Positions 1-64,000 are shown, counted from the first letter of the stretch. The stretch is 64,000 bases of DNA from Bacteroidaceae bacterium (GCA_017516885.1 JAFXAR010000074.1:6727-70726); one strand, 5' to 3'. Notes: generated from the letters alone by a model not told the origin. A program made the numbers and translations.

Positions 1-732
1 GCTTACATGTACGCACTCCCCTACGAACTGTACGAGAAATACGGCGTACGCCGCTACGGTTTCCACGGAACTTCGCACCGCTACATTACAAAGCGTGCTC
101 TTGAGATGCTCAACATCCCGGCAGAGGGCAGCAAAATCATCACTTGCCACATTGGCAACGGCGGTTCTATTGCCGCAGTAAAGGACGGCAAGAGCGTTGA
201 CACATCAATGGGCATGACACCGCTTGCAGGCCTGATGATGGGTACTCGCAGCGGCGACGTTGACCCGGGTGCTCTCCCCTACATAATGGACAAGACAGGA
301 CTGGACATCCACGGCCTTTCTGACATGCTCAACAAGAAGTCAGGCGTTGTGGGAATCTCAGGCGTATCATCTGACATGCGCGAGGTTAATGCAGCTGCAA
401 TCAATGGCAACAAACGCGCCGAACTTTCAAACACTATGTATTTCTACCGCATCAAGAAGTACATTGGTGCATACGCAGCAGCAATGGGCGGTGTTGACAT
501 AATTATTTTTGCAGGCGGCGTAGGCGAGAATCAGGCCGACTGCCGCGAGACAGTACTTGAGGGACTTGAATTCCTCGGCGTAGAGCTTGACAAGGAGGCA
601 AACGCAGCCAAGCGCGGCGAAGAGGCAATTCTATCTACCCCCAATTCACGCGTCAAGGTTCTCCTTATCCCCACCGACGAGGAGCTTATGATTGCAACAG
701 ACACTTACGAGATTGTAAAAGGCATGAAGTAA
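1..732 (+). CDS. ackA: Acetate kinase, C-terminal part (5' end lies outside the window)
   Basis: The frame is open from base 1 (AY precedes the listed M). The motif YALPYELYEKYGVRRYGFHGTSHRY and the C-terminal IPTDEELMIA are typical of AckA. Confidence 0.95.
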   Translation, partial: AYMYALPYELYEKYGVRRYGFHGTSHRYITKRALEMLNIPAEGSKIITCHIGNGGSIAAVKDGKSVDTSMGMTPLAGLMMGTRSGDVDPGALPYIMDKTGLDIHGLSDMLNKKSGVVGISGVSSDMREVNAAAINGNKRAELSNTMYFYRIKKYIGAYAAAMGGVDIIIFAGGVGENQADCRETVLEGLEFLGVELDKEANAAKRGEEAILSTPNSRVKVLLIPTDEELMIATDTYEIVKGMK

Positions 733-746
733 GAAACTGTTTCCTT

Positions 747-794
747 ATAATACAAAAGCAGGGCGTGCCGCGGCACGCCCTGCTTTTGTATTAT
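747..794. terminator. Perfect 48-bp palindrome (GC-rich core 752..789), a likely bidirectional intrinsic terminator between convergent genes
   Basis: acaaaagcagggcgtgccg / cggcacgccctgcttttgt are exact reverse complements, flanked by A/T runs on both sides. It lies between the ackA stop (732) and the minus-strand stop (812). Confidence 0.7.
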
Positions 795-811
795 TTTTAA
801 CCGTATATATA

Positions 812-1666
812 CTACTCTCCCGCATCGGGACTCGCATGGCGGGCATTGCTGTTGCTTAGGAACTGAAGCGAATACCTTGCCTTATTTAGTTCCTCACGGT
901 ACTGCACAATTGCCTTCAGCAAATCCGAAAGGTCAAGAATGCGTGCAATGGCATTCACGTCAGAAGCACGCAGTTCATAAGAAAAAGGCGAACTTCCGCC
1001 TAAAAGCTCTACGCTTACAGCGCCCGATGAAGCTGCAATAAACTCCATAAAGTCCTTGTTGTCATCGTACTTGAAATCATGCCTCTCGACATACACGCCA
1101 AATTCCTTTCCGGTCCACACATTAGGCGATTTTTCAGCAACAGCATAAGTTCCTCCCGACTGCACCTTAACCTCCTTGTAGCCGATGCGCTTTCCGCGGT
1201 AGTACGATGTCAGCACAACCTCTCCAAGTTCATTCACCGTTGCGCGCAGAAAACAGTTTGCACTGTTCTTTGAAAGACTTTGCGAAGCATCGGAATATAT
1301 TCCCACATCCTGGAATTTAGGGTCTTTTCTGTACTCGTAGCCGGCAACAACAGAATCACGCACAGCAGTAAGCCGCTCAAGCTCCTTTTCATAGAAACTG
1401 ACATCGCGCTGTTTTTCCATTACCAGCATACCATGGCGCAGTTCCTCAGCTTCGCGCAGCGTCTTATATGCTTTTGGATGAGTTCTCCTAAGGCTGTCAA
1501 TCAGAGACTTTGCCCTGTTGAAATTGCCTTTCTCAATTTCAGCCTTCACCACGTCAAGCGATATTTTCGCAGGTTCTTCAACCGCGCTCTCAACCGGGGC
1601 ATTCTTGCATCCGGCCAACTGGCACGCAAGCAAAAACGACAAGAGTACTAATGCAACATTTTTCAT
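812..1666 (-). CDS. Hypothetical lipoprotein
   Basis: The internal start MKNVALVLLSFLLACQLAGCKN is a lipoprotein-type signal with a lipobox Cys. The upstream extension in the ORF track looks spurious. No family was recognised. Confidence 0.65.
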   Translation of the reverse strand: MKNVALVLLSFLLACQLAGCKNAPVESAVEEPAKISLDVVKAEIEKGNFNRAKSLIDSLRRTHPKAYKTLREAEELRHGMLVMEKQRDVSFYEKELERLTAVRDSVVAGYEYRKDPKFQDVGIYSDASQSLSKNSANCFLRATVNELGEVVLTSYYRGKRIGYKEVKVQSGGTYAVAEKSPNVWTGKEFGVYVERHDFKYDDNKDFMEFIAASSGAVSVELLGGSSPFSYELRASDVNAIARILDLSDLLKAIVQYREELNKARYSLQFLSNSNARHASPDAGE

Positions 1667-1870
1667 AGACAAGATTTTATTCGTTAAGGCAGAAGAGTTT
1701 TTAGAAGCCAAACAGCCTCTAATGATGCAAAAATACAATTATTTATCATTACCGTAGCACTTGAGCGCCAAAAAACAGCGCTCGCAGCCCCAATTGCACA
1801 GTTTTTAACAAGTGGCATTTTATTTATACAGCAGAAATGAGTATCTTTACGGTGCAAATCCATAAGCATC

Positions 1871-3307
1871 ATGTACAAGCCAACAAGAGAGGAATTACGC
1901 AAACTGCTTGACACGCCTATATTCAGGAAAATCACAGAAACAGCCGACAGCATTGGCATGGAGTGCTATGTTGTAGGCGGTTATGTGCGCGACATATTTC
2001 TGGAGCGCCCCTCAACCGACATCGACGTTGTGGTGGTGGGCAAAGGCATTGAAATGGCACGCGCATTCAGCAAAAGGCTCGGCAAGGGCGCTCACCTGTC
2101 AGTATATGCCAACTACGGCACGGCGCAGGTAAAATACAAGGAGCATGAGATTGAGTTTGTAGGCGCACGCAGAGAGAGCTACACACGCGATTCCCGCAAC
2201 CCGATTGTAGAGGACGGCACGCTTGAGGATGACCAAAACCGCCGCGACTTTACCATAAATGCAATGGCAATATGCCTGAATGCCGACAGGCTGGGCGAAT
2301 TAGTAGACCCATTTGGCGGCATGCTCGACCTTGAGGACCGCATAATAAGCACCCCTCTTGAACCCGGCATAACATTCAGCGACGACCCCCTGCGCATGAT
2401 GCGCTGCATCCGTTTTGCCACACAGCTCAACTTCTACATTGAAGACGAGACCTTCCAGGCATTGTGCGACAACAAAGAGAGAATAAAGATTATATCACGC
2501 GAAAGGATAAACGAAGAGCTGAACAAGATACTTTTGTCGCCTGTACCCTCAAAAGGCTTCATTGAACTTGACCGCTGCGGACTCTTGGAGATAATATTCC
2601 CGCAGCTTGCAGCACTGCAGGGAGTGGAAACAAAGAACGGATACAGCCACAAGGAGATGTTCTACCACACGCTTGAGGTGCTTGACAACATTGCCAAAAA
2701 GACCGACAGTCTTTGGCTGCGCTGGGCCGCGCTGCTGCACGACATTGGCAAGCCAAAAACAAAGCGTTGGGACCCTATAATGAAGTGGACATTCCACAAC
2801 CACAACATCGTTGGCGAAAAGATGACGCTCAAGCTCTTCCGCGACTACAAGATGCCGCAGAACGAGAAGATGAAATATGTGGCAAAGTTAGTCTCTCTGC
2901 ACATGAGGCCCATAGCCATTGCCGATGACGAGGTGACAGACTCGGCTGTCCGCCGTCTGCTCTTTGATGCCGGAGACGACATTGACGACCTGATGACACT
3001 GTGCGAGGCCGACATTACCTCAAAGAACGAAGTCCGCAAGAAACAGTTCCTCAACAATTTCCAGATTGTACGCCAAAAGCTCAAGGACATTGAGGAGAAG
3101 GACCGCATACGCAATTTCCAGCCACCGGTGAACGGCGAGGAAATAATGAAAATGTTCAATCTTGGCCCATGCGCCGAGGTAGGCCGCCTGAAGAGCGCCG
3201 TCAAGGATGCCATTCTCGATGGCATAATCCCCAACGAATACAACGCCGCCAAGGAATATATCATTGAACTTGCGGCAAAAATGGGACTTCAGCCGGTCAA
3301 TAACTAA
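1871..3307 (+). CDS. tRNA nucleotidyltransferase / poly(A) polymerase family protein with HD domain (CCA-adding enzyme-like)
   Basis: The N-terminal YVVGGYVRD...DIDVVV and RRDFTINAM polymerase-beta nucleotidyltransferase motifs are present, followed by the LLHDIGKP HD-domain motif. Confidence 0.85.
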   Translation: MYKPTREELRKLLDTPIFRKITETADSIGMECYVVGGYVRDIFLERPSTDIDVVVVGKGIEMARAFSKRLGKGAHLSVYANYGTAQVKYKEHEIEFVGARRESYTRDSRNPIVEDGTLEDDQNRRDFTINAMAICLNADRLGELVDPFGGMLDLEDRIISTPLEPGITFSDDPLRMMRCIRFATQLNFYIEDETFQALCDNKERIKIISRERINEELNKILLSPVPSKGFIELDRCGLLEIIFPQLAALQGVETKNGYSHKEMFYHTLEVLDNIAKKTDSLWLRWAALLHDIGKPKTKRWDPIMKWTFHNHNIVGEKMTLKLFRDYKMPQNEKMKYVAKLVSLHMRPIAIADDEVTDSAVRRLLFDAGDDIDDLMTLCEADITSKNEVRKKQFLNNFQIVRQKLKDIEEKDRIRNFQPPVNGEEIMKMFNLGPCAEVGRLKSAVKDAILDGIIPNEYNAAKEYIIELAAKMGLQPVNN

Positions 3308-3393
3308 CGATAACGATTCAAGCACTCCCTATTACTGCATTTTACAGAATAGCAACATATTATTATTGCAGGAAAGAGCACCTGCAAGTAACT

Positions 3394-4650
3394 TTGAAGC
3401 AAAAAAACATGAAAAGGATACTACTTATTATTGCAATCGCCGCAACCACAGCAACTGCACAGGAAATCTCATACGGAGAGTACATGCAGCGCGTGATGGA
3501 AGGCAATATATCACTCGCCGCAAAAAAACTTGACATAGACCTTGCCGAAGCAGAGTTCAAATCCTCAAAAACATACAACGACCCTACTCTTGCCGTAACA
3601 TACAGCAACAACGAAGATTGGGACAAAAAGATGGGGCAGACGATAGAAGCAGAACTCAGCCGCACATTCACATTCGGCGTGCGCCGCAGCCGCATTGACC
3701 TTGCCGACAGCGAGCGCAAGGTGGCAGCAGCAATGCTCAAAGAGTATATGCGCAACATGCGTGCCGATGCAACAATAGCCTACCTTGAGCACCTTCACGC
3801 CATAATGCTCTACAACGAGACCACGGCAACACTGAACGACATGCAGGAGATTGCCTCAAACGACAGCCTGCGCTTCATGCGCGGAGAAATTGCCGAAAGC
3901 GCATGGTTAGAGAGCCGCATGGCGCTCGGCATAGCCCGCAATGCAATGCTTGAGGCCGAAGCCGGATGCAATAACACAGCAATAGCTCTGGGATATTACA
4001 TGGGCAATTTAGATGGTTCAGAACAGATAAGGGGAACAGGCACACTGGATTTGCAGGAAAAGGCATCTCCAGTAGGGCACTACATTGACAACGCACTTGC
4101 CCACCGCGCCGACTTGGTTGTTGCCCTTAGCCGTGCCGATGCAGCCGCAGCCGCACAGAAATTCAACAGCGCCCTGCGCCGCCCCGAGCTCAACGTAACC
4201 ATTGGCGCTGCATACAACATTGCACGCCCCGATTTTGCAACCATCAAGGCAGGAGTAGCAGTTCCGCTAAAATTCTCAAACCTGAACAAGGGAGCACGCA
4301 TTGCCGACGAGATTCTTGTAAAACAGGCAAACATAGGAATTGATGAGGCACGCTTGCTGGTAAAGGCCGATGTTATGCAGGCATACAACAGTTTCGCCTA
4401 CTCATGCAAGCAGGCAGAGACCTTTTCGGACAAGATGCTTGCCGACATGAAATCTGTAGTAAACAGCAAAAAAAGAGCATACGAACTTGGCGAAATATCT
4501 TTCGTAGACTACCTTGTTGTAAAGCGCGACGAAAGCGAAATGCGCCGCCAGTATATTGGAGCGCTCCTGAGCAAAGCCGCAGCGTGGGTAGAGTTGCAGC
4601 GTGCAACAGGCTTCAGCATGGAATTCGGCACAATGCCGATAGCGGAGTAA
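3394..4650 (+). CDS. TolC-family outer membrane efflux protein (orphan, not next to a pump)
   Basis: There is a signal peptide (ILLIIAIAATTATAQ). The two-repeat helical/beta layout and composition are typical of Bacteroidales OEP/TolC proteins. An alternative start lies at 3409. Confidence 0.75.
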   Translation: MKQKNMKRILLIIAIAATTATAQEISYGEYMQRVMEGNISLAAKKLDIDLAEAEFKSSKTYNDPTLAVTYSNNEDWDKKMGQTIEAELSRTFTFGVRRSRIDLADSERKVAAAMLKEYMRNMRADATIAYLEHLHAIMLYNETTATLNDMQEIASNDSLRFMRGEIAESAWLESRMALGIARNAMLEAEAGCNNTAIALGYYMGNLDGSEQIRGTGTLDLQEKASPVGHYIDNALAHRADLVVALSRADAAAAAQKFNSALRRPELNVTIGAAYNIARPDFATIKAGVAVPLKFSNLNKGARIADEILVKQANIGIDEARLLVKADVMQAYNSFAYSCKQAETFSDKMLADMKSVVNSKKRAYELGEISFVDYLVVKRDESEMRRQYIGALLSKAAAWVELQRATGFSMEFGTMPIAE

Positions 4651-4662
4651 GAACGCTTCTTT

Positions 4663-4710
4663 ACAGAGAACAGAGTACAGAGAACAGAGTACAGAGAACA
4701 GAGTACAGAT
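4663..4710. repeat. Tandem repeat: 14-mer ACAGAGAACAGAGT x3.4 (equivalently heptamer ACAGAGW x7)
   Basis: Exact copies were read directly at 4663-4676, 4677-4690 and 4691-4704, with a partial copy at 4705-4710. The array begins 13 nt after the TolC stop. Confidence 0.95.
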
Positions 4711-4780
4711 AAGTGTAATAAAAATCTCAAACCGCGCGCTGTGTCATCCCACAGCGAAGCGAGGGAACTCAAAGTCTCGC

Positions 4781-4839
4781 AAAATAAGAGATTCCTCACA
4801 TGCTGTTATTTCGCTGCGCTCATCGAGAATCTCTTTTGA
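4781..4839 (+). terminator. Long imperfect hairpin followed by a T-rich tract, a possible terminator or structured element
   Basis: caaaataagagattc (4781-4795) pairs with gaatctcttttg (4828-4839) with a 2-nt bulge and a ~32-nt loop, followed by ttttgatttatttta. Confidence 0.3.
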
Positions 4840-5029
4840 TTTATTTTATTAAGGTATGGTCGGCATGACAAAGACTATGAATAACAACAGCAAAGCGTGT
4901 CATTAAAACATCAAATCTCAGTTCTCTTCTTTAGCAGCAAATAAAGATATAGAATGGGAAAATGAGCATTTTGTATTCTTCAACACAACTTACCCTTAAA
5001 CTGTTATCGTATATTCTTTTTGTTCTCGT

Positions 5030-5332
5030 GCTATCATGTCCTTTTGGCGCCCCGCACGGCATCACTGCGCGATGCTGCGTGCGACCATTCGCCGCAAAGC
5101 GTGTCTATAATTTGAAGCTATTGGTTCGTTTTGCTTTTAGCCACCCGCGTGGCATAAACTGCGTCTATGCGGCACGCGACCTATGGCTGCAGAACTCACC
5201 GATAGCGAAGTCTGTAATAGAGGCTATTGGCTCGTTCATTTTTTCGCGGCCCGCACGGCATGAGTTTCACCCATACTTCGTGCGACCAACCGCTAATGAA
5301 CTCGCCGATAGCGAAGTCTGCGACTTCGCTAT
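5030..5332. repeat. Degenerate tandem repeat with ~106-bp period and ~3 copies, each carrying an internal hairpin
   Basis: Copies start at about 5030, 5117 and 5223. Shared blocks are gctattggYtcgtt, cccgcRYggcat, cgtgcgacc/cacgcgacc and ccgatagcgaagtctg. The array ends in the hairpin atagcgaagtc-tgc-gacttcgctat (5308-5332), which overlaps the kinase stop codon. Confidence 0.85.
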
Positions 5333-7785
5333 TCTGAGACCGGGCGCACGCTCCGGCCGTAGAAACGGCTGCTCCAATTCGTGTTATGGTTACCACTGCC
5401 GAAGTACAGGTAGTACGCGCTGTCGGAAAAACCCTCATCAGGCGTAGAACTCCAGTAGTCACCGCCAGTCCCCTGGCTGTAAAGTGACGTACCACCACGC
5501 CAACCGGCAGCAGGCAGGAAGATGCTGTTGCCATTCTTCTTGCTGGTTACCTTGCAGCCTTTTATACCGTTCTGTTTTGTCCAAGTCCAGGTGCAGTTGC
5601 TGAGCAGTTCCTCAAACTCTGCTTTGGTGGGCAGGCGCCAGGTGCTGCCCCACTGCTTGCGGGCGACGTCGTAGGTGGGGTTGCCGCCTATATCATTCAT
5701 CGTTTCACCCATAGTTTTGCTATTGTCTGTTGTGTAACTGCTCTTGGTGCTGGTTTCGCCCCAGGCGTAGTAATTGCCATACTCTTCGGGCTTGCTTGCG
5801 CCTACATTGCAGGTGGCCCACTTGACGCTTAGGCCTAAGTCCACGTATTCGTGGCCGTTGATGATGCCTTTAGTGGAAAGTTTTTTATTTTTTTCCTGAA
5901 ACTCTTTTAGTTTATACTGCGCATTTATCTCCCCTTGTTCTGCTGCTTTGCGATACCATTTTATAGCCTCACTTATAGATTTTGAGACTCCTCTTCCGTT
6001 CTCATATTTTACACCAAGATGGTACTGTGCAACTTTATGCCCTTGCTCAGCTGCCTTGCGACACCATTTTACAGCCTCGCTTTCAGATTTAGAGACTCCT
6101 TCGCCATTACTATAGCAAGCGCTTATAGAAAATTGAGCATCAATATTTCCTTGGGCTGCAGCCTTACGATACCACTTAATTGCTTCTGTGTAGGAGGCAG
6201 AAGAATAATAACGATCGCCAAGTGTATTCTGAGCTTTTGAATGTCCTTGTTCCGCAGCCTTACGGTACCATTTTATAGACTCACGCCATGATTGGTCAAC
6301 ACCTTCACCAATCTCATAGAATACACCAAGATTGTACTGTGCGTCAGTATGTCCCTGTTCTGCAGCCGTAAGATACCATTCTACTGCTTCTTTATAGTTC
6401 TTATTATTGTATGCGCTCAGTCCCTTTGCGTATGCCTCATTAGCAGTTATACTTTCTCCAATTACTTCCTCTGATTGCGGCAGATTTGCAGATTGTTCTA
6501 TAGGTGTATTTTGCGCATATAGATTTGCTTCCTGCGATGTATCTTTTTTCAGCGTGCTGTACGGTTGTAGCACGTCCGCTTTTTCTTTAATCTGCCTTGC
6601 GGTGTCTTTTACAATGCAATCTTTCTTTACATCGCTTCCGCCGCCAAGGAGCATAAAACCGCCTGCTGCTCCGCATATAATGGCAAGCAGGATTATTATC
6701 CAAAGCCATTTGCTTTTCTTTTGATTCTCTTCGGGCTGAGGTCTTGGTGCAGGTTCTGGGGCAACAGAGGGTGTTTCTACAACTTCAACTTCTATTTCAT
6801 TTTCCTCAATTGCTGCGTTGCCGTTTGCTGCATTTTGGCCTGTTCCCATTGAAAGGCTGGTCGCATCGCTCGCAATTTCCGTCTCTTCACTTTCATCTTT
6901 CCACTCTCCACTTTCCACTCTCACCTCTTCACTTTCCACTAACTCAATAAATTCTTCCACGCTCTGCGGGCGCTTGTTCTTGTTCATTTGCATTGATGCC
7001 TCAACGGCATGGCGGACAGAGGCTGATATTGCTGGGGGCAATGGGTCGAGCTCCTCGCCGCTGGAGCGCAGCGAGGCATTGACCGGCGTTATGCCGGTCA
7101 AGAGTTTGTAGAGTGTTGCACCAAGGGCATATATGTCGGCTGCGGGAGTGAATTTCCTCAGACTGTTTCCGGTCTGTTCAGGAGGAGCGTAGCCTGGTGT
7201 ACTGCCCATTAGCGTGGATGTATTCTCATTGGCAACCTCATCGTATTGCTTGGAGACACCAAAGTCTATGAGGTGCAAAGTGCCGTCATTGGCAAGGAGT
7301 ATATTTGCAGGCTTTACATCAAGGTGCAGGCAGTTCCTGCCATGCACATATTTAAGCGCCGCCGCAACACTCTTTATGTACTCCACTGCCACCTCTTCTC
7401 CTAACGGGCCATTCTCTGCAACAATCTCGCCGAGCGACTTGCCATCAATGTAGTCCATAACATAGTAAGCCGTGCCGTTCTCCTTAAAGACATCTGTCAC
7501 GCGCACGATGCCCGGATAACGCATTTTCATCATCATTTGGGCCTCATCGATGAATTTGCCGCAGAGCTTGTCAACCAGTTCCTGCTTGCCCACTGACAGG
7601 ACATGCACATTGCCGGTAACGCTGTCGCGGTTGCAAAAGTCCCTTACAAAGAATTCTTTTATAGCAACCGTGCAGCAGGAAAGAACATGAACAGCCTCGT
7701 AAGTGCAGCCAAATCCGCCGCTTTTTATAAACCTCACGATTCTGTACTTGCCGCCCTGAAGCAGCGCCCCCGGATTCAAATTCAT
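5329..7785 (-). CDS. Membrane-anchored Hanks-type Ser/Thr protein kinase with Sel1-like repeats and a C-terminal FISUMP/DUF1566-like domain
   Basis: Kinase motifs are SGGFGCTYEA (Gly loop), VAIKEF (Lys), HLDVKPANILL (catalytic loop), DFGVSK and GYAPPEQ. An acidic linker precedes a TM helix WLWIIILLAIICGAAGGFMLLGG (aa ~359-382). About five repeats of type IKWYRKAAEQG..AQ..LG..Y follow. The tail carries VKWATCNVGA...YYAWGE...WRLPTKAEFEEL...GRSVRPV. Confidence 0.9.
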   Translation of the reverse strand: MNLNPGALLQGGKYRIVRFIKSGGFGCTYEAVHVLSCCTVAIKEFFVRDFCNRDSVTGNVHVLSVGKQELVDKLCGKFIDEAQMMMKMRYPGIVRVTDVFKENGTAYYVMDYIDGKSLGEIVAENGPLGEEVAVEYIKSVAAALKYVHGRNCLHLDVKPANILLANDGTLHLIDFGVSKQYDEVANENTSTLMGSTPGYAPPEQTGNSLRKFTPAADIYALGATLYKLLTGITPVNASLRSSGEELDPLPPAISASVRHAVEASMQMNKNKRPQSVEEFIELVESEEVRVESGEWKDESEETEIASDATSLSMGTGQNAANGNAAIEENEIEVEVVETPSVAPEPAPRPQPEENQKKSKWLWIIILLAIICGAAGGFMLLGGGSDVKKDCIVKDTARQIKEKADVLQPYSTLKKDTSQEANLYAQNTPIEQSANLPQSEEVIGESITANEAYAKGLSAYNNKNYKEAVEWYLTAAEQGHTDAQYNLGVFYEIGEGVDQSWRESIKWYRKAAEQGHSKAQNTLGDRYYSSASYTEAIKWYRKAAAQGNIDAQFSISACYSNGEGVSKSESEAVKWCRKAAEQGHKVAQYHLGVKYENGRGVSKSISEAIKWYRKAAEQGEINAQYKLKEFQEKNKKLSTKGIINGHEYVDLGLSVKWATCNVGASKPEEYGNYYAWGETSTKSSYTTDNSKTMGETMNDIGGNPTYDVARKQWGSTWRLPTKAEFEELLSNCTWTWTKQNGIKGCKVTSKKNGNSIFLPAAGWRGGTSLYSQGTGGDYWSSTPDEGFSDSAYYLYFGSGNHNTNWSSRFYGRSVRPVSE

Positions 7786-7808
7786 AACTGGCAGTCTTCT
7801 ATTATTAT

Positions 7809-8573
7809 TTACAAATCCTTGCTTTCTCCTTCAACAAAGTGCTTGCGCTCTATTGTGACACCATCAAATACAACGTATGCAAATGTGCCAATCCAGTCGC
7901 CCAGGAATATGCAGCGCGATGTCTCTCCGATAGGCATATCCTCATCAATATGCCTGTGCCCGAAGATAAAGCAGTCCACCGTTGGGTGTGTTTGAAGATA
8001 TTTCCTTGCATATTTGACACAATCCTCATTCTCCTCGCCCTTGAACGGAGTATCGCCTTTCACTTTATGCTTAAGCATGCTGTGGCGCGCCCATCCGAGC
8101 CCCATGCTTATGCTCCAGCGCGGATGCAGTGACGAGAAGAGCCATTGCAGAAAACGGTTGTGAAAAATTGAGCGCAGAACACGGAAACTCCTTTCGGTGG
8201 AGAACTCGTCGCCATGAGCAAGGAAAAAGACCTTTCCGCTCAACTCAACCACGCATGGCTGGCGATGGATAATCATGCCGCACTCCTTCTCAAAATATGA
8301 AAGACACCACAAGTCGTGGTTTCCTGTGAAGAAGTGCACCTCCACTCCCCTGTCGGTCAGTTCCGACACCTTTCCAAGAAAGCGGGTAAAGCCTTTTGGC
8401 ACAACATTTTTGTATTCATACCAAAAGTCAAACATATCGCCAAGCATGTACACCGCTTCGGCCTTGTCCTTTATTTTGTCAAGGAAAGATACAAGGCGGC
8501 GCTCATGGGTGCGGCTATGCTCTATTGCGCGCGAACCAAGATGGGCATCGGAAAGGAAATATATCTTTTTCAT
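7809..8573 (-). CDS. lpxH: UDP-2,3-diacylglucosamine diphosphatase
   Basis: Metallophosphoesterase motifs are present: FLSDAHLG, MLGDMFDFW, GNHDLW, HGD and GHRH. The length of ~254 aa is typical of Bacteroidales LpxH. Confidence 0.85.
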   Translation of the reverse strand: MKKIYFLSDAHLGSRAIEHSRTHERRLVSFLDKIKDKAEAVYMLGDMFDFWYEYKNVVPKGFTRFLGKVSELTDRGVEVHFFTGNHDLWCLSYFEKECGMIIHRQPCVVELSGKVFFLAHGDEFSTERSFRVLRSIFHNRFLQWLFSSLHPRWSISMGLGWARHSMLKHKVKGDTPFKGEENEDCVKYARKYLQTHPTVDCFIFGHRHIDEDMPIGETSRCIFLGDWIGTFAYVVFDGVTIERKHFVEGESKDL

Positions 8574-8608
8574 ATTCAGGCTGTATGCAAAGTGTTTGTC
8601 TTATACTG

Positions 8609-8920
8609 TCAGAGCAGGCCAAGTTCAAGCTTAGCCTCCTCGGTCATCAGGTCCTGTGTCCACTCCGGCTCAAATACAAGGTTCAGGTTAACCTTTGTTA
8701 TGCCCTCTATTGACTCCACCTTCATCTTTACATCTTCCATAAGGAAATCTGCGGCAGGGCAGTTGGGCGCAGTGAGCGTCATATCAATATCCACTGAAAA
8801 GTCGTCATTCAGTTCAATGCGGTAGACAAGTCCCAAGTCATATACGTTAACCGGGATTTCAGGGTCATAGACCGTCTTTATCATCTCCACAATTTTCTCT
8901 TCCAATTCTATCTTCTCCAT
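8609..8920 (-). CDS. DUF59 / MIP18-family Fe-S cluster assembly protein
   Basis: IKTVYDPEIPVNVYDLGLVY ... MTLTAPNCP is the characteristic DUF59 (SufT/PaaD-like) signature. The protein is ~103 aa. Confidence 0.85.
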   Translation of the reverse strand: MEKIELEEKIVEMIKTVYDPEIPVNVYDLGLVYRIELNDDFSVDIDMTLTAPNCPAADFLMEDVKMKVESIEGITKVNLNLVFEPEWTQDLMTEEAKLELGLL

Positions 8921-8926
8921 AAACGG

Positions 8927-9625
8927 TTACATTCGGTTATCATCGTTATAACTGTAATATTTGTCGTCTGCTATTATTATGTGGTCGAGCAGACGGATGC
9001 TCATGACCTTGCACGCAGCAGCGAGGCTCGCCGTTAGCTTGTCATCCTCCCCGCTTGGCCTGAGGCTTCCCGACGGATGATTGTGGCATAGTGCCATTGC
9101 CGTCGCGCGCTTCAGCAGCGCTTCACGCATAATCAAGCGTATATCCACCACTGTAGCTGTAAGCCCGCCGCTGCCAATCTCCACATGGTCAATAACCCTA
9201 TGCATATTGTTCAGCAGCAGAACAAAGCTCTTCTCCACCGGCGAATCGCACACCAGCGGATGAAAATAGGCAAAAATGTCCTTTGACGACCTGATGCGCT
9301 CAAGTTCCGGACGCTCATCCTTGGCGCGGCGCTTCCACAGTTCGCATGCCGCCATTATTGATATTGCCTTTGCCGGACCGATTCCCTTGAACTGGCAAAG
9401 GTCATCAACTGTAAGGCGTGCAAGCATTGCAATGCTGTCGCCGCATGATGCCAGCACCTTTCTCATGAGCCCTACGGCCGAATCCTCATCATTGCCCGAG
9501 CCCACAAGTATAGCCAGCAGTTCGGCCTTGCTCAATGTGGAAATGCCGTTCAGCATGGCCTTCTCGCGCGGACGCTCGTCAATGGGCCACTCCTTAATGC
9601 TCAGTTTGGTTTTCTCCTCTGCCAT
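8927..9625 (-). CDS. radC: RadC-family JAB domain protein (UPF0758)
   Basis: The N-terminal HhH region (ELLAILVGSG...) is followed by the JAMM motif LCHNHPSGSLRPSGED. Confidence 0.9.
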   Translation of the reverse strand: MAEEKTKLSIKEWPIDERPREKAMLNGISTLSKAELLAILVGSGNDEDSAVGLMRKVLASCGDSIAMLARLTVDDLCQFKGIGPAKAISIMAACELWKRRAKDERPELERIRSSKDIFAYFHPLVCDSPVEKSFVLLLNNMHRVIDHVEIGSGGLTATVVDIRLIMREALLKRATAMALCHNHPSGSLRPSGEDDKLTASLAAACKVMSIRLLDHIIIADDKYYSYNDDNRM

Positions 9626-9637
9626 TGCAAACAGCCT

Positions 9638-10633
9638 TTATCCTCTGTTATAGAGTTTTGTAAGGTTCTCTTTTGTCTCAAGCGGCTGCTTGAGTATCAT
9701 CTTGAACCAAAAAGCCTTCAGGAATCCCATTCCATAGCCTGTTATCTGCACAGCAGCGGCCACCACTGACAGAAGCGCCACTTTCAGATTCTTGTCCTTG
9801 AGCAGCGAATCGCCAAATATAAGCAGCGCATAGAGCAGCGGCAGCAGCAGCAGCCATGGGCAGAATATTGACGCAACCAACAGCGCAATGCCCATTACAA
9901 GCATTAGCGCAGGGGCAGCGTGCACCAGCTTCATTGAGCCCGGATGTATGAGCTGAAGCCATATTCGGGCCTGGCCGAAATTGTTCACCTGCTTGTAGAA
10001 GCGGCGAAGGTCGATGCGGCGCTTGTGATATACAAAGACCTCGCGTATAAGGCGGATGCTGAAACCGGCATTGCGTATCCTTATGCTAAGGTCAATATCC
10101 TCGCCCATCATATCCTTGAAGTCGCCCACTTTCTCATATACAGCCCTTGAGAGGCCCATGTTGAATGTGCGCGGACAGAACTTCTCCATTACCGCCTTGC
10201 CTCCGCGGATTCCTCCCGTTGTCCAGAATGAGGTCATCGCATGGCTCACAGCCTTCTGCATATCAGAAAAAGAGCTGTCAGCCGCGTCAGGGCCGCCAAA
10301 GCAGTCGCAATAATCGGCAGCCATAGCTGCCTCAAGCTTCTCAAAATAGAAGGGAGGGAGTATCACATCGGAGTCAAAGAAGAGCATATAATCGCCGCCA
10401 GCGCGCGCCATGCCATAGTTTCTGGTATCGCTGCGGCCTGAGTTCTCCTTGTAGAAATAGTGGATAGTAAAAAAAGAACGATAGTGACCAAGCAAATGAT
10501 CACATCGTTCTTTTGAGCCATCCTCTATAATCACCAGCTCAAAGGGCTTTACCGTCTGAGCCAACAGGCTGTCGAGAAGTTCCTTGACCTCGCCGGGCCT
10601 GTTATAAACCGGGACAATTATAGAATATAACAA
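9638..10633 (-). CDS. Family 2 glycosyltransferase with C-terminal transmembrane segments
   Basis: The N-terminus YSIIVPVYNRPGEVKELLDSL...VIIEDGS and the FFDSD motif are typical of GT2. The C-terminus is hydrophobic. Confidence 0.85.
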   Translation of the reverse strand: MLYSIIVPVYNRPGEVKELLDSLLAQTVKPFELVIIEDGSKERCDHLLGHYRSFFTIHYFYKENSGRSDTRNYGMARAGGDYMLFFDSDVILPPFYFEKLEAAMAADYCDCFGGPDAADSSFSDMQKAVSHAMTSFWTTGGIRGGKAVMEKFCPRTFNMGLSRAVYEKVGDFKDMMGEDIDLSIRIRNAGFSIRLIREVFVYHKRRIDLRRFYKQVNNFGQARIWLQLIHPGSMKLVHAAPALMLVMGIALLVASIFCPWLLLLPLLYALLIFGDSLLKDKNLKVALLSVVAAAVQITGYGMGFLKAFWFKMILKQPLETKENLTKLYNRG

Positions 10634-10654
10634 AACTTCACTTTTCTAAGGTTA

Positions 10655-11221
10655 TTATGCCTTTACACGGCCAACGTATGAACCGTCGCGTGTGTCAACC
10701 TCAACAAGCTCGCCCTCGTTGATAAAGAGAGGCACGCGGATTTCAGCGCCAGTCTCAAGTGTAGCAGGCTTTGTAGCGTTTGTCGCTGTATCGCCCTTGA
10801 GGCCCGGTTCTGTGTATGTAATTGCAAGAACAACCTTTACAGGCATGTCTGCAAAAAGGATTGTCTCAGTTGAAGCATCGGTAACAACCTCAAGTGTCAT
10901 GCCCTCCTTCATGTAGGCAACACCGTTTATCTGCTCAGCTGCAATGTTCACCTGCTCGTATGTCTCCTGGTTCATGAATACATAGTCTGTGCCCTCCTGA
11001 TAGAGATACTGGTAAGGGCGGCGCTCTACGCGCACATCCTCAAGCTTCTCGCCAATGTTGAAGCGGCGTTCCAAAACGTATCCGTCAACAACGTCCTTAA
11101 GCTTTGTACGCATGAAAGTGTTTCCCTTTCCGGGCTTTACATGCAAAAAGTCTATGCAAAAATACAACTTGCCATCCATGCGGATTGCGGTACCGATTTT
11201 AATGTCCTGAGCATTAATCAT
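10655..11221 (-). CDS. efp: Elongation factor P
   Basis: 188 aa; the motifs DIKIGTAIRMDG, VKPGKGNTFMRTKLK and ATLETGAEIRVPLFI are present. Confidence 0.95.
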   Translation of the reverse strand: MINAQDIKIGTAIRMDGKLYFCIDFLHVKPGKGNTFMRTKLKDVVDGYVLERRFNIGEKLEDVRVERRPYQYLYQEGTDYVFMNQETYEQVNIAAEQINGVAYMKEGMTLEVVTDASTETILFADMPVKVVLAITYTEPGLKGDTATNATKPATLETGAEIRVPLFINEGELVEVDTRDGSYVGRVKA

Positions 11222-11465
11222 AACTATTCTGTTTTTTCGTTAATATTGTCAAACACAAGAGCGCAAGGGAACACCCTGCACATTTCCGGCGGCAAAGGTA
11301 GTAAAAAGTTAAGAAAAAAGCAATTATTGGCCGCATTTATTGCCTTGATGCTACATACTGAATAAATTTCTAATAAATTATTTCTAAAATTAAACCTTTA
11401 ACTCTCCATTTACTCTAAATTATTGAGTATTTTTGCAGATTGGAAAACAAAAAACACAAAAATAT

Positions 11466-12542
11466 ATGAACAAATATCTGAAATGGGGACTTGTGGCGCT
11501 CATTATTGCAGGAGTGGGCGCATTTGGTTTTTACAAGCTGCAGCCTAAGCAGAACGAGGAACTTGCAGAGGCTGAAAAGAAGCAGACAGGCGGCAAGAAG
11601 AAGGTTCTTGAGGTATATGCAAGAATCATTGCCCCGCAGACACTTACTGATGAAATACCCATCGTAGGCCGTCTTGTACCCGACGAGGAGGTGCAGCTCA
11701 CATTCGAGACCTCAGGAAAAATTACTGACATACAGTTCAAGGAGGGCAGTTTTGTAAAGAAAGGCACTCTTCTCGCAAAGGTTAACGATGCCGAGCTGCA
11801 AGCGCAGCTTGAGCGTCTGCAGGCGCAGATTCCGCTTGCCGAAGAGCGCGTCTACAGACAGAGCACCCTGCTGCAGCGCGATGCCGTGAGCAAGGAGGCA
11901 CTTGAAATTGTAAAGACAGAACTTGCCACATTGAAGGCCGACATAGACAAGACAAAGGCGCAGATTGAGCAGACTGAGCTTAGAGCACCTTTTGACGGTG
12001 TCATCGGTCTCCGCCAGGTGAGCGTTGGCTCATACGCATCGCCAACAACAGTAATCGCAAAACTGACATCCGTAAGGCCAATAAAGGTAGAATTCTCCGT
12101 CCCCGAAAGATATGCAGGAGAGATAAAGAAAGGCACTGCGCTTGACTTTAACGTAGAAGGGCGGCTTGACACGCTGAACGCCGAGGTGTATGCAACAGAG
12201 GCAAGCCTTGACGCTGTGACACACACGCTGCTTGTGCGCGCGCTCTACCCCAACGAGAACGGAGAGCTTCTTTCGGGACAATACGCTGCTATACGCTTGA
12301 GGCAGAAGGAATTCCCCAATGCCATTGTCGTTCCCGCCGAAGCCATTGTACCCGAAATGGGCAAGATGAAGGTGTTTGCCTACAAGAACGGAAAGGCCAT
12401 GCCGGTTGAGGTTGTTACCGGCATACGCACCGAAAGCGAGATGCAGATACTCAAGGGACTTGAGCCGGGCGACACAATACTTACATCGGGAACATTGCAG
12501 CTGCGCAACGGCTCGCCTGTGAAGATAACAGCATATCAATAA
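11466..12542 (+). CDS. Efflux RND transporter periplasmic adaptor subunit (HlyD/MFP family)
   Basis: The listed ORF begins at a TTG, so the ATG at 11466 (MNKYLKWGLVALII, TM anchor) is preferred. There is a coiled-coil segment and the motif RAPFDGVIGLRQVSVGSY. It is the first gene of a three-gene efflux operon. Confidence 0.9.
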   Translation: MNKYLKWGLVALIIAGVGAFGFYKLQPKQNEELAEAEKKQTGGKKKVLEVYARIIAPQTLTDEIPIVGRLVPDEEVQLTFETSGKITDIQFKEGSFVKKGTLLAKVNDAELQAQLERLQAQIPLAEERVYRQSTLLQRDAVSKEALEIVKTELATLKADIDKTKAQIEQTELRAPFDGVIGLRQVSVGSYASPTTVIAKLTSVRPIKVEFSVPERYAGEIKKGTALDFNVEGRLDTLNAEVYATEASLDAVTHTLLVRALYPNENGELLSGQYAAIRLRQKEFPNAIVVPAEAIVPEMGKMKVFAYKNGKAMPVEVVTGIRTESEMQILKGLEPGDTILTSGTLQLRNGSPVKITAYQ

Positions 12543-12561
12543 CACTCCAAAGGAAAAAGTG

Positions 12562-15500
12562 ATGAATATTTCGGAACTCAGCATACGAAGGCCCGTGCTT
12601 GCCACGGTGCTCACACTTATTATAGTGCTCTTTGGTGTCATTGGATACAGCACGCTTGGAGTACGCGAATACCCATCGGTAGACAACCCGATAATCTCAG
12701 TAACCTGCAGTTATGCCGGAGCAAATGCCGAGGTTATCGAGAGCCAGATTACAGAACCGCTTGAGCAGAACATCAACGGCATCCCGGGAATACGCTCGCT
12801 CACCAGCGTAAGCCAGCAGGGCCAGTGCCGCATAACCATTGAGTTCGACCTTTCGGTTGACCTTGAGACAGCAGCCAATGACGTGCGCGACAAGGTGTCG
12901 CGTGCCCAGAGATACCTGCCGCGCGACTGCGACCCTCCAACGGTGTCAAAGGCCGATGCTGACGCCATGCCCATTCTCATGGTGGCAATACAGAGCGACA
13001 GCCGTCCGCTGCTTGAACTGAGCGAAATTGCCGACCTCACCGTAAAGGAGCAGCTGCAGACAATCCCCGACGTCAGCAGCGTGCAAATCTGGGGAGAGAA
13101 GCGCTACTCAATGAGACTATGGCTTGACCCCGAAAAGATGGCAGCCAAGGGCATAACGCCCATTGACGTAAAGAATGCCATAACAAACGAAAATGTGGAG
13201 CTGCCATCGGGAAGCATTGAGGGCAACACAATGGAGCTCACGCTGCGCACAATGGGCCAGATGCATACAGCGGAGGAGTTCAACAACATAATCCTCAAGG
13301 AGAGCAACGGCAATGTGGTGCGCATACGCGACATTGGAATTGCGGAGCTTGGCCCGGCCGACCTCAAGAGCTACATGAAGATGGACGGCATTCCAATGGC
13401 CGGCGTTGTTGTAATTCCGCAGCCTGGCGCAAACCACATTGAGATTGCCGATGCCGTATACGAGCGCATGGAGCAGATGAAGAAGGACCTTCCCGAGGAT
13501 GTTCATTACACTTACGGATTCGACAACACCAAGTTCATCCGCGCATCAATTGACGAAGTGAAGAGCACCGTCTACGAGGCGTTCATACTCGTTATTATAA
13601 TAATCTTCCTTTTCCTGCGCGACTGGCGCGTAACGCTTGTCCCCTGTATTGTTATTCCCGTGTCGCTCATCGGCGCATTCTTCATTATGTACATTGCAGG
13701 ATTCTCCATAAACGTGCTCACAATGCTTGCAGTGGTGCTCTCCGTAGGCCTTGTGGTGGACGATGCCATTGTTATGACGGAGAACATATACATAAGGATT
13801 GAACAGGGAATGAACCCCATGGAGGCCGGCATTGAAGGCTCAAAGGAGATTTTCTTTGCGGTAATATCGACCACTGTGACACTCGTTGCCGTGTTCATGC
13901 CTATCGTGTTCATGGAGGGAACAAGCGGACGCCTCTTCAGGGAGTTCAGCTTCGTTGTTGCCGGTTCGGTAATAATCTCCTCTTTCGCCGCACTCACATT
14001 CACCCCAATGCTTGCCACCAAAATTCTAAAGAAAAGGGAAAAGCAGCAGTGGTTCTACAGAAAAACAGAGCCGTTCTTCAACGGATTGAACAATATTTAT
14101 GAAAAGTCGCTCAACCTGTTCCTTAAGGCACGCTGGATAGCACTGCCGCTCACAATAGGCATGTTCGCGCTCATTTGGCACCTTTGGGGCAAAATACCCG
14201 AGGAGATGGCGCCTCTTGAGGACCGCTCGCAGATAACCATAAACACAAGAGGCGCTGAGGGTGTAAGCTATGAATATATGCGCGACTACACCGAGGACAT
14301 TGCCCAGCTTGTAGACTCCATTGTGCCCGACGCCAAATCGGTTACATCGCGCGTGTCAAGCAACAGCGGAAACATAAGAATCACCCTTAATGACATTGCC
14401 GAGCGCGACTACACCCAGATGGAGGTTGCCGAGAAACTGACCGCAGCTGTGAGCAAGAAGACAAAGGCGCGCGCCTTTGTACAGCAGCAGTCATCGTTTG
14501 GCGGCCGGCGAGGAAGCATGCCAGTGCAGTATGTTATTCAGGCAACAAGCATAGAGAAACTGCAGGAGGTGTTGCCGGAATTCCTCAAGCGCGTACACGA
14601 CAACCCCACATTCAAGATGGCCGACGTTGACCTCAAGTTCAGCAGCCCCGAGGTAAGGGTGAACATCAACCGCGACAAGGCCGGAATAATGGGCGCAAGC
14701 GTGCGCGACGTTGCCGAGACACTGCAATACGGCCTCAGCGGACAGCGTATGGGCTATTTCCACATGAACGGCAAGCAGTACGAAATCATCGGACAGGTAA
14801 ACCGCGACCAGCGCAACACCACAACCGACGTAAAATCAATTTACATCCGCAGCGACGAGGGCGAAATGATTCAGCTGGACAACCTTGTCGAGTTCGTGGA
14901 GAGCGTGTCGCCGCCCAAGCTCTATCACTACAACCGATTCCTTTCGGCAACAGTTTCGGCCGGACTTGCCGAGGGCAAGACCATCGGTGACGGCCTTGAC
15001 GAAATGGACAAGATTGCCGAAGAGGTTCTTGACGAGAGTTTCCGCACCGCGCTTGCAGGAGATTCAAAGGAGTTCCGCGAAAGCTCATCGAGCCTGATGT
15101 TCGCATTCATTCTTGCGCTTGTGCTCATTTACCTTATACTTGCCGCACAGTTCGAGAGTTTCAAGGACCCATTCACAATAATGCTCACCGTGCCGCTTGC
15201 CATAGCCGGAGCACTCCTGTTCATGGACTGGGGAGGAATAACAATGAACATCTTCAGCCAGATTGGCATAATAATGCTCATCGGCCTTGTTGCAAAGAAC
15301 GGTATCCTCATTGTTGAATTCGCCAACCAGAAGCAAGAGAGCGGCGAAGGGAAGATGGATGCTATAAAGAGCGCATCGCTCCAGCGTCTGCGCCCCATCC
15401 TAATGACAAGCGCATCAACTGTTCTTGGCCTTTTGCCGCTTGCAATAGCAACCGGCGAAGGTGCAAACCAGCGCATAGCCATGGGTACGGCTGTTGTGGG

Positions 15501-15594
15501 AGGAATGCTTGTATCTACAATCCTCACCATGTACATTGTACCCGCCATTTACAGCTACATTTCAACAGAACGTAAAAAGAAGGAGAAGAAATGA
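12562..15594 (+). CDS. Efflux RND transporter permease (AcrB/HAE1 family)
   Basis: About 1010 aa. The N-terminus is MNISELSIRRPVLATVLTL, with the 12-TM AcrB layout and motifs such as VVDDAIVMTENI and GLVAKNGILIVEFAN. Confidence 0.95.
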   Translation: MNISELSIRRPVLATVLTLIIVLFGVIGYSTLGVREYPSVDNPIISVTCSYAGANAEVIESQITEPLEQNINGIPGIRSLTSVSQQGQCRITIEFDLSVDLETAANDVRDKVSRAQRYLPRDCDPPTVSKADADAMPILMVAIQSDSRPLLELSEIADLTVKEQLQTIPDVSSVQIWGEKRYSMRLWLDPEKMAAKGITPIDVKNAITNENVELPSGSIEGNTMELTLRTMGQMHTAEEFNNIILKESNGNVVRIRDIGIAELGPADLKSYMKMDGIPMAGVVVIPQPGANHIEIADAVYERMEQMKKDLPEDVHYTYGFDNTKFIRASIDEVKSTVYEAFILVIIIIFLFLRDWRVTLVPCIVIPVSLIGAFFIMYIAGFSINVLTMLAVVLSVGLVVDDAIVMTENIYIRIEQGMNPMEAGIEGSKEIFFAVISTTVTLVAVFMPIVFMEGTSGRLFREFSFVVAGSVIISSFAALTFTPMLATKILKKREKQQWFYRKTEPFFNGLNNIYEKSLNLFLKARWIALPLTIGMFALIWHLWGKIPEEMAPLEDRSQITINTRGAEGVSYEYMRDYTEDIAQLVDSIVPDAKSVTSRVSSNSGNIRITLNDIAERDYTQMEVAEKLTAAVSKKTKARAFVQQQSSFGGRRGSMPVQYVIQATSIEKLQEVLPEFLKRVHDNPTFKMADVDLKFSSPEVRVNINRDKAGIMGASVRDVAETLQYGLSGQRMGYFHMNGKQYEIIGQVNRDQRNTTTDVKSIYIRSDEGEMIQLDNLVEFVESVSPPKLYHYNRFLSATVSAGLAEGKTIGDGLDEMDKIAEEVLDESFRTALAGDSKEFRESSSSLMFAFILALVLIYLILAAQFESFKDPFTIMLTVPLAIAGALLFMDWGGITMNIFSQIGIIMLIGLVAKNGILIVEFANQKQESGEGKMDAIKSASLQRLRPILMTSASTVLGLLPLAIATGEGANQRIAMGTAVVGGMLVSTILTMYIVPAIYSYISTERKKKEKK

Positions 15595-16907
15595 GACACA
15601 AGATATTCACTCTAATCATGCTGCTCGCATTCGCCGCAGCAGGCAAGGCCCAGACACTGACACTGCAAAAATGCATTGAAACCGGATTAGAGAACAACTA
15701 TTCGCTGCGCATAAGCCGCAACGAGGAGCAGATTGCGCACAATAACGCAACGCGTGCAAATGCGGGCTATATGCCATCGGTTGACATAAGCACAGGCTAC
15801 AACGCCTCACTTTCAAGCAGCGACGGCAAGCTGCGCGCAACAGGAGAGAATGTCTCCACAAGCAACGCCCTGACCCACAACATAAATGCCGGAATAGGTG
15901 TAGACTGGACTATCTTTGACGGTTTCAAGATAAGTACAACATACAAGCAGCTAAAGGAGCTTGAACGCATGGGCGAGATTGACACCCGCCTCGAACTTGA
16001 AGACTTCATTGCCGGACTGGCAGCCGAGTACTACAATTTCATACAGCAGAGACGCCGTCTCAAGAACTACCACTATGCAGTGCAGCTGTCAAAAGAGCGT
16101 CTGCGCATAGTTGAGGAGCGCTACAACATCGGAAACTTCTCACGCCTTGATTACCAGCAGGCAAAAGTGGACTTCAACGCCGACAGCGCACAGTTCATCA
16201 AGCAACAGGCAGTTGTTATAGCATCCCGCATCGCCCTCAACGAAATGATGGCAATTGAGCAGGTGTACACCCCCATTGAAATAACCGAGAACAACATTGA
16301 GGCCGACACTACGCTAAATTTCACCGACCTATGGAGCAAAATGCTTGCAAGCAATGCCAGCCTCTTGATTGCCGACGGCAACAGCAGACTTGCCCAGATG
16401 GACTACAAGAAGATTGTATCGCGCAACTATCCCTATGTAAAATTAAGCGCAGGATACAGCTATGCATTCAACAGATACAACACCAACACCTACATACGCA
16501 ACAGCAACTGGGGCGGCAATGCCGGGATAACAGTGGGATTCAACCTGTGGGACGGCAACCGCAAGCGCGAAAAGCGCAACGCCAAGATTGAGATTGAGAA
16601 CGCCCAGCTCAGGCGCAACCAGCTTGAACTTGCCCTGAAAGCTGAATTAGGCAATCTGTGGCAGGCCTACAGAAACAACATACAGCTGCTCAACCTTGAG
16701 AAACAGAATGTGATTACTGCACGCGAAAACCACGACATTGCAAAGGAGAGATACATGCTCGGCGACATTTCGGGAATTGAAATGCGAGAGGCACAGCAGA
16801 GCCTGCTTGAAGCCGAGGAGAGACTTCTCTCGGTGGAATACCAGACCAAGCTTTGCGAAATATCCCTTTTGCAGATAAGCGGAGGAGTGACAAGGTATCT
16901 TGAGTAA
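15591..16907 (+). CDS. TolC-family outer membrane factor of the RND operon
   Basis: It overlaps the RND stop by 4 nt (ATGA). A signal peptide is present, and LTLQKCIETGLENNYSLRI is a typical OEP N-terminus. Confidence 0.9.
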   Translation: MRHKIFTLIMLLAFAAAGKAQTLTLQKCIETGLENNYSLRISRNEEQIAHNNATRANAGYMPSVDISTGYNASLSSSDGKLRATGENVSTSNALTHNINAGIGVDWTIFDGFKISTTYKQLKELERMGEIDTRLELEDFIAGLAAEYYNFIQQRRRLKNYHYAVQLSKERLRIVEERYNIGNFSRLDYQQAKVDFNADSAQFIKQQAVVIASRIALNEMMAIEQVYTPIEITENNIEADTTLNFTDLWSKMLASNASLLIADGNSRLAQMDYKKIVSRNYPYVKLSAGYSYAFNRYNTNTYIRNSNWGGNAGITVGFNLWDGNRKREKRNAKIEIENAQLRRNQLELALKAELGNLWQAYRNNIQLLNLEKQNVITARENHDIAKERYMLGDISGIEMREAQQSLLEAEERLLSVEYQTKLCEISLLQISGGVTRYLE

Positions 16908-16951
16908 CCCACATAAAACCGTTTTATTACGATAAAAATATAATATAAATA

Positions 16952-19432
16952 ATGAGAAAAGTACTATTACTGCTTACACTCCTGCTGCCATTGCAGATGA
17001 TTGCACAGGTATCGGGAAGAATCTCGGGAGTTATTATTGACGGCGAGGAGAAAGAGCCGCTTTCATTTGCCAACATCACAGTAACCAAGCCGGGAGAGAC
17101 CACTGTGATCAAAGGCTGCAGCACCGACGAGAACGGCAAATTCACAATCACCGACCTCAAAGAGGGCGACTACGTTGTAAACATCTCATTTGTAGGCTAC
17201 CTTAGCGACACCCGCAAAGTTTCAATTACAAAGAAGAGCAGCAGGCACGACATTGGCCGCATAGTGCTCAAGAGCGACAGCAAGATGCTCAAGGAGCTCG
17301 TTGTCAGCGACCAGCGCTCGCAGATGAGCTTTGAGATTGACAAGCGGGTATTCACAGTTGACCAAAGCATTGCCTCTACCGGCGGTTCGGCAAGCGACGT
17401 TCTTGTAGACATTCCATCGGTTGAGGTTGACAACGAGGGCGTTGTCTCACTGCGCGGAAGCGAGAGCGTCACAATATGGATAAACGGCAAGTCAAGCGGA
17501 CTTACCGCAGACAACCAGGGCGACATACTGCAGCAGATGCCCGCCGGTTCAATAGAAAGGATTGAAGTAATCACCAACCCATCGGCAAAACATTCGCCCG
17601 AAGGAACAGCCGGCATCATCAACATCATACTCAAGCGTAACCGCAAGGCCGGCTACTACGGCAGCGTACAGGCCGGCGGCGACACCGAAGGCGGATACAA
17701 TGCCGGCGGCAACATCAACTACAGCAGCGGAAAGTTCGATGCCTATGCGGGACTAAACTACCGCAATATGGAGTTTGAGAATGACGGCTATACCAACACG
17801 CGCTATTTCGGCAGCAACAGCAGTTATCAGAACCAGAAGAACAAAGGCAGCCACAATCCCAACAACATATTTGGCCGTGCCGGCTTCACTTGGCGCTTTA
17901 CCGAAAAGGACGAGTTCTATGCCAACCTCATGGGAATGTACGGAAGCGGCAAGCACAAGAACAGCATTGTTGCCGAGAGCGGAGAGATTGGCAGCGACGG
18001 AACATACAGCGCGCCCACAAGACGCATGACACGCAATACCTCCCAGGAGGGCAGCCCAAGAATGTACAATGTGGAATTAGGCTACACCCACCGCTGGAGC
18101 GACACCCACTTCATTGACTTCTCTGTGGGGCACCATGTGTGGCAGCAGAAGCGTGACGCTGTCTACAGGCAGACCACCGAGCTTTTCGGCAACGACACCA
18201 CATCCTATTCCACATACCAGTTCCAGGACGGCGAGAACAAGAGCAGCAACACTGAGATAAAGCTCGACTATGAGTACAAGATAAATGACAATCACCGCAT
18301 TGAGGCCGGTTACAAGGGCGATTTATCCGATGACAAGAGCCCGGTAATCACATACAGCGACGAGGCGCACGAGGTGCTCGACAAAGGACTCTACAACAAG
18401 TTCCGCTACAAGCAGAACACACATGCCCTTTATGCAACCTATTCGGGCCGTGCAGGCAAGTTCGGTTTCCAGGTGGGACTCAGGGGCGAGTACTGGAATG
18501 TAAAGACACGCTCATACGGATATGCCGAGGAGCAGAGCGGACAGCTGCCCGGATACACAAGCAAGGATTTCTTCAAGCTCTTCCCGAGCGCATTCCTCAG
18601 CTATGAGATAAGCGAGGGGCAGGAGATTCAGGTCAACTACACACGCCGCCTGCGCCGTCCATGGGGCGGGCAGCTGAACAGTTTCCAGAATATCAGCGAC
18701 TCAACCAACATCTCCTTCGGTAACCCCGACCTTACTCCGGAGTACTCAAACGCATACGAAATTAACTATCTGAAGAACTGGGACAGGCACACGCTCTCCG
18801 TTTCGGGCTACTACCGCACCACCGACGATGTGATAGAGCGCATCAGCTACAGCCAAGGCAAGGTCATATATAGCACACACGAAAATGTTGCAAGCACCCA
18901 GTCGGCCGGTCTTGAGATTGTTGGCAAGAACAAGCTCTTCAAGTTCCTTGACCTTACCACCACGGTTAACCTTTTCTACTACAAGCTGGATGCTTTCAAG
19001 TATAACATATACGGACAGGAGATTACAGGCGAGGCCGACGAGAATTTCTCATGGAATGCACGCATGACTGCCAGCGTAGTGCTTCCCTGGAGCGTAATGA
19101 TGCAGGTTACAGGCCGCTACAACGCAAAGCGCATTGTAGCACAGGGATACCGCGAGCCAAACTACTCGCTCGACATCGGCCTGAGAAAGTCATTTAACAA
19201 AAACTGGAGCATAAGCGCCAACGTCCGCGACCTTCTGAACTCGCGCGGTTGGCATTCAGTTACCGAAAACAGCAGTTTCTACCGCGACTCAAAGAGCACC
19301 CGCGGCGGACGCAGATTCAGCGTCACCCTGACCTACAGTTTCGGAAACATGAAGGCGAAGATGCCTAAGCGCAAGCAAAGCGAAACGCAGCAAAACGGAT
19401 ATGGAGAAATGGAAGGAATGGATGAAATGTAA
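16952..19432 (+). CDS. TonB-dependent receptor-like outer membrane beta-barrel protein with N-terminal carboxypeptidase-regulatory-like domain
   Basis: A signal peptide is followed by GVIIDGEEKEPLSFANITV...GKFTITDLKEGDY (CarbopepD_reg) and a plug region (IERIEVITNPSAKHSPEG). The C-terminal TLTYSFG sequence resembles the end of a barrel. No SusD partner is adjacent. Confidence 0.85.
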   Translation: MRKVLLLLTLLLPLQMIAQVSGRISGVIIDGEEKEPLSFANITVTKPGETTVIKGCSTDENGKFTITDLKEGDYVVNISFVGYLSDTRKVSITKKSSRHDIGRIVLKSDSKMLKELVVSDQRSQMSFEIDKRVFTVDQSIASTGGSASDVLVDIPSVEVDNEGVVSLRGSESVTIWINGKSSGLTADNQGDILQQMPAGSIERIEVITNPSAKHSPEGTAGIINIILKRNRKAGYYGSVQAGGDTEGGYNAGGNINYSSGKFDAYAGLNYRNMEFENDGYTNTRYFGSNSSYQNQKNKGSHNPNNIFGRAGFTWRFTEKDEFYANLMGMYGSGKHKNSIVAESGEIGSDGTYSAPTRRMTRNTSQEGSPRMYNVELGYTHRWSDTHFIDFSVGHHVWQQKRDAVYRQTTELFGNDTTSYSTYQFQDGENKSSNTEIKLDYEYKINDNHRIEAGYKGDLSDDKSPVITYSDEAHEVLDKGLYNKFRYKQNTHALYATYSGRAGKFGFQVGLRGEYWNVKTRSYGYAEEQSGQLPGYTSKDFFKLFPSAFLSYEISEGQEIQVNYTRRLRRPWGGQLNSFQNISDSTNISFGNPDLTPEYSNAYEINYLKNWDRHTLSVSGYYRTTDDVIERISYSQGKVIYSTHENVASTQSAGLEIVGKNKLFKFLDLTTTVNLFYYKLDAFKYNIYGQEITGEADENFSWNARMTASVVLPWSVMMQVTGRYNAKRIVAQGYREPNYSLDIGLRKSFNKNWSISANVRDLLNSRGWHSVTENSSFYRDSKSTRGGRRFSVTLTYSFGNMKAKMPKRKQSETQQNGYGEMEGMDEM

Positions 19433-19446
19433 AGACAGTTTCTCCC

Positions 19447-19485
19447 ATAGCAAAGCCAGGGCCTCGAGGTTCTGGCTTTTGCTAT
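19447..19485 (+). terminator. Hairpin terminator after the outer membrane receptor gene
   Basis: atagcaaagccag ... ctggcttttgctat forms a 13-bp stem with one bulged T and a 12-nt loop, 15 nt after the stop. Confidence 0.55.
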
Positions 19486-19647
19486 ACATATATATTAACG
19501 CTTATATAAACGCTGCAAGTTTTCCGGAGCAATGGAGCGACTTGCACACCGCTGTGTATTTTTCCCCATAAAGATTTCATAAATTCATAAATGTTTGCGA
19601 AATTTGGCAGCAGAATAAGAAACTAACCATAATAACATATTCACAAA

Positions 19648-21501
19648 ATGGCAGACAAAGAAAAAACACAGAAGGCCGACAGCATTGTAGTACGCTTCTC
19701 GGGCGACTCCGGTGACGGCATGCAGCTTGCCGGCAACATTTTCTCAACAATTTCGGCAACAGTCGGAAATGACATCTGTACATTCCCCGACTACCCCGCC
19801 GACATTCGCGCCCCGCAAGGAGTGCTGACAGGCGTATCCGGCTTTCAGGTGCATATAGGCGCTGACAAGGTTCTCACGCCCGGTGACAAATGCGACATTC
19901 TGGTAGCAATGAACCCGGCCGCACTCAAGACACAGCACAAGCACTGCAAGCCTGCTGGAGCAATAATCATAGACAGCGACTCATTCACAGAGAAAGACCT
20001 CCAGAAGGCCGAATTCAAGACCGATGACCCGATTGCGGAGTTAGGCATAACATGCGAGGTTGTCCCCTGCCCCATTACCTCAATGTGCCAGGAAACGCTA
20101 AAGGATAGCGGCATGGACAACAAGAGCATACTGCGCTGCAAGAACATGCTCGCGCTCGGTTTGGTTTGCTGGATTTACGACCGTGACCTTTCGCTGGCCG
20201 AAGGCATGCTGCGCGCAAAATTCGCAAAGAAGCCTGAGATTGCCGAGGCGAACATAAAGGTGCTGAACGCCGGATACAACATGGGACACAATACCCATAC
20301 TTCAATTTCACACACATACAGAGTGGAGAGCGATGCAAGCAAGAAGAGAGGCCGCTACATGGACATTAACGGCAACAAAGCGACAGCATACGGCCTTATG
20401 GCTGCTGCCGAAAAGGCCGGCATGAAGCTTTTCCTTGGTTCATACCCCATCACCCCTGCTACAGACATTCTGCACGAACTTGCAAAGCACAAGTCTATGG
20501 GAGTGGTTACAATGCAGGCTGAGGATGAGATTGCAGGCTGCGCATCGGCAGTAGGCGCTGCATACGCAGGAGCATTGGCATGCACATCAACATCAGGCCC
20601 GGGAATATGCCTCAAGAGCGAGGCGATAAACCTTGCTGTAATCACAGAGCTTCCGCTGGTAATAATCGACGTTCAGCGCGGCGGTCCTTCTACCGGCCTG
20701 CCAACAAAGAGCGAGCAGACCGACCTTCTGCAAGCGCTTTACGGACGCAACGGCGAGAGCCCTATGCCCGTAATTGCCGCAACATCACCCACGAACTGCT
20801 TTGACGCAGCCTTTGCTGCATGCAAGATTGCCGTGGAGCACATGACCCCGGTTATCCTGCTCAGCGACGCATTCATTGCAAACGGTTCGGCAGCATGGCA
20901 GCTCCCCGACATTGAGAAATACCCGGCAATTGTTCCTCCTTACGTTACCGAAGATATACAGGAGGGCTGGACGCCTTACAAGCGCAATCCAGAGACAGAT
21001 GTCCGCTACTGGGCCGTGCCGGGAACTCCGGGATTCGCGCACCGCATCGGAGGCCTTGAGAAGAGCGCCGCAACAGGAGCCATAAGCAACGACCCTGCGA
21101 ACCACCACAGCATGGTAGAAACCCGGGCAAGAAAAATAGAGAAAATTGCCGCTTGCATACCTGAGCAGAGGGTTGAAGGCGACGAGGATGCCGAACTGCT
21201 GATTGTAGGATTCGGCGGCACATACGGACACCTGTGCGAGACCATGCAGCAGATGCGCAGCAATGGCAAGAAGGTGGCGCTTGCCCATTTTGAATTCATT
21301 AACCCGCTTCCAAGGAACACCGAGGCAATTCTGCGCAAATACAGCAAGATTGTTGTGGCAGAGCAGAATATGGGCCAGTTCGCGGGCTATCTGCACACAA
21401 AGTTCGAGGGATTGAAATTACACAAGTACAACGAGGTGAAAGGACAGCCTTTCGCAGTTGCAGCACTTGTTGAGGCATTCACTAAAATTATGGAGGAATA
21501 A
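19648..21501 (+). CDS. korA: 2-oxoacid:acceptor (ferredoxin) oxidoreductase, alpha subunit
   Basis: 617 aa. The N-terminal gamma-like domain (RFSGDSGDGMQLAG) is fused to an alpha domain (GSYPITPATDILHEL, VQRGGPSTGLPTK). It is followed directly by the beta subunit. Confidence 0.9.
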   Translation: MADKEKTQKADSIVVRFSGDSGDGMQLAGNIFSTISATVGNDICTFPDYPADIRAPQGVLTGVSGFQVHIGADKVLTPGDKCDILVAMNPAALKTQHKHCKPAGAIIIDSDSFTEKDLQKAEFKTDDPIAELGITCEVVPCPITSMCQETLKDSGMDNKSILRCKNMLALGLVCWIYDRDLSLAEGMLRAKFAKKPEIAEANIKVLNAGYNMGHNTHTSISHTYRVESDASKKRGRYMDINGNKATAYGLMAAAEKAGMKLFLGSYPITPATDILHELAKHKSMGVVTMQAEDEIAGCASAVGAAYAGALACTSTSGPGICLKSEAINLAVITELPLVIIDVQRGGPSTGLPTKSEQTDLLQALYGRNGESPMPVIAATSPTNCFDAAFAACKIAVEHMTPVILLSDAFIANGSAAWQLPDIEKYPAIVPPYVTEDIQEGWTPYKRNPETDVRYWAVPGTPGFAHRIGGLEKSAATGAISNDPANHHSMVETRARKIEKIAACIPEQRVEGDEDAELLIVGFGGTYGHLCETMQQMRSNGKKVALAHFEFINPLPRNTEAILRKYSKIVVAEQNMGQFAGYLHTKFEGLKLHKYNEVKGQPFAVAALVEAFTKIMEE

Positions 21502-21504
21502 GAA

Positions 21505-22509
21505 ATGAGCGATTATAAGGCACAAGATTACAAATTCGGACAGCCGCGCTGGTGTCCGGGCTGCGGCGACCACTCTTTTTTGGGCGCATTGCACAAGGCA
21601 ATGAGCGAACTTGGAGTTGCTCCACATAACATTGCAGTAATTTCGGGCATTGGATGTTCATCGCGCCTGCCCTATTACATGAACACATACGGTTTCCACA
21701 CCATACACGGACGCTCGGCAGCAATTGCCACAGGCGCAAAGGTTGCCAACCCCGAGCTTACTGTTTGGCAGGTATCAGGCGACGGTGACGGACTTGCCAT
21801 AGGAGGCAATCACTTTATTCATGCAGTACGCCGCAACATCGACCTGAACATGATTCTGCTGAACAACCGCATATACGGTCTTACCAAAGGCCAGTACTCG
21901 CCCACATCGGCACGCGGTTTTGTGAGCAAGTCATCTCCTTACGGCACAGTAGAGGACCCGTTCCGCCCTGCTGAGCTATGCTTTGGAGCACGAGGCAACT
22001 TCTTTGCCCGCTGCGTAGCCACTGACATGGGTGCGGCAGTAGAGTGCCTGAAGGCTGCGGCCAAGCATAAGGGAGCATCGGTAACCGAGGTTCTGCAGAA
22101 CTGCGTAATCTTCAACAACGGCACTCACGAGAGCGTGTACACCAAGGAGGGACGCGCAAAGAATGCCATCTATCTTGAGCATGGCAAGCCAATGATTTTC
22201 GGCGAGAACCGCGAGTTCGGACTTATGCAGGAGGGATTCGGCCTGAAGGTGGTGAGAATTGGAGAGAACGGCATCACCGAGAACGACATTCTTGTCCACG
22301 ATGCTCATTGCAAGGACACCACCCTGCAACTGAAGCTCGCCCTCATGGAAGGCCCAGACTTCCCCATAGCATTGGGCGTGATACGCGATGTAGAAGCAAC
22401 AACCTACAACGACGCTGTGCATGCTCAGGTAGAGGAGGTCAAGAGCGCAAAGAAGTATCACAACTTCAGCGAGCTGCTCGAGACTAACGAAATTTGGGAA
22501 ATCAAGTAA
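21505..22509 (+). CDS. korB: 2-oxoacid:ferredoxin oxidoreductase, beta subunit (TPP-binding)
   Basis: The motifs WCPGCGDHS, GIGCSSR and the TPP motif SGDGDGLAIGGNH are present. Confidence 0.9.
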   Translation: MSDYKAQDYKFGQPRWCPGCGDHSFLGALHKAMSELGVAPHNIAVISGIGCSSRLPYYMNTYGFHTIHGRSAAIATGAKVANPELTVWQVSGDGDGLAIGGNHFIHAVRRNIDLNMILLNNRIYGLTKGQYSPTSARGFVSKSSPYGTVEDPFRPAELCFGARGNFFARCVATDMGAAVECLKAAAKHKGASVTEVLQNCVIFNNGTHESVYTKEGRAKNAIYLEHGKPMIFGENREFGLMQEGFGLKVVRIGENGITENDILVHDAHCKDTTLQLKLALMEGPDFPIALGVIRDVEATTYNDAVHAQVEEVKSAKKYHNFSELLETNEIWEIK

Positions 22510-22543
22510 GAAATTATCTCATAACCTTCAGAACAACGATAAG

Positions 22544-23599
22544 ATGATTATGAACAGAAGGATTTTAATTCTGATGATTTCCTTTTTATATCTGTTTGCA
22601 GGCACAGCGCTTGCAAACAGATATAATAACGAAGATGGGGATGAAACAGGCTATTTCAATGCAGGTGCAGAGATAGAATCCTTATGGAATTTAACAGGAG
22701 AATATTTAGCAGGTTATAAAGCCGCCGAAGCGTATTACGAAGAGGTTGCCGGTCATAGATTCCTATCGAACCGTGGACATGACCCCATTCCGGAACCTGA
22801 CAATCTGGTGGAATACTTCGCAAAGGTTCCGGACGAGATAATTGCAGTTGAAGGATGGCATTATGAACCTGGAGACTTAGAAACCAGAGACAAGTGTATC
22901 GAAAATTTTCGGGATGCCATCAAAGAGTTACAGTTATACTCCGAAGGCAAACTCCGGACATTTCCAAAAGAGAAAATCCATGAAGCATTCTTTACAATTT
23001 ACCACACGGCTTCAATGTTAGAGAGTGAGGCCGGTACACCTTTAATATGGAATCTTCTATGTTTCAGGCTAATGGAACAGACAGTAAGGTTATGCCCCGA
23101 CATAAGGATGCTGACAGATATGGTAACCGATGACGGCAGGGCCGCAATAATCGACTTGAAGAAAGAAACAGAAGAAAACTATCCAGGTAATTACCAACCT
23201 CAGTTCAATTTTATTGTGACAATCAATGAAAATGGTGAAAAGATTCTACATACAGGATCAGAGAACCGTATATACAGATTCACAAACAAGAAAGGTGAGA
23301 GTTATTACTTGGCGTCAAGCCATGGGGAATACATCTCCCCTTATAACAATGCTCTTTTATCATGTTCCATCAGTAATGGCAATTATTTTTTTGAGATAGA
23401 CGGGGAAGATGTTTTCCGCAAATGGTATCATGGCGTTGAGGAGCATGGTTATCATTATGGATTATGCGAACATATCGTGTTCAATCCCAAAGAGATCAGT
23501 TGGACAAAATGCACACAGAACGGAGACCTTTATCATCAGATAGAGGGAACTAAAAAATTATATCTTGACATAGAAGAAATCAGATTCTACACAAAATAA
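22544..23599 (+). CDS. Hypothetical secreted protein (A+T-rich orphan)
   Basis: The signal peptide is MNRRILILMISFLYLFAGTALA. No family motif was recognised. The coding sequence is visibly more A+T-rich than its neighbours. Confidence 0.6.
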   Translation: MIMNRRILILMISFLYLFAGTALANRYNNEDGDETGYFNAGAEIESLWNLTGEYLAGYKAAEAYYEEVAGHRFLSNRGHDPIPEPDNLVEYFAKVPDEIIAVEGWHYEPGDLETRDKCIENFRDAIKELQLYSEGKLRTFPKEKIHEAFFTIYHTASMLESEAGTPLIWNLLCFRLMEQTVRLCPDIRMLTDMVTDDGRAAIIDLKKETEENYPGNYQPQFNFIVTINENGEKILHTGSENRIYRFTNKKGESYYLASSHGEYISPYNNALLSCSISNGNYFFEIDGEDVFRKWYHGVEEHGYHYGLCEHIVFNPKEISWTKCTQNGDLYHQIEGTKKLYLDIEEIRFYTK

Positions 23600-23622
23600 C
23601 GGCAAACATGCCAATATCTTAT

Positions 23623-23661
23623 ACAGCAAAGGGAGTGCGTATGATGCACTCCCTTTGCTGT
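23623..23661 (+). terminator. Intrinsic terminator hairpin
   Basis: acagcaaagggagtgc-gtatgat-gcactccctttgctgt forms a perfect 16-bp stem, 24 nt after the stop of the orphan gene. Confidence 0.7.
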
Positions 23662-23938
23662 ATGTTAATGGATGGAACTATAAAATTATCTAAGATTCCT
23701 GAAAATATTTTCTTATAGGAAGAATACTATTTTAAACAGTTCCTAAAAATATTATACAAAAAACTGCAAAAATATTTCAACAAGAAAAATATTTAACTAC
23801 TTTTGAAATTGGTAAAATAGGTATAACAGACCGCAAAAAATCATAATTTTACGATTATACTGAAAAACTTATTAAACTTTAACCATTGGGGCGAAATTGC
23901 TTTCAAAAAGCAAGCAGCCCCGAAATAAAAAAAACAAT

Positions 23939-26900
23939 ATGAAACTACTAAGATTGGTTGGGAGGTCGCTGGCTGCAGCAGCCCTCATTGGAATTCCGCT
24001 TTCCTTCGTGCCCGCTTCGGCATGGGCAAGCACAACCGCCGTACAGCAAGACAATCAGTACGGAACAGTAAAGGGTACAGTAAAATCGGACAAAGGCGAA
24101 GAGCTTATCGGAGCATTGGTCTTTGTTGTAGGCACTCAGAACTCTGCATTCGTGGATGTTGACGGAACATTTGTTCTGAGGAACGTAAAGAAAGGCTCGA
24201 CACTGCGCGCCGACCTCATTGGATATGTAAGCCAGGATGTCGTATGGAACGGAGGCACTTTGAACATCGTACTCAAAGAGGAAGACAACCAGCTCGAAGA
24301 GCTTGTTGTAACAGCCATGGGTATCATGCGTAAGGAGAAGTCACTTACATACGCTACCCAAATGATTAAGGCTGACGAACTCTTCAAGGCGCCCGATGCA
24401 AACCTTATCAACTCGCTTGAGGGTAAAGTATCAGGTATCACCATCACTCCAAGTGCCGGAGGCGCCGGAGGTGCATCAAAAATCACTCTTCGCGGCAACA
24501 AGTCAATCATGGGCGACAATGCTCCGCTTATTGTTGTGGACGGTGTGCCTATGACAAACAGCATCCGCGGCCAGATTGGCGACCCTGCAACACTTACATC
24601 GGGCAGCAACACTGAGGGAAGCGACCCGCTGTCAATGATTAACCCTGATGACATTGAGTCAATGAACGTGCTCAAGGGTGCAAACGCAGCAGCCCTTTAC
24701 GGTTCACGCGCAGCAAACGGCGTTGTAATGATTACAACCAAGAAGGGTAAAGAGGGCAAGATGGAGATTACATTCAACTCAAACACAACATTTGACACTC
24801 CTCTGCTTACACCCGAACTGCAGAACGCATACGGCGGCTACCGTTCGGCAAACAGCACACTGCTCAACAACAGCTGGGGCGACCGTTTGAGCGGCAACGG
24901 CAAGCACATATACCAATATGCGGCAGAAAAGCAGTATTTCCAGACAACAAATGCCGACGGCACGCCTCACATGCTCAATGCCTACCTGCGCAATTATGCA
25001 AATGATGACATTGCCGACTTCTATGACTTGGGCGTGAACACAACAAATTCAATTTCAGTGTCAGGCGGTACAGAGAAGATACAGACTTATGCATCTTACT
25101 CAAACACCCACTCTATAGGCATGATTGAGAGCAACCGCTACAACCGCAACACATTTGCCTTCCGCCAGAACTATAAGCTTTGGGACCGCATCACATTGGG
25201 CGTAAACGTAAACTACAATCAGGCAAAGACAAAGAACCGTATCGGCGGCGGTACATTGGGCAACCCCATCTACCACCTCTACACAGCGCCACGCGACGTT
25301 GACATGGAATACTACAAGGACAACTACTCGGCAAAGGGACAGTGGTGGTCATCGGGCAATGCTGAGGGCGAGGGCACTCAGAACTGGTTTGAGGATATAG
25401 GCGGCTTGTGGCTTGAGCACAGAGACCATGCACTTCTTGAAGGCCCTATGCAGCAGTATGCATTCCAGTCTCCGGCTATCAACAACCCATACTGGCTGAC
25501 CAACATGAACTTTGGAACAAGCAACGAAGAGCGTTTCTCTGCATCTTTCAATGCTACAGTAAATATTCTTGAAGGACTTAACTTCCAGGCACGCGTTTCA
25601 ATTGACCACTCTAAATACCAGGCAGAGGGCGGCCGCTACGCTACTACATGGTACGACACGGAGATGTATCGTTACGGCACATACTACCTTGACAACAGCC
25701 GTACAAATGAGATATACACCGACTACATGCTCTCTTATAACAAGGAGTTCGGAAAAGACTGGTCACTCTCTGCTACAGCCGGTTATGTAGGCCACACAAT
25801 CAAGGGCAATGCAACAAGCACATACCTTGGCAATGCAACCGACGACATGCACAGAGGCGGTGTTGCAGTAGGCATACCGACAAGTATAAACATGTTTGAG
25901 CCAAACTATGGCGGAGCAGGTGTAACAAGCAAGAGCAAGAGTTCAAATTGGGACCAGGCTGCGCTTGCAACAATGCAGGTAGGATGGAAAGATGTGCTTT
26001 TTGTTGATGCATCATACCGCCAGGACTGGTATCGTCCTTTCCGCCAGTTCTCATACCTTGGCACTGACGAGAGCTACGGATACTTCGGCGTAGGTGCAAA
26101 CGCAATCCTCAGCGACATGATAAAGCTGCCCGAATGGTTCACATACGCAAAATACCGTTTGAGCTATTCTGAAGTTGGTAACTCTATCCCTAACACCCTC
26201 TATAACACAATCCGTTTAAACAATGTCCTTGGAACTGCCGGCATTTCTTCAAGAAACTTCTTTATTCCCGAGCCGGAGAAGACAAAGTCATTTGAGACCG
26301 GTCTTGAAATGCAGTTCTTTGATGACTGCCTGGATTTTGATATTACCTATTATAATTCAGCAATGCACAAGTCATATCTCGAAGTTGCCGGCACAAACGG
26401 CAAGATGCAGCCGGTAAACAGCGGTATCATCCGCAACCAGGGTATTGAGCTCTCTGTAGGCTATGACTGGAAAATAAACAAGAACTGGCGCTGGCAGACA
26501 TCGGCAAACTTCTCATACAACCACAATGAGATTGAGGCAACCAGCAAGGATAAATGGGGCAACCACAAGGATATGGCAACCTCAATTGCCGGCGGAAAGA
26601 TTCAGTTGCTCTACAGAAAGGGCGGCGCATACGGCGACCTTTACATAACAGACTTTACACGCTATAACAGCGATGTTTACAAATACACCGTAAAGGAGAC
26701 TGTAATTATAGACCGCATACCAACCGAAGTTGAAGTGACACGTTACAGCAACGCTCCTGTAACTGATGCCAACGGCGAAGTCATAAGTACACTTGTAAAC
26801 AAGGCCGGCGACATTTACATCACTAACGGCAAGCCATCACTTGGCGGTTATGTATCTGTAACAGACGGAGGCAAATTGCGCGTACGCGATTCAAACAAGA

Positions 26901-27454
26901 AGTTCCAGAAGTTTGCCGGCAATGTAAACAGCAAATACCAGCTCTCTTGGTCAAACACATTCAAGTACAAGGACTTCTCACTCTACGTTCTCATCAATGG
27001 CCGCATCGGCGGCAAGGTTGTTTCGCTCACCGAGGGCTATCTTGACGAGATTGGTTCATCAGAGCGCAGCGGTGCCGCACGTCTCAATGCTGAGAAGAAC
27101 GGCATCTACACTGAGGACGGACGCCTTGGCATGTATCTGAATGGCGGACGCGACCTTGTATCGGTTGAAGACTACTACACATTCGTGGGTTCAAGCTATG
27201 TAGGCGACTACATATATGACGCAACAAACTTCCGCTTGCGCGAACTCTCGCTCGGCTACACTTTCCGCAACCTCTTTGGCGAGAACAAGAACCTGAGCCT
27301 GTCACTCGTTTGCCGCAACCTCTTCTTCCTTTACAAGGATTCACCGGTTGACCCAGACGTATCATTGTCAACAGCAAACGGTTTGGGCGGCATTGACGTA
27401 TTCAACTATCCGTCGGCACGCTCATTTGGCCTCAACATAAAGGTGAACCTCTAA
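23939..27454 (+). CDS. SusC/RagA-family TonB-linked outer membrane transporter
   Basis: The ATG at 23939 (MKLLRLVGRSLAAAALIG) is preferred over the TTG extension. Evidence includes a CarbopepD_reg domain (GTVKGTVKSDKGEELIGALVFV), the TonB-box/plug region LEELVVTAMGI...SLTYA and NVLKGANAAALYGSRAANGVVMITTKKG, and a C-terminal ARSFGLNIKVNL. Confidence 0.95.
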   Translation: MKLLRLVGRSLAAAALIGIPLSFVPASAWASTTAVQQDNQYGTVKGTVKSDKGEELIGALVFVVGTQNSAFVDVDGTFVLRNVKKGSTLRADLIGYVSQDVVWNGGTLNIVLKEEDNQLEELVVTAMGIMRKEKSLTYATQMIKADELFKAPDANLINSLEGKVSGITITPSAGGAGGASKITLRGNKSIMGDNAPLIVVDGVPMTNSIRGQIGDPATLTSGSNTEGSDPLSMINPDDIESMNVLKGANAAALYGSRAANGVVMITTKKGKEGKMEITFNSNTTFDTPLLTPELQNAYGGYRSANSTLLNNSWGDRLSGNGKHIYQYAAEKQYFQTTNADGTPHMLNAYLRNYANDDIADFYDLGVNTTNSISVSGGTEKIQTYASYSNTHSIGMIESNRYNRNTFAFRQNYKLWDRITLGVNVNYNQAKTKNRIGGGTLGNPIYHLYTAPRDVDMEYYKDNYSAKGQWWSSGNAEGEGTQNWFEDIGGLWLEHRDHALLEGPMQQYAFQSPAINNPYWLTNMNFGTSNEERFSASFNATVNILEGLNFQARVSIDHSKYQAEGGRYATTWYDTEMYRYGTYYLDNSRTNEIYTDYMLSYNKEFGKDWSLSATAGYVGHTIKGNATSTYLGNATDDMHRGGVAVGIPTSINMFEPNYGGAGVTSKSKSSNWDQAALATMQVGWKDVLFVDASYRQDWYRPFRQFSYLGTDESYGYFGVGANAILSDMIKLPEWFTYAKYRLSYSEVGNSIPNTLYNTIRLNNVLGTAGISSRNFFIPEPEKTKSFETGLEMQFFDDCLDFDITYYNSAMHKSYLEVAGTNGKMQPVNSGIIRNQGIELSVGYDWKINKNWRWQTSANFSYNHNEIEATSKDKWGNHKDMATSIAGGKIQLLYRKGGAYGDLYITDFTRYNSDVYKYTVKETVIIDRIPTEVEVTRYSNAPVTDANGEVISTLVNKAGDIYITNGKPSLGGYVSVTDGGKLRVRDSNKKFQKFAGNVNSKYQLSWSNTFKYKDFSLYVLINGRIGGKVVSLTEGYLDEIGSSERSGAARLNAEKNGIYTEDGRLGMYLNGGRDLVSVEDYYTFVGSSYVGDYIYDATNFRLRELSLGYTFRNLFGENKNLSLSLVCRNLFFLYKDSPVDPDVSLSTANGLGGIDVFNYPSARSFGLNIKVNL

Positions 27455-27499
27455 TAAAGAGCAATTGCAAGAATTAACAACTAAACTAATTTTGAAACT

Positions 27500-29299
27500 A
27501 TGAACAAGAAATATATTTTGCTGGCAGGCTCGCTGTTCTTTGCCTCAATAGCAATGCAATCGTGTCTCGACTATGACGACCCAGGTGACGAAGCCAACAT
27601 GAATGTCATTGGAACAGAGACAACTATCCACGTTGGTAATGTTGACAGCATACCTTACCACAACCAGCCTACACCCGAAGGTGTAGATGCAGCGATAGAC
27701 ACGCTGCAAAACAAGTACAGATACTTTGGCCAGTGCCTCAGCGGCATATACATGATGCGTGGCGGCAAAGAGGGACAGATGCCCGGTGACCACGCTTACC
27801 AGCGCCAGTACAGTCTTGGACCGGACCTTTATGCACAGTACTTCACCGTACCTCACAAGGACTTCATGTACGGAACACTGACTTCTACTTATAACGTATC
27901 AGCGGAATTCAACGGCGGCCCTCTCGGCGCATACACAATGGCCAAGAATGCATTCATGCCAATGCTTAACCACCCGCTCGTTGACTCTATTCCTGAAATC
28001 AAGGCCATCAACCTGCTCTACTACTCGCTTATAGCACAGGAGCAGGCCGACCTGTCCGGACCATACACATACCTCGAGGACAAGAAGAACTCTCAGGAGC
28101 CCGAGGAGTACAACGATGTAAAAACCATCTACTACGGCATTGTAGAGAATATTGACACAATCGTTGCCTGCCTCAAGCACTTTGAGACACGCCCCGACTG
28201 GTACAAGGAGAAGATTCAAAACATTGTTGTCGAGAACTTCACAACCAGCTACGGGCTTCTTGGCGGAGACTACAGCCTCAACTCATACATAAAGTTTGCA
28301 AACTCGCTGAAGCTTCGCATGGCCATGCATATTGTGAAGGTTGAACCAGAAACCGCAAAGAAATGGGCCGAGGAGGCCGTTGCAAGCGGCGTAATCGAAG
28401 GCATTTACGACCAGCACGGCGTAATACCTATGATAAACAGCTTTACACACCCTATTGTGAACATTGCCAACGGATGGGGTGACCTCCGCCTTTGCGCATC
28501 ATTTGAGAGCCTTCTCATGAGCCTTGACCACCCATATACAAAGTATCTGTTCCTGCCTAACAGCAATGACATCCCTAATGCCAAGACAGGCGAAGTGCTG
28601 CCGGCGGGTTCACGCATTTGCGGTATCCGTGCAGGCGTTCTCGTAGGAGATGGCCAGACATACGCACTCAACAAGCGCCAGGCTTACTCAAGTTTCAGCA
28701 GCGAGGTGGTAGCCAGCAAGCGCTGTCCTGCTTACTTCATAAAATGGGCCGAGGTTGACTTCCTTCGTGCCGAAGGCGCACTCCGCGGCTGGGAGATGGG
28801 CGGCAGCGCACAGTTCTTCTATGAGCGCGGCATCCAGAATGCGTTCATGGAGGACCCATTGACAGGTTCACAGTACTCAGGATATGTAAATGCATATATG
28901 CAACAGGAGAAGCCTGTTGAATATGTCAGTGTTGACCCTATCGGCGACGGTGAGCCTTGGCCAAGCGTAACAACCATCGGAGTAAAATGGAACGAGGCCG
29001 ACGACAACGAGACCAAGCTCGAAAAGATTATAACCCAGAAGTACATTGCACTCTTCCCGCTTTCAACTGAAGCATGGGCAGAAATGCGCCGTACCGGCTA
29101 TCCCAAGATGTTCCCTGTACTTAATGCCGATGACGGCGACGGTTCAATTGACCAGGGTGACATGATACGCCGCATCCCTTGGGTTCCAACAGACCCTGTA
29201 GCAGCAAGCATGGTTGAGGCCAGCGGCATTCCGGCGCTTGGAGGCCCGGACGAGCAGGCTACACGTCTCTGGTGGGACGTTGACGCAGCGAACTTCTAA
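27500..29299 (+). CDS. SusD/RagB-family nutrient-binding outer membrane lipoprotein
   Basis: The lipoprotein signal ends ...IAMQSC. The C-terminal motif KYIALFPLSTEAWAEMRRTGYPKMFPV is typical of SusD-like proteins. It lies directly downstream of SusC. Confidence 0.9.
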   Translation: MNKKYILLAGSLFFASIAMQSCLDYDDPGDEANMNVIGTETTIHVGNVDSIPYHNQPTPEGVDAAIDTLQNKYRYFGQCLSGIYMMRGGKEGQMPGDHAYQRQYSLGPDLYAQYFTVPHKDFMYGTLTSTYNVSAEFNGGPLGAYTMAKNAFMPMLNHPLVDSIPEIKAINLLYYSLIAQEQADLSGPYTYLEDKKNSQEPEEYNDVKTIYYGIVENIDTIVACLKHFETRPDWYKEKIQNIVVENFTTSYGLLGGDYSLNSYIKFANSLKLRMAMHIVKVEPETAKKWAEEAVASGVIEGIYDQHGVIPMINSFTHPIVNIANGWGDLRLCASFESLLMSLDHPYTKYLFLPNSNDIPNAKTGEVLPAGSRICGIRAGVLVGDGQTYALNKRQAYSSFSSEVVASKRCPAYFIKWAEVDFLRAEGALRGWEMGGSAQFFYERGIQNAFMEDPLTGSQYSGYVNAYMQQEKPVEYVSVDPIGDGEPWPSVTTIGVKWNEADDNETKLEKIITQKYIALFPLSTEAWAEMRRTGYPKMFPVLNADDGDGSIDQGDMIRRIPWVPTDPVAASMVEASGIPALGGPDEQATRLWWDVDAANF

Positions 29300-29303
29300 C
29301 AAA

Positions 29304-29352
29304 ACTTGAAACAATCAATCCCCGCCCCCAGCGGGGATTGATTGTTTCAAGT
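29304..29352 (+). other. Perfect 22-bp stem hairpin between susD-like and GH85 genes (no trailing T-run)
   Basis: acttgaaacaatcaatccccgc-cccca-gcggggattgattgtttcaagt, read directly. Confidence 0.8.
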
Positions 29353-29493
29353 CCAATTACCGCAGGAAAAGCGAAATAGCCGAAACTCGCTTCTGCAAGA
29401 AAATACTTTTTAGAAAATTAAACAGCTTCTAAAAACTTCTTAAAAGACCTCTAATTTTATTGCCAAAATCACATACTTTATAATAAATATAAT

Positions 29494-29501
29494 TATATTT
29501 G
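29494..29501 (+). promoter_or_regulatory. Candidate Bacteroidetes -7 promoter box (TATATTTG) upstream of GH85 gene
   Basis: It matches the TAnnTTTG consensus. No clean -33 TTTG lies at the expected spacing. It is 166 nt upstream of the GH85 ATG. Confidence 0.35.
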
Positions 29502-29666
29502 CTAATATGGAACAGTGGTGCCAGGCATTGCAAAATAACACTATGAAAGTCGTTTGGAACTACAGCTGTAAATTTAACACCATCCACTGCAAATTAGAGG
29601 AATTTAGACAAACAAACTGCGAAAAAGAGATAATTTTAATTTATACTAACCATTAAAAACGAATCT

Positions 29667-32600
29667 ATGAAAAAGATTTACTTTATGCTCATCTCCTTCC
29701 TGTGTGCAGCATTTGCAGTACAGGCAGCACCTGTGACCGATTTGGCGCAGCTGAGCAATGACAAGGTTTACACCATCCGTTCGGAGCGTGCGTTCCTGCT
29801 CTACAGCGCTAACGTCACAAAGCTTGCATCAAGCAACGGAAAATCTGTAGGTGCAGTTACACGCAACCCACAGGACCCTAACCAGCAGTTCAAGATTGAG
29901 AACAAGAATGGCACCTACTACCTCTACAGTGTAGGTGCAGAGAAGTATGTCATTGCTACCGGTTACAATGCAAACCCATACATGGCATTGACTATCACAA
30001 GTTCGGGCAACGCCAATTATCCTTGGAAGCTTGGCTTGGGAACTCTTTACCTGAACTCGCAGGATGCCAATCAGACCGCAGAAGGTCTTGTAATTGATAC
30101 TTGGTCCAAAACCGACGCCGGCAACAGCTACATCATTGAGGAGGTAACTGACGGTTCGTCTGCTTCAACCGAAGATGTTTATGACTTTACAGGCTTTGGC
30201 GATGAAGCTCTTTTGAACCTTTTCTACAATGCACTTCAGCAGGGCCGCAACTACCCAACAATGGAAGAGTTCGAGGCCGCAGGCATTCAGGCGTCAGACA
30301 TTGCATTTGTACGCTCACACGTTCGCCGTGCAAACATCATGAGCCGTGCCGACCGTCTGAGAGCCAACACCTTTGAGAGAAGAAACCTCTTCCTGAACAT
30401 ACCAATGGATTACGGTAAGGATGGCGCAGTAGGCCACCCCGAAGCAAAATTCAATGCCGACGTGTTCTCAATGTGGCAATATACAAACCTATGGGGTTCT
30501 TGGAATCACTCAATATTCACAGCTCCTGGCGCATGGGTTGATGCAGCACACCGCAACGGTACCGACATTATGAGCGGCATCAAGTTCTTTGACACAACAG
30601 GAGGCCGCACAGAGGGAGCCGCTTCTTACGAAGCACTTATCTCCAAGAAGGATGCAAACGGCGATTACATGTACGTAAAGCCCTTAATCAACATCCTGAT
30701 GTTCTTTGGCTCTGACGGCATCAATTACAACTGGGAGGATACAGGCTACAGCGACAAAGATGTTGTACAGTTCCACAAGGCGCTTTACAGATATGCGACA
30801 GAGTGTGGTTTTGACAGTTATCACAGCGCAATATACTGTGCTGTATCAGAGTTGACAAACAGTTCTGCAAACATTGACTACCTTTACGGAACAAAGGCTA
30901 ACGGCAAAACACATGACTTGATGCTCAATTATCAAGCTAATGATATTGCATACAACCTTGACAAAACATATGAAGCTGTAAAAGCTGCTTACGGCGAGGC
31001 TGATGGCTTATATGCAGGTGTATGGATTGCCAGCATGGACCGTCGCTGGACAAACCTTGAAGGCAACAACTGCAACATCTGCCTTTGGGGCGAGCACGAC
31101 CAGAGCCGCTTCTACAGCTTCAACGCAGGTGATGGTGTATATGACATCCAGGGCAACTACCAGAGACTGCTTGAGCGCGGTTTCTCAGGCGGCAACCGCA
31201 ACCCGGCAAACTTGCCAGCCCTTAGCAATGAAGGAAACAACTGGGTAGCTGCAGACGGCAAGCTTCCATTGCAGACCTTCGCAGGTATGGCACACTGGAT
31301 TCCCGAGCGCTCGGCAATTCAGGGCAATCTCCCATTCGGCACACACTTCACATTGGGTAATGGCGACCGCTACTTCTATAAGGGCAAGATGGCGCACAAG
31401 AGCGGCTGGTACAACATGGGTTCACAGGACATTGTTCCCACATACCGCTGGCTGCGCTACAAGACTGGCACTACAACAGTAAGCACAGACGTTGACGTAA
31501 ACTACACACACCTCGATGCATACACAGGCGGTTCATGTATTGAGCTCACCGGCGCAGCAACATCCGAAGGCACCGACATCATCCTCTACAAGACATCACT
31601 CAAGGCCGGCAGCGGCGCATACGCAAAGGTTGCCGTAAAAACATTGAAGGATGTACAGGCAACAAACCTCTACCTCATTGTAAAGAAGCAGGGCAGCAAT
31701 GCTTGGCAGGAGTATCCAGTGGGCAATGTGTCCGGAAAAACATGGGAAGAGAAGAAGTTTGACCTCACAGGCATTGCAAGTGGCGATGTTATTGAACGCA
31801 TTGGCTTGCGCGTAAAGGGCAACAACAACGACTACCAGCTCTATGTTGGAAAACTTGAAATCAACGACAACAACAAAGTAGACCCTGCCAACGTAAAGGA
31901 CCTTGTTGCTGAGGTAAAGAATGAGACAAAGACATCAATGAACCTTAAGCTCCACTGGAACGTAGACGCAGTAGCAAAGACACGCGCTGACTGGGGCCTG
32001 GTTTACAATGACGAGGCAAACATCAGCCACTTCGAGATTATGTACAAAAATGGAGAAGATGGCAGAGTAGCGCAGGTTGGTACTACATCACAGTGGGCAA
32101 CATTTGTGGGTAACATTGAGTTTACAAGCGTGAACGACGTTCCATTTATTGGTGTACGTTCAGTTTCTACTGACCTCAAGACATACTCTCCTATTGTTTG
32201 GGTAGAAGTTCCACGCGGCAACCAGGCCGACCTTCCCGAAAAGGTTGAAGAGGACACATACGGCGTAAGCCAGATTGACCCTGCTTCAAGCGGCATTGCA
32301 AATGCACGCGCACAGCGCTACGTTGACCTTGTTACAACAACAGGCGCTACAAAGAATCTCAACTACACAGCAAGCAGCCCGGTTGCCGACGGTACACAGT
32401 ATGCCGATGCACGCGACCATGTACTTGAAATCAACCAGGGACAGGAAATTACAATGACTATCAGAGGCGCGAACTATGATGATGGTCTCAAATGGTGCTA
32501 CGGCGGTGGATGGCTCGACCTCAATGGCAGTGGCGACTTTGACCACCCGCTGCCTGTAGAGAGAACAGCTGCTGAAATTGACAAGGGCATCACAGAGGTT

Positions 32601-33122
32601 GACCCTGAGGGCGAGCGTATATTCTTCGTTGGTACACACGAGGCTGCGACACCGGCAATTCAGAGTCCAGGCATCACATTTACGTTCAAAGTACCTGCAG
32701 ATGCAACTCCCGGCGACAGCCGCTTGCGCATTGTATTCTCTGATGCATGGTTTGCCGGAGCATTCAATCCAACAGGCTTGACAAACAAGGGCTTCACAAT
32801 TGACTTCGGCGTAAAGATTACAGGTAACAACCCAGGCCGTGCCGCAGCCGACACACGCGACCAGGGTGTAGCTGATGAGCCAGAGTGCCTTGAAGGCAAC
32901 ACATCTGTTGAGGATGTTGTAGCAGGCGAGGTTTCTACAGCCGAGGGCGTTGAAGGCGCAATTGACTTCAACAATGCAGACAAGGCTTGGATTTACACAG
33001 CCGATGGCAAATTGGTTAACTTTGTACTGAACCCCGCTACAGTTGCTGTAGAAACAGGCGTTTACGTCGTTAAGATGCAGAAAGGCAATGTAATCCGTTC
33101 GGCAAAGGTTGCAGTGAAGTAA
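29667..33122 (+). CDS. GH85 endo-beta-N-acetylglucosaminidase, multi-domain, with T9SS C-terminal sorting domain
   Basis: A signal peptide is present. The GH85 core is WQYTNLWGSWNHSIFTAPGAWVDAAHRNGTDIMSG and FGSDGINYNWED, the N-x-E catalytic pattern of GH85. A GEVED-like segment (WCYGGGWLDLNGSGDFD) follows. The C-terminus AWIYTADGKLV...GVYVVKMQKGNVIRSAKVAVK looks like a Por/T9SS CTD. Confidence 0.8.
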   Translation: MKKIYFMLISFLCAAFAVQAAPVTDLAQLSNDKVYTIRSERAFLLYSANVTKLASSNGKSVGAVTRNPQDPNQQFKIENKNGTYYLYSVGAEKYVIATGYNANPYMALTITSSGNANYPWKLGLGTLYLNSQDANQTAEGLVIDTWSKTDAGNSYIIEEVTDGSSASTEDVYDFTGFGDEALLNLFYNALQQGRNYPTMEEFEAAGIQASDIAFVRSHVRRANIMSRADRLRANTFERRNLFLNIPMDYGKDGAVGHPEAKFNADVFSMWQYTNLWGSWNHSIFTAPGAWVDAAHRNGTDIMSGIKFFDTTGGRTEGAASYEALISKKDANGDYMYVKPLINILMFFGSDGINYNWEDTGYSDKDVVQFHKALYRYATECGFDSYHSAIYCAVSELTNSSANIDYLYGTKANGKTHDLMLNYQANDIAYNLDKTYEAVKAAYGEADGLYAGVWIASMDRRWTNLEGNNCNICLWGEHDQSRFYSFNAGDGVYDIQGNYQRLLERGFSGGNRNPANLPALSNEGNNWVAADGKLPLQTFAGMAHWIPERSAIQGNLPFGTHFTLGNGDRYFYKGKMAHKSGWYNMGSQDIVPTYRWLRYKTGTTTVSTDVDVNYTHLDAYTGGSCIELTGAATSEGTDIILYKTSLKAGSGAYAKVAVKTLKDVQATNLYLIVKKQGSNAWQEYPVGNVSGKTWEEKKFDLTGIASGDVIERIGLRVKGNNNDYQLYVGKLEINDNNKVDPANVKDLVAEVKNETKTSMNLKLHWNVDAVAKTRADWGLVYNDEANISHFEIMYKNGEDGRVAQVGTTSQWATFVGNIEFTSVNDVPFIGVRSVSTDLKTYSPIVWVEVPRGNQADLPEKVEEDTYGVSQIDPASSGIANARAQRYVDLVTTTGATKNLNYTASSPVADGTQYADARDHVLEINQGQEITMTIRGANYDDGLKWCYGGGWLDLNGSGDFDHPLPVERTAAEIDKGITEVDPEGERIFFVGTHEAATPAIQSPGITFTFKVPADATPGDSRLRIVFSDAWFAGAFNPTGLTNKGFTIDFGVKITGNNPGRAAADTRDQGVADEPECLEGNTSVEDVVAGEVSTAEGVEGAIDFNNADKAWIYTADGKLVNFVLNPATVAVETGVYVVKMQKGNVIRSAKVAVK

Positions 33123-33134
33123 CCTATTGCTTAC

Positions 33135-33182
33135 GATATATAAAAATATGCGCGCCGGCCGGCGCGCATATTTTTATATATC
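33135..33182. terminator. Perfect 48-bp palindrome, a bidirectional-type terminator
   Basis: gatatataaaaatatgcgcgccgg / ccggcgcgcatatttttatatatc has a GC core flanked by A- and T-runs, 13 nt after the GH85 stop. Confidence 0.7.
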
Positions 33183-33279
33183 ATAAACACAGCACATTTA
33201 CCGCCACAAACTTGACATAAAATATTTTTTTGTGTATGTTTGCGCCAAGTACACAGCACAAATCAAAACAGAAAGCAAT

Positions 33280-33666
33280 ATGGGACTTATAAACAACCTT
33301 ATCGGCAACGCTACAGAAGTAAGCATCAGCGATTTAGCAAAGGAATTTGAGCATATACTTTTCCCGGGGGAGAGGATAGAGGATGCATACCGGCTGTTCC
33401 GCGACAAATGGATTTTCACCACCCACCGCCTCATAATAGAGGACATACAGGGCATTACAGGGAAAAAGCGCGAATATCACACAATTCCCTACAGATCTAT
33501 CACCCACTTTCTTATTGAGACAAACGGAACACTGGACACTGACTGCGTTATGAAGATATGGATAAACGGCAGCACAGAACCATACATCCAGGAGTTCAGC
33601 AGAAAGACTAACATCAAGGACATTCAGCGCAAATTAGCCTTCCACATGCTAAGCACGGACAATTGA
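33280..33666 (+). CDS. Bacterial PH (bPH/YokE-like) domain protein
   Basis: The start at MGLINNLIGNATE is preferred. The pattern GERIEDAYRLFRDKWIFTTHRLII...YHTIPYRSITHF is typical of PH-domain proteins of this size. Confidence 0.65.
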   Translation: MGLINNLIGNATEVSISDLAKEFEHILFPGERIEDAYRLFRDKWIFTTHRLIIEDIQGITGKKREYHTIPYRSITHFLIETNGTLDTDCVMKIWINGSTEPYIQEFSRKTNIKDIQRKLAFHMLSTDN

Positions 33667-34956
33667 TTCCTTGCGGCCCCTCCCAAAGACTATGGAGAGC
33701 ACCACTGCCGCGCCTATGAACATAGGATAATAGAGATACGGTATTATCTGTACAGGAGAGAGCGATGACAGCCCTGCTGCCATAAGCAGTTGTGCGCCAT
33801 AGGGAAGCACCCCCTGAACAAAGCACGAAGTGGTATCGAGCAGACTTGCAGCACGCCTGGGCGATATTGAGAAACGCCTTGACATGTCGCGCGAAATATC
33901 CCCCACAGTGAGAATTGCTATAGTATTATTGGCGGTACACACATTGGCAAGGGCTGCAAGCAATGCTATTGCCGATTCTGCGCCACGCCTTGAATGCAGA
34001 CGCGATGTCGTAATCTGCACAAGATAGTCTATGCCCCCATTTACTCGCACTAATTCAAGCATGCCGCCTGCAAGCATTGTAACAATTATCAGCCCGCTCA
34101 TTGACACAATGCCATCGTAACCCGCAGCGCAGAATTCCTGAAAGCCGAATGCGCCAAAGAAGAGCCCAACACTGGCAGCAATGGCAATTCCGGCAAAGAG
34201 CACAACAAGCACATTCACTCCCGCCAATGCCAACACAATGACAATGAGGTAAGGCACGCACTTCACGCCTTCGGCGAAAGAGACTGAAGCAGTCTCGTGA
34301 TTCTCAAGTCCATTGCCGCTAAAGGCGTATATGAGCAGGCATATTACTGCAGCCGGGAGCACAAGCGAAATGTTGTTAATGAACTTGCTCCGCATAGAAC
34401 AGCCCTGAGTCTGCGTTGCAGCAATCGTTGTATCGGAAATAAAGGAGAGATTGTCACCGAAGAACGAGCCTCCCACCACAATAGCTACCAGCCATGCCGT
34501 GTTGCACTCCATTTCGGCAGCCAGAGAGGTAACAACCGGGGTCAGCGCCACAATTGTTCCCACAGAAGTTCCTATGGACATTGAGATAAAGCATGACGCA
34601 AGGAAAATTCCTGCAGGAAGATAATTGCCGGGAATTGCATTCAGCGTAAGCTTTACCGTAGCATCCACAGCACCGGCCTTGCCCGCCACATGGGCGAATA
34701 TGCCTGCAAGAATAAATATCCACACCATGTAGAGGATTCTATGATTGGCTGCCCCTCTTGAAAACGACTGCACCCGCTCCATGAAAGGAGTGCCGCGCGT
34801 TACAAGCACGGCATATACCGATGCTATGCAGAAAGCAAAAGAGATTGGAATTTTATAGAAGTCGCCCACTACAAGCGACCCGGCAAGGTATATGAGCAGC
34901 AGCACCGCCACCGGCGACAAGGCAAAAAGCCCCTTTTTTGCAGATATTTTTTGCAT
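33649..34956 (-). CDS. Na+/H+ antiporter NhaC-family membrane protein
   Basis: 435 aa and polytopic. The composition and the segments GTSVGTIVALTPV and GDNLSFISDTTI are typical of NhaC-family carriers. It overlaps the convergent PH gene by 18 nt. Confidence 0.75.
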   Translation of the reverse strand: MQKISAKKGLFALSPVAVLLLIYLAGSLVVGDFYKIPISFAFCIASVYAVLVTRGTPFMERVQSFSRGAANHRILYMVWIFILAGIFAHVAGKAGAVDATVKLTLNAIPGNYLPAGIFLASCFISMSIGTSVGTIVALTPVVTSLAAEMECNTAWLVAIVVGGSFFGDNLSFISDTTIAATQTQGCSMRSKFINNISLVLPAAVICLLIYAFSGNGLENHETASVSFAEGVKCVPYLIVIVLALAGVNVLVVLFAGIAIAASVGLFFGAFGFQEFCAAGYDGIVSMSGLIIVTMLAGGMLELVRVNGGIDYLVQITTSRLHSRRGAESAIALLAALANVCTANNTIAILTVGDISRDMSRRFSISPRRAASLLDTTSCFVQGVLPYGAQLLMAAGLSSLSPVQIIPYLYYPMFIGAAVVLSIVFGRGRKESIVRA

Positions 34957-35062
34957 GGGAAATCGTTAGGTTATATATGTTTTTTGAATCCGAAACAAAG
35001 AATCAGGTTCTGATTGGCTTTAAGGGATATTCCCTAAGGGATGTGCTGAATGATATAAAAAA

Positions 35063-35086
35063 GCGAGACTTCAACAAAAGTCTCGC
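35063..35086 (-). terminator. rpsO intrinsic terminator
   Basis: On the minus strand, gcgagactt-ttgttg-aagtctcgc is followed by tttttt, 23 nt after the rpsO stop. Confidence 0.75.
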
Positions 35087-35108
35087 CTTTAACCATTCTT
35101 TGCGCAAA

Positions 35109-35378
35109 TTATCTACGCAAGCCAAGCTTGGCAACGATTGCACGGTAGCGGTTGATGTCACGGTCCTTAAGATAGTTAAGGAGTGAACGGCGCTTTCCTA
35201 CCAACATTGTCAAAGCTCTCTGTGTACTATAATCTTTACGGTTAGCCTTGAGGTGCTCCGTCAAGTGGGCAATACGGTATGAGAACAAAGCAATCTGGCT
35301 CTCAGCTGAACCAGTATCAGTGTTAGACGTTCCGTATGTGCCAAAGATTTCTTTCTTTTTCTCAGAATCCAAATACAT
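35109..35378 (-). CDS. rpsO: 30S ribosomal protein S15
   Basis: 89 aa; GSAESQIALFSYRIAHLTEHLKANRKDYSTQRALTMLVGKRRSLLNYL. Confidence 0.97.
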   Translation of the reverse strand: MYLDSEKKKEIFGTYGTSNTDTGSAESQIALFSYRIAHLTEHLKANRKDYSTQRALTMLVGKRRSLLNYLKDRDINRYRAIVAKLGLRR

Positions 35379-35695
35379 GATTTGATTGTTTTAAGTTAAT
35401 AAAAAAAATATCCTTTGGCCGACAAATGAATGCGCCAGAGCGCACTATGTTGCCAACGCGGGTGCAAAGATACAACTAAATTTTGGATTGGCAACCACTT
35501 TTGAATAAATTTTAGCAAGCTGAAAAGCAGCAGCATGCGAAATGCGGGCCTGTAGGTGCACAAAAAGCATTATTTTAGCGCCCTTGCGCATTATAATAGC
35601 ATATTTTGCCCTAAGTTCGCCGATTTTTGTGTAACTTTGCGCTTTGAAAAAGCGCGGAGGGGCAGCACTCCCCTATGCCACAAACCGAAAAATAT

Positions 35696-37492
35696 ATGCA
35701 GAACATACGCAACATTGCCATAATAGCACACGTCGACCACGGCAAGACAACATTGGTGGACAAAATGATGCTTGCAGGAAACCTTCTGAAAGAGCAGGAC
35801 AATGACAAGCTAACCCTTGACAACAACGAATTGGAGCGCGAGAGAGGAATAACCATCCTGTCAAAGAACGTGTCTATTCAATACAAAGATACAAAAATCA
35901 ACATTATTGACACTCCGGGTCACAGCGACTTTGGCGGAGAGGTGGAGCGCGTGCTCAACATGGCCGATGGCTGCATTCTGCTTGTGGACGCGTTTGAAGG
36001 CCCTATGCCACAGACACGCTTTGTGCTGCAGAAGGCATTGCAGATAGGGCTTAAGCCCATTGTTGTGGTTAACAAGGTGGACAAGCCCAACTGCCGTCCT
36101 GAGGAGGTTTACGAAATGGTATTCGACCTTATGTTCTCGCTTGAGGCCACAGAGGAGCAGCTTGACTTCCCCGTGCTCTACGGTTCGGCAAAGAACAACT
36201 GGATGAGCCACGACTGGCGCAAGGAGACAACCGACCTCACCGCACTGCTTGACGCTATTCTGGAGCATATTCCCGCACCAGAGCAGCTTGAAGGCACTCC
36301 GCAGATGCTGATTACCTCGCTCGACTACTCTCCCTATACTGGGCGCATTGCCATAGGACGCGTACATCGCGGAACGCTTACCGAAGGTTCTAACATAACA
36401 CTCGTTAACCGCAACGGCGAGGAGAGCAAGATGAAGATAAAGGAACTGCACACATTCGAGGGTTTGGGACGCAGAAGAACCGACAGCGTATCATCGGGCG
36501 ACATTTGCGCCATTGTAGGCCTTGAGAAGTTTGAGATTGGCGACACTGTATGCGACTTTGAGAACCCCGAAGCGCTTCCGCCAATTGCAATTGACGAGCC
36601 TACAATGAGCATGCTCTTTACCATAAACGACTCGCCTTTCTTTGGAAAAGAGGGCAAGTTTGTTACATCGCGCCACATACAGGAACGCCTTGACAAGGAG
36701 CTTGACAAGAATCTTGCGCTACGCGTAAAGAAAGACCCCGAAGAGGATGCCTGGACAGTATACGGCCGTGGAGTGCTGCACCTTTCAGTGCTCATTGAGA
36801 CCATGCGCCGCGAGGGTTACGAGCTTCAGGTGGGCCAGCCCCAGGTAATCTATAAGGAGATTGACGGAGTGCGCCACGAGCCCATTGAAGAACTTACAAT
36901 AAACGTGCCCACAGACTATTCGAGCAAGATAATTGACATGGTAACACGCCGCAAGGGCGAAATGCTCTCAATGGAAGCACAGGCCGACCGTGTCAACATT
37001 GAGTTCAGCATACCTTCACGAGGCATCATAGGACTGCGCACAAATGTGCTCACCGCATCGGCCGGCGAGGCCATTATGGCTCACCGCTTCAAGGAGTACC
37101 AGCCGTTCAAGGGCGAAATTGAGCGCCGCACCAACGGCTCAATGGTGGCAATGGAGAGCGGAACAGCCTTTGCCTACGCCATTGACAAGCTTCAGGAGCG
37201 CGGCAAGTTCTTCATAAGCCCGCAAGAGGAGGTCTATGCAGGCCAGGTAGTAGGCGAGCACATTCACGACAACGACCTTGTAATAAACGTCACAAAGAGC
37301 AAGAAGCTTACCAACATGCGCGCAAGCGGCAGTGACGACAAGGCACGCATAATCCCGCCCACAATATTCTCTCTTGAGGAGTCGCTTGAATATATCAAGG
37401 AGGATGAGTACCTTGAGGTAACGCCAAAGTCAATGCGCATGCGCAAGATTATACTTGACGAACTTGAACGCAAACGCGCAAACAAGCAATGA
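35696..37492 (+). CDS. typA: Translational GTPase TypA/BipA
   Basis: [20 protein letters not shown] (G1), [12 protein letters not shown] and NKVDK are present, with a BipA-type C-terminal domain. The start could instead be the upstream ATG at 35675. Confidence 0.93.
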
Positions 37493-38565
37493 GGAGGCTT
37501 GCAACCATAATAACTCTCATTTCGCTTCTCGTTTCGTGCAGCGAGAAGCAGGAAGAGGCTCTGTTCACCCTGAACGGCAATACCGGCATGCCCAAGGCCA
37601 CCGTATATCTCTATGGCCTTGACAGCAGCTACGAAAGAACCGACTCGGCCGTATGCAACGAGAACGGCGAGTTTGCCTTTGAGCTGAAGCTTGACTCGCT
37701 GACCCCATTGGGGCTTGTTATACCCGATGGAAAATTCGTGCCCGTGTATGCCGACCCACAAGGAAAAGCCATGCTTGTAAAGGACACTGCAATGCAGTGC
37801 GGATGGAGCATAAACGGCGGCGCTACACAGGCAAAGCACGACAGCATTTCAAGGATTCTTGATGCATGCCGGACCAACAATGAGATGATGACAAAGCTCG
37901 ACAGTTTCTTTATCGCCAATCCGGTGAGCATAATAAACGTAGAGCTTGTGCGGCGCTACATGGCCGACAATCCACTTGTTTACAACAAGGACATCCGCTC
38001 GCGCATAAGCAAGTTCGGCGGGCTTTTGCAGGACCATGAATACATAGTGCACCTGAAGACCGTCACCGATACCAAAAACAGCAACGTCCTGCACCGCGCC
38101 TTCCCATCGTTTGAATATACCACATTGGCCGGAGAAAAGATAAATTCAAGCAGTTTTCTCAAAAAATACACATTGGTAACCTTTTGGGCAACATGGGACA
38201 AGGGGAGCAAGAATAGAATGCTTGAGCTGGAAAGCATAAAGGACAGCATAAAAAGCAAGAGCTTTGCAATGCTCAACATCTCGCTCGACTATGACACCGC
38301 AGCATGGAAGAAATTCGTTACAGGGGACAGCATCCCCGGCGACCATGTGAACGACAAGATGACAATGAACAGCGACCTTGTACAGAAATTCAACATAAAG
38401 TCACTACCCCACACCATGCTCGTAAGCCCTTACCAAAGAATCATTGAGTACGATGCCGACATGGCAAAGGTTACCCTCCGTGCAGACTCCCTCACAAGGA
38501 AATATGACGACGAGCAGGAGAAAAAGAGGAAGGCCGAGGAGAAGAAGAACAGGAAAAAGAAATAA
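37489..38565 (+). CDS. Thioredoxin-fold (TlpA/AhpC-like) lipoprotein lacking the CxxC active site
   Basis: The lipoprotein signal is LISLLVSCSEK. The C-terminal Trx-like block YTLVTFWATWDKGSKNRMLEL reads DKGS where TlpA proteins have CxxC. The tail is Lys-rich. Its ATG overlaps the typA TGA (ATGA). Confidence 0.7.
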   Translation: MRRLATIITLISLLVSCSEKQEEALFTLNGNTGMPKATVYLYGLDSSYERTDSAVCNENGEFAFELKLDSLTPLGLVIPDGKFVPVYADPQGKAMLVKDTAMQCGWSINGGATQAKHDSISRILDACRTNNEMMTKLDSFFIANPVSIINVELVRRYMADNPLVYNKDIRSRISKFGGLLQDHEYIVHLKTVTDTKNSNVLHRAFPSFEYTTLAGEKINSSSFLKKYTLVTFWATWDKGSKNRMLELESIKDSIKSKSFAMLNISLDYDTAAWKKFVTGDSIPGDHVNDKMTMNSDLVQKFNIKSLPHTMLVSPYQRIIEYDADMAKVTLRADSLTRKYDDEQEKKRKAEEKKNRKKK

Positions 38566-38607
38566 CAGGGAGCATCTGCACCCGCTTCAAACCATCAGTA
38601 CACTCCC

Positions 38608-40146
38608 ATGCTTGTAAAAGTTCACGCAGCCGCCATTCAAGGCATAAACGCCACCCCGGTAACAATTGAAGTAAACGCCCTGCGAGGTATCAAGTTCTAC
38701 CTTGTGGGACTGCCTGACAATGCTGTCAAGGAGAGCCACCAGCGCATAAATTCTGCACTCCAGTACAACGGCTTGCGCTTCCCAAGCAAGCAGATTATTG
38801 TAAACATGGCCCCTGCCGACATAAAGAAGGAAGGGTCGGCATACGACCTGCCTATTGCCATAGGCATTCTTGCTGCCGATGAGGCAGTTTCAACAGAAAG
38901 GCTTGGGAGATACATAATCATGGGCGAACTTGGACTTGACGGCATGCTGCTGCCCATAAAGGGAGCGCTGCCCATAGCCATAAAAGCAAAGGAACTCGGC
39001 TTTGAAGGCATAATACTGCCGCGCGGGAACGCTGCCGAGGCCGCCGTGGTGGACGGAATAGCCGTATATGGAGCAGAAAATCTGCCGCAAGTAATCAAGT
39101 TTCTCAATGCACAGGAGGAGATAGAACCGTTCAATGTTGACATTAAAAAAGACTTCTACTCGCAGCAGAGCAATTTCCCTTTTGACTTCAGCGAAGTGCG
39201 CGGGCAGGAGAGCGTAAAGCGCGCCTTTGAGGTAGCCGCCGCAGGCGGGCACAATCTTATTATGATAGGCCCTCCGGGAAGCGGCAAGTCGATGATGGCA
39301 AAGAGGCTGCCAGGCATCCTCCCTCCGCTAACACTCAGCGAAAGCCTTGAAACCACAAAGATACACTCCGTAAGCGGCATGATGCCCGACGGAGTTTCGC
39401 TCATAACACAACGCCCCTTCCGCAGCCCGCACCATACAATATCATCGGTTGCGCTTTGCGGCGGCGGAGCAAACCCCAAGCCTGGAGAAATATCCCTTGC
39501 GCACAACGGCGTGCTGTTCCTTGACGAACTGCCCGAATTCAGCCGCGACGTGCTTGAGGTGATGCGCCAGCCGCTTGAAGACCGCAAAATCTGCGTAGCG
39601 CGAGCAAGCTACAAGGTGGAATATCCCGCCGGCGTAATGTTCGTTGCAAGCATGAACCCCTGCCCCTGTGGATACTACAACCACCCCACCAAGGCATGTA
39701 CATGCAGCCCCGGACAAGTACAGCGCTATCTGAACAAGATAAGCGGCCCGCTGCTCGACCGCATCGACCTCCAGATTGAAATAGTTCCTGTGCCCTTTGA
39801 AAAAATCTCGGACACAGCGCCCGGCGAGCCCAGCGCTGCAATACGCGAGCGTGTCATTGCAGCACGCAAGATACAGGAGGAACGCTTCAAGGGAGAGAAA
39901 GGCATCTACTGCAACGCACAGATGACGCCCAAGCTCATTGCACAACATGCAGTGCTTGACGACACCAGCCTTGCCATGCTAAAATCCGCAATGACCAGGT
40001 TCGACCTTTCGGCGCGCGCATACGACCGCATACTCAAGGTTGCCCGCACAATTGCCGACCTTGACAGCAGCGAGAGCATACAGTTCCAGCACATTGGCGA
40101 AGCGATTGGGTATAGAAATCTTGACCGGGGAAATTGGGGTACATAG
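38608..40146 (+). CDS. comM: YifB/ComM-family Mg-chelatase-like AAA+ ATPase
   Basis: A Lon-protease-like N-domain (GSAYDLPIAIGIL) is followed by Walker A GPPGSGKSM, GVLFLDELPEF, and the Cys cluster NPCPCGYYNHPTKACTCS. Confidence 0.93.
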   Translation: MLVKVHAAAIQGINATPVTIEVNALRGIKFYLVGLPDNAVKESHQRINSALQYNGLRFPSKQIIVNMAPADIKKEGSAYDLPIAIGILAADEAVSTERLGRYIIMGELGLDGMLLPIKGALPIAIKAKELGFEGIILPRGNAAEAAVVDGIAVYGAENLPQVIKFLNAQEEIEPFNVDIKKDFYSQQSNFPFDFSEVRGQESVKRAFEVAAAGGHNLIMIGPPGSGKSMMAKRLPGILPPLTLSESLETTKIHSVSGMMPDGVSLITQRPFRSPHHTISSVALCGGGANPKPGEISLAHNGVLFLDELPEFSRDVLEVMRQPLEDRKICVARASYKVEYPAGVMFVASMNPCPCGYYNHPTKACTCSPGQVQRYLNKISGPLLDRIDLQIEIVPVPFEKISDTAPGEPSAAIRERVIAARKIQEERFKGEKGIYCNAQMTPKLIAQHAVLDDTSLAMLKSAMTRFDLSARAYDRILKVARTIADLDSSESIQFQHIGEAIGYRNLDRGNWGT

Positions 40147-40212
40147 TGACACCGGTTCGGCAAGGCTGACAAAGCCGGAGAATATAAACCACACATTATA
40201 CATATAACCAAT

Positions 40213-40539
40213 ATGCCACACATACACATCAAATTGAGCGTCTCGGAATGGGACATCGGCGGCAAGAACGACACTACATCATACGTTCTTGACAGCGAAA
40301 TAACAGAAGCAGGCGAAGTTCTTGTCGTGAACAAGACATTTCCTAAACGGTATACATTCACAGTGAAAGGTATTTCTGACACGGAGATATGCCTTGATTG
40401 CGAATGCCCTCCCATGCGCCTGCACCTTAAAAAAGGCGAGCCCTACAATGCAGAATACAACATAGAAGGCTACGAGGACCACGACGGCTGCGTCTGGAAT
40501 GGCGAGGATGAGTATCTGACCATAGAGTGGCATGACTGA
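40213..40539 (+). CDS. Hypothetical protein (108 aa)
   Basis: An ORF with normal composition lying between comM and the LOG-family gene. No family was recognised. Confidence 0.5.
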   Translation: MPHIHIKLSVSEWDIGGKNDTTSYVLDSEITEAGEVLVVNKTFPKRYTFTVKGISDTEICLDCECPPMRLHLKKGEPYNAEYNIEGYEDHDGCVWNGEDEYLTIEWHD

Positions 40540-40574
40540 CAAGCTGCACCCCGCAAACAATAGAACAACGGACA

Positions 40575-41159
40575 ATGGAAATAAACAATATCTGCGTCTA
40601 CTGCGCATCGAGCAACAAGGCTGCCGAAGTTTACGGCAACACAGCATATAATCTTGGAGCACTGCTTGCCAAAGAAGGAATAACCGTTGTGACCGGCGCG
40701 GGAAGCATTGGCCTCATGCGCATGGTAGAGGACGGCGCGCTTGAGCACGGCGGCAAGGCTATTGGTGTAATCCCGCAGTTCATGGTGGAGCAGGGATGGC
40801 ATCATACCGGGCTCACAGAACTGCACATCACAGAGAGCATGCACGAACGCAAGCAGAGAATGGCAAGCCTGAGCGATGCAGTCATTGCACTGCCCGGCGG
40901 CTGCGGCACAATCGAGGAACTGAGCGAAATAATAACATGGAAACAGCTGGGCCTCTACTTCAACCCAATTGTAATACTCAACATAAACGGATACTACGAC
41001 CATTTCATCGCCCAGCTGGAGAAAGCTGTCGAGGAGCGTTTCATGGGAGAGATACATGCCAAGATATGGAGCGTTGCAACCACGCCCGAAGAGGCGCTTG
41101 AGCAGATAAGGAACACTCCGCGCTGGGATTCCTCAATAAGAAAGTACGCTGCACTATGA
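40575..41159 (+). CDS. LOG-family (TIGR00730) Rossmann-fold protein
   Basis: VYCASS, GAGSIGLM and the PGGCGTIEEL signature are present. Confidence 0.88.
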   Translation: MEINNICVYCASSNKAAEVYGNTAYNLGALLAKEGITVVTGAGSIGLMRMVEDGALEHGGKAIGVIPQFMVEQGWHHTGLTELHITESMHERKQRMASLSDAVIALPGGCGTIEELSEIITWKQLGLYFNPIVILNINGYYDHFIAQLEKAVEERFMGEIHAKIWSVATTPEEALEQIRNTPRWDSSIRKYAAL

Positions 41160-41851
41160 CAGATGCGACCGCACCATACAATATGGTAAACGACAGCACT
41201 ATGATGCTGCTGCTTATACTGAATATCGTAAGCATCGCATACGTTGTGATTATGAACGGAGCAAGCATTGCCGAGCGCATAAAAGGACTATTCTATTACC
41301 GCCGCAACGCAACGCCCTTCAACGACAGAACACACATCACAAAAATATGCAATATACTGCTGAACATCCAAACAGTATTTTACCTTTCCCTGACGGCAAT
41401 GCTTGTGCTGCAAAAAAACAGCCTGCTTGAAATAAACGGCAAGTCACTGTCCATTGCAGGAGTATTTACGCTCTTTTTTGCAACCGTTATTCTATTGAAG
41501 CGACTTGCGTATGGCCTGGTAAACAGCATCCTGTTTTCAAGGAAGGAAGTAGAGGAATGGGACGAACTATATTCCTTTACAACAAAGCTTCTGGGCTTCA
41601 CAATCACGCCTGCAGCGGCAGTTATGATATTCATACCCGCGCTGCCTACTATTTATGTATATTTTTATATATTTTTGACACTGCTTCTCTTTGTTTGCAC
41701 TAAAACAAATGGCCTGTTTAGAATCATTTTCACTAAAAACCGAAACTATTTGGATATTTTTTTGTACCTTTGCGCACTTGAATTTTTGCCCATGGCAATG
41801 GCGTGGAAATTCATACTGGAATTGAGTGAATTTATAACGATAAAAATTTAG
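41156..41851 (+). CDS. Multi-pass membrane protein (DUF4271-like)
   Basis: About six hydrophobic segments. The position immediately upstream of the HemD-like gene matches the usual Bacteroidetes arrangement, as recalled rather than checked. Confidence 0.6.
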   Translation: MTDATAPYNMVNDSTMMLLLILNIVSIAYVVIMNGASIAERIKGLFYYRRNATPFNDRTHITKICNILLNIQTVFYLSLTAMLVLQKNSLLEINGKSLSIAGVFTLFFATVILLKRLAYGLVNSILFSRKEVEEWDELYSFTTKLLGFTITPAAAVMIFIPALPTIYVYFYIFLTLLLFVCTKTNGLFRIIFTKNRNYLDIFLYLCALEFLPMAMAWKFILELSEFITIKI

Positions 41852-41855
41852 GACA

Positions 41856-42596
41856 TTGAAAGTAAGTAAGATTCTGGTTTCACAGCCAAAGCCGACTACA
41901 GGAAAATCTCCATATTTTGATCTTGCGGAGAAGCATAACGTACAGATTGACTTCTGTTCTTTTATAAAAGTTGAGGGGGTAACAGCAAAGGAATTCCGCC
42001 AGCAGAAGGTATCAATTCTTGACCACACTGCAATTGTATTCCTTTCACGCCATTCAATTGACCACTTCTTTACACTCTGCAAGGAATTGCGTGTAAGCAT
42101 CCCCGATGACATGAAGTATTTCTGCCTTTCCGAGACAATTTCGCTCTACATACAGAAATATGTGCAGTACCGCAAGCGCAAGGTATTCTTCGGCAACGGA
42201 CACATCCAGGACCTTGAACCGCTTTTTGCAAAGCACAAGAACGAGAAGTATTTCATTCCTACCTCAAACGTGCACAATGCAGAGATAAATTCACTTTTTG
42301 ACAAGTATGGCATACAGCACTCACAGGCAGAAATGTACCGCACCGTAAGCACAGACATTTCTCCTGAGTACATCAAGTCATACGACATGCTTATTTTCTT
42401 CAGCCCGCACGGCATCGATTCACTCAAGAAGAATGTACCCGATTATGAGCAGGGCGAGCAGCTCATAGCATGCTTCGGCAACGTAACAGCAAAGTGCATC
42501 AAGGAGAACGGCTTGAGGCTCGACCTTGAGGCGCCGTCGGCAGCAGCAACAAACATGCCCGCCGCACTTGACACGTTCTTGCAGACTAACAAGTAA
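41856..42596 (+). CDS. Uroporphyrinogen-III synthase (HemD-like)
   Basis: A TTG start gives MKVSKILVSQPKP, the typical N-terminus of Bacteroidetes HemD-like proteins. An upstream in-frame stop at 41849-41851 excludes any ATG. Confidence 0.75.
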   Translation: MKVSKILVSQPKPTTGKSPYFDLAEKHNVQIDFCSFIKVEGVTAKEFRQQKVSILDHTAIVFLSRHSIDHFFTLCKELRVSIPDDMKYFCLSETISLYIQKYVQYRKRKVFFGNGHIQDLEPLFAKHKNEKYFIPTSNVHNAEINSLFDKYGIQHSQAEMYRTVSTDISPEYIKSYDMLIFFSPHGIDSLKKNVPDYEQGEQLIACFGNVTAKCIKENGLRLDLEAPSAAATNMPAALDTFLQTNK

Positions 42597-42667
42597 CGTA
42601 CGTTGCGTTCCCCGGCACAAGGCAGAAAAGGCCGTCTGCACTGCAGGCCGGGGCAAATCAAAAAACA

Positions 42668-43060
42668 ATGAAGAGAAATACATTCCCTCTTAAAGAACAC
42701 CTCAAGAGCAAAAAAGCCATTGAGAAATTATACGCCGAAGGGGCAGCTGTAACAGCATTCCCCCTTCGCGCTGTGTTTCTTGAGGTATCTGCCGATGAGC
42801 AAGAACCCACAGCTGCAATTCTCATAAATGTCGCAAAAAAGAGATTCCGCCACGCAGTAGACCGCAATCTTGTAAAGAGACGCATTCGGGAAGCATACCG
42901 CACAGGCAAGCACAGATTCATAGACACACTGCAAAACAGCGGAAAGAAAATGGCAGTAGCAATACTGTACATTGACAATAGGCACAACAGCACAGCCTTC
43001 CTTAAAAGGAAAATGGAAAAACTGCTGGACGGCATAATTGCAAAAAGCGCCAAAGAATGA
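42668..43060 (+). CDS. rnpA: Ribonuclease P protein component
   Basis: 130 aa and basic, with the motif [22 protein letters not shown]. It is followed by yidD, as in the conserved rnpA-yidD pair. Confidence 0.88.
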
Positions 43061-43278
43061 AAAAGCTGCTTGTTGCCATATTAGTGCTCCCCATCAGGTT
43101 CTACCAAAAGTGCATCTCCCCGCTGACACCGCCGTCGTGCCGCTTTACTCCAACATGCTCGCAATACGCCATTGAAGCACTGCGCAAGCATGGTCCTTTC
43201 AAAGGAATGTGGCTGGCAATAAAGCGCATATTGCGCTGCCACCCTTGGGGAGGTTCGGGATACGACCCTGTACCATAA
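43057..43278 (+). CDS. yidD: Membrane protein insertion efficiency factor YidD
   Basis: [31 protein letters not shown]...[13 protein letters not shown]. Confidence 0.93.
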
Positions 43279-43293
43279 AAAAACGAGAAAGGC

Positions 43294-43947
43294 ATGATTC
43301 TACTGGATATACATACCCACAACAAAGAGGCAAGCGCATCGGCAGCCATACTAAACAGCCGGCACTACCGCAGCGGCAGAGTCATTTCCATTGGAATACA
43401 CCCCTGGCACATTGAAGAGCATTGGCAAGCAGAGTTCCGCGCAATAGAAACAGCCGCAAGCAACAGCAACGTAGCAGCAATTGGCGAATGCGGAATTGAC
43501 AGAATCAACTCACCGGCAAGCATTGAAGTACAGGAAACTATGTTCCGCGCCCATGCACAGCTTGCCGAAAAGGTGCAGAAGCCTCTTATTATACACTGCG
43601 TTAAAGCCATAGACGAAATCATAGCACTGCGAAAGGAGATAGAACCAAAGCAGCCATGGATTATACATGGCTTCCGCGGCAAGCCACAGCAGGCCGAGCA
43701 GCTTGCGAGAGCCGGATTCCACATATCCCTTGGCGAGCGCTTCAACCCGCTATCGGCAAAATCAATCCCCGCAGACAAGATATTCATTGAAAGCGACGAA
43801 AGCAGCATGCCGCTAATCGACATATACAATTCAGTGGCAGCAGCCAAAGGCATAAGCACCAAAGAACTTGCACGGCAGACAGCATCAAACGCAAGAATAT
43901 TCAAACAGGACTTTAGCAATTTATTAGAGAGTGTTTCTGAATTTTAG
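43294..43947 (+). CDS. TatD-family metal-dependent hydrolase
   Basis: DIHTH at the N-terminus, IGECGID, and PLIIHCVKA are present. The protein is ~217 aa. Confidence 0.8.
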   Translation: MILLDIHTHNKEASASAAILNSRHYRSGRVISIGIHPWHIEEHWQAEFRAIETAASNSNVAAIGECGIDRINSPASIEVQETMFRAHAQLAEKVQKPLIIHCVKAIDEIIALRKEIEPKQPWIIHGFRGKPQQAEQLARAGFHISLGERFNPLSAKSIPADKIFIESDESSMPLIDIYNSVAAAKGISTKELARQTASNARIFKQDFSNLLESVSEF

Positions 43948-44079
43948 GCAATAAATTGCTGCAATATTTGGCAATGCCGGACAAAAATACTTACTTTTGC
44001 AACAAAGCCGTTTATCTGCATGGAGGTTCTGCAAATATGAACCGCCCGCAAAAAGAATAATTGACCACAAACATACAGC

Positions 44080-44481
44080 ATGGATTCTCTCAGGACATTC
44101 ACCGACAGCCGCGGCAGCCTTACGATAGCAGAAGAGGGGCACGAAGTGCCTTTCAAGATACAGCGCGTCTACTGGATACACAATGTACCCGGCGGCGAGG
44201 AGCGCGGCAAGCATTCAAACAAAGTCTCATGGGAGTATGTGGTGGCAGTAAACGGAAGCGTTGAAATAACACTTGAGGACATAAACGGCAGGAAGACCTA
44301 TCTGCTCAATTCAAAGGACAAAGGACTGCTTATACCGCCCGACACATGGGACGAGATTAGGAACTTCTCTCCCGATGCAATACTGCTTGTGCTCGCATCG
44401 CACGCCTACGACGAATCGGCATATATAAATTCATACGAAGAGTTTCTGCAATATATCGGCAAGAACCAAAAAGGACAATGA
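44080..44481 (+). CDS. FdtA/WxcM-like cupin, sugar 3,4-ketoisomerase
   Basis: F.D.RGSLT..E...VPF.I.R.Y.I..VP....RG.H is present, ~133 aa, coupled to an aminotransferase gene. Confidence 0.8.
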
Positions 44482-45593
44482 TAAAATACTGCGACCTAAA
44501 GAAAATCAACAGCGCCTACGGCGCTGAATTACAGGAAGCCATGCTGCGTGCAATAGGCTCAGGATGGTATATATTAGGCAGCGAAACCCGGTTCTTTGAG
44601 GAACAGTTTGCCGAATACTGCGGCAGCAGGCACTGCATAGGCACAGGAAACGGCCTTGATGCACTTACAATAATACTGCTTGCATACAGGGAGAACGGAG
44701 CAGTCAAAGAGGGCGACGAGGTCATTGTCCCCGCAAACACATACATAGCAACCATACTTGCAATAATGCACGCAGGACTTAAACCGGTGCTTTGCGAGCC
44801 CTCGCCGAAGAGATACTGCATTGACCCAAACAGAATTGAAGCACTTATAACAGAGCGCACAAAAGCCATTATGCCAGTACATCTTTACGGGCAAGCATGC
44901 GACATGGCACAGATAAGCACAATTGCCCGCAAGCATTCGCTCCTGGTAATTGAAGATGCCGCACAGGCGCATGGTGCAATATATAATGGCAAGCGCACCG
45001 GGAACTTAGGCGATGCTGCCGCATTCAGCTTTTACCCAGGGAAGAATCTTGGCGCGCTGGGCGACGGAGGGGCAATCACAACCAACGACACGCAGCTTGC
45101 CGACACAGCAAGGGCAATAGCCAATTACGGTTCGCAAAAGAAATATGTAAACAAATACATTGGCCTGAACAGCCGCCTTGACGAGATTCAGGCAGCGGCG
45201 CTGGCTGTAAAGCTAAAGCATCTTGACAGAGAAAATGCAAGACGCCGCGAAATCGCACGCCTCTACATTGAGGGCATAAGCAACCCGCTAATAAAACTGC
45301 CGCAGATTGCCGATTACAGCAGCCATGCATTCCACATATTTGCAATAATGTCGGCCGAAAGGGAGATGCTGCAGGAGCATCTGAGAGCAAGCGGCATTGA
45401 GACGCTTATCCACTACCCCATCCCCCCGCACAAGCAGGAGGCTTTGAAAAGCTTCGCCCACCTGTCACTGCCCATTACCGAGCAGATACACAGAGAGGAA
45501 CTGAGCCTGCCCTGCAATCCGTCAATGAGCAATGCCGATGCAAAGCAGGTAATTGCCGCCATAAACAGCTTTAAGGGAGGCATCATAAATTAA
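44478..45593 (+). CDS. DegT/DnrJ/EryC1/StrS-family sugar aminotransferase (FdtB/WecE-like)
   Basis: [31 protein letters not shown] and [16 protein letters not shown] (PLP lysine region) are present. It overlaps the preceding gene by 4 nt. Confidence 0.88.
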
Positions 45594-45664
45594 GCAGAAA
45601 CAAGAACCGCCCTGCAAAGAATAATTGATTGCTGACTTTCAGAGCACCACTAAGACACAAGAAC

Positions 45665-46315
45665 TTATTCCTTCTCGCCAAAGCAGAGGTCACCGGCATC
45701 GCCTAACCCCGGAACAATATAAGCATGCTCATTCAAGATGGGGTCAATTGCCGCACAATAGAGAATTGTATCCTCCGGGAAATTCTGCACAACATAATCC
45801 ACAGCCTGCCTGCTGGCAATAACACAGGCAAAGATAGTTTTTGCAGGAGTTCCCTTGGAGAGCATTGCGCGGTATGAGAGGCCGGCACTTATTCCGGTTG
45901 CCAGCATCGGGTCGACCAATATAAGCGTCTTACCTTCAAGACGCGGCGATGCGAGATACTCCACTATCACATCAAACTCATTCTCGTTTCGATACTTGCG
46001 GTAGGCCGACACAAAAGCATTCTCGCAGTTGTCGAAATAGTTGTGAAAACCGGTGTGCAGCGGCAAGCCGGCACGCAATATCGTTCCAAGAACAACCTTG
46101 TCGGCGGGAACATTCTGTTCGGCGGGACTGTTGGGGGTTTCTATTGTAACAGTCTTGTACTCGAGTTCCTTGCTTATCTCGTATGCCATTATTTCACCAA
46201 TGCGGGCAATGTTGCGGCGGAAGCGCATGGAATCATTCTGCACATTTATATCACGAATCTCTGCAATGAACTTGTTGAGAATTGTATTGTTCTCTGATAA
46301 GTTTACTATTTTCAT
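45665..46315 (-). CDS. upp: Uracil phosphoribosyltransferase
   Basis: The start at MKIVNLSENNTILNKFIAEIRD (46315) is preferred. The 70-aa upstream extension in the ORF track is low-complexity. The PRPP motif LILVDPMLATG and C-terminal YIVPGLGDAGD are present. Confidence 0.9.
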   Translation of the reverse strand: MKIVNLSENNTILNKFIAEIRDINVQNDSMRFRRNIARIGEIMAYEISKELEYKTVTIETPNSPAEQNVPADKVVLGTILRAGLPLHTGFHNYFDNCENAFVSAYRKYRNENEFDVIVEYLASPRLEGKTLILVDPMLATGISAGLSYRAMLSKGTPAKTIFACVIASRQAVDYVVQNFPEDTILYCAAIDPILNEHAYIVPGLGDAGDLCFGEKE

Positions 46316-46353
46316 GGTTAAGCCGTTGGGATTTGTATTTCGTTGCGAAGATA

Positions 46354-46361
46354 ACAAAAAT
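46354..46361 (-). promoter_or_regulatory. Candidate -7 box (TATTTTTG) for upp
   Basis: The plus-strand caaaaata is the reverse complement of the TAnnTTTG consensus, 39 nt upstream of the proposed upp ATG. Confidence 0.4.
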
Positions 46362-46652
46362 ATGCAACAGACAGTCCGTACTTTTTTAATTTTATTAGAA
46401 CCACCTTTATTTCCCGATATTTTTATAAATATAACAAGGAATAGCAGACCTTTAAATTCGTTTGATATTTTGCCAGCATTTACCCCAAAATAGATAAAAA
46501 TTAAACAAAGCTCAGGCGAAAACACAAAACAAACAGCAAGTGAATTTTACATAAAAGAACCATTTGTCAATTGTTAAAATGTGCTGATTTTTGCTAAAAA
46601 TAGGCAAAAACCGCCTTTTTTACGACAATTAAAGAAATTTTTCTTTAATTAG

Positions 46653-46684
46653 TTTGAGAGATTCAGCAAAAAGATATATATTTG
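46653..46684 (+). promoter_or_regulatory. Candidate Bacteroidetes promoter for pckA (-33 TTTG at 46653-46656, -7 TATATTTG at 46677-46684)
   Basis: Both consensus elements are present with a ~20-bp spacer, ~100 nt upstream of the pckA ATG. Confidence 0.55.
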
Positions 46685-46783
46685 CATTCGGAGAACTTCG
46701 GCAAGTTGCACGACAGCGTGCCCGGCTGCTCCAAAAATATCAGAAAACAACAAAATATTAACCAATAATTCATTTTTAAAATT

Positions 46784-48382
46784 ATGGCAACATTAGATCT
46801 TACCAAGTATGGTATTACCGGTGCTGTAGAGGTGCTTCACAACCCCTCTTATGATGTACTCTTCGCAGAGGAGACAAAGCCCGGTCTTGAGGGTTATGAG
46901 GTTGGTCAGGTTACAGAACTTGGCGCAGTAAATGTAATGACAGGCGTTTACACCGGCCGTTCGCCTAAGGACAAGTTCATCGTTAAGGATGCTACTTCAG
47001 AGAACACTGTATGGTGGACTTCTGAGGAGTACAAGAACGACAACAAGCCTGTTACAACTGAGGCTTGGAACGCTCTCAAGGAGATTGCTACAAAGGAGCT
47101 TTCAAACAAGAGACTTTTCGTTGTTGACGCATTCTGCGGCGCTAACCCCGCTACACGCTTGAAGGTACGCTTCATCATGGAGGTTGCATGGCAGGCTCAC
47201 TTCGTTACAAATATGTTTATCACCCCCACTGCTGAGGAACTGGAGAACTTCGAGCCCGACTTTGTTGTTTACAACGCTTCAAAGGCTACAGTTCCCAACT
47301 ACAAGGAGCTTGGCTTGAACTCAGAGACAGCCGTTGTGTTCAACCTTACATCTAGGGAGCAGGTTATCCTCAACACATGGTACGGTGGTGAGATGAAGAA
47401 GGGTATGTTCTCTATGATGAACTACTATCTGCCTCTCCAGGGCATCGCTTCAATGCACTGCTCAGCAAACACAAACGAGAAGGGCGAGACAGCGATTTTC
47501 TTCGGTCTGTCTGGTACAGGAAAGACTACTCTTTCTACCGACCCCAAGCGCATGCTTATCGGTGACGACGAGCACGGATGGGATGACGATTCAGTATTCA
47601 ACTTCGAGGGCGGCTGCTACGCAAAGGTTATCAACCTCGACAAGGAGAGCGAGCCGGACATCTTCAACGCAATCAAGCGCGATGCACTTCTCGAGAACGT
47701 AACAGTTGATGCTAACGGCAAGATTGACTTCGCTGACAAGAGCGTAACAGAGAACACTCGTGTTTCTTACCCAATCAACCACATCAACAACATCAAGCCA
47801 GGTTCAATGGCCGCTCCTGCAAAGAAGGTAATCTTCCTTTCAGCAGACGCATTCGGTGTATTGCCTCCGGTTTCTATCCTGAACCCAGAGCAGACTCAGT
47901 ACTACTTCCTCAGCGGTTTCACCGCTAAGCTGGCAGGTACAGAGCGCGGCATCACTGAGCCAACTCCTACATTCTCTGCTTGCTTCGGCGCAGCATTCCT
48001 GAGCCTCCACCCAACAAAGTATGGCGAGGAGCTTGTTAAGAAGATGGAGAAGAACGGTGCTAAGGCTTACCTCGTTAACACAGGCTGGAACGGCACTGGC
48101 AAGCGTATCTCTATCAAGGATACACGCGGCATCATTGACGCAATCCTTGACGGTTCAATTGATACTGCTCCCACAAAGGTTATTCCTCACTTTGACTTCG
48201 TTGTTCCTACAGCGTTGCCAGGTGTTGACCCTGCAATCCTTGACCCACGCGACACATACGCTGACGCATCACAGTGGGAGGAGAAGGCTGTTGACTTGGC
48301 AGGCCGCTTCATCAAGAACTTCACCAAGTACACAGGCAACGAGGCTGGCAAGGCTCTTGTTGCAGCTGGTCCAAAGCTCTAA
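46784..48382 (+). CDS. pckA: Phosphoenolpyruvate carboxykinase (ATP)
   Basis: 532 aa; [23 protein letters not shown] (kinase-1a), LIGDDEHGW and [13 protein letters not shown] are present. Confidence 0.97.
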
Positions 48383-48403
48383 TAAATTCTTGAGCCAAAA
48401 TAT

Positions 48404-48436
48404 GGAGGGTGTGTCAAATTACTTTGGCCCACCCTC
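48404..48436 (+). terminator. Hairpin after pckA (8-bp GC-rich stem, long loop)
   Basis: ggagggtg ... caccctcc lies 22 nt after the stop. The loop is ~17 nt, so this is only a moderate candidate. Confidence 0.4.
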
Positions 48437-48460
48437 CAAAGTTTTAGAACACCGCGCATC

Positions 48461-49651
48461 ATGCTCAGCCCCGAGACAAAAGAATTCATACAGCAGCACC
48501 TGAACGACGACACCCGCACGCTTGCCCTCAAGGCTAAGCGCTACCCCGCTGTTGACATGCTCCAGGCTGTAACGCAGATTGAGGGGTGGCAGACAGCAAG
48601 GGAAAAACTGCCTGCATGGGCTGCCGCCAAAGGTATCATATATCCTCCGCGCATATCAATGGAACAGTGCTCCAGCGAGGCCACAGCCCTGTACAAGGCA
48701 TCAATTGCCAGCGGAGAGAGACTTGCCGACCTTACAGGCGGATTCGGCATTGACTGCAGCTACATGGCACGCGCATTCCAAAACGCAACATATATTGAAC
48801 GCAACACGCTGCTATGCGACATTGCAAAAGAGAATCTCACTCTGCTTGGGCTTAATCATATAAACATAATCAACGCAAACAGCGAAGAAGCACTCCCCAC
48901 CATGCCGGAACAGGACTGGATATTCATTGACCCGGCACGCCGCGACGGCGAGGGAAGAAAGGTTGTTGCGCTAAGCGATTGCGAACCTGATGTAACAGCA
49001 CTCGAGCAGCAGCTGCTTGAGAAAGCAGGCAAGGTCATGGTTAAATGTTCGCCTATGCTTGACATAACAGCCGCAAGCAAGCAGCTGACAAGCATTGAGG
49101 CAATACACATTGTTGCAGTGAACAACGAATGCAAGGAACTGCTTTTCATACTCGGCAAGGAAAGCCGCAACGATGTGCCGATAACCTGTGCCAATATACG
49201 CAAAGAAGGAACGGAAATTTTCACATTCTTTCAGAGCGAGGAAGCATCGGCATCTGTTACATACAGCAAAACCATCGAGCATTATCTTTACGAACCTAAT
49301 GCCGCAATACAGAAAAGCGGATGCATGAGAGCATTGTCGCAGAGGTTCGCACTGAAAAAGCTGCACCCTAACAGCCAGCTCTACACTTCGGACATCCTTT
49401 GCAAGGAGTTTCCCGGCCGCACATTTACAGTTGAAAAGGTATGCGGTTTCTCAAAGAGCGACATAAAAGAGATACAGGCCATAAGACAGGCAAACATTAC
49501 AATACGCAACTTTCCCGACACAGTACAGCAGCTGCGCAAGAAACTGAAACTTGCCGACGGCGGCGAACATTATCTGTTTGCCACCACCGTTTCCGATGGC
49601 AGCAAAGTAATTGCAGTATGCAAAAAAGAGACAGGAGAGAGTATTTGCTAA
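48461..49651 (+). CDS. Class I SAM-dependent methyltransferase with THUMP-like C-terminal region
   Basis: The motif I-like DLTGGFGIDCSYMA and the IFIDPARR motif are present. The ~396 aa length is typical of this Bacteroidales family. The substrate is unknown. Confidence 0.7.
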   Translation: MLSPETKEFIQQHLNDDTRTLALKAKRYPAVDMLQAVTQIEGWQTAREKLPAWAAAKGIIYPPRISMEQCSSEATALYKASIASGERLADLTGGFGIDCSYMARAFQNATYIERNTLLCDIAKENLTLLGLNHINIINANSEEALPTMPEQDWIFIDPARRDGEGRKVVALSDCEPDVTALEQQLLEKAGKVMVKCSPMLDITAASKQLTSIEAIHIVAVNNECKELLFILGKESRNDVPITCANIRKEGTEIFTFFQSEEASASVTYSKTIEHYLYEPNAAIQKSGCMRALSQRFALKKLHPNSQLYTSDILCKEFPGRTFTVEKVCGFSKSDIKEIQAIRQANITIRNFPDTVQQLRKKLKLADGGEHYLFATTVSDGSKVIAVCKKETGESIC

Positions 49652-50991
49652 ATCAGCGCCTCCCTAATGATTTCACTTGCTGTCGGGTGCGGGAACACTG
49701 TACGGCGCAACTGCCCCACAGTCAGCCCATTGCTTATGGCCATGGCCGCCGCGCATATAAACTCGCTTCCTGAATTTCCCAATATATGCACGCCAAGCAC
49801 CTTGTCATCCTTTGAAACAAGCACCTTGCAAAGACCGGTCACGCCTTCATTCTCAGCCACGAACCGCCCTGAATAGGTCATAGGAATCTTGCAGAGCCTG
49901 TATTCAATGCCGTTTAGCAGAGCCTGCTCCTCAGTAAGGCCTACACTGCTCACCTCGGGGTTGGTATACACAACCCCGGGAATTGCATTGTACTCCATAC
50001 GGTCATCAATACCCAATATATTATTGACAGCAACCTCAGCCTCCCTGCTTGCAGTGTGTGCGAGCATTGAAAAACCAGTTACATCTCCGGCTGCATAAAC
50101 ATTGGGCATGGATGTCTGCATACACTCGTTTACCTTAATGCCGCGCTCAGCCTCAACGGAAATATTTTCAAGACCGTACCCTTTAAGCACAGCCCTGCGG
50201 CCCACGCTCATAAGTATCTTTTCGCCCTCAACCTGCAATTCGCAGCCTTCGGCATCGGTAAAGAACACCGTACTGCCCTCAATCCTTGTCACCCTGCATT
50301 GCAGACAGAATTTAACGCCACGCTTGGCGTATATGCCACGAAGCATCTCACTTGCCTCCTTATCCATTCCGCCTAAGATTTCAGGCAGCATCTCTACCAC
50401 TGTAACAGGAACTCCCAAACTGTTATAAAGACTGGCAAACTCCATTCCTATGACACCGCCTCCTATAACGACAAGGCTTGCCGGCGCTTCGGTCATAGAG
50501 AGCAGCTCACGGTTCGTAATTACCGCTCCATTGCCCTCAACGCCAGGAATAGGCGGGACAAAAGCCTCGCTGCCGGTACATACAAGCAGTTTTTCGGCCT
50601 CGTACGCCTGACCGTCACAATTTATTGTAACATACTCCTGCGTTCCCGATGCAATGTACGCCTCTCCTCGCACCACCTCAACATTGCAGGCCTCCATCTT
50701 CATCTTTATGCCCGCAACCAACTTGCGCACAACCTTTGTCTTGCGGTCAACAATCTTCTTGTATTCATACGCAACATCACTGGCTGTAACACCATACTTC
50801 TTGCTGCCCGAAGCATGGTCGTACATCTTTGCACTGTAAAGCAGCGTCTTGGTGGGAATACACCCCTCGTTCAAACATACACCGCCTAATTCACGTTTCT
50901 CAAAGAGAACCACTTTAAGCCCCTTTGCCCCTGCACATTCAGCAGCCACATAGCCGGCAGGACCGCCGCCAATAATTGCCAAGTTATACAT
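49648..50991 (-). CDS. lpdA: Dihydrolipoyl dehydrogenase
   Basis: The FAD motif is IIGGGPAGYVAA. The redox disulfide GGVCLNEGCIPTK, the NAD motif VIGGGVIGMEFA, and C-terminal HPTASE are also present. Confidence 0.92.
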   Translation of the reverse strand: MYNLAIIGGGPAGYVAAECAGAKGLKVVLFEKRELGGVCLNEGCIPTKTLLYSAKMYDHASGSKKYGVTASDVAYEYKKIVDRKTKVVRKLVAGIKMKMEACNVEVVRGEAYIASGTQEYVTINCDGQAYEAEKLLVCTGSEAFVPPIPGVEGNGAVITNRELLSMTEAPASLVVIGGGVIGMEFASLYNSLGVPVTVVEMLPEILGGMDKEASEMLRGIYAKRGVKFCLQCRVTRIEGSTVFFTDAEGCELQVEGEKILMSVGRRAVLKGYGLENISVEAERGIKVNECMQTSMPNVYAAGDVTGFSMLAHTASREAEVAVNNILGIDDRMEYNAIPGVVYTNPEVSSVGLTEEQALLNGIEYRLCKIPMTYSGRFVAENEGVTGLCKVLVSKDDKVLGVHILGNSGSEFICAAAMAISNGLTVGQLRRTVFPHPTASEIIREALI

Positions 50992-51282
50992 AATACAAGA
51001 TTTCTGTTATAGAACTTTATTTATAAATTCAGGCTGATGCCATAATCCCTACTACTCCGCATTATGCCACAGCCACCAATGCAAACATATAAAAAAACCC
51101 GGAAGCATGCAAAAAAAGCGGAAGAGATTATATGCAATGCAAAACAGGGCGCAACATTTCCACGGTAGAGAAATACAGCGAGCTGCACAAAGAAATACTC
51201 AACAGCAATAACAAATACGCTAAAACTCTGTGAAGATTGTTACATCAAACCCATGCCATTCAGCCACTAGTGTCTGAAATCA

Positions 51283-52392
51283 CTAAATTTCAAGAATGGG
51301 TTTACCAAACAGTTCCATGCTGCTGAATAAAAAGTACTCCAAGCGCCCATTGTTTGCACGCAACTGGGCAAGAAGCTTGCCAAGAATGTTGCAGCCGAAA
51401 TAATATTTCCGTCCACCTACTTCAACAAGTTCTGCGCCCCAGAAAAGTCTTGATGGATAGTTCTTGCCTGTACCATCTTCTACCGGCAGCTTTGATGTTG
51501 AATGAAGCACCTCACGAAAGGCAGCAATATCACGGTACTTCAGGCAAAGACAATACTTCATCCATTCTACTTGCATCAATTTCCAGAACATGCGCTCATG
51601 GCCTCGGAATTTACTCTTATATTCAATTTTCTTAAGTGCATCAACGCGGCCGTAACACTTATCGCGCTTCATATTACCCATATATAGGTTATCGCGCAGC
51701 CACTCATGTGCCTCGGCGCTATTCATTCTTGCCATCACAAAAAGAATCTCTAACTGGCGAAAATAAAAGTCACCATAGTGCATCCAGTTCTCCTTAGGCT
51801 CATTTATAGGCACTAATGCCATATTGTCAAGAATGTAATATGGGGTGTTCTGATCTGTGACGAATGGCTGGCATTCCTCGGCCGGATAAAGTCCGAACTT
51901 TTCCAGTTCTGCAAAATCACGCTGATTCTTAGGCATGAGTTCGTCAGGGTTGTATACAACCTGCTGCAAATCTTTATTCAGTTTGCTGTCTTTTAACCGG
52001 GTTTGAATATACTCAATCAAGGAGTTGCCATTTTCCGCAGCTTCAGGATGCAGAATTCCGTCAATAAAATCATTTGAAATCTCAAAGCTTTTGATTACAT
52101 CATCAAGTATCTCGTCTTCATCAACCCCCTGTTCATAAAGTTCCTCTGCAATGCGCTCACAGGCAAATCCGTATAATTTATCGTAAAGTTCAGGTGCTTT
52201 CTCGCAAAAGAACTCATCTGTAAACATGCCGCCCTCAACATGTTCTTCTCCATCAGGAAACTCTTGCTCACAATATTCCTTTATCAACTGGGTCAATTGC
52301 TTGTATTCCTTGTTTGTGATTCTGCAATCCACATCAAACGGTTCTCCTTCACCTTCGCAATAATACTTTAAAGTAAGCTGAATTGTTTTCAT
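51283..52392 (-). CDS. Hypothetical protein with acidic N-terminal half and NADAR (DUF1768/YbiA)-like C-terminal half
   Basis: The C-terminal ~170 aa follow the NADAR layout: W..MQVEWMKYCLCLKYRDIAAFREVLHSTSKLPVEDGT ... LFWGAE.....GCNILGKLLAQLR. For comparison, the family pattern is W..vM...l..KF.....l...Ll.T....LvE.....WG.....G.N.LG..Lm..R. This was judged by eye only. Confidence 0.5.
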   Translation of the reverse strand: MKTIQLTLKYYCEGEGEPFDVDCRITNKEYKQLTQLIKEYCEQEFPDGEEHVEGGMFTDEFFCEKAPELYDKLYGFACERIAEELYEQGVDEDEILDDVIKSFEISNDFIDGILHPEAAENGNSLIEYIQTRLKDSKLNKDLQQVVYNPDELMPKNQRDFAELEKFGLYPAEECQPFVTDQNTPYYILDNMALVPINEPKENWMHYGDFYFRQLEILFVMARMNSAEAHEWLRDNLYMGNMKRDKCYGRVDALKKIEYKSKFRGHERMFWKLMQVEWMKYCLCLKYRDIAAFREVLHSTSKLPVEDGTGKNYPSRLFWGAELVEVGGRKYYFGCNILGKLLAQLRANNGRLEYFLFSSMELFGKPILEI

Positions 52393-52482
52393 AGGTCAAT
52401 TTTTTATTGTATATTCTTTTTGCGAGAGACAAAAATAGCGCATTGCTGTACAATGTTACTGCACTGACAAGACATTTTGCCC

Positions 52483-52662
52483 TTAGTCGTATTTATGAAG
52501 TTCAGTATGTTTTTCGGAAACAGCCATAAGGGTGCGCCTATAATTTATGGTATCAGCCTCCTTTGCCTTCTCCCACCAACAGGAGAGTTCTTCTTGGGCA
52601 AGGTTGTTTTTGCAGGCAATCTTGCAGAGAAGGCGATACAGCAGCCTGTTTGTGCTGTTCAT
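52483..52662 (-). CDS. Small hypothetical protein (59 aa), possibly co-transcribed with the NADAR-like gene
   Basis: An internal ATG of the listed 98-aa ORF gives MNSTNRLLYRLLCKIACKNN... A TAnnTTTG box lies 23 nt upstream. It lies 90 nt upstream of the NADAR-like gene on the same strand. Confidence 0.4.
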   Translation of the reverse strand: MNSTNRLLYRLLCKIACKNNLAQEELSCWWEKAKEADTINYRRTLMAVSEKHTELHKYD

Positions 52663-52684
52663 GCAAATAGCAGTTTTAGTTTTA

Positions 52685-52692
52685 CAAAAATA
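52685..52692 (-). promoter_or_regulatory. Candidate -7 box (TATTTTTG) for the minus-strand small ORF / NADAR-like operon
   Basis: The plus-strand caaaaata matches the reverse complement of the consensus. A possible -33 (plus-strand caaa at 52715-52718) lies ~22 bp away. Confidence 0.4.
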
Positions 52693-52803
52693 GAGAAAAA
52701 ATAGAGTTTCTGTGCAAATTAAAGCATCAACTATGCTGAAGAACTGCACACCCACACTGAAATTTAAAATATTTGCCAAGACCCTAATGTTTCCACGCAG
52801 CAG

Positions 52804-52835
52804 TTTGCTTTATCGGCAATAAAAAGCTATATTTG
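52804..52835 (+). promoter_or_regulatory. Candidate promoter of the WYL regulator gene (-33 TTTG at 52804-52807, -7 TATATTTG at 52828-52835)
   Basis: Both consensus elements are present with a 20-bp spacer. The -7 box ends 19 nt before the ATG at 52855. Confidence 0.55.
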
Positions 52836-52854
52836 TATAAAGAAAAACCCAACC

Positions 52855-53862
52855 ATGCCACTCAACAAAAATGCTCTTCTGCGCTATAAGACATTAGACC
52901 GCTGTTTCAGCAGCGGCAGCACTGAATACACAATAAAAAGGCTGCTTGATTCGGTTAACAGCACCTTAATTAAGGAAGGACTCTACGGCATAAGCCTTAG
53001 ACAACTGCGCGATGACATTAAGACAATGCGCGAACTTTACAAAGCACCTATTGAGCCAAAGGTATACGATCATAAGAAATGCTACTATACCTATACCGAC
53101 AATAAATTCTCAATTTTCAATAATGGAATGGATGAAAAAGAGTTTAATGCGCTTCGCGCAACAATAGAGATGCTTGCCAAATACCGCACAGGAAACAGCT
53201 GGCTCGAAGAACTGCTCACAAGCCTTGAATACCGCTTCAATATAAAGCCCAACAGCAAGAAGATTGTTGCATTTGATGAGAACAGAGAACTTAAAGGCAT
53301 AGAGTTCTTGTCGTCCATAATCCAGCATGCCATCAACAATAAGGCAATATCCTATACCTACCGCTCGTTCCGTGGCCACGAAGAGGAATACACACTGCAT
53401 CCTTATTATATAAAGCAGTACAATGGACGCTGGTTTACTTTTGGCTGGGAATCGAAATATGGCCGATACTCAAATTTTGCACTTGACAGGACTGTGGGCA
53501 TTAAACCATCGGCCGAAGAGTTCATTGAAGAGAAAAGAATTGACTATGAGGAGGCGCTGAAGGATATTATAGGCGTAACAGTACCCGAGAACTGCCCGAG
53601 CGCCACAGCTATAAGACTGAAGTTTAGCAAAGAGAGATTCCCATACGTTCTCTCAAAGCCCTTGCACAGTTCACAGCAGATTATTGACCACGATGAACAT
53701 ATAATAGAGATAAAGGTAAAGAGAAACAAAGAACTTGACCAAATTGTTTTCTCTTATATCCCCGACATTGAAGTCGTCTCGCCAAAAGATTACCGCGAAT
53801 ACATTATTGAAAAAATAGAGACAAATCTCAATCTCTACAAAAGCGTGCAACAGCAGGCTTAG
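52855..53862 (+). CDS. WYL-domain transcriptional regulator (N-terminal HTH, central WYL, C-terminal extension)
   Basis: The N-terminus MPLNKNALLRYKTLDRCF is typical of Bacteroidetes WYL proteins. The WYL core is YTLHPYYIKQYNGRWFTFGW. Confidence 0.8.
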   Translation: MPLNKNALLRYKTLDRCFSSGSTEYTIKRLLDSVNSTLIKEGLYGISLRQLRDDIKTMRELYKAPIEPKVYDHKKCYYTYTDNKFSIFNNGMDEKEFNALRATIEMLAKYRTGNSWLEELLTSLEYRFNIKPNSKKIVAFDENRELKGIEFLSSIIQHAINNKAISYTYRSFRGHEEEYTLHPYYIKQYNGRWFTFGWESKYGRYSNFALDRTVGIKPSAEEFIEEKRIDYEEALKDIIGVTVPENCPSATAIRLKFSKERFPYVLSKPLHSSQQIIDHDEHIIEIKVKRNKELDQIVFSYIPDIEVVSPKDYREYIIEKIETNLNLYKSVQQQA

Positions 53863-53926
53863 TATTGTAAACAAGCATAATGGTTAAGAATCCTTAATCG
53901 GACAGAGTTTCATTTGTCATTTTCAT

Positions 53927-53962
53927 TTGTCTGTGCAGAACCCCTGCGCAGACAATGTTTTT
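53927..53962 (+). terminator. Intrinsic terminator after the WYL gene
   Basis: ttgtctgtgca-gaacccc-tgcgcagacaa forms an 11-bp stem with one G-U pair in RNA, followed by tgtttttctttg. Confidence 0.6.
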
Positions 53963-54083
53963 CTTTGCATACACAATCAGGAAAAAGCCTTTAGGGATAT
54001 TCTAAAAATTAGGCCAAAATAAGAACCTGCCGGCATAGAGCATTTGATTGCTAACCTATAAACTTCACTAAAATACTACAACT

Positions 54084-54812
54084 ATGAAAAAACAAGGAAA
54101 CGCAGAGATTGCAGCACGCATTGATTCACTCATGCAGAGTTTGGAAAGCGAGACGCTCACAAAAGAGCAGATGAACGAATGTTACAGAGAGCTTGACTTA
54201 ATAAAGAAAGAGTACGACCTTTTTGACATAGCCTTTGAGGAGAGCGGAAAGTCAGGTATCAAGGACATTTCAGGCAGAATACGCGTGCCGGCAATGTACA
54301 AGGAATTTCCGGCACTGTTCTCCTATCACTGCCACCGCAACGGACCTATTGCCGCCATGGACTTCAATGACAAGTACGCCATAGTTGCCACTGACGGCAC
54401 TGGCGCTCCGCTCTGCGACTTTAAGTACGACTACATCTACTATATGTTCGGAACGGATAACTTCTTTGTCTGCCTTGACGGCGAAGGGGACAACGTCGCA
54501 GGCGGAGTACTCAATGCCAAGGGAGAGCTTATAGTTCCTTGCAAAATGGACACTATCTATGAGTTCGCCAACAACTATGCAGCAGTTGAGAAGAACGGCA
54601 AATTCGGATTGCTTGCATACGACGGCACCTTCATTGAGCCCATATATGACGATGTAGAGGATGAGGAGGGGGTGATAAAAGTATGCAAAGATGGAAAGTG
54701 GGGTTATTTGAGCAGAGACTTGGACTTCATTGCAGAGGAGGAGTGGGAGCGCATGGAGAACATAGAACTGCTTGACTTGTTCACTTTTCCTTGTTCAAGG
54801 CAGAAGGATTGA
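54084..54812 (+). CDS. WG-repeat (KWG-like beta-repeat) protein, no signal peptide
   Basis: Repeated units follow the pattern G..G.I....G..I.P..YD.I, for example EKNGKFGLLAYDGTFIEPIYDDV and CKDGKWGYLSRDLDFI. The N-terminal ~55 aa are helical. Confidence 0.75.
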   Translation: MKKQGNAEIAARIDSLMQSLESETLTKEQMNECYRELDLIKKEYDLFDIAFEESGKSGIKDISGRIRVPAMYKEFPALFSYHCHRNGPIAAMDFNDKYAIVATDGTGAPLCDFKYDYIYYMFGTDNFFVCLDGEGDNVAGGVLNAKGELIVPCKMDTIYEFANNYAAVEKNGKFGLLAYDGTFIEPIYDDVEDEEGVIKVCKDGKWGYLSRDLDFIAEEEWERMENIELLDLFTFPCSRQKD

Positions 54813-54899
54813 CAAACAACAAAACAGAGGCAAACCGCAAGCGCATATTTTAGAAGCCGCTTGAATTTATATCACGGATTTTACAACTGACGAAAAAAC

Positions 54900-56588
54900 A
54901 TGAGAAAACTAAAAACAAGAAGAGGGAACTTGAGTTCAGGAATACATATAAAGGACAGCGTCACCGGTCCGGGAACGATAATCTCCGCTATGGAAACGAT
55001 TGTTGTAGCGGCAAACGACAGCGAGTTGAACGACGAAATGCTGGCTGCAGCAAAGCCAGCCTTTGATACTCTGAAGGAGAGACTCGCGGTTACTGATATG
55101 CAGGCCATCGTCATCAGTATGCTCATCGACTCTGACTGCACGCTCTCCACCGGCCGTATGGCCAACTATCTTGGTTTGAGGAACATACGCATGCTTACCT
55201 ACGTTGCAGAGATAGAGGAGCTTGTTGAACGGCGAATTGTAAGCAAGGTTTCAGGCAGTTTCGAGAACGGGTACAAGATAAGCCCCAAGGCTCTTGCCGC
55301 ATATATGAGAGACAAGGAGTATGTACACGTTGTAAACAAAAACATATCTGCCGGTGAGATGATAGATACTGCTATGGACATAATGGGTAGTTTCAAGAGT
55401 GAGGAGATTACACTCAAACAGATGCAGCAGGACATTGAAGAGCTTGTCGAGAGCAACAAGAATATTGTATTGGGCAAGAAGGCGGCAAAAGTGGGCACGG
55501 ACGAGAAGATTCTTTTTTTCTTCTGTCTCGGCAAATATGTCAACGAGGGCGACTGCAACATTGTTGACCACGATTACAGAGACCTCTATGCCGAAAGGAT
55601 GTTCGGCGGTTTCCAAAGTTCAATCATCAACCGCAGCAACGCGCTGTTCACCCAGGGACTGCTCGGAGATGGCGAAGGCGGCGGCATCTCTTCGCGCGAC
55701 TGCATAACTGTCTCGGAGGAGATACGGGAGTACATCAACCGTGAACTGAATATCTGTTGGGACAGCAATAACGAGAACTATCGCAAGGGGCTGCTCATTC
55801 ACGAGGATATTGTTGCAAAGGAACTCTTCTACAATGGCGAGGACAGTATCTCCATCAAACGTCTTGCCACAATGCTCAAGGAGGAGAACTTCAAGGAGAT
55901 ACAGCAGCGTATGCGTGAGAACGGCATGCGCAACGGTTTTGCCTGTCTGTTCTACGGTGCACCCGGCACAGGAAAAACCGAGACGGTGCTTCAGTTGGCG
56001 CGCAGCACAGGACGTGATATAATGCAGGTGAACATTGCCGGTATAAGAAGCAAATGGGTTGGCGAGAGCGAGAAGAATATACGCGGCATATTCAACCGCT
56101 ACCGCGCCTGCTGCGAGAAGAGCGAGAAGAAGCCCATTCTGCTTTTCAACGAGGCCGATGCGGTTATTGGCAAGCGCTTGACGAATGTAGAAAGAAGCGT
56201 TGACAAGATGGAGAACTCGTTGCAAAATATCATTCTTGAGGAGATTGAGAAACTTGACGGTATTCTCATTGCCACCACTAACCTCACATCAAACATGGAC
56301 ACCGCCTTTGAGCGCCGCTTCATATACAAGGTAGAGTTCCATAAGCCCGATGTAGAGACCAAGAAGCTTATATGGCAGTCTATGATAAGCGAACTTGCCG
56401 ATAATGATGCAGCGATACTTGCAAGCGAATTTGACCTCAGTGGCGGACAGATAGAGAACGTAAAGCGCAAGCAGGTGGTGGACAATATACTTTATGGAAC
56501 AGCCCCTACACTTGATGCGCTGCGCGCTTACTGCACACAGGAGGGTATGGGTACAAAAGGAAATAATTATTCACGAATAGGTTTTTAA
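54900..56588 (+). CDS. Classic-clade AAA+ ATPase with ~340-aa unassigned N-terminal region
   Basis: Walker A is GAPGTGKT (nt 55956-55979, aa 353-360). The Walker B region is ILLFNEAD (aa 413-420). Sensor-1 is ATTN, and the Arg-finger region is MDTAFERRF. The N-terminal half has a possible winged-helix segment (GRMANYLGLRNIRMLTYVAEIEELVERRIVSKV). The start codon is uncertain. Confidence 0.85.
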   Translation: MRKLKTRRGNLSSGIHIKDSVTGPGTIISAMETIVVAANDSELNDEMLAAAKPAFDTLKERLAVTDMQAIVISMLIDSDCTLSTGRMANYLGLRNIRMLTYVAEIEELVERRIVSKVSGSFENGYKISPKALAAYMRDKEYVHVVNKNISAGEMIDTAMDIMGSFKSEEITLKQMQQDIEELVESNKNIVLGKKAAKVGTDEKILFFFCLGKYVNEGDCNIVDHDYRDLYAERMFGGFQSSIINRSNALFTQGLLGDGEGGGISSRDCITVSEEIREYINRELNICWDSNNENYRKGLLIHEDIVAKELFYNGEDSISIKRLATMLKEENFKEIQQRMRENGMRNGFACLFYGAPGTGKTETVLQLARSTGRDIMQVNIAGIRSKWVGESEKNIRGIFNRYRACCEKSEKKPILLFNEADAVIGKRLTNVERSVDKMENSLQNIILEEIEKLDGILIATTNLTSNMDTAFERRFIYKVEFHKPDVETKKLIWQSMISELADNDAAILASEFDLSGGQIENVKRKQVVDNILYGTAPTLDALRAYCTQEGMGTKGNNYSRIGF

Positions 56589-56622
56589 AGCACTGTATAG
56601 CATATTAAACTAAAAATATCTT

Positions 56623-57033
56623 ATGACAGCATTGAAAAAAGAGAATTTGAATTCAGCAAAAGTTGGCAATGACTACAGGATTAAGAGCGTAGAACTTTCC
56701 ACCAATGGCCACAAGGAGTTGTACTTTGATGTTGAATGGGACGGCAATGAACCGGACTACTATGAATTGAGAGTGTTTGACAAGAACAGGAACTGCCTGG
56801 AGTGCATGCCATACGCATCGCACAAGCAGAGAATTGTGGTTATGGATTTCTATACCGATTTAGAGTCCAAAAAGGTAAACCACGAGACTTTCTATGTTGA
56901 ATTGGGTGTGGCTGAGTACTCCGACACCGAAGAGCTTGTAAAGTGGGAGGCGTTGGCAACTTATGAACCAATCAGACAGGACATCTACTACGAGAGCCGT
57001 CTCTTCCGCAAGAATGTGCTGGAACTTAGATAA
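56623..57033 (+). CDS. Hypothetical protein (136 aa)
   Basis: The ORF starts 35 nt downstream of the AAA+ gene on the same strand. No family was recognised and there is no signal peptide. Confidence 0.55.
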   Translation: MTALKKENLNSAKVGNDYRIKSVELSTNGHKELYFDVEWDGNEPDYYELRVFDKNRNCLECMPYASHKQRIVVMDFYTDLESKKVNHETFYVELGVAEYSDTEELVKWEALATYEPIRQDIYYESRLFRKNVLELR

Positions 57034-57065
57034 ATATCAAACAATCCCATAAAAAGCTATCAGAT

Positions 57066-57158
57066 ATGAAATATATTGATTTACTGATTCTAGGTCTGAG
57101 TCTTTTACTCTTTCTCAGGTCACTGTCATTCGCCATCACCGTTTACACCAGAAGGTAG
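57066..57158 (+). CDS. Candidate 30-aa hydrophobic micro-protein (below ORF-track cutoff)
   Basis: Manual translation gives ATG at 57066, MKYIDLLILGLSLLLFLRSLSFAITVYTRR, and TAG at 57156-57158. It has one predicted TM helix with a basic C-terminus. It lies in the 253-nt gap between two island genes on the same strand. Confidence 0.3.
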   Translation: MKYIDLLILGLSLLLFLRSLSFAITVYTRR

Positions 57159-57292
57159 TCACAAAAGACAATGATTGCGAGGTCTCCTTTATCAGAGGTT
57201 ACGAAAAGACCACTAAACACAAGCTATATGCAAACCTATGGTGCTGTGTATACATGATATATCTGTTTCTTTACCAATAAAACATATTGTAT

Positions 57293-57997
57293 ATGAACAA
57301 CGACAAGAATAGCGCGAAGCCATTAACCCGCGAAGTGCTGGAGGATTTCACCAACCGATGCGCAAGGCTGAATATGTACGAGCAAGGCTCTGATGAGTAT
57401 CTTGCACTCCGTTCTGCACTTGACGAAGAGGCCTATGGATACTGTCAGATGTCAGATTATGAACAGATTGTAAAGGAGGATGGAAAAGAGGGGGTGAAGA
57501 ACGGGCTTCTGAATTACTATATTGTACCTCCTGTATTTGACAAGGTAATGTATGCTACAAATATATGCCACAACTACATTGTAGCCAAGAATGGCAAATA
57601 TGGCATAACGAAGGCCGACGGCAAAGGCACGATGGCATTGCCCTGCATGTTCGACAGCATTGAAATGTTCAATACCTTCTTGGATGTTGTCAAGTTCAAA
57701 GCCGGCGGCAAATGGGGCATTATAGAACTTTATAGCGATGGTTGTGCCAAAGTGGTGACCGGTGCCGAGTATGATGAGATTTGCGAAACCGACACACAGT
57801 TCCTGTTATTGAGACAGGAAAGAAAATATGGGTTGTACAGGTATGGATACATACTGCCGGCCGGGTTCGATAGAATCTTTGTCCCTGAAATATTGGGCTG
57901 GATAAAGGTAATGCAAAACGGTGTCTGGGGTTATGTTGATGCAGACAACAAGTTCACCGAAAGGCTCGACGAGGCTTTTTTGCACATTTGCTATTAA
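57293..57997 (+). CDS. WG-repeat protein, paralog-like to 54084..54812
   Basis: The ATG at 57293 is preferred over the TTG at 57287. Repeat units include KNGKYGITKADGKGTMALPCMFDSI, KAGGKWGIIELY, ERKYGLYRYGYILPAGFDRI and QNGVWGYVDADNKF. No signal peptide is present. Confidence 0.75.
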   Translation: MNNDKNSAKPLTREVLEDFTNRCARLNMYEQGSDEYLALRSALDEEAYGYCQMSDYEQIVKEDGKEGVKNGLLNYYIVPPVFDKVMYATNICHNYIVAKNGKYGITKADGKGTMALPCMFDSIEMFNTFLDVVKFKAGGKWGIIELYSDGCAKVVTGAEYDEICETDTQFLLLRQERKYGLYRYGYILPAGFDRIFVPEILGWIKVMQNGVWGYVDADNKFTERLDEAFLHICY

Positions 57998-58051
57998 AGA
58001 GTCCTATATGTTGGTTATAGATAAAAAATAACATACATTTGTGGTGTAAAC

Positions 58052-58660
58052 ATGAAAAACCGATCTGTTATGGAACTTAAGAAACACACTCCCGAGGAGT
58101 TTGAACTTATGAGCGACGAGGAATATGAGAATTATGAGACCAGACTGTTTGACATCGCCAACGATATCGGGCTCCAAAGAAACAGTTTAGAGGAGTTGGA
58201 AACCGCACTCCTGAACATAAAAGAACTTGCCAAGAACAAGAAAAAAAGGTGTGGACATATGTATTGGCAATGTAGCAAAGAAGAGACCAAATGCATGAGC
58301 AACATATTGTCGGCAGCGGAAAAGTTCAGAAAAACATTCATCAAAGAGATTGCGGAATTCATAGGCGAAGGTATGCTTATTCTTTCCCGAGCTATAAAGT
58401 ACAAAGATATATATGGAGGGAGTTATGTGATAAAAAACATCTACAAGGAGCGTTGCTATGACCTATATGATGAATGTGAGTATACCGAAGTCATTTCTTG
58501 TGCAGAAAACCCCGGAGATGAAGAAACTATTGAAATGCACCTGCTGCCGGTGGATGTTCTAATGAAAATTTATCTTAAGATAGTCAACGGCGACGCCTTG
58601 CTTGTGTCCGACGAGGAACTGATTGCTTGTAACATCAATAGCGAAGAGATAAAATTATAA
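58052..58660 (+). CDS. Hypothetical protein (202 aa), acidic, A+T-rich coding sequence
   Basis: The last same-strand ORF of the island. No family was recognised. Confidence 0.55.
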   Translation: MKNRSVMELKKHTPEEFELMSDEEYENYETRLFDIANDIGLQRNSLEELETALLNIKELAKNKKKRCGHMYWQCSKEETKCMSNILSAAEKFRKTFIKEIAEFIGEGMLILSRAIKYKDIYGGSYVIKNIYKERCYDLYDECEYTEVISCAENPGDEETIEMHLLPVDVLMKIYLKIVNGDALLVSDEELIACNINSEEIKL

Positions 58661-58841
58661 TCCGCAATAGACAAACATTAAACCAATTCATTATGAAACC
58701 ACATCACCGTTCTCACTTTTTTATTTGACAGTTTCAGTTTGAACGGTGCTGGCGAGGGCATGGGGCTTAAGTTTAGCTACGGAGTGCATCTTGCAGATTT
58801 TCACTTACATGCAACCAAGCAACAGCAAACGGATGTTTCAC

Positions 58842-61157
58842 TTACTCAATGTCGCGGGAGAAGGAATACGGAGCATCTTCGTCGGCCGTGCCTCGAGAGA
58901 AGTTGGGTTGCGATGTCATGAACATCTTCAAGCGCGCGCCGCCGGCAAGCGCTTTATGCGTAATATAATTATGATTGTATTTTTTGCCGTTTAGAAGCAT
59001 ACGCCCAATGTAAATATTTTCGTTGCTGTTATCTTTTGCGTCAATGAGCACCCGCTTGCCATTTTCAAGAGTAATTACCGCACGCCTGAACAGCGGCGCG
59101 CCAAGCACATATTCACCGCTTGCCGGACACACAGGATAAAAACCGAGCGCCGAGAAGACATACCAGGCCGAAGTCTGTCCGTTGTCCTCGTCACCGCAAT
59201 ATCCATCAGGGGTTGGAGCGTACATGCGCTGCATTACCTGGCGTAGCCAATACTGAGACTTCCAAGGTTCGCCGGCATAGTTATACAGGTAAATCATATG
59301 CTGGACAGGCTGATTGCCATGAGCATAATTGCCCATGTTCATCACCGTCATTTCGCGTATTTCGTGAATGGGAAAGCCATAGTAGCTGTCATCATACACC
59401 GGTGGCACAGCAAACACCGAATCAAGCATCTGAACAAATCTCTTTTTGCCGCCCATGAGATTGACCAGTCCCTGTACATCGTGGAACACCGACCATGTAT
59501 AGTGCCAGCTGTTACCCTCAGTAAAACAGCCGCCCCACTTGAGCGGGGAAAAATCGCGTTCAAAAGTTCCGTCGGCATGCCGCCCGCACATCAGGCCATA
59601 ATCCTTGCGGAAAAGATTGCGGTAATTCAAGGCACGCTTTTCAAGTTCGTCAATCTCATTCTGCGGTCTCTTCAAAACCTTTGCCACCTGCAAAATACAC
59701 CAGTCATTGTAGGCATACTCCAATGTGCGCGCAGCGCTCTCATTTATGCCCGCATCACAGGGGATATAACCCATGCTGTTATAGTATCCGTGCCCGGTAC
59801 GTCCTGTGGAAGAGACCTTTGGATGCACAGCAGATGCACCATGCAGCAATCCTTCATAAAGAAGGGCAGAATCAGCAACACGAACCCCCTTGACAAACGC
59901 ATCGGCAAGCACCGATGCCGAATTGTTGCCCACCATGCAGTCCCGGTGTCCCGGACTTGCCCATTCGGGGAAAAAGCCGCTCTCGCGATACGCGTTCAAA
60001 AGTCCCTCCTGTATTTCGGCATTTACTGAAGGATATACGAGATTAAGGAGCGGGAATAGGGCGCGGAACGTATCCCAGAAACCGGTATCTGTATACATAT
60101 ATCCCGGGAGTACCTTGCCGTTATAGGGGCTATAATGAAGAATTCTGCCGTCGGCCGCAATCTCATAGAACTTGCGCGGAAAGAGCAATGAACGGTAGAG
60201 ACAGGTGTAAAAGGTACGCATTTTATCAATGTCACCGTCAACATCAATGCGGCCGAGCACGCTCCTCCAGCGCTCATGCCCTTGTTTCACAAGGTTATCA
60301 AAAGAGGAATTCCCAAGCTCATTTAAGTTTATTGCCGCCTGTTCGGCGCTTATGAACGATGAGGCAACGCGTGCATGCACAGTTTCGCCTTTAGAGGTTC
60401 TGAAGCCTATTACAGCGCCAGTGTGATACGCGGTCTGCTGCAAAGCATCTTCACTGAGCACCGGCCGGGAAGCTGTGTCGGCCTTGAAGGTTGCTGTGTA
60501 CTCAAACGGCTTGTCAAACTGCACCACAAAATAGTTTCTGAAGTTCTCAGGCACTCCGCCGCTGTTGCGCGTAGTGTAGCCGGCAATGGTATTGCTTTCG
60601 GGGATAATCTCAATATGCGAGCCCTGGTCATAAGCATCTATCACCACATAGGAATCGCTCTGCGGGAAGGTAAAGCGGAACATCGCAGCACGCTCCGTTG
60701 GGGTTAGTTCGGCAACTATATCATAGTCGGCAAGATATACCTTGTAATAGTGAGGCTGCGCGGTCTCCCCTTTATGCGAGAACCAGATTGCACGCTCTTT
60801 TTCATCCATGCTTGGCCTCCCCGTTACAGGCATTATGGAGAACTGGCCGTAATCGTTTATCCATGGACTTGGCTGGTGCGTCTGCTCAAATCCATATATT
60901 TTGCTTGCAGTGTAGGTATACTTCCAGCCATCGCCCATAGGAGCTGTGCGGGGCGTCCAAAAGTTCATGCCCCACGGCATGGCTATGGCAGGATATGTAT
61001 TTCCTGCCGATAGTTCAAATGTGGACTGCGTTCCCATAAGAGGATTCACATACTGCACTTTGCAGGCCTCGTCAGAGCAAAAGCTCTCCCCGCTACGCTG
61101 CGCAAGCAGTGGAAGTGAAAATCCAATAAGAGATATGATATACAGTAGCCTTTTCAT
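58842..61157 (-). CDS. GH92-family alpha-mannosidase
   Basis: A signal peptide is present. The motifs GFWDTFRALFPLLNLVYP, CFTEGNSWHYTWSV, YAHGNQPVQHMIYLYNYAGEPWK and GDEDNGQTSAWYVFSALGFYPVCP are characteristic of GH92. Confidence 0.9.
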   Translation of the reverse strand: MKRLLYIISLIGFSLPLLAQRSGESFCSDEACKVQYVNPLMGTQSTFELSAGNTYPAIAMPWGMNFWTPRTAPMGDGWKYTYTASKIYGFEQTHQPSPWINDYGQFSIMPVTGRPSMDEKERAIWFSHKGETAQPHYYKVYLADYDIVAELTPTERAAMFRFTFPQSDSYVVIDAYDQGSHIEIIPESNTIAGYTTRNSGGVPENFRNYFVVQFDKPFEYTATFKADTASRPVLSEDALQQTAYHTGAVIGFRTSKGETVHARVASSFISAEQAAINLNELGNSSFDNLVKQGHERWRSVLGRIDVDGDIDKMRTFYTCLYRSLLFPRKFYEIAADGRILHYSPYNGKVLPGYMYTDTGFWDTFRALFPLLNLVYPSVNAEIQEGLLNAYRESGFFPEWASPGHRDCMVGNNSASVLADAFVKGVRVADSALLYEGLLHGASAVHPKVSSTGRTGHGYYNSMGYIPCDAGINESAARTLEYAYNDWCILQVAKVLKRPQNEIDELEKRALNYRNLFRKDYGLMCGRHADGTFERDFSPLKWGGCFTEGNSWHYTWSVFHDVQGLVNLMGGKKRFVQMLDSVFAVPPVYDDSYYGFPIHEIREMTVMNMGNYAHGNQPVQHMIYLYNYAGEPWKSQYWLRQVMQRMYAPTPDGYCGDEDNGQTSAWYVFSALGFYPVCPASGEYVLGAPLFRRAVITLENGKRVLIDAKDNSNENIYIGRMLLNGKKYNHNYITHKALAGGARLKMFMTSQPNFSRGTADEDAPYSFSRDIE

Positions 61158-61225
61158 GCGTTTCTTTTTTTCAAAATTACAAATTATTATGAAACAGCAT
61201 GCTTTAAAACAGGCAAATTTGCAAA

Positions 61226-61996
61226 CTATTTATTGCTGCCCGCCTCTATCTTTTCCAAGGCCTGACGCGCCGCTTTCTGCTGGCTTTCGCGCTTTGAGAA
61301 CCCTTCGCCCCTGCCATAGGCCTCGCCATTTACAACAGCCTCACTTATAAAGAATGCACCATCGTTGCGTATTTCTTCGTGCACTACCTTGAACTCAACA
61401 GTGGCGTGCTGCTTCTGTGACCACTCTATCAAGCGGCTCTTGTAGTTTTTATCCGATTTTGCAATCTCCTCAATGTCACCAAGGCGGGAGAATACATTAT
61501 CGAGAAGGAAACGTCTGCAATGCTTGTAGCCCTTGTCAATGTATATTGCGCCTATGAGCGCCTCAAATGCATTGCCATATACGTTGCTGTTGTGCTGCTG
61601 CGGCAGCCCGCATGAGTGGACAAAGCGGTCAAGCCCCACCTCCAATGCTATTTGGTTCAGTCTTTCGCGGCAAACAAGGTTACTGCGGGATTTTGAGAGG
61701 AAGCCTTCGCGCTCCTTGCGGAACTTAGAGTAGAGAAAATCGGCCGTTACCGAGCTCAGAACTGCATCGCCCAAGAATTCAAGACGTTCGTTGCTGCCCA
61801 GTTTGCGGCCTCCATGAGCAGAGGAGCTATGGGTCATTGCAGTCCTGTAAATGTTTATATTGCCCGGCACAAAGCCAAGTATGGAATACAATAAAAGATA
61901 AGACTCCCTGTCCTTGTGGGACAGGAGCCTTATCTTGTCTATGATTTTCCTAAAAACTTTATTAGTCTTCAACTTTCTTAAAAACAATGCTTGCAT
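61226..61996 (-). CDS. rnc: Ribonuclease III
   Basis: NERLEFLGDAVL is the RNase III signature, and a C-terminal dsRBD is present (GEGFSKRESQQKAARQALEKI). The listed ORF starts at a TTG (62014); the first ATG is at 61996. Either start overlaps the fabF 3' end. Confidence 0.9.
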   Translation of the reverse strand: MQALFLRKLKTNKVFRKIIDKIRLLSHKDRESYLLLYSILGFVPGNINIYRTAMTHSSSAHGGRKLGSNERLEFLGDAVLSSVTADFLYSKFRKEREGFLSKSRSNLVCRERLNQIALEVGLDRFVHSCGLPQQHNSNVYGNAFEALIGAIYIDKGYKHCRRFLLDNVFSRLGDIEEIAKSDKNYKSRLIEWSQKQHATVEFKVVHEEIRNDGAFFISEAVVNGEAYGRGEGFSKRESQQKAARQALEKIEAGSNK

Positions 61997-63224
61997 TGTG
62001 ACCGCCGAAACCAAACGTGTTTGATATTGCCACGTTAATCTCTCTCTCCTGCGCCTTATTGAAGGTAAAGTTCATGCGGTAGTCAATGTTTTCGTCCTCA
62101 TCGCCATCGGCATGGTTTATTGTAGGAGGCACAATGTTGTTCTTCAGTGCCAACACTGTCAACAATGCTTCCAGCGCTCCGGCTGCACCAAGCAGATGGC
62201 CGGTTGTGGATTTTGTTGAGCTAATGTTCAGTTTATAAGCATGCTCGCCAAAAAGGTTCTTTATTGCCTTTGCCTCTGCTATATCGCCTGCCGGAGTTGA
62301 TGTTCCGTGAACATTTATGTAGTCAACGCTATCAACCGGCAATCCCGCCTCGTCAAGCGCCATTTTCATTACGTTCATAGCGCCTTCGCCTTCGGGGTGC
62401 GGCGACGTTATATGGTAGGCATCAGCTGTAAGTCCAATGCCAACAATCTCGGCATATATCTTTGCGCCGCGTGCCACTGCATGCTCATATTCCTCAAGAA
62501 TGAGCGTTGCAGCGCCCTCGCCCATCACAAAACCGTCACGGCTTTTGCTGAACGGACGTGATGCACCTTGCGGATTGTCGTTGCGGGTAGAGAGAGCGTG
62601 CATTGAGCAGAAGCCTCCTACACCTACAGGACAGATAGCAGCCTCTGAACCGCCGGCCACAATGATGTCGGCGCGGTTCAGGCGTATTTGGTCGTACGCG
62701 TCTATCACTGCATTTGACGATGAGGCGCAAGCCGATGTTGTCACATAATTCGGACCTTTCAGGCCATAACGTATTGAAATTATTCCCGCCGTCATGTCGG
62801 AAATCATCTTTGTTATGAGGAACGGGGAGAAACGCGGGCCGTTTTCCTGGTTGAGGGCGTACGACTTTATCTCGTCCTCAAGTGCATTTATGCCTCCGAT
62901 ACCTTCGCCAAAGATTACGCCAATACGATTGCAGTCCTCCTTTTCAAAATCAATTCCGCTGTCGCTGATTGCCTCAACGGCCGATGCCATTCCGTAGTGC
63001 GTGTCAACATCTACCTTGCGCACGTCACGGCGGTCCATGCTTGCCGAGGGGTCAAAGTTCTTGACCTCGCAGGCGAACTGTGTCTTGAAAAGGTAACTGT
63101 CAAAATGAGTAATAGGTCCTGCACCACTAACACCATCTACAGCATTCTTCCACGTTGTGGGTACATCATTGCCGATTGGCGAAACAGCACCAAGACCTGT
63201 TACAACAACTCTTCTCAGTTTCAT
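61962..63224 (-). CDS. fabF: Beta-ketoacyl-ACP synthase II
   Basis: RRVVVTGLGAVSPIGN, the active-site TTSACASS, and the HGTSTP and GHLLGAAG motifs are present. Confidence 0.96.
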   Translation of the reverse strand: MKLRRVVVTGLGAVSPIGNDVPTTWKNAVDGVSGAGPITHFDSYLFKTQFACEVKNFDPSASMDRRDVRKVDVDTHYGMASAVEAISDSGIDFEKEDCNRIGVIFGEGIGGINALEDEIKSYALNQENGPRFSPFLITKMISDMTAGIISIRYGLKGPNYVTTSACASSSNAVIDAYDQIRLNRADIIVAGGSEAAICPVGVGGFCSMHALSTRNDNPQGASRPFSKSRDGFVMGEGAATLILEEYEHAVARGAKIYAEIVGIGLTADAYHITSPHPEGEGAMNVMKMALDEAGLPVDSVDYINVHGTSTPAGDIAEAKAIKNLFGEHAYKLNISSTKSTTGHLLGAAGALEALLTVLALKNNIVPPTINHADGDEDENIDYRMNFTFNKAQEREINVAISNTFGFGGHNASIVFKKVED

Positions 63225-63259
63225 ATAGAATTGTTAGGTGTGCGTAGGGGGGGCGCTAA

Positions 63260-63502
63260 TTACTTGTTAGCAACCATCTCCTCTACAAACTTGACAGCAT
63301 CACCTACTGTCGCAATTTTCTCAGCAGCATCTTCAGGGATTGAGATACCAAACTCGTCCTCTATCTCCATGATAAGCTCTACTCTATCCAATGAGTCTGC
63401 GCTCAGGTCATTTGTGAAGTTAGCCTCAGATGTAACCTCTGACTCTGAAACACCAAATTTCTCAACGATAATAGCTTTTACTCTTGATTCAATTTCTGAC
63501 AT
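63260..63502 (-). CDS. acpP: Acyl carrier protein
   Basis: 80 aa, with the phosphopantetheine site [20 protein letters not shown]. Confidence 0.95.
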
Positions 63503-63658
63503 AGTTGTATTTTTTTGAAGATTGAAAATTATTTGCTACAAAAGTATGACAAAAATTAGGATTCACAAAGAAACAACCTAAAAAAAACACCCAAAAATTG
63601 CACAAACGCTCAATTTTGTGCAAAAAATCCGCCATTTTGGTGGTATTTTAACATTTTA

Positions 63659-64000
63659 TCACTTTTTAATCCTGATGATAAAGGCTGCGGGTTCTCTGCG
63701 GAAGCAGTAATTGTTGCGCTGCTCCTCAAAACTTTCGGGGGCGTCCTTGAGCTTTGCACTCTCTCCCGCGGGAGAATAGATAGAAAGCGCCGCTTCGGCA
63801 AACGAACCGGCTTCCACAACAGGCTGTTCAGGTTCAGGCAGCGCCGGCAAAGGCAACGCACCACCGTAACCGAAGAAATCGGCAAAAGCCTCAAGCACCA
63901 TGCGTGTAGCATTGATTTTGCCCTCGGCTGAATATCCGGCAATGTGAGGAGTTGCTATATATACCTTATTTAATAAAAGTTTATTTATTTCGGGCTCTCC
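63659..64000 (-). CDS. pdxB: 4-phosphoerythronate dehydrogenase-like D-2-hydroxyacid dehydrogenase, C-terminal part (5' end outside the window)
   Basis: Manual translation shows the frame stays open upstream of the listed M to base 64000: GEPEINKLLLNKVYIATPHIAGYSAEGKINATRMVLEAF... TPHIAGYS.EGK is the PdxB-type motif. Confidence 0.7.
   Translation of the reverse strand, partial: GEPEINKLLLNKVYIATPHIAGYSAEGKINATRMVLEAFADFFGYGGALPLPALPEPEQPVVEAGSFAEAALSIYSPAGESAKLKDAPESFEEQRNNYCFRREPAAFIIRIKK

Follow-up and report, generated by a model that had tools for sequence, protein, structure and literature searches.

The window, the whole 64,000-nucleotide stretch of Bacteroidaceae DNA analysed here, carries an island of ~7.4 kb (51283-58660) flanked by lpdA and GH92. 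Seven open reading frames in it are intact, encoding a NADAR-like protein (NADAR-L), a WYL regulator, the WG-repeat protein WG-A, an AAA+ ATPase, orf136, a second WG-repeat protein (WG-B) and orf202, and all lie where a sequence-only reading of the locus had placed them. That reading had described an intact system of eight genes; the island is instead an eroded copy, in which two of the listed reading frames are gene stumps, and in which genes for an ADP-ribosyltransferase (ART) and a membrane protein have been destroyed. Searches of the island genes against Pfam, PADLOC and other profiles placed none in a housekeeping family and none in a named defence system. Nor are the genes orphans, as some had been called: homologues occur in other species, and the ATPase belongs to a family found in Bacteroidales. 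Related loci are referred to by number; L141 holds the intact reference copy, and L139 a variant with a frameshifted ART.

NADAR-L (369 aa; 51283..52392, minus strand) reaches 31.1 bits (E 3.4e-7) with Pfam NADAR, below the cut-off of 35.1, and its earlier assignment is upheld by an hhalign profile-profile probability of 99.4% against NADAR-S, the bona fide NADAR family linked to ART genes in related loci. NADAR-L joins a p126-like N-terminal part (about 52048-52392), which has its counterparts in separate genes of 118-126 aa in L002 and L145, to a divergent NADAR domain (51283-52026); orthologues of 239-259 aa (E~1e-100) are present in L002, L009, L013, L097, L100, L145 and L147. On the same strand, a UG39-type (UG/Abi class 2) reverse transcriptase (RT) gene survives as a C-terminal stump at 52513..52728, found by tblastn with the L135 RT: residues 499-570 of 573 align at 50% identity (E 2e-14), and the DNA is 85% identical to the 3′ end of that gene. 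The divergent 59-aa reading frame (52483-52662, minus strand) listed previously is part of this stump. The order RT then NADAR-L is conserved in L147 and L013.

The regulator (335 aa; 52855..53862, plus strand, as are all features that follow) has WYL (45.1 bits) and WCX (33.9 bits) domains, both above the Pfam cut-off, matches PADLOC WYL profiles at E 1e-24 and shares 74% amino acid identity with the WYL protein heading the L135 cassette. A pattern search found a Bacteroidetes-type promoter motif, TTTG...TAnnTTTG, at 52804..52835, 20 nt 5′ of the start codon (chance alone would give 2.0 matches to this pattern across the window, where 9 occur), and a terminator scan with direct reading of the sequence found an intrinsic-terminator-like hairpin, a 12-bp stem followed by a T-run, at 53927..53955, 3′ of the gene. 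The regulator was thus rightly credited with its own promoter and terminator.

WG-A (242 aa; 54084..54812; Pfam WG_beta_rep 52.8 bits) occupies a slot directly 5′ of the AAA+ gene that is filled in most loci of the sub-clade nearest the window; L147 and L007 lack WG, and in other clades the slot is taken by the gene for a BspA-type LRR protein or by a different variable gene. WG-A is 44% identical to its L141 counterpart, against 93% for AAA+, and 44-58% identical where AAA+ is 91-93% identical. DNA homology between the window and L141 begins exactly at 54900, the AAA+ start codon, marking a recombination breakpoint; by these alignments WG-A is swapped relative to AAA+. WG-B (234 aa; 57293..57997) scores 23.8 bits, below the 25.6 cut-off, and matches WG-A by BLASTP (26% identity, E 7e-7), so that the two were correctly described as paralogues, if distant ones. 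Copies of WG-B 81-84% identical hold the same position in L135, L139 and L141.

The AAA+ ATPase (562 aa; 54900..56588; Pfam AAA 83.8 bits) consists of an N-domain specific to its family (residues 1-335), with a winged-helix-like and a helical portion, and a motor of the classical clade, which in PDB profile and Foldseek searches matches VAT, Cdc48/p97, Rpt, FtsH, Vps4 and Msp1; its AF2 model has a pLDDT of 81.5. It retains Walker A, a KWVG pore loop and RR fingers, and an invariant N417 in Walker B, where in this family N replaces the Mg-binding D, so that the ATPase activity is putative. The clade of the motor, the pore loop and the arginine fingers point to a predicted hexameric protein unfoldase of Cdc48/Vps4 type. 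The N-domain was found solely in proteins of ~545-590 aa; the family is restricted to Bacteroidales, has a private 335-aa N-domain and resides in variable islands where genes for defence and repair abound.

Directly 3′ of AAA+ is orf136 (56623..57033), a predicted β-sandwich protein with 107 homologue clusters, all unnamed; its AF2 model is all-β (pLDDT 88.5), with weak Ig/FN3-like structural matches alone. The same adjacency holds in 10 distinct loci including the window (the others being L097, L099, L101, L102, L135, L139, L141, L145 and L147). Next comes a membrane-protein pseudogene, c35 (57066..57277), recognised from a gap in blastn alignments with L135 and L141 and by direct reading. 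The hydrophobic 30-aa micro-ORF listed earlier (57066-57158) is what remains of the 5′ end of this 167-aa gene, the 3′ stump spans 57134-57277 (residues 120-166 by tblastn, 79% identity, E 2e-21), and ~283 nt are deleted between them; the intact gene encodes 166-176 aa with four hydrophobic segments by eye. The last intact gene is orf202 (58052..58660), whose homologues (194-198 aa) form 36 clusters, none of them named, and which has no relatives in Pfam, PADLOC or PDB; since homologues are shorter (194-196 aa), its true start is probably 58070, giving 196 aa. In L141, L002 and L115 orf202 lies directly 5′ of ART.

An ART stump (PARP/ART-PolyVal-like) follows at 58693..58828. It was detected with an HMM built from 12 related ARTs and run on the island translated in six frames (E 2.9e-5), and by tblastn (37 aa aligned at 51% identity, E 2e-6 when the whole window was searched), and the sequence was read directly. 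It has a +1 frameshift and YHG changed to HHR, and is cut off after ~45 codons beside the GH92 stop codon (58842); DNA homology to L141 (89%) spans orf202 into ART and ends at 58797. The earlier statement that no effector could be recognised had overlooked this stump. The effector is missing through gene loss, as the operon of relatives has an ART and NADAR pair and a multi-pass membrane protein.

Erosion is established by the RT, c35 and ART stumps, each with significant protein and DNA matches at syntenic positions; judged from these alignments, deletions in the window have left little of RT and almost nothing of ART, have cut out the central part of c35 and have removed NADAR-S. Assembly error is an unlikely source of the deletions, for eight independent contigs share the identical sequence; all sampled contigs of the source species are 100% identical, so that the dN/dS values speak for past selection. 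By these values the surviving genes have been under purifying selection (AAA+ 0.06 against L135, orf136 0.15, WG-A 0.16, WG-B 0.34).

The island had been called A+T-rich. It is the lowest-G+C stretch of the window, and none of 440 windows of the same size falls as low (minimum 46.2%, sd 1.2), but the spot estimates of 32-43% against 55% give way to a modest computed contrast, 43.2% in the island and 48.8% outside it. GC3 of AAA+, WG-A and orf136 (0.58-0.59) is not below that of flanking genes (0.54-0.55), so composition is a weak sign of recent acquisition. Acquisition is better argued from related cassettes: over the block of AAA+, orf136, c35, WG-B and orf202, DNA identity to L135, L139 and L141 is 86-89%, and the genomic surroundings of these loci are unrelated. 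No integrase, tRNA, flanking direct repeats or Rfam element was found in or beside the island, which speaks against its being cargo of a recognisable prophage or ICE, and all 21 contigs with an identical LpdA carry it.

As predicted, the genes are found together beyond the source genome, in further species and at chromosomal sites that are unrelated. In L141 the order is WG-A, AAA+, orf136, c35, WG-B, orf202, ART, NADAR-S, with intergenic gaps of 3-73 nt, and in the sub-clade nearest the window the recurrent operon ends in ART and NADAR. ART, intact or as a remnant, accompanies AAA+ in ~17 of the 20 distinct sub-clade loci with enough sequence. The cassette is often headed by a WYL regulator and often accompanied by a second NADAR gene, NADAR-L, which follows either a UG39-type RT or the p865/p126 gene pair. 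The regulator is nonetheless optional; in the wider AAA+ family, 31 of 88 loci have a WYL homologue no more than 10 kb away. Neighbours in relatives include UG39-type RT, GmrSD, Mrr_cat, PLD and PD-(D/E)XK nucleases, HipA and WYL. ART adjoins or overlaps NADAR-S in relatives; of the four nearest relatives, two (the window and L139) have an inactivated ART and a third (L135) has none, and NADAR genes persist despite this wherever the sequence reaches them. This linkage, and the repeated loss of ART while NADAR genes stay, argue that ART is the toxic effector.

We conclude that the island is probably an eroded, ‘disarmed’ copy of a multigene conflict cassette, most likely anti-phage, that circulates in gut Bacteroidales. 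The original proposal of a conflict or stress system keeps its support from co-occurrence and defence-type neighbours, and loses its assumptions of intactness and of a mechanism that could not be named. In the mechanism we propose, the private N-domain of AAA+ would dock adjacent binding proteins. WG-A, hypervariable relative to AAA+, with a breakpoint at the AAA+ start codon and a slot filled in other clades by LRR or other variable genes, could be the specificity adaptor or sensor, and orf136 a second adaptor. Upon infection or damage the motor would remodel or remove a protein that restrains the effectors, candidates being the NADAR antitoxin or orf202; the freed ART would ADP-ribosylate nucleic-acid bases, and/or the membrane protein would be freed. 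NADAR enzymes would undo the modification in uninfected cells, and the WYL protein would set transcription upon a nucleic-acid signal. Having lost the killing arm, the window copy could, we infer, at most sense, remodel and de-ADP-ribosylate through NADAR-L; it may give immunity against foreign ART toxins or simply be heading for loss.

A tentative alternative, unlikely yet deserving weight, is that the locus is not one machine but a patchwork in a shared defence hotspot, of WYL, WG/AAA+/orf136, an orf202/ART/NADAR-S toxin-antitoxin and RT/NADAR-L. Gene content and order around AAA+ are highly variable between loci, and the ART-NADAR pair is convergent in L004, where it occupies the opposite strand, and in L008 it is ~8 kb distant, so the AAA+/WG module and this pair could be separate co-travelling systems. 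L135 has the AAA+ module without any ART, L143 has orf136 and NADAR-L without AAA+, and many wider-family AAA+ genes stand alone beside a WYL gene. The AAA+ module, whose AAA+ and orf136 are under strong purifying selection, would then have its own activity, for example unfolding a phage protein recognised by WG, and would still be complete in the window. Against separate systems, the operons of L141, L145 and L147 are tight and on one strand (gaps of 3-73 nt), the sub-clade association with ART spans 44-93% AAA+ identity and differing flanks, and ART is also found near more distant AAA+ clades (L040, L117, L125).

It is also conceivable, and in our view improbable, that the island serves not killing but damage repair and immunity, the AAA+ family, NADARs and WYL answering damage to nucleic acids or ribosomes by incoming toxins (ARTs, ribonucleases); the window would then keep the protective half, with NADAR-L de-ADP-ribosylating bases, AAA+ clearing damaged complexes and WYL sensing. 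The AAA+ family occurs in <WYL >RtcB >PrfH >AAA+ operons in five species and beside HAD_SAK_2, metallophosphatase, NT5C, HD and DEDDh-exonuclease genes; with RtcB-PrfH and HAD_SAK_2 as neighbours, a damage-response role fits as well as a killing role. PafBC-type WYL regulators, moreover, respond to DNA damage. NADAR genes were retained while ART was lost two or three times, and orphan NADAR antitoxins are used against DarT1 (PMC11825919), which we count in favour of this reading. However, intact cassettes have an ART and membrane protein of their own, the neighbours GmrSD, Mrr and UG39-type RT are offensive defence genes, and no link of WG, orf136 or orf202 to repair was found.

It is very improbable that a prophage, an ICE or a different recognisable mobile element carries the island, or that it is an ordinary housekeeping cluster: AAA+ homologues do occur on two IMG/VR contigs (full-length, 35-38% identity) and on large phage-like contigs (AAA modules, 44-52%), and the AAA domain matches PHROG phrog_3757 (E 2e-37), but the island lacks the mobility features sought above, sits between lpdA and GH92 and accompanies every identical LpdA, while the sporadic distribution of the wider AAA+ family, its varying flanks and the two copies in some genomes rule out a housekeeping role.

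Several known systems resemble parts of the disarmed cassette. The regulator is like WYL defence regulators of the BrxR, CapW and PafBC type in its WYL and WCX architecture, its place at the head of a defence-type operon and its own promoter and terminator; unlike BrxR- and CapW-type regulators it adjoins no BREX or CBASS, and it is optional. The best defence-library match of AAA+ is IetA/IteA (PADLOC E 5e-26, NCBIfam E 9e-24), and both are classical-clade AAA motors in defence islands. IetAS reportedly pairs the IetA AAA ATPase with the IetS subtilase (Gao et al. 2020); here the match is limited to the AAA domain (84 bits against a cut-off of 510), the N-domain is private and there is no protease partner. 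CmdTAC comprises an ART toxin, an antitoxin and a chaperone. To it and to the TRIP13-HORMA pair of CBASS the likeness would be in logic alone, a remodelling ATPase or chaperone controlling the sensor or antitoxin by which a toxic effector is gated; AAA+ is matched weakly by TRIP13 profiles (E 3.5e-9), and there is no HORMA, CD-NTase or SecB-like gene and no homology beyond the AAA fold.

The window RT is assigned to the UG39 group through its L135 homologue, which matches PADLOC RT_UG39 (E 1.7e-111; filed under DRT). Mestre et al. 2022 (PMC9226505) rated UG39 RTs ‘inconclusive’ for defence and reported a VirE/PriCT-2 partner for them, whereas here the RT precedes NADAR-L and, in the window, is a 72-residue relic. 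A further resemblance is to DarTG toxin-antitoxin defence, above all DarTG1, in which the ADP-ribosyltransferase DarT1 has a NADAR antitoxin. NADAR proteins reverse guanine and cytidine ADP-ribosylation and serve as DarT1 antitoxins (PMC11825919, PMC12945103), and in relatives a ~190-aa H-Y-E-type ART is followed immediately by a ~200-aa NADAR (56.7 bits, above the Pfam cut-off). This ART differs from DarT in having no DarT match, sub-threshold PARP, ART-PolyVal and DUF3990 matches and no PDB relative, and unlike DarTG1 the pair belongs to an operon of 6-8 genes that also encodes AAA+, WG-repeat proteins and a membrane protein. The window has lost the NADAR-S partner by deletion and keeps the toxin gene as a pseudogene stump. 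The pair in relatives nevertheless has the layout and enzyme logic of DarT1-NADAR, of which the window retains a NADAR homologue and the ART stump.

The island between lpdA (49648-50991, reverse strand) and the GH92 gene (58842-61157, reverse strand) is a truncated and mosaic version of a conserved cassette that passes from genome to genome, and it sits among defence genes. In the window its two plausible effectors and a neighbouring reverse transcriptase (RT) are pseudogene stumps, and this version is unlikely to work as a killing system. An ORF listing agrees with the seven substantial genes that the sequence-only reading had placed between the two flanks. A NADAR-like gene (369 aa, 51283-52392) lies on the reverse strand. 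On the forward strand are a regulator with WYL and WCX domains (335 aa, 52855-53862), the WG-repeat protein WG-A (242 aa, 54084-54812; Pfam WG_beta_rep), the AAA ATPase (562 aa, 54900-56588), orf136 (136 aa, 56623-57033), a second WG-repeat protein, WG-B (234 aa, 57293-57997), and orf202 (196-202 aa, 58052/58070-58660). WYL, WCX, AAA and the WG repeats of WG-A score above their Pfam cut-offs; WG-B and NADAR fall just below theirs. The regulator scores 45.1 bits for WYL (cut-off 21.8) and 33.9 for WCX (cut-off 23.9) and matches the PADLOC WYL profile at E 1e-24 in an alignment that begins at residue 44; Pfam gives it no HTH family at E<=0.1. The WYL gene is probably its own transcription unit, as had been proposed, since it has a Bacteroidetes-type promoter motif 20 nt to its 5′ side and a strong hairpin plus T-run on its 3′ side. 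A sigma-70 promoter scan was uninformative for the window (20 matches versus 15.7 expected).

Island G+C is 43.2% versus 48.8% for the remainder of the window, and is the lowest among 440 equal-size windows (minimum 46.2, sd 1.2). The A+T-rich contrast described earlier is therefore real, at a size far below what spot counts had implied. Its chief sources are the NADAR, WYL and orf202 genes and the non-coding stretches; GC3 of the AAA+, WG-A and orf136 genes (0.58-0.59) is not below that of lpdA and GH92 (0.54-0.55). The block has 86-89% DNA identity to three loci in other genomes (L135, L139 and L141), where the flanks are unlike the window's. The same block at unrelated loci, together with the lowest G+C, identifies a horizontally acquired genomic/defence island. 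It is present in 21 of 21 contigs with an identical LpdA and is 100% identical in all contigs of the species. As a separate observation, the kilobase with the lowest G+C in the window (36.2%, 23001-24000) overlaps the gene (22544-23599) for a 351-aa protein whose N-terminus resembles a signal peptide; a 1185-aa SusC-like gene follows closely on its 3′ side.

The loci of the window's sub-clade came from a metagenome scan and from look-ups, both of exact proteins and of homologues of orf136 and orf202, and were tabulated by tblastn. Whether the gene order recurs elsewhere had been posed as a check, and it does: the same-strand order is repeated among these loci and is complete in L141, whose AAA+ protein is 93% identical to the window's. 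There the order is WG-A (237 aa), AAA+, orf136 (136), the membrane protein c35 (167; four hydrophobic segments, judged by eye), WG-B (234), orf202 (194), an ADP-ribosyltransferase (ART, 186) and its linked NADAR, NADAR-S (198), with intergenic gaps of 3-73 nt. L145 and L147 are further intact examples. AAA+ is followed directly by orf136 in ten distinct loci, the window included, and ART, intact or as a remnant, is found in approximately 17 of the 20 loci with enough sequence. Common additions are an HD protein between WG-A and AAA+, PfkB, a BspA-type LRR protein, a SprT-like protein, a Ser/Thr kinase with c22, and NADAR-L, the second NADAR. Pfam at E<=1 gave nothing usable for c35, c22 or three other proteins (p935, p298 and p414). 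In the contig of locus L140 the whole cassette is duplicated in almost perfect inverted form, the two copies meeting at the NADAR genes; this is probably an assembly artefact.

The stumps in the window were located by DNA and protein comparison with L135, L139 and L141. The c35 pseudogene (57066-57277, forward strand) carries an internal deletion of about 283 nt. What had been called a 30-aa hydrophobic micro-ORF consists of the gene's first ~25 codons and some out-of-frame sequence, and the last 47 codons persist in another frame (79% identical, E 2e-21). The first ~45 codons of ART survive at 58693-58828 (forward strand), with a +1 frameshift and HHR in place of the YHG motif. Homology to L141 in DNA (89%) extends from 57135 across orf202 into ART and ends at 58797, 45 nt from the GH92 stop codon; the remaining ART, NADAR-S and anything beyond them have been deleted. 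On the reverse strand, the last 72 residues of an RT of the UG39 type (a UG/Abi class 2 group) remain at 52513-52728 (E 2e-14), a stretch that includes the earlier-listed 59-aa ORF. This stump shares the strand of the NADAR-L gene and lies directly 5′ of it, and the order RT then NADAR-L is intact in L147 and L013. That the stump derives from a group II intron or a retron was rejected, since 50900-58900 has no Rfam match at E<=1 and the RT is UG39-like. Both small ORFs are gene stumps. The absence of an effector in the sequence-only reading reflects loss by deletion, and the ART stump was overlooked there; that reading is confirmed in part as an observation, and its conflict-system interpretation has partial support.

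Erosion is recurrent across the family. In L139 (10617-11179; also L140) the ART gene shifts frame after about codon 34 and meets a stop further on, with NADAR-S intact 3′ of it; the toxin gene was inactivated independently here. L135 has no ART, and the central part of its orf202 is missing between two direct repeats of 18 nt (window 58106-58123 and 58601-58618); the match of the deletion end points (L135 13504-13513) to these repeats suggests repeat-mediated deletion. L143 (9001-10137; also L144) retains only an orf136 homologue and NADAR-L, beside yjdM and with no AAA+, and has the look of an L147-type island reduced still further, in the same chromosomal neighbourhood. The window illustrates this decay, the toxin and the membrane effector going first and the antidote-type and sensor-type genes staying, a pattern that bears on the counting of ‘defence systems’ by domain matches alone.

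The ART of the relatives has the conserved pattern YHG...Y...E and matches PARP, ART-PolyVal and DUF3990, all below cut-off; a PDB search with its profile gave nothing significant. NADAR-S lies 3 nt 3′ of ART in the relatives and scores 56.7 bits with Pfam NADAR. The NADAR that survives in the window is instead NADAR-L, 6 kb from the ART stump and on the opposite strand. It scores 31.1 bits with PF08719 (gathering score 35.1) over 159 of 163 profile positions, matches the NCBIfam NADAR model at E 8e-11, and aligns with the NADAR-S family in hhalign at 99.4% probability (E 8e-22); searches against PDB NADAR structures, by single sequence and by profile, gave no sequence match. By these profile comparisons its homology to the NADAR family is secure. 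The 369-aa protein is a fusion: residues 1 to ~116 resemble the product of a separate 118-126-aa gene (L002, L145), with nothing usable from Pfam at E<=1, and residues 123-369 resemble the 239-aa NADAR-L. The gene 5′ of NADAR-L is either a UG39-type RT, 10-13 nt away (L147 11572-14028; L013 18654-21110), or the p865/p126 pair (L002, L009, L145). NADAR enzymes reverse base ADP-ribosylation and act as DarT1 antitoxins (PMC11825919, PMC12945103).

The AAA+ protein scores 83.8 bits with PF00004 (Pfam cut-off 21.2). A PDB profile search found VAT, AFG2, p97 and Vps4 (E 1e-30 to 1e-17), and Foldseek with its AF2 model (pLDDT 81.5) found Rpt, FtsH, spastin and Msp1. These searches assign the motor to the classical clade with VAT, p97, Rpt, FtsH, Vps4 and Msp1, which are protein unfoldases. 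Invariant in an 18-sequence alignment are GAPGTGKTE (Walker A), SKWVGESE (pore loop 1), ATTNL (sensor-1) and AFERRF (SRH arginines). Walker B is non-canonical (ILLFNEAD): the alignment (A1) has a family-wide Asn for Asp, invariant N417, at the Mg-binding site in LLFNEAD (residues 416-418; window 56146-56154, forward strand), with the catalytic Glu present. Pfam at E<=1 gave nothing usable for residues 1-335, which are winged-helix-like and helical. Among 1.84 billion representative proteins this N-domain matched 494 clusters at E<=1e-3, almost exclusively at the N-terminus of 545-590-aa proteins, which indicates one coherent family with a private N-domain. Homologues of the same length are numerous (42-92% identity) and unnamed.

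The best AAA+ matches are nearly all from Bacteroidales (80 species genomes), at loci with differing flanks and in two copies in some genomes; the family is accessory and island-associated. Neighbour clustering placed a WYL homologue within 10 kb of AAA+ in 31 of 88 loci. Other repeated neighbours are RtcB with PrfH, HAD_SAK_2, PLD and PD-(D/E)XK nucleases, a DEDDh exonuclease, MoxR with vWA, GmrSD and a sigma-70-like pair. Five species have the order <WYL >RtcB >PrfH >AAA+ (L014 7949-11689, L029, L030, L046 and L076), with AAA+ 38-39% identical to the window's; there the unfoldase shares an operon with RtcB2-PrfH, a pair that rescues and repairs ribosomes. In another AAA+ clade the genes directly 5′ of AAA+ encode a sigma-70-like protein of ~240 aa and an unknown protein of 189 aa (L116 7736-11743; also L020, L022, L106, L107, L112 and L118). 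Large phage-like IMG/VR contigs (61-261 kb; L126, L128, L129 and L130) encode an AAA module 44-52% identical to window residues ~300-562, joined to N-terminal regions that differ from the window's.

The AAA+ start codon is the precise point at which DNA homology to L141 sets in. Identity to L141 is 44% for WG-A and 93% for AAA+, and identity to L135 is 58% and 91%, so that the gene 5′ of the motor has been exchanged or is fast-evolving; the WYL protein is 74% identical to the L135 copy. Compared with L135, dN/dS is 0.06 for AAA+, 0.15 for orf136, 0.16 for WG-A and 0.34 for WG-B, so that selection has kept these four genes over most of the divergence. WG-A belongs to PF14903 (52.8 bits, cut-off 25.6). 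WG-B scores 23.8 bits, below that cut-off, and is homologous to WG-A (BLASTP E 7e-7); both have a helical N-terminal segment followed by WG β-repeats, and sequence search found no solved relative of either. PDB sequence searches with WG-A and orf202 gave nothing significant. The orf136 protein has 107 homologue clusters and an all-β sandwich AF2 model (pLDDT 88.5). The Foldseek comparison proposed for this orphan was run against PDB and BFVD and returned only weak, generic Ig/FN3-like β-sandwich matches (TM ~0.45); we take the protein for a non-enzymatic binding module or adaptor. The orf202 protein has 36 clusters and no detectable relatives outside them. None of the searched libraries had a name for WG-A, WG-B, the AAA+ N-domain, orf136, orf202 or c35.

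We propose that AAA+ would act as an unfoldase whose N-domain docks the exchangeable adaptors WG-A and orf136, and that it would gate the ART/NADAR toxin-antitoxin, the membrane protein, or both, under the WYL regulator. We infer this gating from operon tightness, co-occurrence, the hypervariable 5′ gene, the repeated loss of ART with NADAR kept, which is expected of a toxic gene, and NADAR biochemistry (PMC11825919, PMC12945103). One main rival is that the AAA+ module and the ART/NADAR pair are two separate systems travelling together. The association of AAA+ with RtcB-PrfH suggests a second, in which the family serves in the damage response and not in killing. There is no support for a prophage, ICE or housekeeping origin, and site-specific integration was rejected, as the window has no tRNA and the island no flanking direct repeats.

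If AAA+ really gates the toxin, a protein-unfolding step would be added to the known abortive-infection triggers. Tentatively, and leaning against it, we also raise a broader proposal: that the Bacteroidales-specific AAA+ family, with its private N-domain and Cdc48-like motor, drives a new class of immune systems. An unfoldase with exchangeable WG/LRR adaptors and a β-sandwich cofactor would license varied effector or repair modules (ART/NADAR toxin-antitoxin with membrane protein, RtcB-PrfH ribosome repair, sigma-factor pairs), and the window would be a natural ‘effector-less’ form of the ART-armed version. This unnamed family is common across an important clade and amenable to experiment, and today's catalogues of defence systems give gut Bacteroidales poor coverage. 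What emerges from the comparative data is a cassette that can be tested.

Against the anti-phage models of PADLOC-DB v2 and NCBIfam no island protein reaches a system-specific model; as also with PHROGs, matches are generic (WYL and AAA domains), so that the proposed library check returned domain families and no named defence system. WG-A, orf136 and NADAR-L had no match to these anti-phage models, and WG-B and orf202 had only marginal matches to unrelated ones (BrxL E 2e-3, LmuB E 5.5e-4). Our literature search found no paper linking WG_beta_rep/PF14903 to defence or describing the cassette, and nothing on the AAA+ family among Bacteroidales defence discoveries. Membership in IetAS, TRIP13/CBASS or DS-32 was ruled out by cut-offs and absent partner genes. 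The best AAA+ library match is IetA/IteA, through the AAA domain only (NCBIfam 84.3 bits, cut-off 510); IetS is a subtilase-type protease, and no protease domain occurs in the island ORFs or recurs beside their homologues. DS-32 (PRTase and NADAR; preprint 10.1101/2025.01.08.631726) shares the NADAR fold alone (41 bits, cut-off 240). UG39 RTs are described with a VirE/PriCT-2 partner, unlike the RT and NADAR-L pairing in L147 and L013. The window WYL protein, with its WYL and WCX domains, is an ordinary member of the BrxR/CapW-like regulators. The ART/NADAR pair of the relatives would work as DarTG1 does, although the ART is not DarT by any test run (no DarT match). The antitoxin adjoins the toxin in the relatives (NADAR-S) and not in the window, where the toxin is only a 45-codon frameshifted ART stump. 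We did not find the combination of a Cdc48-like AAA+ unfoldase with a DarTG-like ADP-ribosylation toxin-antitoxin described, and we class the cassette with the ADP-ribosylation toxin-antitoxin defences, extended by an AAA+/adaptor module, the window instance being a degraded example.
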